Shown piece by piece: positions 1 to 64,000 of a stretch of 64,000 nt of DNA; position 1 is the first letter of the stretch; every line of letters begins with the position of its first letter. Source of the DNA: Mustelus asterias (lineage: Eukaryota). The stretch lies in contig NC_135810.1 of NCBI RefSeq assembly GCF_964213995.1, positions 54,498,001 to 54,562,000 of the forward strand, read 5' to 3'. A program made the translations under genes and the position numbers. The notes beneath the pieces are model-generated. The model did not search any database and was not told where the DNA came from. It saw only the letters and a program-made list of their open reading frames with translations.

Positions 1-419
1 ATATCATATTGTATGCACCATGATGTTAGTGTCCTTGAGCACACAATTATGCCAAGGAATGCTTATAAACCTCTGAACCTTTGTGCAGCAGACGAATCCA
101 GCTTTTAATTTTTATCCCGACTTCACAGGGGAAATCACGCTTTTTAATCTTATAACTCTGGGTTCCCTCACAATGTTCACACTGCTGGCAGATGTCACAT
201 GTTCAGCTCGACAGGATAAATTAGAGTTATCAACCCAATTCCACAGGGAGAAAGTTCTCCTTAAACTTGACCAGACCCTATCTGAAATATTGGCCCAGGT
301 TTCCAGTCAGCTACTGAGCAGTGCTTTCTCACTGCTTATCCAGTGCTCAAGCCTTTGGATATTCCTGTCCCAGCTCCAGCTTGAATCCTGCACCGAGCAA
401 TCTGGGGAGGCCTTGTGGC

Positions 420-800
420 AAAACCTAATTGCACTGATGCCCTTTATCATGTCGAATGAGGAAAGGTTCAGCAGGTTGGGCCTATACTTTGTGCAGTTTG
501 GAGGAATGGGAGGTGATGCTATTGAAACATGTGAGGTTCTGAAGGGGCTCAACAAGGGAGGTGCTGAGAGTAGATCCTGAGAGGAACTCTCCTTGGAATG
601 TTCTTCCATAGAGAACAGTGGAGACTGGGTCATTGAATATATTCAAGGCTGAGTAAGACAGATTTCTGATTAAAAAGGGAGTCAAAGGTTATGGGAGCAG
701 GCAGGAAAGTGAAGGTAAAGCCAGTCAGATGAGCCACGATCTTATCAAATGGCTGAGTTTGATTGGCAGAATAGTCTACAACTTCTCCTAATTCTTCTGA
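420..800 (+). mobile_element. Degenerate CR1 LINE 3' fragment
   Basis: Translation RFSRLGLYFVQFGGMGGDAIETCEVLKGL resembles the CR1 ORF2 C-terminal motif LGLFSLERRRLRGDLIEVYKI seen intact at 956-1690. Confidence 0.6.
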
Positions 801-964
801 TTTTATGAATACATATCCCTTAAGTTCATTGACCTGAAGAGATTTTAAATCTCTTGTCTTTGTTAGGTTTCTTCCTCAACCACTCACATCACTGCTCAGC
901 CTCCCCTAACACCGTTTCCCCTCCATAATCTCTGATACTGGTCACAACACCAGTTGTGACACTC

Positions 965-1773
965 AAGAAATGGCAAATGGAGTTTAACCCTGACAAATGC
1001 GAGGTGATTCATTTTGGTAGGACAAATTTAAATGTGGATTACAGGGTCAAAGGTAGGGTTCTGAAGAATGTGGAGGAACAGAGAGATCTTGGGGTTCATA
1101 TCCATAGGTCTCTGAAGGTTGCCACTCAAGTGGATAGAGCCGTGAAGAAGGCCTATAGTGTGTTGGCATTCATTAACAGGGGGTTGGAGTTTAAGAGCCG
1201 TGGGGTTATGCTGCAACTGTACAGGACCTTGCTGAGACCACATTTGGAATATTGTGTGCAGTTCTGGTCACCACACTACAAGAAGGATGTGGAGACACTG
1301 GAAAGAGTGCAGAGGAGATTTACCAGGATGCTGCCTGGTTTGGAGGGTAGGTCTTATGAGCAAAGGTTGAGGGAACTTGGGCTTTTCTCTTTGGAGCGGA
1401 GGAGGTTGAGAGGAGACTTGATAGAGGTTTATAAGATGATGAGGGGGATAGATAGAGTGAACGTTCAAAGACTATTTCCTCGGGTGAATGGAGCGGTAAC
1501 TAGGGGGCATAACTATAGGGTTCATGGTGGGAGATATAGGAAGGATGTCCGAGGTAGGTTTTTTACTCAGAGAGTGGTTGGGGTGTGGAATGGACTGCCT
1601 GCAGGGATAGTGGAGTCAGAAACTTTAGGAACATTTAAGAAGCTATTGGATAGGCACATGGAGTACTTCGGGATGATAGGGAGGAAATAGCTTGATCTGG
1701 GTTTCAGACAAAGCTCGGCACAACATCGTGGGCCGAAGGGCCTGTTCTGTGCTGTACTGTTCTATGTTCTATG
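965..1773 (+). mobile_element. CR1-clade LINE (HER1-like), 5'-truncated 3' end
   Basis: ORF with KWQMEFNPDKCEVIHFG, RPHLEYCVQFWSP and LGLFSLERRRLRGDLIEVYK; tail gggccgaagggcctgttctgtgctgtactgttctatgttctatg. Confidence 0.92.
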
Positions 1774-1984
1774 AATGGTGGTAGACAATTTTAAACAAAT
1801 ATTAAATATCCTTACCCTAAAGGATGGGGGATTGCATTTACAATACAATCTTTGTAAAGCTGCATTTACAACCATCTTTGGCCTAAAGTGCGGAGAAGAT
1901 TCCAATTTTGGCTTCCTCCAGAGATGTCCAGTATCTCACATGCCAGTCTTCAGCCAATTCAGTTCACGCCACCTGATATAAGTA

Positions 1985-3000
1985 GTAACTAAAGATATTG
2001 CAAAGGCTCTGGGCCTTGACAACATTCCAGCAGCAGTGCTAGAGATGATCTCCAAAACAATCTTTGTCACGAGCCAAGATGCTCCAGTACAGCTACAACA
2101 CTGGCATCTGCCGGAACAGGTGGAAAATTGTCCATGTATGTCTTGTTCACAAAAAGCATGACAAATTCAATCCTACCAATTACCTCCCCATCAGGTCTAA
2201 CCTTGAGTGTCAGTGAAGTGATGGAAGGAGTCATTTGAAGAGCTATTAAATAGCACTGACACAGCCAGTACATGCTCACTGATGTTCTGCTAGGACTACT
2301 CATCTCCTGAACTCATTACAGTTTTGATCCAAGAACATGGACAGAAAAGCTGAACTCAAGAGGTGAGATGACAGTGAATGTCTTTGACATCAAGTCAGTA
2401 TTTGACAGAGTGTGGTATCAAGGAGCCTTAGCAAAACTAAAGTGAATGGGAATCATGGAGAAAATTCTCCACTGGTTGGAGTCATACTTGGCACAAAGGA
2501 AGATGGTTGTATTACGAGAGGTCAATCATCTCATTTCCAGGACATCTCTGCAGAAATTCCTCAGGGTAATGTCCTAGGCCCAACCATCTTCAGCTGCTTC
2601 ATCAATGACCTTCTCTCCATCATTAAGTCAGGATATTCGCTGATGATTGCACAATGCAAATTGCACATTTGCAACTCCTCAGATACTAAAGTGGTCTTTG
2701 TCCAAAAGCAGCAAGACCTGGACAATGTTGATGCTTGGGCTGATATGTGACATGTATCATTCGCACTACTGACCACCTTCAAGTTCTCCTCCAAGCCACA
2801 TACCATCCTGTCTTGGAACTATATCACCGTTCCTTCACTGTCACTGGGTCAAAATCCTGGAATACCCTATGTACAGCACTGTGGGTTTACCTACACCACT
2901 TGGCAGTTCAAGAAGGCAGTTCACCACCACCTTAAGAGGAAGTAGGGGTGTGCAATAAATATTGATCTAGCCAGTGATGCCCACATCCTATAAAATAATT
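1985..3000 (+). mobile_element. Degenerate CR1-group LINE fragment (second family)
   Basis: RT motif remnant PQGNVLGPTIFSCFINDL; tail gcaataaat...gccagtgatgcccacatcc recurs inverted at 10020-10265. Confidence 0.75.
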
Positions 3001-3129
3001 TTTAAAAAATCTTCCCAAAAGGTTATGGATTCTCGGACAACGAGAATTTAAGGGTGACAGAGATACATGTTTGTTAGGGTTATGGCGTTAAGGTGGGTAA
3101 ATGTAATTGAGGGACAAATCAGACATAGA

Positions 3130-3665
3130 ATCAGAGATGAGTTACAGCTGAGAAGGAGACTATTGGCTTGTCATGTCCACGCCAGCTCTCAGTAAAAACT
3201 CATCTAATCTCACTCTGCCTTTTCCCCATAGCCTTGCAAATTATTTTCTCTTAAAAATGATCCAATTCTTTCTTTGAAAGCCATGATTGAATTTGCCACC
3301 ATCACATTCTCAGCAGTGCATGGCAGATCCTAATCACTTATTGAGTGATTACAGTTTTTCCTCATATTACCATTGCTTATTTTGCAAATCACTTAAATCT
3401 TTGCCCTTTGGTTCTTCATCTTTCCACCAAAGGGAACAGTACCCTACCTACTCTGTCCAGACACTCCATGATTTTCAACACCATTATCAAGTCACTCCTC
3501 CCCCTTCCCTCCAAAAGGACCCTCCGGGTTTGTCAATTTATCCATGTAACTGAAGTTTCTCAGCCCATTCTTGTAAATGTTTTCTGCACGCTCTTCAATA
3601 CCTTCCCATCCTTCCTTAAGTGCAGTGTCCAGATTTGGACGCAATGTCCCAGTTCAGGATAAACC
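3130..3665 (-). mobile_element. Degenerate CR1 LINE 3' fragment
   Basis: Reverse complement resembles the CR1 3' region (VQIWT motif region and tail) found elsewhere in the window. Confidence 0.55.
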
Positions 3666-3737
3666 CTTATCTTAAAGATAAAAGCAAAATACTGCAGATG
3701 TTGGAATCTGAAACAAAAACAGAAAATGCTGTAAAAT

Positions 3738-4068
3738 GGGGCGGCACGGTAGCACAGTGGTTAGCACTGCTGCTTCACAGCTCCAGGGACCTGGGTTCGA
3801 TTCCCGGCTTGGGTCACTGTCTGTGTGGAGTTTGCACATTCTCCTCGTGTCTGCGTGGGTTTCCTCCGGGTGCTCCGGTTTCCTCCCACAGTCCAAAGAT
3901 GTGTGGGTTAGGTTGATTGGCCATGCTAAAAATTGCCCTTAGTGTCCTGGGATGTGTAGGTTAGAGGGATTAGTGGGTAAATATATGGGGGTAGGGCCTG
4001 AGTGGGATTGTGGTTGGTGCAGACTCGATGGGCCAAATGGCCTCTTTCTGTACTGTAGGGTTTCTATG
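3738..4068 (+). mobile_element. HE1-type tRNA-derived SINE of elasmobranchs
   Basis: A-box-like ggtagcacagtggttagc, B-box gggttcgattccc, body gtgtggagtttgcacattctcc...ggtttcctcccacagtccaaagatgtg, and a 3' tail shared with the CR1 at 965-1773. It splits a Penelope-type end fragment (3680-3732 / 4069-4146). Confidence 0.9.
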
Positions 4069-4819
4069 AAAATCTCAACAGGTCTGACAGCATCTGTGAG
4101 GAGAGAACAGAGCCAACATTTAGAGTCTGGATGACCCTTTGTCAGAGTGAGTATCTTATAAAGGTTCTATAATTTCCTTGCTTTTGTACTCAATGGGTGG
4201 AATTTTACCATCTCGCCCACCACAGGAATTAAAACAGGCGGGACATCGACCATACAAAGGTCCATTGACCTCAGGTGGGATTTTCCAACCTTGGAGAGAG
4301 TCTGCAGATAATGCATTGGATTTATCAACTTTAGAGACATTAGCTTTATCAGCGGCAGAAAATGTCTCTCTAAAACCCAGGATCTCAAATGCCTTATTAA
4401 CTGTTTTCTTAACTCTCCGTACCATCTTCAACAATTTGTGCACACATATCCCCAGGTATCTCTGCTCCTGCACCTCCTTTAAAATGGTAACCTTTATTTT
4501 ATATTGCCTTTCTTCTTGCTTGCTATTATGAAGTTTGAAATTGTGCCCTGCACACCCAAATCTATTGCCAGAATTTTACCACCTCGCCTGCCCGAGGCTC
4601 ATAAGATCCCACCTGAGGCCAATAGAGAATGCTGTTCCTGTATGTCGATAAAATTCCGGCACGTCATTATTATAGATCAAGAAGCGCAGCAATCCAATGG
4701 TGAACCTTTGGATACCTCCTCCTGTCTGAAAAACAATTGTTTCTCGTCTCTCAGAGAAATTCGTTTGCTGTGGTCCTTTTTATTCCATGGGCTTCTCCTT
4801 TTTAGGCAGTCCCTTAGGT

Positions 4820-5250
4820 TCGAGGATGATCTGCTTTGACACTGGCTTGATAAATTCTAAGATGGCTGATAAATTCAGTGCATTATCTGCAGCCTCTACT
4901 GCATATGGGGCAGCTGGTGCTTGAAAGGTTGGGCAGATGGCTTGTTTGGAAGTTTGTATACTCCCTCCAATGCCTCAACTTTGCTTCTGCAGGTTTCCAA
5001 TTAAGTAGCTCAATGTGTTTGGTGCATTCCCAAATGAGCCTTTGCCATTTTGGTCGCTCACAAACTAAAGTTTCCCATGAGTCTGTGGGGCTTAAGTTCA
5101 TCAGTGATGCATCGATGACCTCTCCAAAGAATTTCTGCCATCCTCCCGGGAGTCTGTTGCTATGAATGAGTTGAGCAATTGCTCCGGAGTCTGGTCTCAG
5201 ATATACAAGTGACATTTCTGGCCCAGTGCAGCTGGTTTTGAGTGATTAGC
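4820..5250 (-). mobile_element. RTE-clade LINE 3' fragment
   Basis: Minus-strand peptide DSWETLVCERPKWQRLIWEC...SCPICSRGCR, typical of the RTE ORF C-terminus. Confidence 0.65.
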
Positions 5251-5639
5251 AGCTCAAGCTAAACTTTGCTGAGAAACCTGTCATGTGATGCTTTATAAAA
5301 TGCCTTTTGAAAATCCCAGTACACCACATTATCCTCATTAACCATCCACATTGCTTCAAAAAACTCAAATCAAATTCGTTAACCATGATTTTCCCTAAAG
5401 AAATCAGTGCTGGTTTTCTTTAATTAATCCACATTTAATTCTGTCCCAGATCATCATTTTTAGAAGTTTTCCCACCACTGAGGTTAAACTGCCTGGATGC
5501 ATACGGTTTTGAGCCATTCCAGATGATCAGCCAGTATTGTAGCGCCAAGTCTGGTGTCAAGTTTGAAGTGGAGATGCCGGCGTTGGAGCGTCAAGTTTGA
5601 AGTCAGTTTTAAAGCCTTTAACTTCCATAGTGACTGACC

Positions 5640-6250
5640 CAAAAGTCTTGTTTGTGATCCCTTAGGAAATCTATATTCTCATTTCTTGCTTTATTCACAA
5701 TTTCTTGAATTGTCAGCATTTCATAGACATTCTCTTGCCTTCTTCCTTCAATTCTTTTTTAGATTTACAGAACTGCATCAAGTGTCTTGTCTTTCCACAT
5801 TGGAAATACTCTGTACCTCCTGCCAGGCAATCTTGCTGCAGCATAAGCACCTCAAGATGGCTTTTGTAGCGTTTCCAGCCCTTTTGCTCATTTTGGCAGG
5901 TTTTATTTTGGGTGTGGATGCCACTTTTGGGCCTAACCACCAGAGTTATCCAAAGCCTTGGTATTTTGACAGATTATTGCCCGAATGTGCTCCCTAACTT
6001 TGACCTGTCACGTATATAGAACCACTTTGGGTTGAGGAATGCAATGAATGCTTTTAGAACATTTTCCAAGTCTGAAAAGAGCTCCTCTCTGCCCTGTGTC
6101 AGGAAGACATCAGAAATAGGCGAACTAACCTGGCATGCAAACCCAACACTTCTCAATAGTGTTGGAAGTGTTCATTCCACAACTCCCAACGTTGGCTCCT
6201 CTGTGGACCTTGAAGATTTTTGAACGTCTGCGGAAAGGTCAGTGACTGCT
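5640..6250 (-). mobile_element. Decayed Gypsy-like LTR retrotransposon gag remnant
   Basis: Collinear peptides DLENVLKAFIAFLNPK and QDCLAGGTEYFQCGKTRHLMQFCKS (degenerate zinc knuckle, cf. CPAxGxxCxxCGKxxHFxxxCxS), separated by stops. Confidence 0.55.
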
Positions 6251-6324
6251 CGACTGGCAGTTGGATTGCTACTGATTATCAGTTTGCTCTCATCAAGGGA
6301 AGTATTCTTATTCTTCCTTTCAAA

Positions 6325-6625
6325 TCTTTTTTCCACCTTTTTCCTTCGGGAAAAAGATACAAAAGTCTGAGGTCACGTACCAACCGACTCAGAGGTAGAG
6401 GTAAAGACTCAAGAACAGCTTCTTCCCTGTTGTGCTGTCAGGCTTTTGAATGAACCTTGCATTAAGTTGATCTTTCTTTACACCCCAGCTATGACTGTAA
6501 GACTATATTCTGCACTCTCTCGTTTCCTTCTCTATGAACGGTATGCTTTGTCTGCATAGGCGCAAGAAACAATACTTTTCACTGTAAATACATGTGACAG
6601 TAATAAATCAAAAATCAAATCAAAG
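6325..6625 (+). mobile_element. Rex1/Babar-like LINE 3' end
   Basis: FHLFPSGKRYKSLRSRTNRL C-terminal motif followed by an aataaatcaaaatcaaatcaaa tail; a related tail occurs near 22600-22975. Confidence 0.7.
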
Positions 6626-7583
6626 AATTTCTCTTCCAATTTCTCCTTGTAGATGTGTTACCAATGGCACCAAATCAGTGTTAGATTGATGTCTCTACCT
6701 CTGCTACCATGTTTTGTGGCTTACTTCATGGCCTAATTTATACTGGGAGGGGTTCCCTCTATGCATGGGGCCTTATGTTTGACTGGGGTAGATTTCTTCA
6801 AAATTATTTTATTTGCATGATAACCTACTCGTTAAGTGCATCTCTCGTGTGTGCGCTATTCCATCGTCTCCTTAGGATCTCCAGCACATGACTCTGATGT
6901 CACTGTTACGTCATGATACACATCAACATCTCATGAGCACAACTATTAACCTACTTTGCTACAACAGGTACAGACAAAGCCCTAAGGCTGACCTGGAAAT
7001 CTAATTGTCACTCAAACAACAACAAGAGTGATGTTTGGTGAGCATCCTGACAGAAAGATCAAACTTTTTTTTGTTGTTCTTAAAGGAATGGGCAGCTTCT
7101 CTCTGGAAGGACCAGCTGGTAAGGTGGCTGTTTGGAACCGCCCAGCCGCTAATCTTCATTGTTTAATATCAGGTTAATTTAAAATAACATTTTTGGCCAT
7201 TCTGTGCCCACAAATAAATATCCTATTGATTGCCTGAGGCTTGGCATTACTAAATTCAAAACATTGGACATAAGATGATCCAGTGCTCGAATAGACATGG
7301 ACCCACTGAAAGTTGGACTGCCTGGCACAAAACCAGAAGAATGGCCAACCTACCGAGTTCGCTACATTCCGCCTGCAGGATCTCATCCCTCTTTCTCCCT
7401 CTGCTGGATACACATCCCCTGGCCAGATTAATTCAATGGTTGAATAACTTAGTCATGTTCCCATGTTCCAAATTAATTGGTAATCTACGTGATAATTTAT
7501 CTGGCCAATTACTTCTCATTGATTATCTTTTAAATTTTAGATAACTTTTCTTTGTGAACTTACATGCTTACTTTTAACTTTTA

Positions 7584-8046
7584 GGGCCCTATTTTACCAT
7601 TTTGATTCCAAGAGCTGGGCAGACTTGAAACTGAGTGTTTCAGATCCGACTTTTAGTCCTGTTCTCAGGCGCCCCCATACGCACTCTGCCTGCAAAAATA
7701 TCAGCGATTCCGAATCAGCCGACCCTCACTGATGAAGCGCCTGATTCAGACTTTTATTCAGCAGGTCCATTACGGCGCGGTTCCGAATTGGCAAACGCGG
7801 TGGTAAAGGGGGAAATGCTGATAAAGTTGGGCGGGCAGTTCATTAATTCAATTTAAATGCATGCAAATGCATTTAAATCCCCGTTGCGCCCGTTTTGGGC
7901 ATGAAGCGGATCGCCATCATTCCCGGGTTTCGGTAAAGTGGCGATCTGTGCAGATGCAGGTGCGGATCGTGATAATGGCCTCTCACCCGACTTTACCACG
8001 TTTTCGCGCCCGAAATCGGGCGTGAGGCAATGGTAAAATAGGGCCC
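7584..8046. mobile_element. Non-autonomous TIR DNA element (probable PIF/Harbinger MITE), short version
   Basis: Perfect terminal inverted repeats GGGCCCTATTTTACCATT...AATGGTAAAATAGGGCCC; internally deleted, inverted relative of 11614-12558. Confidence 0.85.
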
Positions 8047-9489
8047 AATGTTACCATGGTTAAAATGACATCGTTTTTTGCGGTTTCACCTGTGTCCCTT
8101 TAAAAACATTGATATACTAATGTATTAAAATAAGGGATTAAAATGTTTTTAACTTCATTAAAGTCCCCTGATTTCCAATTTAATTCTTATCCTCACTATA
8201 ACATCACACTAATATCTGCATCAAAGTACCTTTGGGCACCCTTTCAATTTAGCTGACACAAGTTAATGGAGACAGTTCTTTTCATGGGGTATTTTCTCGG
8301 TAACCAATTATTTCCTGGGGTCTGTCAATAAGAATATATTTAAATGCCAGGGCTAATGAAATTACTGAATGAGGACAATCTGCATGATTTTATTTTGGGC
8401 ACAACATTTTAAATTAGCAGGGTTCAGTTTCAATTCTGTGGAATAGTCGCTGAATGAACAGAGAGTATTTACATATGGAACAAACTTCTCTGCTTTCAAG
8501 GTTTGGACTTGGATGAAGATTTCCAAATAGGTCCTGTCTCTGATAAATAGTATCTTGAATTTACTGACACATCTCATCCAATATTATTGTCAAATGCATT
8601 CTATTTGAATGCACTTGCAATTGATGATATGTTTGATTAGAGCCTGTAATTCATATAGTAGATATCCCAGCAGGTGGTAGTGCCTGAATGTTTATAGAAT
8701 ATTGAATTTGTGGCATTCAATTCGCTGAACATTTTGCATGCAATTCTCATTACCCATGTAAAAAGTGATTAGCATAATATCCTATGCATCTGATTTCACT
8801 TGAACTCTAAATTTCTTAATGGACAACATGAACATGACTGCTGAAAATTTAACTTTGCCGATGAACTTTCAACTTAAGGCAATGTTTAGCTACAATTTTA
8901 ACTGCAATTGTTCCACTTTCAGCTTCATATTAGAAGAGTACTCGACAATCACGAATACAAATGATAAGTTTAGAAAATTCTCAGCACACTTGGAAACAAT
9001 TTTCCTGTTCAGCCCAACATATAATAAATTTCACACTCATCTCCACATGATTTCATCTTCATTCGAGAACCCACTTCCAATTAAATAGTATCGAGTAGAT
9101 TTAGATTGTCACCCATGATGCAATATTTCACAGGCCACGAGTATAGATAGTGCATTTCCAGGCCTCGCACCTTTGATTTGGAAATCAAGCTAAGAGTTAC
9201 CTCAACCCTTGAAACTCAGGGAAATTCAAACCGTTTGGTCCACTTTCCAACTTGTGACATAGAACAGAGAACTGAAAAAAGGGATAAATTATTTATTAGC
9301 TATCGAGCAATGGTTTCCATTTGTGGGTGAGCCCAGATCAAGGGTTATAAACATAAGATCGCCGTTAATAAATCATAGAAAGAAGTTTAAAGGGATTTCT
9401 TTACACAGTGAGAGTGGTGTAAGAGTGGAATTCACTGTCATATGGAGTGTTTGAAGCAGAAAGAGCAAATGGCTTTAAGTTGAGGCTTA

Positions 9490-11270
9490 CTTTATCCCAG
9501 ATAGTGTTGAACTTCGAGAGTATTTTTGGAATTGCACTCATTCAAACAAGTGGAGAGTATTTCATCACGCTCCTAACTTGTACCTTACAGGTGGTGGACA
9601 AGCTCTAGGAATGCAGAGGTGTTATTCACTACAGAATTCCCAGCCTTTAACCTGCTTTTGTGGCCACAGTATTTATATGGCTGGTCCAGTTCAGTTTCCG
9701 GTCAATAGTAACCCCAGGATGTTTTTGGTGGGGATGGTAATGCCGTTGAATGTCCAGGGGAGATGGTTAAATTCTCTCTTGTTGGAGATGTGCATTGCCT
9801 GGCACTTGCATAACTTGTAGCTTCACCAGGTTCACAGCTCATTTTAAGCATGGCTGATGCTGTTCCTGGTATGCTCTCCTGCACTCCTCATTGAACTAGA
9901 GTTGCCACCTTGGCTTGATGGTGACAGTGTAGTGAAAGATATACAAAGTCATGAGTACTCAGACTTTGGTTGAATTCCACTGCTGCTACTGAAGGTGCAC
10001 GAATACTTTTTTTAAAAATTCATTCATGGGACATGGGCGTTGCTGGCTGGCCAGCATTTATTGCCCATCTCGAGTTGCCCTTGAAAAGGTGGTGGTGAGC
10101 TGCCTTCCTGAATCGCTGCAGTCCATGTTCTGTGGATTGACCAAAAATGCCATTAGGGAGGGAATTCCAGGATTTTGACCCAGCGACTGCGAAGAAACAG
10201 CAATATATTTCCAAGTCAGGATGGTGAGTGACTTGGAGGGGAACTTGCAGGTGTCGTATTCCCAATTATCTGGGAACAGATAATTGTACTAGATGGAAGG
10301 GGTTGTGGGCTTGCAAGGTGCTGTCTAAGTATCTTTAGTGAATTGCTGCAGTGCATCTTGTAGAAGGTACACACCGCTGCTACTGAGCGTCGGTGGTGGA
10401 GGGATTGAATGGAGGCACCACTTATGGATGCCCAATTTTGATGTTAGATTGTTTTGACTCTATCCCATTTAGCATGGTGGTAGTGGCACACCACATGAGG
10501 GACAGTATCCTCATATGAATCTGGGACTTTGTATCCATAAAGACTGTGCAATATTCTCCCATCAGTACTCTTGTGGACCGATGCACGTGTGACAAATGGG
10601 GGGTGGGGGCGGGGGGGTCAAGTATGTTTTTCCCTCCTGTTGGTTCCCTCACCACCACCTGCTGCAGTTTGGAAGATACATCCTTCATGACACAGCCTGT
10701 TCATTCAGTGGTGTTACCAAGCAACTCTTGGTGATGGTCTTTGAAGTTCCCCACCCTGAATACATTCTCTGCCCTTGCTGCCCTCAGTGCCTCTTTCAAC
10801 TATTGTTCAACATGGAGGAGTGATGGTCATCAGCAGGAAGTTTCTTTGCTCCTGTTTGGCCTGATGGCATGAGATTTCAGGGGCTCCGAAGTCAATGTTG
10901 ACTCCCAAGGCAATTTCTTCCTGGCGGTATAGCACTGTGTCCCTGCCTCTCATGCAGAGCAGGTATACCCAAGGATGGTAATGGTGGAGTCTGAGTTACT
11001 CATTATAGGTATGGTTCAGTGAGCCATATGTCAGGCTGTTGGCTTGATCAGTCTGTGAAACATCCCTCCCAATTTTGGCACAAACCCCTCAATATTTGTG
11101 AGGAGGACTTTACAGAGTATGGTGTGCCATTGTCATTCCAGGTGCCTAGGTTGATGCTCATCCCGTTTCTCACATTTCTGCAATGGTTTGGTATAACTGT
11201 ATGCCTTGCTCAGCTATTTCAGAGGGCAGTTAAGAGTCAACCACATAGTTTGTGTTTGGAATATCCTGTA
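9490..11270 (-). mobile_element. Nested degenerate CR1-group LINE fragments
   Basis: Contains a less-diverged 3' tail at 10020-10390 (GSKSWNSLPNGI...GLQRFRKAAHHHL) homologous to 2770-2990; flanks resemble the same family. Confidence 0.65.
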
Positions 11271-11613
11271 GGCTTCGGTTATATCTCTCACCACCTGGTT
11301 ATCTTGAAGAGAACACTCACTCCTATTGCCTCCCTTTCACCTTTAAAGTATACAATTAGCTTCTATTCTTCCACTTCTCTTATCCCTTAATACACTCCCC
11401 TCTGAAGGTAACAAGAGGCCTCCTTGTCCCTTCCCTCTCCTCCTTCCTCAATCCTGTATCCCTTTCCTTGCTACCATGTGTCCCAGCAACCTAACACTTC
11501 CTGTCCTCTTTAATTTTCATTTGCAGCCGAAGCACCTAGCCAGCTTTCCAACAATAAGTTGGGAATCAAGCAATTTGTTTTTAAGATGTTTATAGCACTA
11601 TGTTCCATTCATT

Positions 11614-12558
11614 GGGCCCGATTTTACCATTGCGTTGCACCCATTTTCAGGCACGAAAACTTGATAAAGTTGGGCGTAAGGCGAATAGCACGATCTGCGC
11701 CAACGCCAATTCCCCCTTTACCAAGGCCCGAAAATGGATGCAATTGGGACAGCGCCCAAAATGGGCGTGACGTCAATTTAAATGCATTTGCATACATTTA
11801 AATTGACTTAATGGGCTGCACGCCCAAACGTACCAGCATTTCCCCCTTTACCATCGCGTTCGCCCGTCCAGATATGGCTGAAAAAGACCTGCTCGGCAAA
11901 AGTCTGTTTCAGGCGCTCCAGCTTTTGAAGAGGTAAGTTCAGAGCTTCCGGCTGCTCTCTGACTCAGATCGGTGGTGGGGGGGGTCGTGGAGCAGGGAGG
12001 CCAGATCATTCTCTGGTGGGCGAGATTGGGGAGGGTGTAGGTGAGGATGGAGGCCAAATTGTTCTCTGGTGGGGGAGAGGTGGGTGAGGAGGAGGGCCAG
12101 ATGGATCTCTGGTGGGGGGGGGTCCACTGCCACTCTGCAGGTGATCGGTGAGGGGTTGCGAAGAGGGGCTCCGCTGCCACTCTGCAGGCGATCGGTGGGG
12201 GGGGGGCAGGGGGGAAGGGAGGCAGGGGGTCACATTCGGTCTGGGTAGCAGGGGGAGGGGTGGGTGGATAAGGGGGACGGTTATGTTGTGGGGGCCATAT
12301 CTCCCATTTTATGCGGCCTGGGAGCGATGTGGCAGGGCAGCGTTTTTCAAATTGATTTTACTGCGCATGCGCAGTTGAAGACTCCCATTGGAGCAGCAGC
12401 GTTTCAGGTGTGATAAGCCCCGCCCACAGTGCGATTCAGACTCGCAACTTTTTTTTTCAGGCCGAGTGCGGATGGAGGCGCCTGAGAACAGGTTTCCAAG
12501 TCGGATCTGAATCATGCCCAGATTCAGCACTAAGAATCAAAATGGTAAAATCGGACCC
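11614..12558. mobile_element. Non-autonomous TIR DNA element (probable PIF/Harbinger MITE)
   Basis: TIRs gggcccgattttaccatt / aatggtaaaatcggaccc; G-rich internal tandem units; homologous to 7584-8046 and 40344-41295. Confidence 0.85.
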
Positions 12559-14094
12559 ACAGTTCCAAAAATATTTTAAAAAACAAATTGCTGGCTGGAG
12601 GCAGAGTGTGGTGACAGGGAATATGAGGAAGAAAGATAGGATGTGAGGATTGTTGCAGGCATGGACTGGTGGCAAATAGCTTGACCGGAATGGCACAATG
12701 GGCTAGCATGGGAAATGGGGAGAAAGTGGCCACAGTCCCAAGCGAGTGAGTGAGCCCTGCGAGATTTGACAGGCCTTGGGAAAGGGAAGCCGATAGGAAG
12801 GGGGAGAGAAAATGATCTGTCCAATAAAACTCAGATGGTAGCAATGAGAAATGAAAGTGACAGTTAAAACAAAACCCTGAGGGGGAAGACTGGCTGGCAT
12901 AAATTCAGGTTAAAAAACCAATAAATAAATCGCAACATTAGATAATGGAGCAAATAGACAAAGCTCAGAGAAGCAATAGCGCCATCCCGTGACAGGCAAC
13001 TATAATGACACCTTAGTTGAAAATAGCACCCAGATATGCCAGAAATTAACGTGACAAAGGGGACATGAATGCCAGATCCAGAATTTTTATTACAGGTACA
13101 AGACTGATGTCCAGTGCAATTGCTAATGGGTTCTGAAGCCTTATTAGGAAAATAAAGCCAACCAGGATCAGCTGATAGTGAAGTGATGAATTTGGATAAT
13201 ATTTACACAAACAAATGCTGGAGCTGTGTATAGCAGAGGGATAATCTAAAATGGACCATTTATAAAGGGAAAAAGAAAGGGGGAAACTTAGACAAAAGGT
13301 TCATAATTAAAGAAGGAGCTCTGATCAAAAATCAAAAAAATAGTTCCAAGGTATATTGCAAAATGTGAGCAATAAACCAAGGGAATTAATTTTACATGAA
13401 ATTCTAGACTCTAGCATTTAAAAAGTCTGATTATAAACTAGATAAGAATCAGATACAATACATGCAGACGAGAGAGAAAATTTGCCACCTCTGCACAATT
13501 TTTCCAAAGGTGGCTTCTCAGGGATGACAGCCACCCACCTAGTAGTGGTGGGCAGTCAATAAGGGTGATTAAGCAGGTACAGAGAAATCTATTGCAATTT
13601 GTCAGAAGCCCATGGGTCATACACAGGGTCAGCACCTCATGGAAGCGGATGAGCTATTGTCTATAGCAACAGACATTAAAAAGGGAATCAGAAAAGAGGA
13701 AGTCAAGCATGGTCAATGACCTACCATACTTTTAGCAGATCTCTCAGATTGGGAGTGCTGAGAGAGGGAGGGAATGGGATTTATAGTGGGATTTATTCTG
13801 AGCTGCAATGAGTGCCACATTCATCTCAGCATTCCATGGGCAGTCCATTCCCATGCGAGGGTCAGCACTGCCTCAGGGAACTCTGACACACAGTCACACA
13901 TTTCCTTTGCTGGTCCACAAGCACTGTTTATTTGTGGCCCTCGAGGCTCGGCATCTCCAGCCAGGGGTTGAGCTTGGCTGGAGCGTTCCTCTGTCCTTTG
14001 ATAGGCACTGCCAGATCAGACATTGCCTCTATCATCTGCTCCTGCTGATGACGTTATGACGTGACAAGACGAGAGTATATGGTGTTCCGACTGA

Positions 14095-15290
14095 TATAGT
14101 GTCGATAGAGGACTGGCTAATTAACAAGAAAGTCAGAATAAATGTGCCATTTTCAGATTGGCAAACTGTGACTCGTGAAGTGTTGCAGGGGTCAGTCCTG
14201 GGACTCAACTACTTTGGACTTAAAAGGAAAGTTCAACTGCATTGTAGCCAAATTTGCTGATGATACAAAGGTAGGTAGGAAAACAGTTGTGAGGAGGATA
14301 CAAAGCGTTTATAAAGGGATATTAATAGGTTAAGTGAGTGGGCAAAAAATGACAAATGGAGTGTAATGTAGGAAATATGAGGCTGTCCATTTTGGCAGGA
14401 AGAATAGAAAATTTTATGAGGAAAGATTAGACAGGTTGGGCCCGTATGCATTAGAGTTTAGAAGAATGTGGGATGATTTTATTGAAATGAATAATTTCCA
14501 AGGGAAATTGACAGGGCGGATACTGGGATGGTTCCTCTCAAAGAATATCCTAAAACTGGGACACAGTTTAAAATAAAGAGATTTCTCATTTAAAATGGAG
14601 ATGATTCGTTGTTTTTCTCTCACAGGATGGAGGGAATTTGGTGAAGATGACAGGATGTGCTCCTTTCCTTTTCTACCTTTCCTCAGAAAGAAGAACAGCA
14701 GGCAGCATTGGTAAGTAAGACCTCGTGAGTATTTCTACTGTCCTTAATTTGCAGATGACACAAAGATAGATAGGAAAGGAAGCTGTGAAGAGAACATAAG
14801 GAGTGAGCACAAATCTGGCATATGGAGTACAATGTGGGAAAATGTAAAATTACATATTTTGGAAGGAACAATAAAAAAAGCACATTATCGAAATGGTGAG
14901 AGATTTCAGAGCTCTGAGGTGCTGAGGGATCTGGGTGTCTTAATGCATGAATCACAAAAGATTAATATGCAGGTACAGCAAGTAATTAGGAAAGTTAATA
15001 AATGTGTACATGTCCCTTAACAGTAATCACATGCTTGAGTGGCATATAAAGGAAGAAATAATGGGAGTTATGACAATAATCATGGAGGATTTTAATTCAC
15101 ACACTGACTGGAAAAATCATGTGGACAAAGGTAGCCCAGATGAGGAGTTCAGCAAATGTTTTTGGGAGTTTCTTAGAGCAGACATTGAAGAGCCAACCAG
15201 AAAGCAGTCCACACTAGACTGGATATTGTGTTATGAGACAAGATTAATTAATGGCCTCAGTGAAGGCCCCCTAGATAGCAGCAAACATAA
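14095..15290 (+). mobile_element. Several degenerate CR1 fragments
   Basis: Remnants aaatttgctgatgatacaaag (KFADDTK), agggatctgggtgtc (RDLGV), and endonuclease-like MEDFN...EEPTRKQSTLDWIL. Confidence 0.7.
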
Positions 15291-16349
15291 TGGGTCCGAT
15301 TCTCCCATCGCAATGTGCGAGTTAAAGACCTTCCTGAATTGTACTCTGGTCCCGCTTAGTCTGACAGACAGGACGCCACCTGCCACTCCGAAGAAATCAA
15401 ATTATTTCTGCAAACTCTTACCGCACCCCAGAAGATCCAGCAAGGCTTTGATGAATTGTGAGTCCACGCTTCCGTAACAGAATTCCGTATTGCTGCTCTT
15501 TACTCTTACATACTCGGTAATGATAGTCTGCCTACAGTCACATTAATGGCTAACAAATGCCCTTTAAATTAGCCTTGCCATGTCTCGCTACCACCTCCCG
15601 AATATACCTGCCCCCCCTAATTGGATGGCAATCAACAAGGACAAGTCACTAGTTGGTTGCCTCATGCAAAGTTTTGCTGAATGCCATGCAACAACCTTGA
15701 GTGAAGTTGGGACCCAGGAATTATTCCAATATCAGTTTTGCAACACAGCCGGTAATATCCAACCCTATAAGAATGGAACTGGCAATATTTATAAAAGAGA
15801 GTTTAGAGATGGGTGATGTGGACAAAGAAGGGGCACAGACAGTTCTTGGAGTGGCTGGAGCTCAAAGATTTAAAAAACCGTGTTAAATTAGTAGGATAGA
15901 ACACTGGCAACCAAATTGTGGGAGGGAAATGGAAGAGAAAATCAGAAGTCAGATTAGAGAGATGAAGAGGAAAAACAATTATTGTTCTGGGAGATCTTCA
16001 TTACCCACTTATTAATTGAGACAAGGAGATAAAGAAAAGGGAACTGAAATCCTCAAGTACTTGCAGGACTGAAGATTGGCTAATGTAGAGCTCATTTTTA
16101 AAGGGGAAACAGAACTAATTCAGGTAATTACAGCCCAGCTAGCATCACATCTGTGAGAGGGACATTTTTAGAGTGTCTAATTAAGAATTAAATTACTAGC
16201 AATGCAGATAAAGGGAAAATAGAATGGGCCAGGATTGATTTCAAAAGGAATGATTGTGCTTGACAAACTTCACAGAATTTGTTGAGTAGGTTCCAGGTTT
16301 GGTCGATGGGGAATTACAGAGAACGAAGTGTAGACTTCAAATATTTTGA

Positions 16350-18170
16350 CAATGTCTCTACAGGAGCTTTCTGTCTCGTAAGATGATTGTTTGAGCCGTG
16401 ATGGTCAACTCTGTGTTAAGTATTTCCTGGTGTGGCTTCGAAACCCCATTTGACGTGGTAATCTCTGCTGCAATTGCTGTAGTGGAAGACCGAGAAGGTT
16501 GAGAAGTTGTACGATTCACTGGCCTCTGTTTTCTCTGGATCCTCCTCTTATCCAGCTGAGCTTTTTGGTTCTGTTCATCTTTTTCAATGCCCTTCCAAAC
16601 AATCAGCTTCCAGAGGTCATGGCGGTCAGCGAGTGTCTCCCAGTTATCGGCGACAATATCCACCATCATCATATCTTCCGTGCGAGTGTCCTTGTACTGG
16701 GGGTATGGACACCTAACAGGCCGTGACCCAGTGGCCAATTGATGGTACAAATGGTCCTTGGCTATACAACTGTCATCCATCTGATAAAACAGCCAGTGCA
16801 ATTGTTGCTAGTTTACCAATGTGCAGATGTTAATGGAATTGGTATGCTCCAGGTGGTTGTGGAGCCTAGAAATATGAAACTATCAATAACCAGATACCTT
16901 TTGACACAGGTCATAGTGGCGGCATGTATGAAGGGATTAAAAAAAGGTCTATCAATAAAGAAAACAGCTCAATTGAAAAGGCAGGAGAAGTCATCGGTGA
17001 CTACAGTAAACAGTTGGAGAGATGGGTGGAACACTGGCTCTCGGGAGAACGCTGTTATATAGGAAGTTGCAGAATCCATAGAAAGCCTACTTGTCGTGGA
17101 GAGAGCTACATACTGAATCTACAGTGGAGGATCTTTGGATGGCAACATCCTGGACTCTGACATTTGTCTTCCTGATGCCAATGGTCAAACCAAACCCCTT
17201 TCAGATGTCAGAGAGTCTGTTCATTTGCTGCTGACATGTTCCTTGGTATGGAATATTATTGCAGCATCATCAGCATGGAGCAACTCTCTGATGAGCCTTG
17301 ATGCACCTTTGTCCTGGACCTCAGGTGAATAAGGCTCAACAGCTTTCCATCGGTTCTGGTATATGGGGAGACACTATCTGCAGAGGACATGAAGACAAAT
17401 GTCTGCAACAAAGAGAAGAATATGCCAGAGTATTGGTTCCAGAACGCAACTTTGTTTGAATCCACTGTGGCTCTCCAACGGTTCTGATGTTTCAACATCA
17501 GAGCTGACCTTGCCGAACATGTGATCATGGAAAGAGGAGATCACTTTGAGCAGCTTCACTCAACAGCCAATTTTCTCCAGCAGATTAAATTAGACTGCTT
17601 CTGCTCACATAGCCGAGTGCCTTTATGAGATTGATGAAGGTAAGGTATAGTGGTCTCCTTTGTTCATGGCAATTGTCCTGCAGCTGCCACACTGAGAAAA
17701 TCATGTCAATTGTCGACATTCTAGTTCTGAAACCACACTGGGATTTAGGATAGTGTTCAGCCAGGATCTGCAGGCTGACACGGACAAAATGAGAAAATAC
17801 TTTTCCCACAATGTCTCAATAGTTGATGAATTCGCTGTGGTTGCCCTTGTTCTTGTACAGAGTCACAATCTTTGCATCACACATACCCTGGGGCACTGCA
17901 GTCTCCCTTCAGCTGACACAGAATCTCATACAGATGCTGCAGAGTACTGGTTTCCCATGCTTGATGAGTATGCCATTAGCACTTGGATCCTAATCCGTGG
18001 CAAGCGAGTCAATAGCTCAATATCCAGCTCTGCCCATGACAGGTAGGCTTTCTATAGATTCTGCAACTTCCTATATAACAATGTTCTCCTGAGAGTACCA
18101 ACTCAAGGTAGTGTTCTACCCATCTCTCCAACTGTTTATTGCAGTCATTGATGACTTCTCCTGTGTCTGA
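16350..18170 (-). mobile_element. Degenerate RTE-clade LINE
   Basis: SQCGFRTRMSTIDMIFSVWQLQDNCHEQRRPLYLTFINLIKA (RTE RT motif), SGFKQSCVLEP, LYHQLATGSRPVRCPYPQYKD...WETLADRHDLWK; many stops and frameshifts. Confidence 0.85.
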
Positions 18171-19743
18171 AGACAAGGCTGGCAAAAATACACTTTACAC
18201 ATTTGCCAGCAGATGGTGAAACATAATAAACCATTCATCGATGGTGAAGTTATCAAGGACGCTTCGACAGTTGCTGCTGACACCTTGGCCAAAGACTTTA
18301 AAAATAAAGATGAAATTATGACAGCTATCAAGAGCGAAGGGTGGAATTGTTGTCCGAGGCAAATTAATGTAGACTTATCATGCTGTGAATGTTTCTCACT
18401 GCAGTTTGATGAATCAGTAGTTATGACAGATATGGTCCAGCTGATTGAATGCAATGTGACCAAAAACAAAGACTCAACAACAAAAGAGGACTTTCTCACT
18501 CTTTTGCCACTCCACTCAAAGGGAGGACAAGAAGCGAGGATATTTACAACAAATTCAAAACTCATATGACTGAGAAAAACATTCCGATCAAGAAATTGGT
18601 TTCTTTCACACCGTGAAAGCGAGGTAGCAATGCAGGCTTTGTGGCACTTTGCACATATGATCCTGAGTTCTCCTTTGTCAATTAGAACTGTGTTATCTAT
18701 CAACAAGTGGGAGCGAGCTGGGTTATTGACTTTTCTCATGTAATGACAGTTGTTGTCAAGATTGTCAACTCAATTCATGCCAAACATCTGCAAATTTGTT
18801 TGTTCAAATTGTTACTCGAGCTTCATGCCACCAATGGTGAGCTCATCCTTCATGCAGAGGTAAGGTGGTTAATTTGAGGAAAAGTCCTCCAGAGAGTTTT
18901 GGATCTGCTCCCTGAAATTGTCACCTTTCTTAAATTTGAGGTGTACAGCGAGCTGTCAGATAATGCATGGGTTGCTAGACTTGATATTTCTTACGGATAT
19001 AAGTACAAAACTGAATGAACTGAATCACTGACTTTTAGGAGGGACAGAGACTTGTCACACATGATCAGTACAGAGAATGTGTTCAAGTTGAAACTGGGCC
19101 TGTGGTCCTCCCAAATAAAGACACAGCCACTGGAGTGTGGTGACGAGGGAATTACTGAGCACTTCCCAAATCTGGAGACAAGGTTCCATCCAAACATCTT
19201 TGTCCCCCTGAACAAATTGGAAAACAAATTCAACAGACAATGTCAGGAGTTAGACAAGATTAAACAAATCACTATGCTTGTCTCACATCATTTTCTTCAA
19301 GTGGACATTGGAGAACCGACAGCAACATTTTGGCAGGTGTTTGAACAGAGCAGTGGCCTTGACGTAGAAATCATCACCATGCAAGATGACATAGAACTGA
19401 AAATTAGGTCAAGGGGCAAAGACTTTTGGGGATTTGTAAACAGAGACAAGTACCCTTTTCTGACATTCTGTGCACTCAAGGTGAAGGCATACTTTGGTTC
19501 ACCTGTGAGATGGCTTTTTCCCAGATGAAAATGTCACTGATGCCATCTGATAGGCTGTATGAGACTGGCCATTTCAATCTACAACACAAACATCACAGCA
19601 CTCCCAGAAAGTCAGAAAAGGTGAGTGTTATGCACGGCATACATTTTAGGGGGTTTTCGTAAAGTCGAATTTTTAAGAGCAGATCTTGTGCTGCATTTAG
19701 ATTCTGAAAGTGATCTTGTGCTTCAATAGGTTGGAGACCACTG
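18170..19743 (+). mobile_element. Decayed hAT (Charlie/SPIN-like) DNA transposon
   Basis: KHNKPFIDGEVIK, FSLQFDES, catgcagaggtaaggtggtta (HAEVRWL), FKLKLGLW, DFWGFVNRDKYP...AYFGS; right end ggttggagaccactg is the reverse complement of a CAGTGGTCTCCAACC hAT-type TIR. Confidence 0.85.
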
Positions 19744-19869
19744 TTGGAGAGTCCTGAGGATTGGGCATGTGTATCATAAACTTCAGTGCTTGCTTGAAAC
19801 ATGCAGTGCATACATTTCACACAGATCTTTTTAGATCTTTTGAGATTATTGCTTAAAATGCTAAAGGTT

Positions 19870-20155
19870 AAAGTTTATTTATTAGTGTCACAGGTGGGCT
19901 TACATTAACACTGCAATGAAGTTACTATGAAAATTCCCTCGTACCCACACTCAGGTACGCTGAGGGAGAATTTAGCATGGCCAATGTACCTAACCAGCAT
20001 GTCTTTCGGACTGTGGGAGGAAACTGGAGCAACTGGAGGAAACCCACAGAGACACGAGGAGAATGTGCAGACTCCACATGGTCACCCAAGGTGGGAATCG
20101 AACCCGGGTCCATGGCGCTGTGAGGCAGCAGTGCTAACCACTGTGGCACTGCTGC
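19870..20155 (-). mobile_element. HE1-related tRNA-derived SINE
   Basis: Reverse complement of the A/B-box head and body seen at 3738; different 3' tail. Confidence 0.85.
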
Positions 20156-20437
20156 CTCTGCTGTCTCCATGGCCGATTTGAATTCTGTGAACTTGAATTC
20201 ATCCAAAATTTTACTGCCCGTTTACTAATGCATGTTAAGTGTCACATCTATTTCTCCTTTGAACACTGACCTGCATCAGCTCCCAGTCTGGTAATGCCTT
20301 TATTTCAAAATTAATTTTCTTGTTTTCAAGAGTGAGGAGCGAGCAGGAAAATTGAATTAAAGCCCAAAATAAGACATGAGTGTATTGAATAGTGGAGAAC
20401 TTTTGAACACAAGAAATAGGAGCAGGAGTACATCTCC

Positions 20438-21531
20438 AGGGAGGGAGATAAAGAGGGATTTTAAAACATATTTAGAAAGGTAACGAACAATGGAGAATTG
20501 GAACTGGGCAAGTATACAAACATGACTAACAAGATGCGAGGAGTCTGAGGCATGTGCTTCACCTGGAATGTTGTACTGACGTCCTGTCTGAAAGTTACAG
20601 GCAGTTAAATTAAGATTAACTCCTGGGTTTCCTCTTTCTGATTAACTGTGGCATGTCCTGCCAGAAACTTAACAACGCTGCTATTATATCATACCCTACA
20701 GATCTGCCTCAACTTTCTTTCCTGATTTTGACAGTGTGAGGTTGGACATTGCACAGAAAAGTTCCCTTCGTTGCTCGCAACCCAGTGGAGATGTACTCCT
20801 GCTCCTATTTCTGGTGTTCAAATCTGTCTATAGGTTTACCCCTCCCTATTTCTATAAGCTTTTCTTCTCTCCAGTGCTGAGATGTGTGTGTTCAGCTAAT
20901 TCTGATCTCTTGCACAATCCTGATTTTCTTCTCTGCACGATTGGTAGTTGATCATTTAGCTGCCAGGATCCTAAACTCTAGAATTAATTCCTAAATCTTT
21001 CTGCCTCTCTCTCTCTTTAAGATACTTTTAAAAACCTACCTCCTTGAGCAAACTTTCAGCAGTAGTGGTAATGCCTCCTCCTTATGTGGTCAGGTCTCAA
21101 ATTTTGTTTGATAAGCACGACTGTGAAATGTTTTGGGGATTTTACTCAGTTAAAGGTGCTATATAGATGCAGGTTATTGTTAGGCTAAAAGAATTTACAG
21201 AGCTAGGGAGGGAGATAAAGAGGGATTTTAAAACGTATTTAGAAAGGTGACGAACAATGGAGAATTGGAGCTGGGCAAGTATACATACATTACTAACAAG
21301 ATGCGAGGAGTCTGAGGCATGTGCCTCACCTGGAATCTTGCACTGACGTCCTGTCTGAAAGTTACAGGCACTTAAATTAAGATTAACTCCTGGGTTTCCT
21401 CTTTCTGATTAACTGTGGCATGTCCTGCCAGAAACTTAACAATGCTGCTAATATATCATACCCTACAGATCTGCCTCAACTTTCCTGATTTTGACAGTGT
21501 GAGGTTGGACATTGCACAGAAAAGTTCCCTT
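20438..21531 (+). repeat. ~330-bp direct repeat (20438-20768 and 21205-21531) flanking an L2-like 3' fragment
   Basis: Both copies run agggagggagataaagagggattttaaaac ... cattgcacagaaaagttccctt with few differences; the spacer ends in L2-like gttaaaggtgctatatagatgcaggttattgtt. Confidence 0.9.
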
Positions 21532-23149
21532 ACTCCCTTCAGAATTAGAACCATAGGTGCTTTGATGAACTGAGTTTCATTAATAATGCTTGCAGACTTT
21601 TCAAGTTAATGTCTAATTCAGCACCATTCTTTCTGACTGGTTGCTCAGTTGTCTTGTCAATTAAAATGCATCAGAACATAGCGATAGGAAGAGGATATTC
21701 AGCACCTCAAACCTGAACTCCATTTGCTTGCCTTTTCTCCATATTTTTTGATACTTGGGACAGGGTTTTCTGGCCACGCTCACCCTGAAACTGGAAAATC
21801 CTGCATGAGGTCAACGGATCTTTCCATGGTCTGCCTCTTGCCCGCTACGATTTCTGTGATGGGCGGAACAGAAAAATCCACCTCCATGACCCAACAAAAT
21901 GTACTAATTGCAGTTCTGACATTTTCAGTTGACCTTGCCCCTGCAGTCTTTTGCAAGGGAGAATTCCAGAATTCCATGAATCCTGGTATGCAAAGGGATT
22001 ATTAACTGCACACTAACAAAAATGTAAGAACTATTTTCTTCAAATACATCAACAGATCCCCAGAGTCCCACTGGTGAGCAATAGGAAACAAGGCGATGGA
22101 GACTGAGGTTTCCAAATGTGCTGAGGAAGTATCACAGACACAAGAGAGTTGAGGAAAGCTGGAAAGGACCTACTGTAATGCTGTCGTGTTGGCATTCTAC
22201 ATGTCTTCTTCAGTGGCATCCACTATCCTCGAGGTTCTGCTGCAGGATTGAAGAATCTAGTCAGAGCTTGCACGGAACAGGCTAAACCTGTGTACCCATT
22301 TTGTGCAAGGGTCTTTAAACAGGCACAGAGTCTTCCTTGGCACATTAAAAGTGATCCAGTGCTGATTTCTGGTGGCCTGAAAAAGGACAACAGCAAGGAC
22401 TAACAAGGTGGAAATGCTGTTGACACGGTTTAGGTGTAATACCTTGCACCCAGAAACTGGGATAAATTACGATACTTGTATGTGCAAAAATGGGGAAGAC
22501 ACATACCAATTTCTCTTCTCGCAAATATTTTTACTGTAAGTGGGTCATGCCGAGTACCAGAATGTTGCACCAAGCCCACAATGTGAAAAAATGATGGCAG
22601 CTGAGTGAGGTGACTTTGTACAAGCTGTCCCCAGCATACTCTCTAATTCAATCTTTTACTCTCGTTCTATGCTCTTAAAACTTAACTCTAACACCTTTAA
22701 ATTGTCTAATAGTGTTCTCTTTGCTGATCTTTCTCTTCACCCTGTCTGGAATCTGCAACACCATATTCTGCAGCCTCTCCTTTCCTTCTACTCTATGTAC
22801 TCCATGCACGATTCAGAAAGGGTGTCAGTGCAAGGTTCCAGTGAGGCATTTGCTTTAGGCTTGTGCAACTTGCCTCTTGTTAGTCATGTATGTATACTTG
22901 CTCACCTCCAATTCTCCATTGTTTGTTTTGCGCACGGGAAACAATGCTTTTCACTCTATCCCAATAATAAATCAAAATGTGAATTCTGTTTGATACCACT
23001 GCTCTAAAGTTCTGACACTAATTCTGTGCCAAAGTCTGTAGTTTTTGTTACCCACAAGGAAAAATAAATTGCCAGCAAACATTTGGTCGACCTTCCTCAG
23101 CTGCAAACCCGCTATCCATTGCAAACACCACTGCAATGCCCAGGTTTGA

Positions 23150-24110
23150 CGGGAATGTGTGTGCACTCTGCTCACAGGCAGCAGCTGGTCCCCAGGAGCC
23201 AGCCTACCGGCACTTGCTTCTTTCCCGCGGCGTGTCACCTGGCAACGAGCGTCACACAATAGCGTCGCCTATCCAATAGATAGCGGGGGGGGGGGGGGGG
23301 GGAGATTTTACTTTATTCTTTAAAAATGAGGGCAAAAGTAGAAGCAGAAACACCAGCACGTCTGAAGTACAAAATAAGTAATAGTAATTGTATTTGAAAT
23401 GTTTACTTATTTCCTCCTGTGTGTGAATACTGTTATATTTTCTGGTCTCCCTCCCACACCGCCCCCCCCCCGCCACAAGTGTGGGTAATGAGCTGAGCCA
23501 TTGTGACGAGCAATAGCGTTGGGCAGGCGGTGACGGGGAGCCGGGACCATCCAGTTCAGTGTCGGCGCTGACCTGACACGTTGTGGCTGATTAATTTTTT
23601 GCACTGTATTTTTTTAAAAGAAAGAAAAACAGTTTCGAGGAATCGGTTCGTGTTCCTCATCCTGACTCTCCGTTTCTCGGCTCCAGTTTCTCGGTGACAT
23701 CGAAGTTGAACCGGGAGCTTCGCGTGTGTGCGGGCGCGCGCAGGCGCGTTGGCCGACCTGCCGAGCCGCCATGTTGCAGACTCTGTACGAGAGGTTGGGG
23801 CTGAAAACGGTGACTGAAACTTTGGCGATATGGTGCGGCTACAAACCGCCCCCCCGGTCTCGGTTCGCCATCGTCTACGATTTCATGTACAACTTGCTGT
23901 CGTTCCTGTGGACCACGAACCTGGGCAACATCATCTTGCTGATCGCGATTTTGCTAATAGTCTGGGGCCTCGTGGTCTTGATCATGAAATTCGTGGGCAA
24001 GTTCATCCAACGGTAGAAGGAGGAGAAGAAGAAGAAGAGCTTACTGAAGTTGGTAAAATCGACGACTACATACTATCCGCGCCGCAAGGTACGTGCCCGG
24101 TGTTATCCTG
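23150..24110. promoter_or_regulatory. CpG island / probable promoter and first exon
   Basis: High CpG density in sequence not recognised as repetitive, CCAAT near 23252, long G run near 23285-23302, GC-box-like ccgccc near 23459; contains GCCGCCATG at 23765-23773. Confidence 0.75.
23771..24088 (+). CDS. Probable first coding exon (single transmembrane helix) of the SPATA31/FAM75-like gene; contains in-frame TAG at 24014-24016
   Basis: Perfect Kozak gccgccATG; MLQTLYERL...NIILLIAILLIVWGLVVLIMKFVGKFIQR*KEEKKKKSLLKLVKSTTTYYPRRK, then phase-0 donor AAG|GTACGT at 24088/24089. Linkage to the giant exon is inferred. Confidence 0.65.
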
Positions 24111-24634
24111 TTACTGAGTATTGGAATACCCCATGTTTGTGTGTGACAGGGAGTTAATTGGGTGTTTGGGAGTCTTGTATTGTCCACCTCCCATTATCAC
24201 CATCATCTGCTGTTGGAAAATATTTTGTTCATGTGCTTAATCACTGCAACGTACAATTTGTCCAAATTTACCTCTACCTTTTAACAGGTCGTAATTTTCT
24301 TGATTTAGGGAGGTGGCAAACAACGTAATTATTTGGAACATTTTTCAGTCTACCAGCTTGTATCCTCCTGGTAAATTTCTATATCCCATTCAGCACATTA
24401 AACTTTATTCGCACCACTACATGCACAATGTGTACCATCTACAAAATGCACTGCAGAACTCATCAAGGTTTCTTAGTCAGCACCTTCCAAATTCTCAACC
24501 TCCAGCACCTAGAATAACAAGGGCAGAAGATGCAGGGGAACACTACAATCTACAAGTTCAACTTTGTCAAGCAAAATCACACCTTCGCACTATATCACCA
24601 TTCTTTAATTGTCATGGGTAATAAATTCTGGCCT

Positions 24635-27430
24635 TGCATACAAAATCGCAAAGATTAGTGGAAAACGAGAGGGTTGGGAAATCTTTAAAGGCCAACAGAG
24701 ATCTGCAAAAAAACTATAAAGAAAAGTGAGATAGACTATGAGAGTAAACTAGTTCAGAATACAAAAACAGATAGCAAAAGTTTCTACAGATATATAAAAA
24801 GAAAAAGAGCGGCGAAGGTAAACATAGAGGCTAAGCAGGGGGATTTAATAATGGGAAATGAGGAAGTGGCCGAGGCATTGAACAGGTATTTTGTGTCGGA
24901 CTTCACAGTGGAAAACACAAATAACATGCCCAAAATTGATGACGAGAAGGCAATGACAGGTGAGAATCTAGAAACGATCATTATCACTAAAGAAGCAGTG
25001 TTAGGTAAGTTAATGGGGCTAAAGGTAGTGTTATGGTTGAGGTTAGAAACTCGTAACGTATTTTATGAAGCCCATCTGAATCATAAATGTTGTATCTTGA
25101 ATTTGGCTAGGATGAACATGATATATTCCACTTCAGGTGTGATTCAAAAGACCCAAGGAAGCTTTTGTGGAACAAAGTTTATTTAAGAACATAGTTAACG
25201 TGTATAGTAAGAAAATTAGCAAGAATTTTTTCAAATGCAAACAAGAAACAAAACAACCGCTATAATGTATAAAACCCTTAACAAAGATATCTACTGTGTT
25301 CCAATCAAACCAAAACCCTTGCCATAGAGAAAACCCTTTAAACATGTTCAGCAAAGTCTACTGCTCACGTGATAAGGGAGATTGAGTCCTTTGGTTGAAG
25401 TCTGCAGCTCTCTGGATTTATTCTGCACACTTTGAAGACAAGGCAGCTTCCCAACGCACCAGAGAGACTCTGGTCCAGCCCCATCAACAGCAGATATTCA
25501 CCCTTCAGGAAAACAGGAGAATTTCCAAAGAAAACAAAACCGGGAGAGAGAGAGAAAACAATTCCTTTTATCTTGCTGTCTTCTAAAACTCAAACCTGCA
25601 GCTCTGAACTGAAAAGTAAAAAACCGTCCAAAAACACATGACCATCCTCATAACAATGCAGGATTGCAAAGCTAATTCCAAAGCAAACACCACAAACAAC
25701 CCCATTTAAGACACTTGAGCAATAAAAGGACATTTCCAGTCAAGCCGGCAACAATGACGTCACTGAAGCTATGAGCTAAGAAACCACTGAAGCTGTGAAA
25801 GCTGCAGAAGTCATGTTTTTAAAAAAAAACTTTCTTAAAGGTACACTAGCATCACAGTAGACAAGTCTCCTGGCCTTGAAGGAATGCATCCCAGGATACT
25901 AAAAGAGACGGTGGGGGAAATAGCAAATGCACTCGTGGTAATTTATCAAAATTCGCTGGACTCTGGGACGGTTCCAGCAGATTGGAAAGCAGCAAATGTG
26001 ACGCCACTGTTTAAAAGAGGAGATAGAAAAATGGTGGGTAACTATAGGCCAGTTAGCTTAACTTCTGTAGTGGGGAAAATGCTTGAAGCTATCATCAAGG
26101 AAGAAATAGTGAGACATCTGAATAGAAATTGTCCCATTGGGAAAACACACGATGGGTTCATGAAAGGCAGGTCACACTTAACTAATTGAATGAAATTCTT
26201 TGAGGACATTACGAGCATAGTGGACAATGGGGAACTGGTAGATGTGGTGTATCTGGATTTCCAGAAGGCATTTGACGAGGTGCCGCACAGAAGGCATTTG
26301 ACGAAGTGCCGCACAAAAGGCTGTTGCATCAGATAAAGATGCACGGCATTACGGGTAATGTATTAGCATGGATAGAGGATTGGTTAACTAACAGAAAGCG
26401 AAGAGTGGGAATAAGTGTGTGTTTTCCTGGTTGGCGATCAGTGACTAGTGGTATGCCTCGGGGATCAGTGTTGGGACCGCAATTATTTACAATTTACATA
26501 GATGATTGGGGACAAAGTGTAGTGTGTCAAAGTTCGCAGATGACACTAAGATAAGTGGTAGAGCAAAGTGTGCAGAGGACACTATAAAAGTCTGCAAAGA
26601 GATATAGAGAGTTTAAGTGAGTAGGCAAGGGTCTGGCAGATAGAATACAATGTTGGTAAATGTGAGGCCATCCATTTTGATAGGAATAACAGCAAAGTGG
26701 ACTATTATTTAAATGGTAAAAAATTGCAGCTTGCAGAGGGACCTGGGTGTCCTTGTACATGAATCCCAAAAATGCAGGTGCAGCAGGTAATTAAGAAGGC
26801 AAATGGAATTTTGTCCTCGAAAGCTAGTGGGATGGAGTTTAAAAACAGGGAGGTTATGTTGCAGCTATATAAGGTGCTGGGGAGGCCACACCTGGAGTAC
26901 TGTGTACAGTTTTGGTCTCCTTACTTGAGAAAGGATGTCCTGGCGCTGGAGGGGGTGCAGAGGAGATTCACTCGGTTGATTCCGAGTTGAGAAGGTTGGC
27001 TTATGAGAAGAGACTGAGTAGACTGAGATTATACTCTTTGGAATTGAGAAGAATGAGGGGGGTGTTATGGAAACATATAAAATTATGAAGGGAATAGATA
27101 AGATAGAAGTAGGGAGGTTGTTTCCACTGGGGGGTGAAACCTGAAAATAAGGGGGAGCAGATTCAGGATTGAGTTGAGGAGGAACTTCTTCACCCAAAGG
27201 GTTGTGACTTTGTGGAATTCCCTGTCCAGTGAAGCAGTTGGGACTACCGGATTGAGAGTTTTTAAGGCAAAGGTAGATGTATTTTTGAACAGTAAAGGAA
27301 TTAAGGGCTGTGGTGAGCGGGTGGGTAAGTGGAGCTGAGTCCATGAAAAGATCAGCCATGATCTAATTGAATGGCGGAGCAGGGTTGAAGGGCCAAATGG
27401 CCTACTCCTGCTCTGAGTTCTTGTGTTCTT
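24635..27430 (+). mobile_element. CR1 LINE (ORF2, degenerate) interrupted by a solo LTR
   Basis: HPRILKET...PADWKAANVTPLFKRG...NYRPVSLTSVVGK, GSVLGPQLFTIYIDD, RPHLEYCVQFWSP; 3' tail at ~27400. Confidence 0.9.
25029..25856 (-). mobile_element. Solo LTR, 828 bp
   Basis: TG...CA termini with 4-bp target-site duplication GTAG (25025-28, 25857-60); removal restores CR1 sequence gggctaaaggtagacaagtctcctgg. Strand inferred only from minus-strand AATAAA near 25178. Confidence 0.85.
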
Positions 27431-27519
27431 TTTAAAAATCAATATATTTTAGCCTGAGTTCCTGCACAGATTCTGCAGATTCCAGACTATAGCCAGTACA
27501 CATGGTTGCATACCCATGG

Positions 27520-27812
27520 TTCATGGAATCATAGAATCCATACAGTGCAGAAAGAGGTCATTCAGCCCATTGAGCTTGCACTGGCAACATCCCACCCAGG
27601 CCCTATTCCTGTCAGCCCCATTGCCAAATTCCCTGACACTCAAGGAACAATTGCGCATGTAACCTGCACATCTTTGGACTGTGGGAGGAAATTGCACAGA
27701 CACGGGAAGAATGCGCAAACTCCACAAAGACAGTTACCCAAGGCTGGAATTAAACCCAGGTCCCTGGTGCTGTGAGGTGGCAGTGCTAACCACTGTGCCA
27801 CCATGCTGCCCA
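27520..27812 (-). mobile_element. HE1-type SINE
   Basis: Reverse complement homologous to 3738-4068. Confidence 0.8.
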
Positions 27813-29838
27813 CATAGAAACATAGAAGATCGGAGCAAGAGGAGGGAGGCCATTTGGCTATTCGAGCCTGCTCCGCCATTCACTGAGATCATGGCTGGTC
27901 ATCCAACTCAATAGCTTAATCCTGCTTTTTGCCCATAACCTTTGATCCTATTTGCCCCAAGTGCTATATCCAGCCGCCTCTTGAATGCATTCAATGTTTT
28001 GGCATCAACTACTTCCTGTGGTAATGAATTTCACAGGTTTACCACTCTTTGGGTGAAGAAATGTCTCCTCATCTCCGTCCTAAATGGTCTATCTTGAATC
28101 CTCAGACTGTGATCCCTGGTTCTGGACTCCCCCACCATCGGGAACATCCGCCCTGCATCTATCCTATCTAGGCCTGTTAGAATTTTATAAGTCTCTATGA
28201 AATCCTCCCTCATTCATCTGAACTCCAGCGAAAACAATCCTAACCGAGTCAATCTCTCCTCATACATCAATCCCGCCATCCCTGGAATCCGCCGGGTTAA
28301 CCTTCGCTGCATTCCCTCGAGAGCAAGAACGTCCTTCCTCAGAAAAGGAGACCAAAACTGCACACAATACTTTAGGTGTGGCCTCACCGAGGCCCTGTAT
28401 AGTTGCTACAACACATCCCTGCTGCTGTACTCAAAAACTCTCGCGATGAAGGCCATCATGCCATTTGCCGCCTTTACCGCCTGCTACACCTGCATGCTTA
28501 CCTGAAGTGACTGGTGCACAAGGAAACCCAGGTCCCGCTGCACACTCCCCTCTCCCAATTTACAGCCATTCAGGTAGTAATCTCCGCCTTGTTTTTGCTT
28601 CCAAAGTGAATAACCTCACACTTATCCTAATTATACTGCATCTGCCATTGATTAGCCCACTCACCCAACCTGTCCAGATCATTCTGAAGGATCTCTGCAT
28701 CCTGGTCGCAGTTCACCCTCCCACCCAACTTGGCTTCATCTGCAAACTTCGAGATGTTACATTTTGTTCCCTCATCCAAATCATGAATATATATTGTGAA
28801 TAACTGGGGTCCCAGCACTGATCCCTGTGGCACCCTACTAGTTACTGCCTGCCAATTTGAAAAGCACCCATTAATTCCTATTTGTTGTTTCCTCTCTGCC
28901 GATCAGTTTTCTATCCATCTCAATACACTTCCTCCAATCCCATGCACTTTAATCTTGCACAATAATCTCTTGCGCGGAAGTTTGTCAAACGCTTTCTGAA
29001 AGTCCAAATATACCACATCTACTAGTTCCCCCTTGTCAACTCTACTAGTTACATCTTCAAAGAATTCCAACAGATTTGTCAAATCCACGCTGACTGTCTG
29101 ATCCTGCCACTGCTTTCTAAATGCTATAAAATCCTTGATCGTGGATTCGAGACTTTTCCCCACTACCAGTGTTAAGCTTACTGGTCTATTATTCCCTGTT
29201 TTCTCTCTACCTCCCTTTTTGAATATTGGAGTGACATTCGCTACCCTCCAATCTGCAGGGACTGTTCCAGAGTCTATGGAATCCTGGAAGATGATCACCA
29301 ATGCATCTACTATTTCTAGAGCCACTTCCTTCCGTACTCTGGGATGTAGATTATCAGGCCCTGGGGATTTATCTGCCTTCAATCTCATCAGCTTTCCCAG
29401 TACCACTGCTCTACTAATATTGATCTCCCTCAGTTCTTCCCTCTCACTAAATCTTGCATACGCCAACATTTCTGGTATCTGATTTGTGTCCTCTTTTGTA
29501 AAGACAGAACCAAAGTATATATTCAGTTGCTCGGCCATTTCTTTGTCCCCTCTTATACATTTCCCCGTTTTTGTCTGCAGAGGACCTACATTTGTCTTCA
29601 CCAACCTCTTTCTCTTTACATATCTATAGAAACTCTTAGTGTCAGTCTTTATGTTCCCTGCAAACTTACTTCCGTACTGTATTTTCCCCATCTTAATCAA
29701 TCCCTTGGTCCTTCTTTGCTGAAATCTAAACTGCTCCCAATCCTCAGACCTATTATTTTTCTTGGCCAATCTGTATGCTTCTTCCTTAGAGCAGATATGC
29801 TCTCTAATTTCCTTTATAAGCCATGGATTGGCCCACTT
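27813..29838 (-). mobile_element. CR1 LINE ORF2 and 3' tail
   Basis: KSPGPDNLHPRV, PADWRVANVTPIFKKG, VYLDFQKAFDK, PQGSVLGPQLFTIYIHDL...KFADE; several frameshifts. Confidence 0.92.
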
Positions 29839-30380
29839 ACAACATCAGGTTAAAGTCCAACAGATTTATTTGGTAGCACAAGCTTTCGGAGTGTCGCTCC
29901 TTCTTCAGGTGAGTGAAGAGTTGTGTTCACAAACAGGGCATGCATAGACACAGATTCAATTTACAAGATAATGGTTGGAATGCGAGTCTTTACAGGTAAT
30001 CAAGTCTTTACAGGTACAGACGATGTGAGTGGAGAGAGGGTTAAGCACAGGTTAAAGAGGTGCGAACTGTCTCAGCCAGGACAGTCAGTGATATTTTGCA
30101 AGCCCAGGCAAGTTGTGGGGGTTACAGGTAGTGTGATATGAACCCAAGATCCCGGTTGAGGCCATCCTCAATGGATGAATGAAGACTGCTCGACAATCGC
30201 CAGGCAGGAGTGTTCTCTTCCTGTCGGGGAACACTTCAGCAGTCACGGGCATTCAGCCTCTGATCTTCGGGTAAGCGTTCTCCAAGGTGGCCTTCACGAC
30301 ACACGACAATGCAGAATTGCCGAGCAAAAACTGATAGCCAAGTTCCGCACACATGAGAACGGCCTCAACCAGGATCTTGG
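29838..30380 (-). mobile_element. Penelope-like element terminal fragment (rearranged) with hammerhead motif
   Basis: Homologous to 44630-44990; an inverted piece from ~30170 encodes GIY-YIG C-terminal LPVGEHFS...AEQKLIAKFRTHENGLN on the + strand. Confidence 0.8.
29877..29911 (-). ncRNA. Minimal hammerhead ribozyme motif (Penelope fragment)
   Basis: CAC-CUGAAGA-A-GGAGC-GAC-ACUCC-GAAA-GC-UU-GUG; stem II varies (G-U to A-U) while the core is conserved. Confidence 0.65.
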
Positions 30381-32617
30381 CCTTGACTCTAGCTGCAAGC
30401 CTCTTGAGGAACCATCACCCTCACCAATGTCCAGAACAGAGAACTCAATTGTTTATGGGATGGACTCGGGGGACTCCTGCATTAGGCTATCTGCCTGATG
30501 CTTCTAGATTGACTATTGCGTCTCTGTACTCTTTTAACTTGTAGTGTGATCGATCACCACCTTAAATGTGCTATCCATGACTCGGTCTCATAGCTGCGTC
30601 ATATTAACTTCAGTTGTCTCACAAGCTCTGAAATCCAGAGCTCAAGTTTCTGGTGACACTTCCTTAACTTGTAGGCATGTAGGCCACAGGAAGCAACCAC
30701 AACTTTCCACATGTTAAATGATGAACATTCCATGTCGCCAAATTATCCTGCCTGCCTTACCGTTACAGATTACCCATTATAAACTTGGAGATTAGAAACC
30801 CTAGACTGTACTGTTCCTAATACTACTAATAAAACCTCACAACGACTGCTAAAGTATCCGAGTTTTGAAAGTTGTGAGCAAAATGCTACAACCAGTCTCT
30901 TGCCTGTTTTCTCGGAATGTGACTGATCCATCGAGCATGAGATATTTTAAACTGGTCTACCACTCTCCGTGCTTTTTCAAGCTCAGTTAAGGTAGCTACT
31001 TGCATAAAAAGCACCTCCTCCCAATTCCCTCATTCACCAAATTCCCAAGTTCTCACCCTGTGACGAGCTGCAATCAGTGATCAGCTGCTGTTTTCATGCT
31101 TGCTCACTTAAAACAGTGTAATGATTATAAGTAAAGATGGAGTGGAACACGAAGGTTTGCAGAGTTTAACTGTAATAGTACATCGGGCAGTAAGATCTAT
31201 GCAGAGAATGGTAGTAAAAAAATTAAAGGCTCTATCTGAATCAGTATGGGTGGAAATTAGGAATAGCAAGGGTGAGTAAATACTGGTGGGAGTGGTTTAT
31301 AGGCCTCCTAACAATAGTTGCACCACTGGACAGAGGAATAAACAAGAAACCCTTGGGGCTTGTAGTAAAGATGATGGCTGAGATTTTCTGCTCCCTTTTG
31401 CATTGGGCAGGTTTGGTGGTGAGAGTTGCGAGAAGTCTTTAGGCGTGATAAATGACATAGATTTAGGGCGCGATTGCCCCTCCTCCCATTGGTGGCTGGT
31501 CACATTTCCTGTGTTCAACATCGGAATCTCAATGTAATATATTTGCATATCATTATCGGGCCCATAAGTTGGAATCATGCCCCCACGTCAAATTAAACTC
31601 AGAATGGTTTCAAGAGACACAAGCAGACAGACCTCCGAGGGCAACTTGGAGTTGAGTGAATTCAAGCTGGCACCTGTGAATCGGCTCTACATCTTCGTTT
31701 TGGGGTGGTGGGGGCACAGGCAGCTTTCTTGGCGGCTTTGTGGTGCCGGTGCTTCAATGCAAGCCTGAAGAGAGGGATATGAAGGGAAGCCTGGGGCAAA
31801 GGTTTCCAGGGAGGGGATGGAAGGGAAAGCCAGAGAACCGTCCAATTTTTGATCAGTGTAGGGCCCCCTGATCTCGGCACCTGAGATTGCTGGTTCACCT
31901 CTCCTTGCATGACATCCTGCCTCTTAACTTTCTTAAAACCCTTAATTTATTGGAAAATACAGTGGGAAGACCTGGCGAGGCAGCTGGTGGGCTATCCTCC
32001 GTTTTTCCTGCCTGAGACAACACCTGGAAAAGAAATGGGAAAATTCAGCCCAGGAACAGCATATGGCAGAATGAGAGTTACTCTTCAGTGACCAGAAAGG
32101 CTGCACCGAATGATCTTTTGGCAAATGAGCTCTTCAAATTCAGACACACGCACTCAGATCTGATGGGACGCAAGAAGCTAATTTTTTTTTAAAAATCCAT
32201 GCAAAATTATTTGGTATAATAAATTGCCTTGTTATATCATCAAAGGTTTCAAGATCTTCTTCATATATATGTCATTGTTATGTCATTGGAATAATGCTGA
32301 TCTGTATCCACGTCGTAACATTGGGTATAGCAACGATAAGTTATTAACCGAGGCAACATATAAGAGCCACATCAGCTAATTCTACATGGCATTTTAACAT
32401 AACAGCCCTCATGCTCTTCCATGTGTAATCGACAGCTGCAGGTACATTGTGGCATTTTTACAGCAGATGTAAATTGTGTACTTATACTACATCATCATAT
32501 TTTCATAAATATGTTTTCCAAAATGAAAATTGCACTCTTTGGCAATTAATACTACTGAATTACGAATTTAGTTTACTATTCTGTCCGAATAAAAATGAAA
32601 TGTTTGTTTATTTTTAG

Positions 32618-32706
32618 CGTTATTTTCGTAAAATGCGGAAGAGATTAAAGAAGGCTGAAACGTGGAAAAATCCAATTAATGGGAATGTTGGAATTAATGA
32701 AAATTT
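32618..32706 (+). CDS. Candidate micro-exon 2 of the SPATA31/FAM75-like gene
   Basis: Acceptor tttgtttatttttag|; phase-0 frame RYFRKMRKRLKKAETWKNPINGNVGINEN joins exon 1; donor gtaaag in phase 2 matches the phase of the giant-exon acceptor. Confidence 0.4.
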
Positions 32707-34842
32707 GTAAAGTTTGCAACCAATTTTGGAGATTAAAACATATTAATTGTATAGTTATTGATAATTCTGACATTTCTCTACTCTTTGACTTAGAGTCAAC
32801 TGAAACAGAGCAAGAGCTGGAAATTGACAAATGCGTGCCCTGACGTAAATATAAACGAGGTTTACATCGCATGAAAAAGTAAGTTTTAAATTTCAAAAGA
32901 TGTTCCAGAAAAGCATCAACAAGTACATGCCATTTTTCCTATTCATTTGCTAAAATCAGACATCTCAATGAAACTATAGTAGTTATTTTGGTGACTTCAG
33001 ACAAAGGACAATCACTTTCAGATGTCCATGGAATAATGGTAGCAGAGCAATGATGAATAACTTTCATAGAACACTATGAAGCATATGTAGCTGTCAGGAA
33101 AGCAATATGTTGAGCATCAAAAATATATTGTACCTTCCTCAAGGAATAGTGTTGAAAAAATGATGATAAAGTGCACGTTGTGTGTAATGTTTCTGTTGCT
33201 GGCAGGAGCCAGGTTTTTGTCCAAACTAGCAATATGTGAACAAGAAAGCAAATTTATCAAACTTTTCTCCCTTTCGATTCCTTACTTCAAGGGAAAATTA
33301 ATGAGGATTTAGAACGTATTATTAGTTCAGGAATTAGCATGGTTTGTTAAAGGCACATTGCATTGGCAAATTTTACTAGTTTTTTGAAAAACGAAGTGTG
33401 TATGGATTTTCAGAGGTATTCAGTCAAGTATCTCAAAAGAAGCTTGTCAGAAAAATATAAGTATGTTATATACAAGAGAAAACAAGTGATTAGTTTCGGG
33501 GGTTTTTCAGAGGCTAAGTATTGAGCTTAACTTTAGCTAATACAAAGACTCGCAACACAGTATCCTGGCGAAGGAAGTTTCTTTATTGACCAACGCAAGC
33601 TGGGAAAAGAAGGGTTGGGCAGTCCAACTCTTCTCTGAAGTTACATCACAGCGGCAGTACAATTATACAACTTCCAAAAGACATTTTACTCGCCTTCTGG
33701 CTCATCATCATTAATACAGATCAGTCATGATTAGTAAATGTCATATACCTTGGCCAATCACAGTTATTCTCTGACAGCATGGAAACAATAGGTTCTAGCG
33801 GTTTCTGCCTGACTTTCCCATGGCCACCTTCCTGGATTCTTCTCTGGCTTATTCATTAGCTGTCTGGAATCAGTAGTCTGTCCTTGTTCAATGAATATCT
33901 CATTCACTGAGCTGTCTGGTACCCATGCTGATAAGGGCTATGCTTCTATGGGTGTATTGTTATCAGGAATGTGGTTCACTTTACTGGCCTATTTCCCACA
34001 ATGCCTTCGAACCCAGTGCCTTTAGCCAAGATCCATGCCTGTTCAATAATACTTTCAAAAATACATGTTTGAATTATCTAACTGTGGTTATATGTGTTAC
34101 TATGCAGACAGTACCTCTGTAACATATATATGAAGCAGTCTGTGATTCTTATCTTAAGTTAATCCACTCTGTTCTAATAGTCTTTATTGGTGTTTTAAAT
34201 CCCAGAATAATTTGAAGTCCTCCAATAATGAGAAAGTTAGTTCACGGACAAGTAATTTAAGGCAAATGAATATTGCTTTGATGAGAGAACATTTGGAATT
34301 GATGTTACAGGGAACAGTGCTGGCTCTACTTGTATTTTTGTTGTAGATAAATGATTTTGATTTGGTCAAAAAGGACATAATTTTGAAATTTGTTGATACA
34401 AAAACAAAGGATGTAACAAATCGCAAGAGGAACTATATAGATTTCAGAATGACAGCAATTTAGCTACTTGTTTTCAGCCACTCTGATCTCTGTTAAATAG
34501 GAATTGGTGCGATAATGGATGAACCAGACACAAGACAGGATAAAACCCCTGGGCCGATGGATTCTATCCCCACACATTAAGAGAGGTTGGGGCAGAGTTA
34601 AGGAAGAGCTAGCAGAAGCACTATTAAATATCATTAGAAGATGGAATAGTGCCATAAGTTTAACAGTTAACGTGATGCCTAGATTTGAAAACTTGTTTAA
34701 GAACAAGTTCAGGGAACAATAGGCCAAATAGGTTAACTTCAGCAGTAAGAAATATAATGGAAACCTTATCAAAGATGGTGATATAGTAGTAATCCGGAGG
34801 CCCAGGCTAATGCGCTGGTGACATGGCGACATATCCCTCCAA

Positions 34843-35352
34843 AGAACAAAGAACAGTACAGCACAGGAAACAGGCCCTTTGGCCCCCAAAGCCTGAGCTG
34901 CTCATTGGTCCAACTAGACCAATCGTTTGTATCCCTCCATTCCCAGGCTGCTCATGTGACTATCCAGGTAAGTCTTAAACGATGTTAGCATGTCTGCCTC
35001 CACCATCCTACTTGGCAGCGCATTCCAGGCCCCCACCACCCTATGTGTAAAAAACATCCCTCTAATATCGGAGTTATACTTCGCCCCTCTCACCTTGAGC
35101 CCGTGACCCCTCGTGATCGTCACTTCTGATCTGGGAAAAAGCTTCCCACCATTCACCCTATCCATCCCCTTCATAATCTTGTACACCTCTATTCGATCTC
35201 CCCATATTCTCCATCTTTCCAGGGAGAACAACCCCAGTTTACCCAATCTCTCCTCGTAGCTAAAACCCTCCATACCAGGCAACATCCTGGTAAACCTTCT
35301 CTGCACTCTCTCTAACGCCTCCACGTCCTTCTGGTAGTGCGGCGACCAAAAC
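34843..35352 (-). mobile_element. CR1 (HER1-like) 3' end
   Basis: FWSPHYQKDVEALERVQRRFTRMLPG...WNALP plus tail; a more 5' CR1 piece lies at 37991-38820. Confidence 0.9.
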
Positions 35353-35483
35353 AATGCTGTGGGTCTGGAGTCACCTATAGGCAGCTTTCCTTCCCTAAAG
35401 GATGTTAGTGAACCAGATGGATTTCTGTAACAATCAATTATCGTTTCATGGTCACCATTACTTAGACTAGGGGAACGCTCGGG

Positions 35484-35838
35484 GTCCTGCTCCAGGTGAA
35501 AGGCCTGAGCTCCTCTGGAAGGGTGTCCGTCTCCCATGGACCAACCAGGAGTCCGGAGCACTTGGCCCAGTTGATCCTGGCGGAGGATGCGGCGGAGTAC
35601 ACCGCCTGGCATTCTCGCATCCTCCGCAGGTCAGCCGGGTGCGTGAACATGAGGAGCACGTCATTGGCGTAAGCCGACAGGACCACCCCTACGTCCGGGC
35701 CGCGCAGAGTCAGACCCGACAACCTCCTCCGCAAGAGGCGCAGGAATGGCTCGGCGCAAATCGAATACAGTTGGCCGGACAAGGGGCAGCCCTGCCGTAC
35801 TCCTCTCCCAAAGCGAAGGGGCGAGGACTCATCAGGTA
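35484..35838 (-). mobile_element. Tx1-clade L1 RT fragment (second copy of 37587-37942)
   Basis: SPLRFGRGVRQGCPLSGQLY...VVLSAYANDV. Confidence 0.88.
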
Positions 35839-37942
35839 TTTCTTTCGATACCAACCAAATAAACAAACTCAAACTAACTTAGGGACAAATTAAAAGGGGC
35901 AGCTCCCCAAAAAGAAGGGGGAACAGCCCGAACCAAAAACAAAGTCGAAAGGAAACTTAAAACATCAACCCAAAAGGTTATTATCAGGGTCGATAATACA
36001 CCCCAGCCCCTGCGGTGCCCAGCGGTCGCGGAAGGCGTCAACTGCGCCGGTGGACACCGTATGCTCCCTCTCCAGAGACACCTGGCCGCGAATGAGCCGC
36101 GGTAGAGGGGCAGACAGTCAGGATGGACGGGCCCGTTGATCGCTCGCTGCGTGGACCTATTGATGGCGCATCTCGCCAGGCCCAGGAGTAGGTTCACGAG
36201 GAGGTCGGCATCCCGATCCGCCCCTCTCTGCACCAGGTGCCCGTAGATCAGGAGCGTGGTACTGAAGTGTAAACAAAACATCAGTAAAAGTTGTTTGAGG
36301 AAACCAAAAAGGGTGTGCAGTCTCAAACACAGAACATAGACATGGTCCACGGACTCCACAAGGCCACAAAAAGGGCAGTCTTGGGAGCCCGTGAACCAGA
36401 AAAACCTACAGTTGTACAGCACTGCTGCGTGCAGCACCCTCCACCCCAGGTCCCCAAGATAATTGGGGGAGATCCCTCCGTAGAGGGACCTCCACTGGGG
36501 ACCTCCGCCGCTTGGCGGCAACAAGACCCGCCAAGATGTATCCGGGCGACAGGCGAGGACGCGGTAATGAAAGGTGTGCAGCAGCAGCCCGTACAGGAAA
36601 CGCCTCCGCGCGGTGGAAAAGGGCACGGAGGACATTTCCGCGAGGCAGCACATGCAGTGGGGCACCTGACCCGGGGGGGGGAGGTTTAGGCTTTGGACCA
36701 ATGTGAAATTCCGTCCGAGCAGGGAAACGCTTGGGCAGGATCCCACCGCAAGCCTGCGCCGCCTCCAGACCGCGTGCGCACTCAGGGCCGAGCACGACCG
36801 TCTTAAGGTCTTGGATGGCTTTGGCCGCGCGCCAGACGGCCACCCCCGCGCGCTCAGCCAGCATGTGGGGGCTCATCCAGCCCGATCCTCCGCCATCCAG
36901 CACGTCCCCGATCCTGGTCACCCCGCCGACCGCGGCCCTCCTCTCCGCCAGCCACCTGAAGTTGTAAGGCTGGAGGTGCGAATTCCTGAGCAACGGCTCT
37001 CGCACAAGAGCCGCTACTCCTGACGGAGGAGAGCTGCGTCGCGAGGCGACCGCGTTCCAGACCGTAAGGAGGTCCTGGTAAAAGACGGGCAACTCCCGCA
37101 AGGAGGTCGGAATACGCCCCAGGTTGATATGCAGGAGCTGCACGTCGTAGTTGAGGCCATGCAACTGGCGGAAAAAATACGTCGCCATCGTGGAGGAGGC
37201 TCGACGTAAAGGTATCTCTGCAGGGTCTGGAGGGGGAAGGTCGCTACCTATGTGCGGAGGCACACCAGACCTTGTCCGCCCTCCTCAAGCGGGAGATGCA
37301 GAAGCTCGGCAGAGACCCAGTGCAGTCGGTTGTCCCAGAAGAACCGCACGACGGCTTACTGCATTTCGGTGACAAAGCCAGGGGGAGGGGTCAAAGTGAC
37401 CAGCCAGTGCCACAGCATGGAGGCGACCAGCTGGTTTATGACGAGAACTCGTGCCCTGTAGGACAGCACTCGGAGCAGTCCTGTCCAGCGACCCAGGCGG
37501 GCGGAGACTTTGGCCTCCAGCTCCTGCCAGTTCGCCGGCCAGGATTCCTCGGCTGGGCAGAGATGGACCCCCAGGTAGAGGAGGTTGGTCCTGCTCCAGG
37601 TGAAAGGCCTGAGCTCCTCCGGAAGGGGGTCCGTCTCCCACGGACCAACCAGGAGTCCGGAGCACTTGGCCCAGTTGATCCTGGCAGAGGACGCGGCGGA
37701 GTACACCACCTGGCATTCTCGCATCCTCCGCAGGTCAGCCGGGTCCGTGAACATGAGGAGCACGTCATCGGCGTAGGCCGACAGGACCACCCCTACGTCC
37801 GGGCCGCGCAGAGTCAAACCCAACAACCTCCTCCGCAAGAGGCGCAGGAATGGCACCACGCACACAGAATAAAGTTGGTCGGACAGGGGGCAGCCTTGCC
37901 GTACTCCTCTCCCAAAGCGAAGGGGCGAGGACTCATCAGGTA
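35839..37942 (-). mobile_element. Tx1-clade L1 retrotransposon, 5'-truncated
   Basis: RGVRQGCPLS, SAYADDV, YLGV, LSYRARVLVINQLVASMLW, C-terminal DLGWRVLH...CPFCGLVESVDHVYVLC zinc motif; GC-rich; 3' UTR ends in gaaagaaa. Confidence 0.92.
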
Positions 37943-37990
37943 GTTCATACTCGAGCAAGCCAACCTCATTACCCTGGCTGAAGTCATCAC

Positions 37991-38820
37991 AGCTACCTCA
38001 CCCTGGATCCCATGAGGTTTAACCTTATGCAACAACCTACCGTGCGGTACCTTGTCAAAGGCCTTGCTAAAGTTCATGTAGACAACATCAACTGCACTGC
38101 CCTCCCCTCATCCACCTTGGTTACCTCTTCAAAAAACTCAATCAAATTTGTGAGACATGATTTTCCACTCACAAAGCCATGCTGACTGTCCCTAATCTCT
38201 CAATGCCTATAGATCCTGTCTCTCAGAATACCTTCCAACAACTTACTCACTACAGGTGTGAGGCTCACCAGCCTGTAGTTCCCAGGCATTTCCCTGCAGC
38301 GCTTTTTAAACAAAGGCACGACATTTACCACCCTGCAATCTTCAGGCACCTCACCTGTGGCTGTCAATGATTCAAATATCTCTGCTCGGGGACCCGCAAT
38401 TTCCTCCCGAGCCTCCCACAACGTCCTGGAATACACTTCGTCAGATCCCGGGGATTTATCTACCTTGATGCTCTTTAAGACTTCCAGCGCTTCCTTCTCT
38501 TTATATGTACAGTCCTCAAGACATCATTATTTCCCCAAGTTCCCGAGCATCCACGCCTTTCTCAACAGTAAATAATGATGAGAAATATGCATTTCGGATC
38601 TCACCCATCTCTTGTAGATCTCTACATAGATGACCTTGTTGATCCTTAAGAGGCCCTACTCTCTCCCTTATTACTCTTTTGCCCTTTATGTATCTGTAAA
38701 ATCTCTATTTGGATTCTCCTTTGCCTTATCTGCCAAAGCAATCATGTCCCCTTTTTGCCCTCCTGATTTCTTTCTTAACTCTACTTGTACACCCTCTATG
38801 CTCTTCAAGTGATCCACTTG
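37991..38820 (-). mobile_element. CR1 ORF2 fragment
   Basis: RTLWEAREEIAG...VPEDCRVVNVVPLFKK...NYRLVSLT, MNFSKAFDKVPHGRL. Confidence 0.88.
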
Positions 38821-39519
38821 ATCCCTGGTGTTGTTAAACTTCTTACTGTGTTTACCCCAGTCCAACGCCGGCATCTCCACATCATTATTTCATATTACCA
38901 GATCTATATAGCCTGCTGCCTGGTTGGTTCTCAGAAACTCTCTCAAAAAAACCTTCATGGACTCATCTTCTGCTACCTCTGCCCATCTGATGCGCCCAAC
39001 CTATATGTAGATTAAAATCATCCATGACTATTGCTGCAGCCTTCTTTCAAGCCCCCATTAATTCTCCCTTTCACTTTTAGGGCATAGAGGAGGCCTGTAA
39101 ACTACTCCCTCAAGCTTCATTTCTGCCTTTTACTATTTCTTACCTGTAGCCAGACTGATTCTCCATCTTGATCTGAGCTCATCTTTCCCTCTATGACATT
39201 GTACTCATGTCATACTTAAGAGCTACTCCTCCACATTTTCTTAACTTGCTGCCCAAAAGAAAGGTCACCCTTGAATATTCAGGTCCCAGCCCTTTCCTCA
39301 CCTTGCCTTAAACAACTAGTCTATGCAATGAACGTATACTTTCACAGTATTGTTAGGGAGGGCCAAAGTTTTTGATGTAGCAAGAATGAAGGATCGGTAA
39401 TATAGCTGCAAGTCAGATTGGTGTGTAGTTCAAAGATGGTGGTCCCATGTGCTATTGTTCTTCTGGGAGTTTGAGAGGAGCTGTCGAATAAATTTTGGAA
39501 AGTTGTTTAGTGAAGCCTA

Positions 39520-39735
39520 TTCATAGAATAATAAAATCCCTGCAGTGTAGAAAAGCCATTTGGCCCATCAAGTCTGCACTGACTCTGACAGAATATCTTA
39601 TCAAGGCCCACCCCCCACCCTATCCCTGTAACCCCCACACATTTACCCTGCTAATCCCCCTTACCTACACATCTTGGGACACTAAGGGGCAATTTAGCTC
39701 AGCCAATCCTTTTAACCTGCGCATCTTTGGACTGG
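39520..39735 (-). mobile_element. HE1-type SINE 3' portion
   Basis: Reverse complement of 3890-4068 (tccaaagatg...aaattgccccttagtgtcc...). Confidence 0.75.
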
Positions 39736-40149
39736 CGGTATCAATAGTGGAATGGATATTTAGAGTGATGGATGAGACTATTTGTCACATGGACTACTTT
39801 GTCTTGGATGGTATTGAGATTTGAATCTTGTTGTCCCTGCACCCATCCAGGCAAGTCAAATATTTTTCATTACACTTGTGACTTGTGTCTTTTTAGGCTT
39901 TGGGGAGTCAGGAAGTCAGTGGTTCACTGCAAAATACTCAGCCTCTGAATTGGTTTAGTAGCCATGGCATTTATATGGCTGACCTAATTAAATTTCTGCT
40001 CAGTGTTGATGGTGGGTGGTATAGTTGCAATATCCACATCATTGCCATGTAACTGGGACCAATATAGCACCTATACATCCTACAGCAGATCCTGGTAGTG
40101 AGAATAGCACAGGAACAGGAAGGCACCAAGATGAGCCTGGAGCCTGAAT

Positions 40150-41675
40150 TCTTCCACAGCCTTGGTGGGACGAAACCTGGAGTATTATGTATAGCTTTGG
40201 TCTCCTTATCAAGGAAGGATATACCTATCATAGAGAGAGTGCAACAAAGGCTGACCAGGCAAATTCCTGAGATGGTGGGATTGTTTTGAGGAAAGATTGA
40301 GGAAACTGGGCCTGTACTCTAGAGTTTAGAAGAATGAGAGTTGGAGCCTGATTTTACCATCACATTGCGCCCGTTTCCGGGCGTGAAAACTTGGTAAAGT
40401 CGGGCGTGAGGCAGTTAGTACGATCCGTGCCCCGCCTCCCCCTTTACCAAGGCCCTAAAATGGCCGCGATTGGGACCGGGCGCGACGGCCATTTAAATGC
40501 GTTTGCATGCATTTCAGTTGACTTAATGGGCTGCATGCCGAACTTTACCAGCATTTCTCCCTTTACCACTACGTTTGTCCATCTGGAATTGGCGTGAAAT
40601 AGACATGCTCTATGGAAGTCCGATTTGGACGCTCCATCAGTGAGGGTTCGTGAGGAGATAAGTGCCTGGCGTCTAACAGCTCTTTGCTTGAGATTGGTGG
40701 GGCGGGGGGATGGTGGGTCCACTGTCACTCTGCTTGAGATCGGTGGTGTTGGGGGGTAGGGGGGTGGTGGTCTGCTGCCACTCTGCCTGAGATCAGTGGC
40801 GGGGGGTAAGGAGGGGTCCGCTGTCACTCCGCCCGAGATCGAAGGGGGAGGGTGGATCACTGCCTGAGATTGGTCGGGGGGAAGTGGAGGTTCGCTGCCC
40901 TTCTGCTTGAGATCGGTGGTGGGGGGAAAGTGGGTCCGCTGCCACTCTGCTTGAGATCGATGGGGGGGAGAGTGGGAGAGGAGGGGCCCACGATTGGTCT
41001 GGGTGGCAGGGGGTTGGGGGATAAGGGGGTCAGTAATGTTGGGGGGGTGTGGGACATTGTCTGTGGGGTGGTGGGGGGGGGCCCTGGAGGGATGTGGCTA
41101 AAAGGCTACATTCTGTCAGTAGTTGGAGGCGCCGATCGGAGCTGCAGGGTTGTGGGCGCATTGAGCCCTGCTCACAGGCTTGTGCAGCGTGATTCGGAAT
41201 CGCTGATATTTTTTCGGGCAGTATGTGTATGGGAGTGCCTGAGAACAGGTCTAAAAGTCAGATCTGAAACACTCCCAGATGGTAAAATAGGGCCCTTGAT
41301 CTCATGGAAGTGCATGAAATTCTTACAGGGCTTGAAAGGTAGATGCAGGAAGGATATTTTTCCTGGTTGAGGGGATATCTAGTATCTGTATCAGGCGGCA
41401 CAGTCTCAGAATAAGGGGTAGACCATTTCGGGTTGAAATAAGGAATTACTTCAATCAGAGGGTGGTGAACCTTTGGTTCCCTGTACTTCAGAGTGCTGTG
41501 GAAGCTCAGTCATTTGAGTATGTTCAAGACTGAGGTTTATAGATTTCTAGATACCAATCACATCAAGGAATATGGGGATAGTGTGGGAAGATGAGATTGA
41601 GGTAGACGGTCAGCCATGATGCAGTTAAATGGCAGAGCAGGCTGGAGGGGCCAAATTGCCTGCTCCTGTGTTCTT
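40150..41675 (+). mobile_element. CR1 3' fragment interrupted by a TIR element
   Basis: acctggagtattatgtatagctttggtctcc, IERVQQRLTR; resumes after 41298 and ends in a CR1 tail. Confidence 0.8.
40344..41295. mobile_element. Non-autonomous PIF/Harbinger-like MITE with TTG target-site duplication
   Basis: TIRs gagcctgattttaccat / atggtaaaatagggccc; TTG on both sides; excision restores CR1 gaatgagagttgatctc. Confidence 0.85.
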
Positions 41676-42399
41676 GGGTTCATTGAACAACCCTTAACCT
41701 GAGCTATTCCTGATCCCCACTCCCATGCATTCCCATTCCAAAATCACTTCTTAGAATCCTTCCACTTCAATAAAGCTGTGCTAATTAATTAACAATAATA
41801 TAAATGGTATGTGGCATTGCAGGATCAGCAGCCACTATAAAAATGCTCCATAGACCAGCTAATAATTGGAAATGCTTTCACATTTTAATGGCTTACTATG
41901 ATGCCAGAACGTAATATTCTCAGCGGTGCGAGTTCATAATATTCCTAAATTTTACTTCTGGCTACGCTATGCTTCTACAAGTTGTATTGCAGTGGTTTTA
42001 GCAAGGAAAATGTAAAAATGCTGCTGCTCAGAAGAAGGCTGTAAATATGTTCATGATTTGTAATCTCGAGGAATTGAGAACTCCGAGATCGACTGCAGAT
42101 TGCAGTGTTTCAGCCCAGATGTTGTGCACATCAATCAGGGGTATTTGAACGATCAAACACGTTGTTTTATTGAGAGAGAGAGAGCAGCATATGCCAACCA
42201 CATCTGTGATACTTATACCCCTGTAATAGAGAGAGTCTAAATCAGCATTCTGACTGATGCTGGAAATCTATAACTGAACTTCCGATATAGGAAGTCACCA
42301 TCAACCAAGTCCAAGGAAAAGGTGATGGTTTCGCCAAAGCCTGATTGACTGACATCTATGTGGATTTGACTATAGATTTGGCTGTCACTCAGCTCGTAT

Positions 42400-42580
42400 T
42401 ATTCCACTTTAGACTTAAAATCTGGTTTGAAACTCCTGGATGCTGCATTGCATGAGTACATTGACGGAGGTGTCAGATTCAGGATAAGATGTTAAACCAA
42501 GGTCCTGTCTGCTCTCAAGTGAAAGTAAAAGATCCCATCACATTATTTTGAATGTAATTTGTTCTGTATTTATCCTCCAA
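42400..42580 (+). mobile_element. Deu-domain SINE remnant (SacSINE1/AmnSINE-like)
   Basis: ggaggtgtc...gataagatgttaaaccaaggtcctgtctgctctcaagtgaaagtaaaagatccca resembles the Deu-domain consensus as recalled. Confidence 0.6.
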
Positions 42581-42809
42581 TCAAAGTAAATTAGCATAGT
42601 GGTAATGTCACAGAATTAGTAATCCAGATACCAGAACAGGAGTCCATTTTCCACCACAACAGCTGGTGAAATTACTAACAAGTTCAGTTAGTAAATCTGG
42701 AATAAAAAGATAGTCATGTAATGGTGATCACTTGATTGTTTTAAAGATTTATCCAGTTCCCTAATATCCACTTTAGGGAAGGAAATCTGACATCCATGCA
42801 TGAAATGGT

Positions 42810-44000
42810 CTCGCAAGCAACTTAATTACATCATCTTCCACATCATACTTCTTCGGTTGTATCTTCACATGGTGCTGACTCTCATCTCTGTCTTTAGATT
42901 TTAGCCCTTCCTGTCCTTCATCATCTAAGAAGCTATCAACTTTCTCCATATCTTCCTCTGGCCAGGGACCCCCTTTGAAGCGCCAGGTTTTGAAGAGCAC
43001 AGTAGACTATGATTATGTGGGGTACCTTCTACAGGTTCTTGCAGAGCCCCATCCCCACCTGAGCGGTCCAAACATTCAAAGTGATGTTTTTGGATTAAGG
43101 TGCTAATGGTCTGCTCGATGATGGATTGTGTCAATCTATGCGCCAGATACACTTCTCCACTGAGGAACTCTGAGGACGACACGTGGGTGTCTAGAGACAT
43201 CGTTTGATTCGTTACCACTTATCCCCAAGCAGCCAGCCCTGTAATTACTGAGTCCCTTCGATGCAAAGTATCTGGGAGTGACTCAGGATGTATGTGAATC
43301 ATGGGAACTCCCAGGGTACCTGTTAGAAACATGTTCTATGTCCTTCCGATGATTGCACACCAATGGTCAGTGAGTGAAACCTTTTCCTGTTGATGAACAT
43401 CAAGAGCTGCTGCCATGGAGCTCTCAAAGCTATATGTGTGCAATCTGCACCTTGAACTCGAGCATATCCTGAGATCGCTGCAAACCCCAGAAATCGAACA
43501 GCCTGAATAGCTTCATCACATGTGAATTTCAGTAGAGGGCATATGTCACCTGCTCGATACATTTATGTGCCAAGGACTGAGATGCTGCATAGGTTCCCTC
43601 TGGATGCTTGCAATGATCCTCAGACAAAGAAATTGAGTGCACCAGTGATCTTCAGTTTGATTGGCAGGAGATGTCCTCCCAGATCATGGGGTGTTTGATC
43701 CTCCCACACTATGTGGCAATTCTGATCCACTCCATACCTTGACAGATGCAGATATATGTGACATTGTCTTTGCTCATCTCCAGAAAGGAGAGGCTTTTCG
43801 ATATACCCTTGGTTGTGCAGGTGGCCTCCATTAGATGGGTCTAAACTCCTCATCCTCTGGGTGGCACTGGGGCTCCCCTGAACCATGGACCTCAGGCGAG
43901 GCCTCCTCTGGAAGATGGGCTAGACGGTGCGGGGCCCTTCTCCCCTCAATTGAATCACTGCCATCAAGAAGGCAGCAATGAGCACCAGGTTCCATTATTC
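42810..44000 (-). mobile_element. Decayed PIF/Harbinger (HARBI1-like) transposase
   Basis: FAAISGYARVQGADCTHIALRAP...FINRKRFHSL (cf. GAIDCTH...NRKGFHS), GWLLGDK near 43220-43240, IIEQTISTL. Confidence 0.8.
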
Positions 44001-44688
44001 AATACTCCTCCACCCTGGGACTGTTAGATGTGAATGAACAAAGTATACTTTCAAGTCAGGATGTGGAGGTAGTTTGAGATAAACATTAGTGTTCTTATGT
44101 ATCTGCTGCCCTTTTTTTTTATAGATGATAGTGGTTGTGGGTTAGGTAGGTGCTGTCAATGGAGCCTTGGTGAGTTCCAGCAATGCACCTTTCATATGAT
44201 ATGTCCTGTTGCCGTTGTGCCTCACTGATGAAGGGAATTAATGTTTGTGGAAGAAGTGTCAATGAAGAGGGCTGTTTTGCCCTGGATGGTGTTGAGCTTC
44301 TTGAAGAAGGTATTGGCAGTCCAAATAAGGGGAGAATATTCTATAACGCTCCTGACTTATGCCTTGTAGATTGTGGACAGGCCTTGGGGAAGGAAGTCAA
44401 AAGGTGAATTGCCACAGTATTCCTAGCTCCTGACCTGTTGTTATAGTCATTATGTTTATATGGCTAATCCAGTTCAGGCTTTGATCATTGTTAAATCCCT
44501 GGATGTCGATGGTGGGGGATTCAGCGATGGTAGTGCCATTGAATGTCATGGGGAGATGGTTATTGGCATGAATGTTACTTGCCACTTGTCGGCCCAAGCC
44601 TGGATATTGTCCATTGTCTTGCTGCATATGTAAGAAGTTTAACAACAGCAGGTTAAAGTCCAACAGTTTTATTTGGAAGCAAAAGCCA

Positions 44689-44725
44689 CACAAGCTTTCG
44701 GAGCCTTAAGCCCCTTCTTCAGGTG
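44689..44725 (-). ncRNA. Minimal type I hammerhead ribozyme motif of Penelope pLTR
   Basis: Minus strand CAC-CUGAAGA-A-GGGGC-UUAAG-GCUCC-GAAA-GC-UU-GUG: core boxes, stem II, palindromic stem III, 3-bp stem I. Confidence 0.7.
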
Positions 44726-47679
44726 AGTGGGAATTCTGTTCACAAACAGGGCATATAAAGACACAAACTCAATTTACATGAATAATGGTTGGAATGCAAA
44801 TACTTACAGCTAATCAAGTCTTTGAGATACAAACAATGTGATGTGAGTGGAGAGAGCATCAAGAGAGGCTAAAGAGATGTGTATTGCCTCCAGACAGGAC
44901 AGCCAGTGAGACTCTGTAGGTCCAGGCAAGCTGTGGGGGTTACAAATAGTGTGACATGAACCCAATATCCCGGTTGAGGCCGTCCTCATGTGTGTGGAAC
45001 TTGGCTATCAGTTTCTGTTCAGCGACTCTGCGCCATCGTGTGTCGTGAAGGCCGCCTTAGAGAACGCTTACCTGAATATCAGAGGCCGAATGCCCATGAC
45101 CGCTGAAGTGCTCCCCAACAGGAAGAGAACAGTCTTGCCTGGTGATTGTCGAGCGGTGTTCATTCATCCGTTGTCGCAGCGTCTGCATGGTTTCACCAAT
45201 GTACCATGCCTCGGGACATCCTTTCCTGCAGTGTATCAGGTAGACAACGTTGGCCGAGTTGCAAGACTATGTACCGTGTACCTGGTGGATGGTGTTCTCA
45301 CGTGAGATGATGGCACCTGTGTCGATGATCCGGCACGTCTTGCAGAGGTTGCTGTGGCAGGGTTGTGTGGTGTCGTGGTCACTGTTCTCCTGAAGGCTGG
45401 GTAGTTTGCTGCGGACAATGGTCTGTTTGAGGTTGTGCAGTTGTTTGAAGGCAAGAAGTGGGGGTGTGGGGATGGCCTTGGCGAGATATTCGTCTTCATC
45501 AATGACATGTTGAAGGCTCCAGAGGAGATGCCGTAGCTTCTCTGCTCCGGGGAAGTACTGGAAGGCGAAGGGTACTCTGTCCACCGTGTCCCGTGTTTGT
45601 TTTCTGAGGAGGTCAGTGCGGTTTTCCGCTGTGGCGCGTCGGAACTGTCGAATGATGAGTCGAGCTCCATATCCTGTTCTTATGAGGGCATCTTTCAGCG
45701 TCTGGAGGTGTCTGTTGCGATCCTCCTCATCCGAGCAGATCCTGTGTATACAGATGGCTTCTTTAACGTGTTTAGGGTGGAAGTTGGAGAAGTGGAGCAT
45801 CGTGAGGTTATCCGTGGGCTTGCGGTATAGTGAGGTGCTGAGGTGACCGTCCTTAATGGAGATGCGTGTGTCCAAGAATGCAACCGATTCCGGAGAGTAG
45901 TCCATGGTGAGTCTGATGGTGGGATGGAATTTCATTATATCGTTGTTTCGGTGATTGTTCACCACGAGTCCCAAGGAAGAAAATGTCATCGATGTATCTA
46001 GTGTATGGCATCGGTTGAAGGTCCTGTGCGGTGAAGAAGTCTTGTTTGAACCTGTGCATGAAGATGTTGGCATATTGAGGTGCGAATTTGGTCCCCATGG
46101 CTGTTCCGTGTGTCTGGATGACGAACTGGTTGTTGAAGGTGAAGATATTGTGGTCCAGGATGAAGCGGATGAGTTGTAAAATTGCATCTGGAAACTGGCA
46201 GTTGTCGGCGCTGAGCACTGAGGCCGTTGCAGCAATGCCATCGTCGTGGGGGATGCTGTTGTAGAGTGCCGAGACATCCATTGTGACGAGGAGCGCTCCT
46301 GGTTCAACTGCTCCATGTGTGCCAAGTTTCTGTAGGAAGTCCGTAGTGTCGCGACAAAAGCTGGGGGTTCTTTGTACAATGGGTTTCGGGATGCCCTCGA
46401 CATAGCGGGAGAGGTTCTCGCACAGGATCCCATTGCCCGATACGATGGGACGGCCGGGTGTGTTTGCCTTGTGTATGTTCGGGAGGCAGTAGAGATCTCC
46501 AATGCAGGGAGTACGTGGGATGAGAGCACGGAGGGTGCTCTGAAGGTCCGGATCAAAGGTCTTGATCAGAGTGTTGAGTTGACGGGTGTGTTCTTTGGTC
46601 GGATCGGCGGGTAACTGTCTGTCGTGTTCCTCGTTGTTTCGTTGTCGGTACACTTCTTTGCAGTCATCCGTTCTGTTCAGTATGATGATGGCCCCTCCTT
46701 TGCTGGTTTGATAATGTTGCGGTTGGTCTTGAGAGCGTGGATGGCGTTGCGTTGTACTTGGGTGATGTTCGGGGCTGTCTTGTGAGTGCGGCTGATGAAT
46801 TTGGTGTTGCCGCACCTCCTGATGGCTTGGGCATACATGTCAAGTCGAGGGCAGCGGCCTTCCGGAGGAGTCCAATTCGACTCTTTCCTCTTCGGATGCA
46901 CTGCGGATCTCTCTGTCGGCTGTTCCGGTTCATTGTCTGTCTCATTGTGTTTGCTGTTGTCCTCTTGGGGTTTGTGGAAGAACTCCCGCAGCCTCATTCG
47001 CCTGATGAATTCCTGTGTCTGCTGCGAGACTGATGTGGTCTATTTTGGTGGTGGGGCAAAAATTAAGCCTTCGGCTGAGAACTTTGATTTCATCTGGTTG
47101 AAGTGTGTAGTCAGACAAGTTGACAATGGACTTCCCTGCAGTGGTACTGTTTTCTACTGTGGTACCGGGGGAGGCTTGGTTGCTGCTGGTGGTGATGCCG
47201 AGTTTCTCAAGTTTCCTGTTCTTGGTGTGCATGTAGATGGTGTAGTTCCTTTGTCTAGTCTGCTTGGCAGAGTTTCGCAGCTGGGCTGCATCCTGAGCGC
47301 AAGTTGAGAATGTGGACTCTATCTTGGTTTCCAGGCTGCGGCGTTTACTGTTGAGCTGGTGTACGAGGTGTTTGAGGAGTGTTTGAGAGAGGTGCGACGG
47401 CAAAGTCTCTCAGCGTAGTCTGTTATAGTTTGACCTGAGTGGGTTCGTGATCTGTAGTCCTTTCGGTATCTTGTCTGATTTCTTGCATCTTTGTAGAAAC
47501 TTGATGTCTGTGTCGATATGCGCGATCTTCTTGGAGATCCTCTCCACTTGGAGGTGGCAGTTTGCGGTGTCGATGGTAGTCATGATGTGGAGATGCCGGC
47601 GTTGGACTGGGGTAAACACAGTAAGAAGTTTAACAACATCAGGTTAAAGTCCGACAGGTTTATTTGGTAGCAAAAGAAA

Positions 47680-47716
47680 CACAAGCTTTCGGAGCCTTAA
47701 GCCCCTTCTTCAGGTG
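47680..47716 (-). ncRNA. Minimal hammerhead ribozyme motif (second pLTR)
   Basis: Identical motif to 44689-44725. Confidence 0.7.
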
Positions 47717-48649
47717 AGTGGGAATTCTGTTCACAAACAGGGCATATAAAGACACAAACTCAATTTACATGAATAATGGTTGGAATGCAAATACTTACAG
47801 CTAATCAAGTCTTTGAGATACAAACAATGTGAGTGGAGAGAGCATCAAGAGAGGCTAAAGAGATGTGTATTGCCTCCAGACAGGACAGCCAGTGAGACTC
47901 TGTAGGTCCAGGCAAGCTGTGGGGGTTACAAATAGTGTGACATGAACCCAATATCCCGGTTGAGGCCGTCCTCATGTGTGTGGAACTTGGCTATCAGTTT
48001 CTGTTCAGCGACTCTGCGCCATCGTGTGTCGTGAAGGCCGCCTTAGAGAACGCTTACCTGAATATCAGAGGCCGAATGCCCATGACCGCTGAAATGCTCC
48101 CCAACAGGAAGAGAACAGTCTTGCCTGGTGATTGTCGAGCGGTGTTCATATGGACATGGATTGCTTTCTCATCTGAGGAATCATGAATGGTGCTGAACAT
48201 TGTGTAAACGTCACCAGACCTCTCCAGTTCAGAATTTATGATGAAGGAAGGTCATTAATGAAGCAGTTGTTAATAGTTGGGTCTTGGACATTACCCTGAA
48301 GAACTCGATGACTCCTGCAGTCTCTTTCTGACACACATCAAAAGGGGACGGCTCCAATTGCAGGTTCTCAAGGAAATCTTTCTCCCAGCTCGAGCATCAT
48401 TTCAATGTTGAGTACCAATGCAGTTCGAGGGTGCCCCCTGAAAGCAACCCAGTCCTGGGCTCCTCCCACACTTCTCAGACCCATGCTGTGCAGGCTTTGA
48501 TTTCAAACTGTAAAAACTTCAGGCTATGGTGCAGCAACCTTTTTGTTTAAAGACGAGCTGCAAACCTCTCCTTGTCACTTTTCGGGTTCCTCCAAATTTC
48601 CTGCAACTCCACAATTGTAGGAAAATGTCCTTCTTGTTATTCTTGTAAG

Positions 48650-48890
48650 GAAAGGTTCAGTAGAGATGTGCGGGGGAAATGTTTTACACAGAGTGGTGGG
48701 GGTCTGGAATGCACTGCCAAGTGAGATGGTTGAGGCAGACATGTTAGCGACATTTAAGACTTATCTGGATAAACATATGAACAGCTGGGGAATAGAGGGA
48801 TACAGACGGTTGGTCAAGATAGAACAACGTGATCAGCCCAGGCTTCGAGAGCCAAAGGGCCTGTTCCTGTGCTGTACTGTTCTTTATTCT
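48650..48890 (+). mobile_element. CR1 (HER1-like) short 3' end
   Basis: HRVVGVWNALPSEMVEADMLATFKTYLDKHMN plus tail gggcctgttcctgtgctgtactgttct. Confidence 0.85.
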
Positions 48891-49921
48891 CCAGCTTCCG
48901 AGTAACCCGAGATCCCATTGTAATTGTAATGAACATTTCAGCCACCTGAACTCATCAATACCATATGTCCCATGTAGACCTCACCCCTCCCAATCTTGAG
49001 GATCTGTACACTATCATATACCGAGGACAACGCGCCACACACACACACACAAAGTTTGACTACTCCTCTATCATGTTTTCCTGATTTACAAGCTCCCCTA
49101 ACCGTACCATCTGCAACTCAGTACTGAGCCAGACAAGCCTATGGCCACTGATGGTAAGACCATGTTCATGCCCTGCATACTAAGCCGTACCTTATCCAAA
49201 TTGAGCACTTAAACTTTGTCCCTCCCTGGGATAGTACAGTAATGTACATGTCTTGCATAGTGCTGTAGCCTGGTCCTGGAAGCCTCAAGACTGTCTTTAA
49301 CATCTCACCGAATGTGAGGTCGACTCAGCCCAACAACTGTTTTTCATTTCTCACCTTGATCCCCTCGCCCTGACTGGTGATTATGACTTTCTTTAAAGGA
49401 GCTCTCCACTTCCTCTTTATACTCTCCCAGCCCCCACCTCCATTTGTCACTGTGCGATCTATCTCACCAGCCGCAGCAAACCTTGTATCGACCAATCTAA
49501 TTTCTCACTAAGGTGATGCAAGATTAGAAGGTGGAACCAGCAAATAGACTTATATTGAGTATTCATGACATGGTAATGTACCCAAATGGCATTCCTGTCA
49601 TGGATCAGTGGGAAACCCAACTCGCCATTTGTCTACCATGAATGTGGTGAGGGGAAAATTCCAAATTAATTTCCTGCCAGAAATCTGATTTTCGGCTTCT
49701 CTCTGTATTTTCTGCTCCTGCCCACCATGAAACCCGCCACAGGCAGGACCAGAAAATTCAGCCCTATGAAACAGAGTGACAATCTACTAAATCTTGTACT
49801 TGTTCTTTAAAATGTACATTTGTGAGAAGTTGCCTGTATAACATTGTTCTGTTAATATATATTGATGAGATCATTTGAATTATTTTTAATGTGTTGACTT
49901 GTATGTATTGCAACTAAACAG

Positions 49922-52900
49922 AAAACAACGTAATGCAAGAGAAGAATTTGACAAGTCAAAGTTTGAAGAAGGTGAAGGAGCACTAAATGAAAAAGCATTA
50001 CATCAAAGCTCCAATGAGATACCTTTACGTGATCATCATCGCCATTGCGGCAAGGATACATCCCTTCATTCATTTGGCTCAGTCACATCTGAAAAATTAA
50101 ATTACAAAAAGTCCAGCTCAGTTTCTGATACCTCTTCTCTTAACAGTGCTTTAAACGGTGGTGGAAAGAGCTGTATCGCCTCATCAGACTTGAAACAAAA
50201 ATGCTCAGAACAGAATTTGTTCGAAAACTACACCTCGATTGGAACAAACACATCTGACCAGTTCTCTTCTGAAGAAATATGGAGGATGACTCTGAGCATT
50301 ACATGGCGAAGTACTGATGAGCAGTGCACAGTTACTAGTAATACTGTGTATGAAACCTTGAGTGAAATAGAAACATCAGGATGCATGCCATCCTACTGTC
50401 CAACATCCCCACCAGGCCAGACCTTGCTTGCCTCCACAGCAATAATTGACAAAATAAAAAGCGTGCCAGTACAGAATGATTTTATAAACAATAATTACAC
50501 TAATGGTCTTCATGTAACAGTCTTCCCAGACTCAGAGACAAAACAGATGGAATCATTAGAAGTTTCTAACTTAAAGAACCAGCTACCTTTGCCTGAAATT
50601 TACCATTTGGGAGAACATGAAAAATATGCATTGGCAAGCAATACTAATTTTCATGTTTATCCACGCATTCAGAAAGTTGCTTTGCTGACCAAAGAAAATG
50701 TTGAAAAATTTGAGTTACTTCAGCTCAGAAGAAAACTTCATTCTGTTTCAACACCAGTTACTGAAGAGTTGGAAATTGACAAAAAAATTCAGGGAGTGAA
50801 TGGAGAAGTTCAGCAAATGGAAAATGCGAATGATCAACCAATACCTTCAGTTCCTCCAAGCTTACCTAATAACCGGGTTGGTACTCTTGAGCTGAATGTT
50901 GCTCAGATGGCATTAGAAGGTCAGTGGGGATTGCCATTTATGCATAAGAAGTCACTTTCACTGATACTGCTTCCACTGTTATCCTTACCTAAGAAATCAT
51001 GCATTGAACTCATCGGAAAGGATTTGAAAATGCCAGCCCTTCTGGAACCTGACATTTATGACTTGGAATTTAATTTGCAAAGGAGGATTGGAATTCATCA
51101 GTGGAGACCAATATTAATCAAGGGGGTTAACCTCATAGATTCTGTTAATGTGAACATAATGAAGTCACTTTCAGAAACATTCAATGAAAGCCATGTATTG
51201 ATTATTCCACCAGTCTCCATTTTTAGCACTAAGACATTGGTTAATTTAAAACCTCAATCTCTTGATAAGAAACAGGCTCCACCATCTGTGACCCAAGCAA
51301 TGGATTCTAAACAAATTAATTGTTTTGATGAGATCAAAACAGACAGAGCTGAATTTAGAACACAACAAAAAGCAAGTAACAGCCATTCATCAATTCAGGT
51401 TAGTAAATCTTGCAGCACTGACATAGCCATGCCGATAGAGAAGGTTCAGAACATTACAAATGAATCTGAAATGTACGTTGCTGAGGAACAGTTTGAAATT
51501 CCATCTGATATTCAAGAATCAGTCAGCAGTGTTCACCCAAATGAAATACCTTTAATTAACTTTACTCCTCTTGATAGAAGAAGTCAGAGGCCAAGGCCGC
51601 GATGTGTATCATTTATTGAGCAAGCTGCTGTTGATTGCTTGGAGATGAAATTAAAGCAAAGACTTATTTCCCATCTCTGGCAATATCCAATTTCCTTTGA
51701 AAATTCAGTGAGAAAGGTGACTCCTAAAGAAACATTCACAACCAAGGCAAATGATGCCCAAATAAAGCCAGTTCGTGTGGAATCAGTTTTCATTGATGAC
51801 AAAACAAGGGACAGTCTTGAATGGCATGTTACACAGGGACAGCTCAAACACAACTGGGATTTATCCACAGATTTCCAGAAGCCAGCAGAAGCATCCCTTT
51901 CTTCAGTTAATTTGATTTCTTCACCGCTAAGTCTAATTGATACGGTTACTACCACCGAATTACCATTCGTAACTCCAGAACATAAAAAAATTGAAAGAAA
52001 TGTGAATAGAAGAATTACAAGTAATAGGTGGAGTTCCTCCAGGTTTGTCCAGCAAACCTTAAATGGTTATAACGTTCCTGCACCACTACAATCAAAAAGC
52101 ACTGATAGAAATAATTCAGTGTTCAATAACACTGATATATCATATTCTTCTAAAATCATTCCCTATCAGGAAAACATGCTTCAGAATGAAAGCAAAAGCA
52201 TGCTTCTGTCACTTGAACGTAATCGTAGGAATGGAGAAACAAAAAAATTAAAAGAGGGATTTGCTGTTACCAGCTTCAGGCCAGAATATGAAAATAAATT
52301 AATTATGTGCTTAACAAAACAAAAGGTTGAAATGAAGCTAAATTGTTTACCAAATCCGGTATTGGAATCGTATAATGATTCCTATTTTCTAACGTCAAAG
52401 AAACGTTTACCAGTATTGATTAGAGTTGGAAAAGGATATAAAAAGTCAAGGCCATTGTATATATCTTTTATGGAACATGATGCCGTTGCTCGATTGGAGG
52501 TCAACTTAAGCCAAAAGCTTATTTCAAGTTTGTTGGGATTCCCAACTTCATATGAAAAGTCCTTGGAAATAATGATCCCTAAAGCACCACCATTACCTCC
52601 ACAACTTAAGACACGTGCAACTAAAATAGAACCCACCAGTACAGAAACTACTTTCCTTGAAGATAAGGTCAGAAACTATCTGGAAAGGCACGTTATACAG
52701 ATAAAACTTCAGTTTAATTGGGGTCTACCAACAGAAATTCAGAGATCAAGAGATGCACTCATTCCACCTGCACCAAAATTGATTTCTTCCCAGCTAAATC
52801 CACTGCCTTGTTCACAGTTAGCTGTTGTCCTAACTGAACTGACAGTTATAAGTGATAATCATAAGAAAATGTTGGACTCCAATATGAAGAAAAAGATTAT

Positions 52901-55900
52901 TAATAATAGACGGGGTCTCCTTCCCAATGTTGTGCAGAGATCGTCAATTAATTTCATGGATTTTAGTTTAATAAAAGATCTCATTGCCCATTCAGACATT
53001 ATAAAAAGAAAAGCAATGTCTGTCAGCAGTGAACATCGTAAGGAGATACTGCAATACAGCCCAAAATTGCCATTTCTAAAGAATAAAAGTAGGAGGAAAA
53101 ACATAGATCTCAAGAAGATAGAACTTAAAGAAGTGTTCATGTGCATAGCAAAACAATGTTTAGCCATTAAAATGGATTATCTTCCTAATATAGTAAAAGA
53201 GATGTACAAAGTCACATATCCTTTAGAATCAAGAAAAGATTTACCAAAATTAATTACATTTGGCAAAGGTAATAAGAAACTACGGCCATGTTATATACCT
53301 TTTTTTGAGCAGGAGGCAGTCGATCGCTTGGAGCTGAACCTAAAGCACAAACGGATTTGCCATCTCTGGGGGCTTGAGACATTACATGCAAAGTCATTAC
53401 GGATGATGATTTCTAAGGTACTACCTGTTCCTCCAGTAATCAAGGCAACTGACGCTACAATACTACCTACGGCTGTAAAGACTTCTTTTATTACTAATAA
53501 AGCCAGGTTGATTTTAGAGTGGCACCTTACACAAAAAAAACTTGGAAGTAACGGGAGTTTTCCGTTACATATTCAAAGATCACAAGAAGCATTCATTCCA
53601 CCTGCTCCAAAACTAATTAATTCACAGATCAACCCATGTCCTAATTTTGATGTGAATGTTGTTACAATTGATCCTGCATTTCTCGACGTTGAAAATAAGA
53701 AACGAATGGAACTGAATGTAAAAAAACGGATCATAAATCATCATTGGGGTCTCCCGAAGCTTGTTCATTTGTCTTTAGAGAGTTTTATGTCTCATGCACC
53801 ATCAGTAAAGGGTATCAAGTCACAGTCAGAAATATCAGAAGAAAGTGAGGTTTTGTTAAAGAGTAAGTTTAAAACAAGTTGTTTGCAAAGCAAGTTGATA
53901 CAACCCAAGAGAGAAAAAACGTCTGCACCATTCTGTGACCAAGCTATCAAATTAATGAAAGTGAAGAGAAAACCAATGTTATCTGTGATTGCTACCCTGG
54001 AATCGCAGCATAAAGATCAGTTAGATACGTGTTTAATAAAACAATGTCTCGAAATAAAACTGGACAATTTACCAGCAATTGTACAAGAATGCTACAAAAA
54101 TACATACCCCCCAACACCAAAAAAAACTTTAACAAAATCTTTTCCACCTGGTGAAGGTTGTAAGAAAACAAGGCCACGGTATATACCATTTTTTGAACAG
54201 AATGCTGTTGATCACTTGGAAATGAATTTGAAGATCAAACACATTTCCTACCTATGGGGATTTCAAACTCCACATGAAGAGTCAATAGAAATGATGATTC
54301 CCAAAGCTCCATCTGCACTTCCAGCACTCAAAGCAAATCGAGGCCAATCCATGGGAACCACTTGTATTAGCAAAGAAGTCAGAGATAAATTTGAATGGCA
54401 TGTTACTCGAAAGAAACTTCAACACAATTGGGGCAAGCCATCATATTATCAGAAGTCAGTAGAAGCATTCATTCCAGTTGCTCCAAAGTTGGTTCCATCT
54501 CGGCTGAGCCCAAAAGCTGATTCTGTTTTGGTCATTACTCTATGTGAGTTGCCATTTGTAGATGTTGAAATTAATAAAATGTTGGAGCTGAACACCAGAA
54601 AAAAAATCATCAATCAAAGGTGGGGTCTTCCTAATTTTTTTCAGTCATCTTTAAGAAAATTTGTTGCTTCTGCACCATCAATGAATGATATTATGGAGTC
54701 AAAAAACATGGCAAGAAAGAAACCAAAAGCCAATAACATTGAAATAGAGAATAATGAAATGAGCTTTCAACAGAAAATGTTTGTACAACCACAAAGCGAA
54801 AAGACGTTCTCAGTACAATACAGAGCAGGTAAAAGGAATTCAAAAACAGCTAAATTAGGTGAGCAGTTTGTCTTTGCTCATCTGAAACAAAAAGTTAAAA
54901 ATAAACTGGATGTATGCTTGATGAAGCAATGTCTAGAAATGCGCATGGACTGCTTGCCAGAAAGAGTGAAGCAGTTTTATAAAGTCACCTATTATCCGAC
55001 CTCAAAGACATCATTACCACAGCTAATTGTACCCAGAAATGGATTCAAAAAGCCAAGAGCAATGTATATATCTTTTATGGAACAGGATGTTATCGATCAC
55101 TTAGAACTTAATTTAAAACACAAACAGATGACCAATTCTTTGGGACTTGCAACTCTGTATGAGGAATCAGTGGAAATGATGATTCCTAAAGCACCACCTA
55201 TGCCACCACCTTTCAAGATGAATGGAGCTCAAATAGAGCCTGTGGGCGTGGAAATTAATTTCTCCAATGATAAAGTTCGAAAAGACCTTGAAAGGCATAT
55301 TACACAGAAAAAGCTTCAGCAAAAGGGGGGTTTACCACTACATATTCAGAGATCACAAGAAGCTTTAATTCCACCTGCTCCAAAACTAATATTATCTGAG
55401 TTAAATCCCCAGCCTAATTTTGTGACTGTCTTTGCCCCGCCTGAGCCAACATTCCTTCACAATGAACATAAAAAAAGACTGGAGTTCAATCTAATGAAGA
55501 GAGCTGTAAATCAGAAATTAGGCCTACCCAAGCTCATTATGTCATCTTTAAGTAATTTTATGGCTCCTGCTCCATCAGTGAAGGACTTCATGCTACAAAC
55601 TGAAATAATTAAAGACAAGAAAAAATTGAGCAACACTCCCATTGAAAAGGTAAAGAGTGATCTGTTTCCTCGAGGCATATTTCCACTGCGCATTCAAAGA
55701 AAGATTTTGTTGCCACAATCTAAAAGAAGTAGTAATAACAAGACATCAAACAAAATAGATGATTTTGCTGGTCTGAAACCAGCACAGAAAGATAAACTAT
55801 GTATATGCTTAACAAAGCAAAGCCTACAAATCAAAATGCACAGTGTTCCAGAACTCGTAAAACGTTTGTACAAAGATACCTATCCTGTGCAATTAAAGAA

Positions 55901-58900
55901 ATGTCTTCCAAGGCTAATTACACCTGGTGAAGGATTCAAAAAGCCAAGATCGTTGTATATATCTTTTATCGAACAGGAGTCTGTTGATCGTTTAGAATTC
56001 AACTTCAAGCACAAACAGATTATTCATCTCTGGGCACAGGACACACTGTATGAAAAGTCAGTCAAAATGCTGTTTGCTAAAGGACCAAATGTGTCGCCAA
56101 TACGTAAATCAAATGGAGTTCAAATTGTAACTGTAGGTATGGAAACATCTTTCATTAACAATGATGCTAGAGACAAAATGGAATGGCATATTACGAGAAA
56201 AAAACTAGAGAATAATTGGGGCTTTCCATTACATATTCAGAAATCAATGGATACATTTATTCCATCGGCTCCGAAATTGGTTTCCTCTGAGCTAAAGCCA
56301 CATTGTATTCATGATATAATTGTGACATCAACTGAACCACTTATTATAAGTGCTGAAGATGGAAATAGATTGGAAATGAATACAAAGAAAAAGATCATAA
56401 ATCAAAAATGGGGTCTCCCAAATCTTATTCAGACATCCTTGAAGGACTTAATTACTCCAACGCCATCACTACAAAGTGACACATTACAGTCAGGAAGCAT
56501 AAAAGGAAGTAAAACATTCACTCACAATGTCATAGATCTTAATTCAAAAATTACTGCAGGGCACAAGAAGGAAAAGTTCCCTTCACTGCTTTGCCAGAAA
56601 GTTTATAAAAGAGCAAAGTTTAAGAAGATAAGTGCATTCCCAGATTCTTCCAATCTCAAATCAGAATGTAAAGATAAACTAAATATGTGTTTATTAAAGC
56701 AAACTCTTGATATTAAAACACATAATTTACCTGACATTGTACAGGGATTTTATGAACGTACGTACCCTACAGCAGCAAAAAAAGAATTACCAAAACTTAT
56801 TGTTTCCAATGAAGGTTGCAAAAAACAAAGACCATGGTGCCCACCATTTATTGAACAAGATGTTATTGATCATTTAGAGCTGAACTTAAAGCACAAGCAG
56901 ATTATCCACCTTTGGAGACTTGAAACTGTATATGATAAATCAATCAAAATGATGATTCCGAAAGGACCACCTATGCCTCCTGCAATCAAAGCAAGTGAAA
57001 CTAAAGTAGAACCTGTGGGTATGGAAAACACTTTCATTGAATATGATGTTAGGAGCAGAATAGAATGGCACATTACACAGCAGAAACTTCAACAGAACTG
57101 GGGCTTACCGTTGCATATTCAATTGTCAGCAGAAACCTTTATTCCCCCTGCTCCAAAACTGATTCCATCCCATCTATATCTACAGTTTAGCTTTGAAGTA
57201 ATTGTTGCTCCAACTGAAATGACATTTCTAAGTAAAGGACTTAGGAAATTATTAGAACTTAATACAAAGAAGAAGATAATAAATCACAAATGGGGTCTTC
57301 CAATACTTATTCAGTCTTCATTAAGAAAGTTCATAGCCCTTTCTACATCAAGAAAAGATTTAGTGTTACAGTCAGGAATAGTCGAAGCCAACAAAACAGA
57401 ACCCAGCAATATTGATAGAAGAAGTAGGATGAGAATTCCTTCGCAAATGCACAAAAGTAAAGATGGTAGCAAAGACACAACACCGAGCAAAACAGCTGAA
57501 GTGGCCATTTTGTTCAACTTCAAACAAGAGTATACAGATAAACTTAATATGTGCTTTGGAAAAATGTGTCTAGAAATTAACATGCATTGTTTACCAGAAA
57601 TAGTAAAAGAATCTTATTAAAAAAATTATCCTTCCATGTCAAAGAAGCTATTAAGGAAGATTATTGCACCTGGTGATGTATATAAAAAGCCACGTTCATT
57701 ATATATAGCGTTTATTGAGCAGAGTGCAGTTGATCGTTTGGAGCTGAACCGAAAGCATAAACGCATTTGCTATCTCTGGGGACTTGTAACCCTAAATGAT
57801 AAATCATTGGAAATGATGATCGCTGAAGTGCCACCTATGCCTCCAGCAATCGAGTCAAGTGGAGCTAAAATAGAACAAGTGGGTAGGGAAACAACATTCA
57901 TTGATCGCAAAGTGAGAGACAACTTTGAAAGATATGTTATGCAGAAAAAACTCCAGAAAACCTGGGGATTACCATTAGATGTTCAGATATCAGAAGAAGC
58001 ATTTATTCCACTTGCTCCAAAGCTAATCCCATCCCAGTTAAAACAAGAGCCTGCTTTTTCAGTCGTAGTTATTTCACCCGAGCTGCCATTTCTTCGTAAT
58101 GAGCATAAGAAAATATTGGAGATGAATACAAAGAAAAAGATGATCAATTACAGATGGGGTCTTCCTAATCTTATCCAATCCTCTTTGAATAAGTTTATAA
58201 CTACTGTTCCAGATGCATGCTGCAACATTAATGTGGGCAATAAAGAAAACAAAATGTTTCTTCACAACACGTTGACAGCAATCAGAAGGGGGAAATCATC
58301 AGCGCTACAATATGAAAAGAATAACAAAAGCAAGAAAACTAAAAAAATGGATGAGAAATTTTCACTTGCGAACTTCAAACCAGAATTGAAAGACAAACTT
58401 GAAATTTGTTTAACAAAGCTGTCTCTAGAGATTAAGACCGGGTGCTTACCTAAAATGTTAAAGGAATTTTATAAAAATAGCTATCCTTCGCAATCGAGGC
58501 AATCTTTGCCAAAGCTCATAGCACTTGGTAAAGGACTAAAAAAGCCAAGACTGCATTGTTTACCATTTATTGAACAGAATGCTGTTAATCACTTGGAGAT
58601 GAATTTAAAGCACAAACTGATTACCCATCTATGTAAATTTCCAAATCTTTATCAAGAATCAATTGAAATAATGATGTCTAAAGGTCCATCTGAACCTCTA
58701 ATCATCAAGAGAAGTACAGCTCTAGTATACCCTGTTGGTAAAGAAACAAGGTTCGTTGATGATAAAGTTAGAGACAGACTGGAATGGCACATTACACAGA
58801 AGAAACTTCAAAATGGTAATTGGGGATTACCATTACTTATTCAGAAATCACAAGAAACATTTATTCCACCGGCTCCAAAGCTAATTCCTTCGGAGCTAAA

Positions 58901-61900
58901 ACCACCGCCTGGTTTTCCTTTGGTTTTTGTTTCACCTGAAATGGTTTTCTTAATCTCAGAACATAGAAAAAGACTTGAGCTGAATACAAGAAAAAGAATC
59001 CTAAATTACAAGTGGGGCCTCCCCAGTGCTATTCAATCGTCTTTAAGTAATTTCCTAGCTTCTCCTATGCTGCAATCTGAAGTGTTGGAAAAAGGCAAAA
59101 TATCTTCCAGCAATAGTCAAATGGAAGATGTACAAGTAGATGCCTCAATTAACACATTTTTACAGACGAAGAAAATAAAACTGTCTTCAAAACAGAGTCA
59201 GAAATATAGCAGTAATCTGAAACCTTGCAATGTAGAAGAGATACGGCTTTCCCCTATACTCAACCAAGAAAGTAAGAACAAGGTAGAAATATGTTTGATA
59301 AAACAGTGCCTTGAAATTAAAAATAGTGGTCTTCCAGAAATAGTGAATGAGATGTATAAAGCCACCTACCCTTCAATGTCAAAAAAGCCTTTTTCAAAAC
59401 CAGTTGCCCCTGGCAAAAGATTTAGAAAGCCAAGATTGTCATACATATCTTTTATTGAACAGGATGCTGTTAATCATTTAGAACTGAACTTAAAGCACAA
59501 ATTGCTTACCCATCTCTGGGGATATGCAACCCAATATGAACAATCGATAGCAATTATGATTCCAAAAGTACCATCGGAGCCTCCAGTGATCAAAGCAAAT
59601 GGAGTCCAAATAGAATTTGTGGGTCAGGAAACAACCTTCATTGACAATAAAACTAAGGACTTAATAGAATGGCACATAACACAGAAGAAACTTCAGCACA
59701 ACTGGGATTTTCCACTCCATGTTCGAAGATCACAAGAAAACTTTATTCCACCTGCCCCAAAATTAATTCCATCACAGTTAAAACAAGAGGTTTTTTTGGT
59801 GAAGATCTGTGTGCCGGTTGAACGGCCCTTCCTTAGTAATGGACACCGGAAAATACTAGAAAGGAATACAAGAAAAAGAATTATAAGTTGCACATGCGAC
59901 ATTCCGAAGATCATTCAGTTATCTGTAAAGAATTTTATACCTGTTGTCCCAAAAACAGAAGATTTAATTCTACAGCCACAAGATGCGGCAATGCCCATTT
60001 TCATTGTGCCTACTTCAGACAGTATTATCCAATTAAGAAAATTGCCTTTATCAAAGTATCAAAAAAGCACAGAAGTGGAAAAAAATATCGAGGTATTTTC
60101 TTCTGATAATCACGGCGTTACATGTAGAGGTTCTATAGATTTCTGCTTAATAAAGCAGTGTTTAGAAATTAAAACAGAGCACCTACCTGAACTGGTAATG
60201 AATACCTACAGTGCTCTCAATGCTCAGACATCAAAGAAGATTTTGCCTAAACCTATTTTACCTGGCATAGGTTTTAAAAAACAAAGATCAACATATATGC
60301 CTTTTATTGAACAAAAAGCAATTGATCGTTTGGAATTGAATTTAATGCACAAACAGATTACACATCAGTGGGGATTTCCAACTCCCTATAAAGGACCATT
60401 GGAAATGATGATTCCAGTGGTACCAGCATTGCCTCCAATAATCAAAGCCAGTGGAGCTCAAATAGAGCCTGTGGGTATGGAAAACAACTTCCTTTACAAG
60501 AAAATAAGAGACAAGCTCAAACTGCACATAACACAGAAGAAACTTCAGTACAATTGGGGCTTACCTTTGCACATTCAAAGATCGCTAGAAGTCTTAATTC
60601 CACCTGCTCCAAAACTTATTCTAACCCAGTTAAATTCCCAGCTTGATAGTGCAATAGCTGTTGCTCCTTTTGAACCGGCATTTGTTACTGACGAACATAG
60701 GCAAACCCTGAATCAAAATATAAAGAAAAGGATCATAAATCAAAATTGGGGTCTTCCAAAAGTTATTAACTCATCTTTAAAGCAGTTTATGGGTCCTACT
60801 CCATATGATGAAAGCTTCGTCCAACAATCAGAAAATGTTAAAGAAAGCAGCACAGTATTCAATAGTGCCAATTTGGGTAGAAGTTATGAAATATTTTCTC
60901 GGGGCACAACCTTGCGACTGAAAGGAGGAAAATTAGGTTCACAATTTGGAACAGACGAAATGCACATAAATAAAGTGAAAGAGATAGCTGCCAATGTTAT
61001 CCTTAGATTAAAGTCTGACAAAAACCTTGATATGAGTGTGCTAAGGCAGTGTCTGGAAATTAAAACTGAATGCTTGCCTAAACTGGTAGAAGAGTTCTAC
61101 AAATGTACCTATCCTTCAGTGTCAAAGAAATCTTTACCAAAGCTTATTGCACCTGGGAAGGGAATTAAAAAATCAAGAATCAAGTATATACCTTTTACTG
61201 AACAAGATGATATTGATCAGATAGAAATGAACTTGAAGCACAGGCAACTTTTATATCTCTGGGGACTTGAAACACAGTATGAAAAGTCAGTAGAAATGAT
61301 GATTCCCAAGGGACCACCCATTCCTCCATCAATTAAGGCTAGTAGATTTCAAATTAAATCTGTACCTGGACAAACTTCTTTTTCTGATGAAACCAGCAAC
61401 TTTCTAGAATGGCATATTTTGCAGAAAAAGCTTCAGTGTCCTTGGGGTTTCCCATCACATGTTCAAAGATCAGCAGAAGCATTTATTCCACCTGCTCCGA
61501 AGCTGATTTTAGCCCGGCTCAATCCAGGGTTTCATGTTGAAATAGTTATTGTTCCAATCGAGTTAGAATTCATGAATGATCAGCTGAAAAAGGCACTAGA
61601 AGTTAATATAAAGAAAAGGATTGTAAATCACGTATGGGGCATTCCCAGGCTTGTTGAGGCATCTTTAAATGAATTTATGGCACCTCCTCCACCTATAAGG
61701 GATTTTGTAGAACAATTTAAAATTAAAAAACAGCATAGAATGAAGTCCAGAAAGAAAGGCTTATCAAATGCTGATAAAACAGTTTCTTCTTCGTGCACAT
61801 CTCTTCTGAACAAAGAACAAAATAATACTTCATACTATGGAAGTTTGAAGGGAAGTGTCCAAATGAAAAAGAGAGAAAGGAGGAAGTCTACTCTTACTGA

Positions 61901-63986
61901 ACTTGTACCAGAATGTAGTAATAAGTTAAATATGTGTGTGATAAAACAAAGTCTATCTATTAAACTGGATTGTCTTCCTGAACTGGTGAAGGAATTGTAC
62001 AAACAAAGTTATCCTCCAGCATTGAAGAAATCATTACCAAAGCTGAGAACACATGTTGAAGGATTTAAGAGAACAAGATTACCATATATTCTGTTTGCTG
62101 AACAGGATATCATTCATCACTTAGGTACAAACTTAAAGCACAAACAGATTAATAACCTTTGGGGCATTGCAACTACATTTGACAAGTCAGTAGAAATGAT
62201 GATTCCTAAAGCACCATCTTTGCTTCCAGCAATCAAACCAAGTGAAGCTAAAATAGAGCACATAGGTATGGAATTAGCCTTTCAGTCTACTGAAACCATT
62301 GAAATCCTGGAATGGCACATCACAGCAAAAAGATTTCAATCCCATTGGGGCATACCATTGCATATCCAAAGATCAATAGACAAGTTCATTCCATCACCTC
62401 CAAAACTGGTTCTGTCCCAATTTAGCCAGTATCTTGATATTGATATTGCTGTTTCTGTAAATGAGCTAATATTCCTGAGTGAGGAATTTAAGGAAGCATT
62501 GGAAATAAATACAAACAACCGGATCATAAATCACAGACAGGGTCTTCCCAATATTATCCAGGCCTCATTTAAGAGCTTTATAACTCCTTTTCCATCAGTA
62601 AAGGATTTCATGCCACTGGTACAGACTGGAGAAGGAAGTACAAGAGCACTGAATAGATCTGAACTGAGCAAAATTGATACAGATGTATCTGCTAAACAGA
62701 GGTTATGTGCAAGCACAGTTTCTTCACCAAATTGTAAAGATGGTAAAGGCAGTGTAAATAGCATGGAAACATTTCCAGTCAATCCAAACTTGGAACCTAA
62801 AGATGAAGTGGATACAGATATGACAAAGCAATCTTTGGAACTGCAATCAGTGCACAGATGTTCTTACACAAGTAAACGTTTGCTGAAGCTAAATACCCCT
62901 TATAGAAGATTCAAAAAACAAAACCGAAAGAGTAAATGGAGTGATGATTGTCTTGAATTAGAGTGTTCCATAGCCTCACCCAGTTATAGGCCAAAATGCA
63001 TGAAAACTGTGGGCTCTTCAACTTGGACAACAGATCCGAAATTGGCTGATTTGACATATAAACCAGTGACTATTGTGGGACTGTCTTTAGGTCCAACAAT
63101 GATGGGAGCAAATGCACCTTTATCCCCCATGACTGTGCAGGAGGATTTCAACATTTATCTGAAACAAAACATGGGTTCCGTTTTATTGCCACGTCTCATT
63201 CCTTCTGCTGATTGTGAAGAAACCTCATCGAAAAGTGCAAGAGAGATTGGGAATGATGTGTCCTGTTCAGAACAATTGACTGAGGAAGCAAAAAGTCATA
63301 TTCAACAAGGTGAAGAACATGGATATGTTAAAATAATTGCAGGAGCTATTGTTAAAAATCAGAATGAAGAAGAAAAGGTGCAAGTTGATCTATCGGAAAT
63401 AATTTGTGCACAGCGATCACCTACAAGACCTTGTGACACCTTGCAAGAGAGAATAATGATTACATCTCAAGATCCTGATGATGGAAACTACTTGTGTGTT
63501 TCTGATGAGGAAGTCTATGATGATTATTATGAAAACTTCAATAAATCATACCATACTTCCAGAACCCATGTTGCGAAGAAAAAGTCCAAGAAAACTTTTC
63601 AAAGTCGGTATTCAAATCAAACAAAGCCAGATAAAACTTTGGTGAATTCAAAGAGTAAATTTTCCAAGCCAGACTGTCAGAGATCAAGAATATTTAAACA
63701 TGAAGAAGGGAGAAAACCTGAGTTATGTAACCAAAGCACTCTTTTTGTTAGCCCAACTGAAGAACTGTGTTGGTCAGACACAGACCAAAAGGAGAAATGT
63801 TCCTCTTACTCCTCATATTGTGACCAACCAGAAAGTCCAATGTCAACAAGAGAAATTTCTCACAGTTGTAGACATGATGAAAGGTCCCCACAAAGTTCCA
63901 CATCTCATAATCCAGGATGTCAGCAAGTATTGTCGCATGAGGATTCTCCATTTGCAACAAATGAAGACTGTGAAGGTACAGTGTAA
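49922..63986 (+). CDS. Giant (~14 kb) coding exon: tandem SPATA31/FAM75-like repeat protein, with one in-frame TAA at 57618-57620
   Basis: ORFs 49899-57620 and 57636-63986 share a frame (about 4695 codons together). Repeated LEWHITQKKLQxNWGLPLHIQRSQEAFIPPAPKL and KKxLExNxKKRIINxxWGLPxxIQxSL resemble recalled SPATA31/FAM75 motifs. The ORF-track start is a TTG; the likely entry is acceptor aaacag| at 49921/49922. Confidence 0.85.
52290..62610 (+). repeat. Coding tandem array of 12 diverged ~870-890-bp units
   Basis: CLxKQxLEIK motif recurs near 52307, 53141, 54030, 54915, 55806, 56688, 57552, 58406, 59292, 60143, 61038 and 61934; a degenerate unit lies at ~51580-52090. Confidence 0.9.
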
Positions 63987-64000
63987 GATGATGTTTTTGT

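Follow-up and report, generated by a model that had tools for sequence, protein, structure and literature searches.

Results

A four-exon gene with a giant terminal exon

The window analysed here, a stretch of 64,000 nucleotides of the Mustelus asterias genome, holds one copy of a gene that splice signals, phases and homologues predict to have four exons, the longest coding exon being the last (Table 1). A sequence-only reading had drawn attention to exon 4, and its coordinates are borne out by an AG acceptor at 49920-49921 and a final stop ending at 63986. Exons 1 to 3, overlooked in that reading, lie inside the window at ~23.8 and ~32.6 kb. A DUF4599 profile search did not recover them, whereas tblastn with homologue N-termini did, and these predicted exons provide the N-terminal transmembrane (TM) helix and small internal exons that had been expected from mammalian relatives. 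Exon 1 encodes one TM helix, located around residues 54-72 and reaching a hydropathy of 3.4 in an intact copy, and after it a basic stretch of net charge +9; exon 4 contains no other hydrophobic segment (maximum 1.49). An N-terminal TM helix is also present in the sawshark, skate, ray and coelacanth homologues. The array had been described as free of transposable elements, in agreement with which 52001-64000 shares no 20-mer with unrelated flank loci; 1-20000 is covered to 47-90%.

Exon 4 is not, in this copy, the single ~14-kb frame that had been claimed: an in-frame TAA divides it into 2576 and 2121 codons. Assembly error as the source of this stop is ruled out by its occurrence in three other copies on the same contig (35 copies aligned) and by run contigs from one study, of unspecified kind and informative on presence rather than copy number; at 57618 A is found in the contigs of X1, X2 and X4, and that of X3 contains no other letter. 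A copy at 52.43 Mb, which reads TTA, was dropped as a carrier. The upstream exons of the window copy carry three additional lesions, two stops and a dead splice donor. Codon 82 is TAG at 19 of 30 exon-1 loci and AAG at 11; the exon-2 donor is GG at 17 of 30 loci and GT at 13, as well as at 5/5 further loci; the TGA of exon 3 occurs at 2/30. Because of these upstream lesions and the split frame at 57618, the window copy is a pseudogene. The single protein of ~4,800 aa proposed earlier therefore holds for intact copies, with 4,847 residues predicted, but not for the copy in which it was first seen.

Table 1. Features of the window copy (positions in the window).
Feature	Position	Strand	Remarks
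Exon 1, coding part (predicted)	23771..24088	+	Kozak ATG; GT donor at 24089; tblastn with sawshark, skate and ray N-termini
TAG stop directly after TM, codon 82	24014..24016	+	AAG in intact copies
Exon 2 (predicted)	32618..32681	+	64 nt; donor 32682-32683 is GG in window copy
Exon 3 (predicted)	32794..32878	+	85 nt; TGA at 32841-32843
Exon 4, giant last coding exon	49922..63986	+	14,065 nt; intact copies 12 nt longer, in frame
Trace of single helical motif	50868..50972	+	5.5 bits; one motif
Degenerate unit 0, motifs B-C-D	51573..52091	+	120 bits
Array of 12 full A-B-C-D units	52272..62612	+	Profile and motif searches
Starts of the 12 full units	52272, 53106, 53994, 54879, 55773, 56652, 57516, 58371, 59259, 60111, 61002, 61899	+	
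In-frame TAA in unit 7	57618..57620	+	AAA in most copies
Acidic Ser-rich C-terminal region	62613..63986	+	75% identity with S. canicula, 50% with skate

Architecture of the repeat array

The expected 12 full and one or two degenerate units were found as 12 full units, one degenerate unit and one trace, with the conserved Trp/Pro motifs that had been pointed out. The full cores measure ~240 aa at a period of ~290 aa, share 39-53% pairwise identity (mean 46%) and are better kept than the linkers (59% versus 40% identity to skate). The Ser-rich ends, also noted previously, are acidic (pI ~5.9 versus 9.7 for the array), and sequence identity indicates that the C-terminal region is conserved among sharks.

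Each unit comprises four related helix-kink-helix motifs of ~60 residues in the order A-B-C-D, giving 52 motifs (A-B-C-D x 13) in the predicted protein of intact copies. In hhalign comparisons motifs B, C and D are homologous (probability 96.7-98.3) and motif A is weakly similar to them. An AlphaFold2 model from 50 alignment rows, used in place of a 12-row model with pLDDT 48, has four long-helix/short-helix motifs; its pLDDT is 77 but its pTM 0.23, so that the model shows no globular packing of the unit. The motifs are, from sequence and model, amphipathic, basic and without a fold of their own. Searches with the unit gave no match in Foldseek, a best Z of 3.6, on single helices, in VIA-align, and nothing below E 0.16 among PDB sequences, none of which proves a new fold; the ESM Atlas returned one unnamed match at 0.78.

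An amplified cluster of copies

The gene family occupies ~46 near-identical places in 4.4 Mb of contig C10. Neighbours are mostly head-to-head, strand alternating in 36 of 45 neighbour pairs (p 4e-5), and copies differ by 0.05-1.4%. Six of 31 long copies are without lesion and at least seven carry large insertions in exon 4. Eleven copies are unplaced. Among the placed copies compared, exon 4 is unbroken in 7/7 with intact exon 1 and exon-2 donor and in 5/17 in which exon 1 carries the stop or the donor is dead (p 0.005 by Fisher's test, the copies not being independent). Neither in the intact class (55:27, p 0.17) nor in the broken class (109:51, p 0.10) does the ratio of amino-acid to silent changes depart significantly from neutrality. 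Four of 15 short places were examined and are truncated copies, 98-99% identical, ruling out a second short paralogue. Most likely the ~46 copies are the product of recent duplication that formed palindromes and of birth-and-death turnover, and the majority are now dead. The contrast once drawn between expansion within the gene and by gene duplication does not stand, for both have happened here.

Age and distribution of the array

In a unit tree built without mammalian sequences, the 13 units correspond position by position within the Mustelus genome and with those of S. canicula, two skate genes and sawshark. Given this match between sharks and skate the array is old, and on the evidence of these sequences it predates the shark-ray split. 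Arrays of A-B-C-D units are likewise present in chimaera, coelacanth, sturgeon, caecilian, turtle and lizards, with motif order and number varying by lineage (a coelacanth paralogue has ABC x n, lizards and pigeon have CD x n). The intragenic array is thus no novelty of one lineage, whereas the proposed jawed-vertebrate age of the family is upheld by homologous arrays in cartilaginous fishes and bony vertebrates. Some of these proteins were already annotated, in NCBI and UniRef records with PF14650, as 'uncharacterized' or 'SPATA31 domain-containing'; the literature searched, mostly open, contained no account of fish or reptile arrays, of a link between CCDC168 and SPATA31 or of this cluster.

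Relationship to SPATA31, FAM205 and CCDC168

Homology to FAM75/SPATA31, as first suggested, is established by two Pfam FAM75 (PF14650) matches of 264 and 324 bits (E 3.5e-78 and 2e-96; 9 and 8 stretches) against a gathering cut-off of 24 bits. The assignment to the SPATA31 type fares less evenly: the exon-1 TM helix and the predicted four-exon layout agree with it, but the locus corresponds to that of CCDC168 and DUF4599 (PF15371) was not detected after the TM helix (genome best E 2.3, none at the cluster). That domain, carried by FAM205A and SPATA31D, is also absent from the full-length sawshark and coelacanth proteins. Nor does the locus lie beside PHF24, the neighbour of human FAM205A; the shark PHF24-family (PF16744) gene is on contig C6.

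With the shark unit profile, all eight marsupial CCDC168 proteins reach 91-117 bits and contain two units apiece, and a bat protein scores 44 bits (maximum of 99 shuffled or reversed controls, 4.3 bits); this comparison covers marsupial and bat sequences rather than the full placental protein. Pfam FAM75 misses marsupial CCDC168, though shark-type units are found there. In the reverse direction the sequences that a CCDC168 profile ranks next are the arrays of coelacanth, caecilian, chimaera and shark, with E values from 1e-17 to 1e-24, and no match at E < 20 is obtained for any of 10 mammalian SPATA31/FAM205-type proteins, so that profile homology between the shark array and CCDC168 is reciprocal. 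Furthermore, CCDC168 keeps the A-B-C-D order, which is scrambled in SPATA31/FAM205. Scores do not separate the two, the best single domain reaching 54-72 bits in marsupial CCDC168 and 69.5 in sloth SPATA31D. CCDC168_N (PF15804), present in the bat protein, was not detected in the shark protein or in two scanned marsupial CCDC168 proteins, and the latter result means that the orthogroup is not defined by this domain. Longer CCDC168 proteins were sought in the 3850-5000 aa range and none was found.

Genomic context points the same way. TPP2 (55.03 Mb), METTL21C (55.12), ERCC5 (55.24) and a TEX30-family gene (55.40) all lie within 0.5 Mb of the cluster edge, the first three identities being confirmed against PDB sequences and TEX30 assigned by family only. 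In pig, PMC12115691 places METTL21C-CCDC168-BIVM-ERCC5 inside 0.15 Mb. The shark cluster is upstream of TPP2, on its far side, mammalian CCDC168 being between METTL21C and TEX30; because of this, and of a second TPP2 with an FGF neighbour on contig C4, the region has been rearranged. No units were found in 94 kb to the left of the cluster or in 18 right-side samples of 2.2 kb, taken at the expected METTL21C/TEX30 places and not from the 110 kb that separate TPP2 from the last copy. We consider that the shark gene is probably the counterpart of mammalian CCDC168 rather than of SPATA31 proper.

Discussion

In its predicted topology, the product of the intact copies would be a single-pass membrane protein, N-terminus out, with a cytoplasmic tail of ~4,770 residues forming beads-on-a-string of 52 helix-kink-helix motifs. 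At many sites these motifs would bind to a filament or to another partner of periodic structure, and the anchored tail would link a spermatid membrane, that of the acrosome or of the nucleus, with the cytoskeleton while the sperm head is shaped. Spermatid expression and a scaffold role are likely by analogy with mammals: Spata31 has beta-actin and syntaxin as binding partners and is infertile when knocked out (PMC5338094), FAM205A is located in the acrosome and its knockout likewise causes infertility (PMC13423385), and CCDC168, a candidate gene for azoospermia whose function is unknown, is expressed in early spermatids (PMC9933954). This transfer spans >400 million years, from mammalian proteins that keep only 1-6 motifs. 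The explanation as a whole, namely a pseudogene copy of a four-exon gene, a membrane-anchored tail scaffold in developing sperm, a CCDC168 counterpart and its amplification, seems to us to have slightly better than an even chance of being correct.

A different molecular role, which we regard as unlikely, would have the motifs bind each other, the tail condensing into a dense, membrane-anchored structural matrix resembling the perinuclear theca or subacrosomal material. Amphipathic, basic motifs without a fold of their own, free to vary in order and number across lineages, would suit such bulk material, but the 13 diverged units hold the same places in sharks as in skate, a register that better fits a ruler. 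Action outside the germ line, for example as a somatic membrane-cytoskeleton tether, is very improbable; SPATA31A/C expression has broadened in primates, according to PMC5338094, but mouse Spata31, FAM205A and CCDC168 are testis or spermatid genes in the cited papers.

As to ancestry, the shark gene could be co-orthologous to the mammalian family as a whole, SPATA31, FAM205 and CCDC168 included, and its adjacency to TPP2 would then be ancestral or secondary. All 108 scored FAM75 matches belong to the cluster or to unplaced copies of it, SPATA31F1 is the name that the source gives to an Anolis ABCD-array protein, and SPATA31D and CCDC168 score alike; yet those 108 were drawn from 40,894 candidates, so other paralogues may exist, and the motif order, kept in CCDC168 but scrambled in SPATA31/FAM205, and the PHF24-family gene on another contig leave this reading rather doubtful. 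The amplification, for its part, may itself have been selected, with extra dosage, an 81-residue TM-only peptide made from the copies with the exon-1 stop, or small RNAs of the inverted copies modulating or competing with the intact gene in a drive-like manner. The stop falls exactly after the TM helix and is the commoner form, strands alternate and the copies are barely diverged, but the stop class gains breaks at a pace close to neutral (8 nonsense changes expected, 6 observed), large exon-4 insertions have accumulated, and duplication of an already dead copy gives the same pattern. Selection of this kind is accordingly quite unlikely, and birth-and-death turnover of a CCDC168 counterpart is the reading we retain.

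Speculatively, and with small expectation that all of it will hold, SPATA31, FAM205 and CCDC168 may be one family descended from a jawed-vertebrate, membrane-anchored A-B-C-D 'ruler', whose ancestral 13-unit form sharks keep at the CCDC168 locus; in Mustelus asterias it would have become a 4.4-Mb palindromic amplicon where truncated TM-only copies outnumber and regulate a few intact ones, an arrangement resembling that of ampliconic testis genes on the sex chromosomes of mammals. A sperm-gene family studied almost exclusively in mammals is pushed back to the origin of jawed vertebrates; the FAM75 'domain' is resolved into a four-motif helical repeat open to expression and testing; CCDC168 gains a family, a motif and a role that can be put to the test; and a shark genome gains a multi-megabase palindromic gene amplicon, of which no shark example was found in the literature searched.

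Comparison with known systems

The direct homologues are the FAM75-array proteins of S. canicula (LOC119977343; 75% identical over the region searched), skate (LOC129698331/430), chimaera (LOC103177415) and coelacanth (LOC106703202). Others occur in sturgeon, gar, lizards, turtle and caecilian; all are uncharacterized and bear automatic names only. In electric ray, sturgeon and one coelacanth paralogue there are expansions that are recent and near-identical.

SPATA31A-E and FAM205/SPATA31F resemble the shark gene in their FAM75 match, exon-1 TM helix and four exons with a long coding exon last, and SPATA31 genes also arose by segmental duplication with pseudogene copies, as PMC5338094 describes. 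They differ in having 3-6 motifs in scrambled order (D-CD-BA), where the shark protein has 52 in regular order, in carrying DUF4599 and, for human SPATA31A, in numbering 5-11 copies in each diploid genome against ~46 places. PhyRepID reports a different, interspersed motif of 2-6 units in human SPATA31 (10.1101/2020.02.14.947036). CCDC168, called 'leucine-rich repeat transmembrane protein CCDC168' in the sources, shares the motif order, the four neighbouring genes and, in 3 of 6 marsupial models tested for hydropathy, the N-terminal TM helix; the marsupial proteins retain ~1.5-2 degenerate units against 13, and the shark gene is amplified and lies on the opposite side of TPP2.

Nebulin-type filament binders also consist of short helical motifs grouped in super-repeats, a likeness of arrangement, no similarity of sequence or fold to the shark units having been found. 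The palindromic, ampliconic testis genes of mammalian sex chromosomes, finally, are present as inverted, near-identical copies, as is the gene of the shark cluster.

The giant exon and its repeat units

The fourth exon carries an open frame of 4,697 codons interrupted by one TAA, and it is therefore not the single ~14-kb reading frame first described. Both halves of the frame match Pfam FAM75 far above the cut-off, in agreement with the proposed FAM75/SPATA31 homology, and a unit profile resolves 12 full cores of ~240 aa (39-53% mutual identity), one degenerate unit and one trace, close to the ~13 units proposed. The array region had also been called free of transposable elements, and the last 12 kb of the window indeed shares no 20-mer with unrelated flanking loci; the first 20 kb differs in this respect.

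Each unit comprises four motifs, A to D, spaced ~60 aa apart, of which B, C and D are mutually homologous while the similarity of A is weak. Motif profiles detected 52 motifs in the shark protein in the order (A-B-C-D)n, with no matches in 71,034 residues of reversed controls. The same order recurs in coelacanth, sturgeon, caecilian, turtle and lizards; a coelacanth paralogue has ABC repeats, lizards and pigeon have CD repeats, opossum CCDC168 reads aBCdAB and FAM205 reads D-CD-BA. In the AlphaFold2 model (50 rows) a kink joins a long helix to a short one in each motif, and the scores (pLDDT 77, pTM 0.23) mean that the motifs are predicted with local confidence but no fixed packing.

Gene model of the window copy

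Homologous N-terminal sequences from sawshark, skate and ray located exons 1 and 3, and a splice-site scan located exon 2. The exon phases are compatible and an intact copy, computed by predicted splicing, would encode 4,847 aa; the ~4,800 aa, N-terminal TM and small internal exons anticipated earlier thus agree with the model, the length being that of intact copies. In the window copy itself, a TAG follows the TM, the exon-2 donor reads GG, exon 3 contains a TGA and exon 4 a TAA; these four lesions make it a pseudogene.

Features of the window copy and its introns
Feature	Position	Basis or content
Exon 1 (predicted)	23771-24088	one TM; homologue N-termini
Exon 2 (predicted)	32618-32681	splice-site scan
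Exon 3 (predicted)	32794-32878	homologue N-termini
Exon 4 start	directly 3' of AG at 49920-49921	
Exon-4 frame	49890-63986	frame +3
Internal TAA	57618-57620	
Introns	24089-49921	retroelement remnants
RVT_1 matches	37359-37997; 28906-29844	
RT-like frame pair	45270-46839	unclassified; very abundant in sequencing runs compared

A cluster of copies

A single-unit search found at least 42 places at 97-100% identity (150 matches listed of 766 candidates), and among the matches listed 31 lie on contig C10 and 11 on eight small contigs; 17 of the 42 are within open frames of 4,600 codons or more. Fifteen further C10 places match earlier units only, and the four examined are truncated copies. With 46 C10 places, besides unplaced copies, the family has here also expanded by gene duplication, in addition to the intragenic array described in the sequence-only reading. 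The C10 places extend from 50.51 to 54.92 Mb with a median spacing of 82 kb, and strand orientation is opposite in 36 of 45 neighbouring pairs (p 4e-5). Exon-4 divergence among 31 long and four short copies is 0.05-1.4%. The exon-1 stop is present at 19 of 30 loci and the dead exon-2 donor at 17 of 30; six of the 31 long C10 copies (50.51, 52.54, 53.40, 53.65, 53.77 and 53.94 Mb) are lesion-free, and two unplaced copies also appear intact. Palindromic birth-and-death is the most plausible reading of the amplification; a regulatory role for the truncated copies is a less likely possibility.

Seven C10 copies (50.64, 51.43, 51.72, 53.57, 54.28, 54.42 and 54.78 Mb) carry exon-4 insertions of 2.8-9.8 kb; all five insertions inspected contain long frames of 706-1327 codons that resemble those of retroelements, and some insertion sites are common to more than one copy. 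At the codon matching window position 57618, the 52.43 Mb copy has TTA, four copies have TAA and most have AAA; the copy tree places the TAA on two separate branches, a possible sign of gene conversion.

The 503 distinct exon-4 substitutions comprise 346 amino-acid, 147 silent and 10 nonsense changes (expected neutral fractions 0.705, 0.247 and 0.048). Copies with both upstream signals intact have no private nonsense changes (3.9 expected) and an open exon-4 frame in 7/7, and copies with the exon-1 TAG or dead donor have six (8 expected) and an open frame in 5/17. In neither class does the amino-acid/silent ratio fall significantly below neutral, so the signal of selection is limited to frame integrity, among copies that have a common history.

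Relatives and age

An intact-copy query retrieved 10 proteins from 3,450 candidates, namely those of catsharks (75%), sawshark, two skate genes, electric ray, chimaera, coelacanth and two sturgeons; of these database hits the catsharks would be the nearest relatives of this shark. The unit profile matched 254 cluster representatives at E <=0.001; among the 150 listed, 30 of them named, are proteins of lizards, snakes, turtles, caecilian, newt, gar, whitefish, smelt and pigeon, together with mammalian SPATA31D/F and bilby CCDC168. In the unit tree all 13 shark units pair by position with those of catshark and both skate genes, and 11 of the 13 with sawshark; the last two join chimaera units (support 0.99-1.0), and coelacanth, sturgeon and reptile units form separate groups. 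The position-by-position grouping indicates that the 13-unit array predates the shark-ray split. Independent recent expansions of near-identical units are seen in coelacanth (a 169-aa ABC repeat), sturgeon (18 ABCD units) and electric ray (7-8 copies of unit 6).

A full ABCD unit occurs in a Pelodiscus protein named proline-rich protein 30 (PRR30), and five spaced CD pairs, undetected by Pfam FAM75, in a pigeon protein of 4132 aa; other testis genes that already have names may belong to the family.

As to the existing annotation raised by the sequence-only reading, homologous proteins are already in databases, under automatic names. In the part of the literature covered, no description of the motif grammar, the CCDC168 link or the C10 cluster was found.

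A possible function

From the single TM and the basic residues that follow it, a tail of ~540 kDa is predicted to lie in the cytoplasm. The helical motifs, strung in conserved order, would remain unfolded until bound, and such a string points to a tail that binds a periodic partner at many places along it. Reports on mouse describe binding of Spata31 to beta-actin and syntaxin (PMC5338094) and infertility in Spata31 and Fam205a1 knockouts (PMC5338094, PMC13423385, PMC4254261), and those on CCDC168 an early-spermatid gene (PMC9933954). By analogy with these, we lean slightly towards a scaffold that would join the spermatid membrane to the cytoskeleton; the main rival to that scaffold is a tail that self-assembles into a matrix.

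Relationship to CCDC168

The shark unit is matched by 8/8 marsupial CCDC168 proteins and one bat protein, with no match among controls; Pfam FAM75 matched neither of two marsupial CCDC168 proteins. In the reverse search from CCDC168, fish and amphibian arrays rank well above SPATA31/FAM205. Within 0.11-0.48 Mb of the last copy lie TPP2, METTL21C, a second METTL21-family gene, ERCC5 and a TEX30-family gene, and pig and human data place CCDC168 in the company of these genes (PMC12115691, PMC6179948). Elsewhere, Methyltransf_16 (METTL21-like) exons, 41 matches in all, form tandem clusters on contigs C18 (23.3-23.8 Mb) and C3 (4.1-4.6 Mb) and near-identical unplaced copies on several small contigs.

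TPP2 has two loci, one beside METTL21C/ERCC5 (C10:55034279-55044920) and one 0.65 Mb from an FGF gene (C4:129202483-129209752), which suggests that TPP2 was duplicated and that an ancestral block broke there, next to the amplicon. In mammals CCDC168 lies between METTL21C and TEX30. The shark gene is probably orthologous to CCDC168, at a locus whose gene order is unlike that of the CCDC168 locus of mammals.
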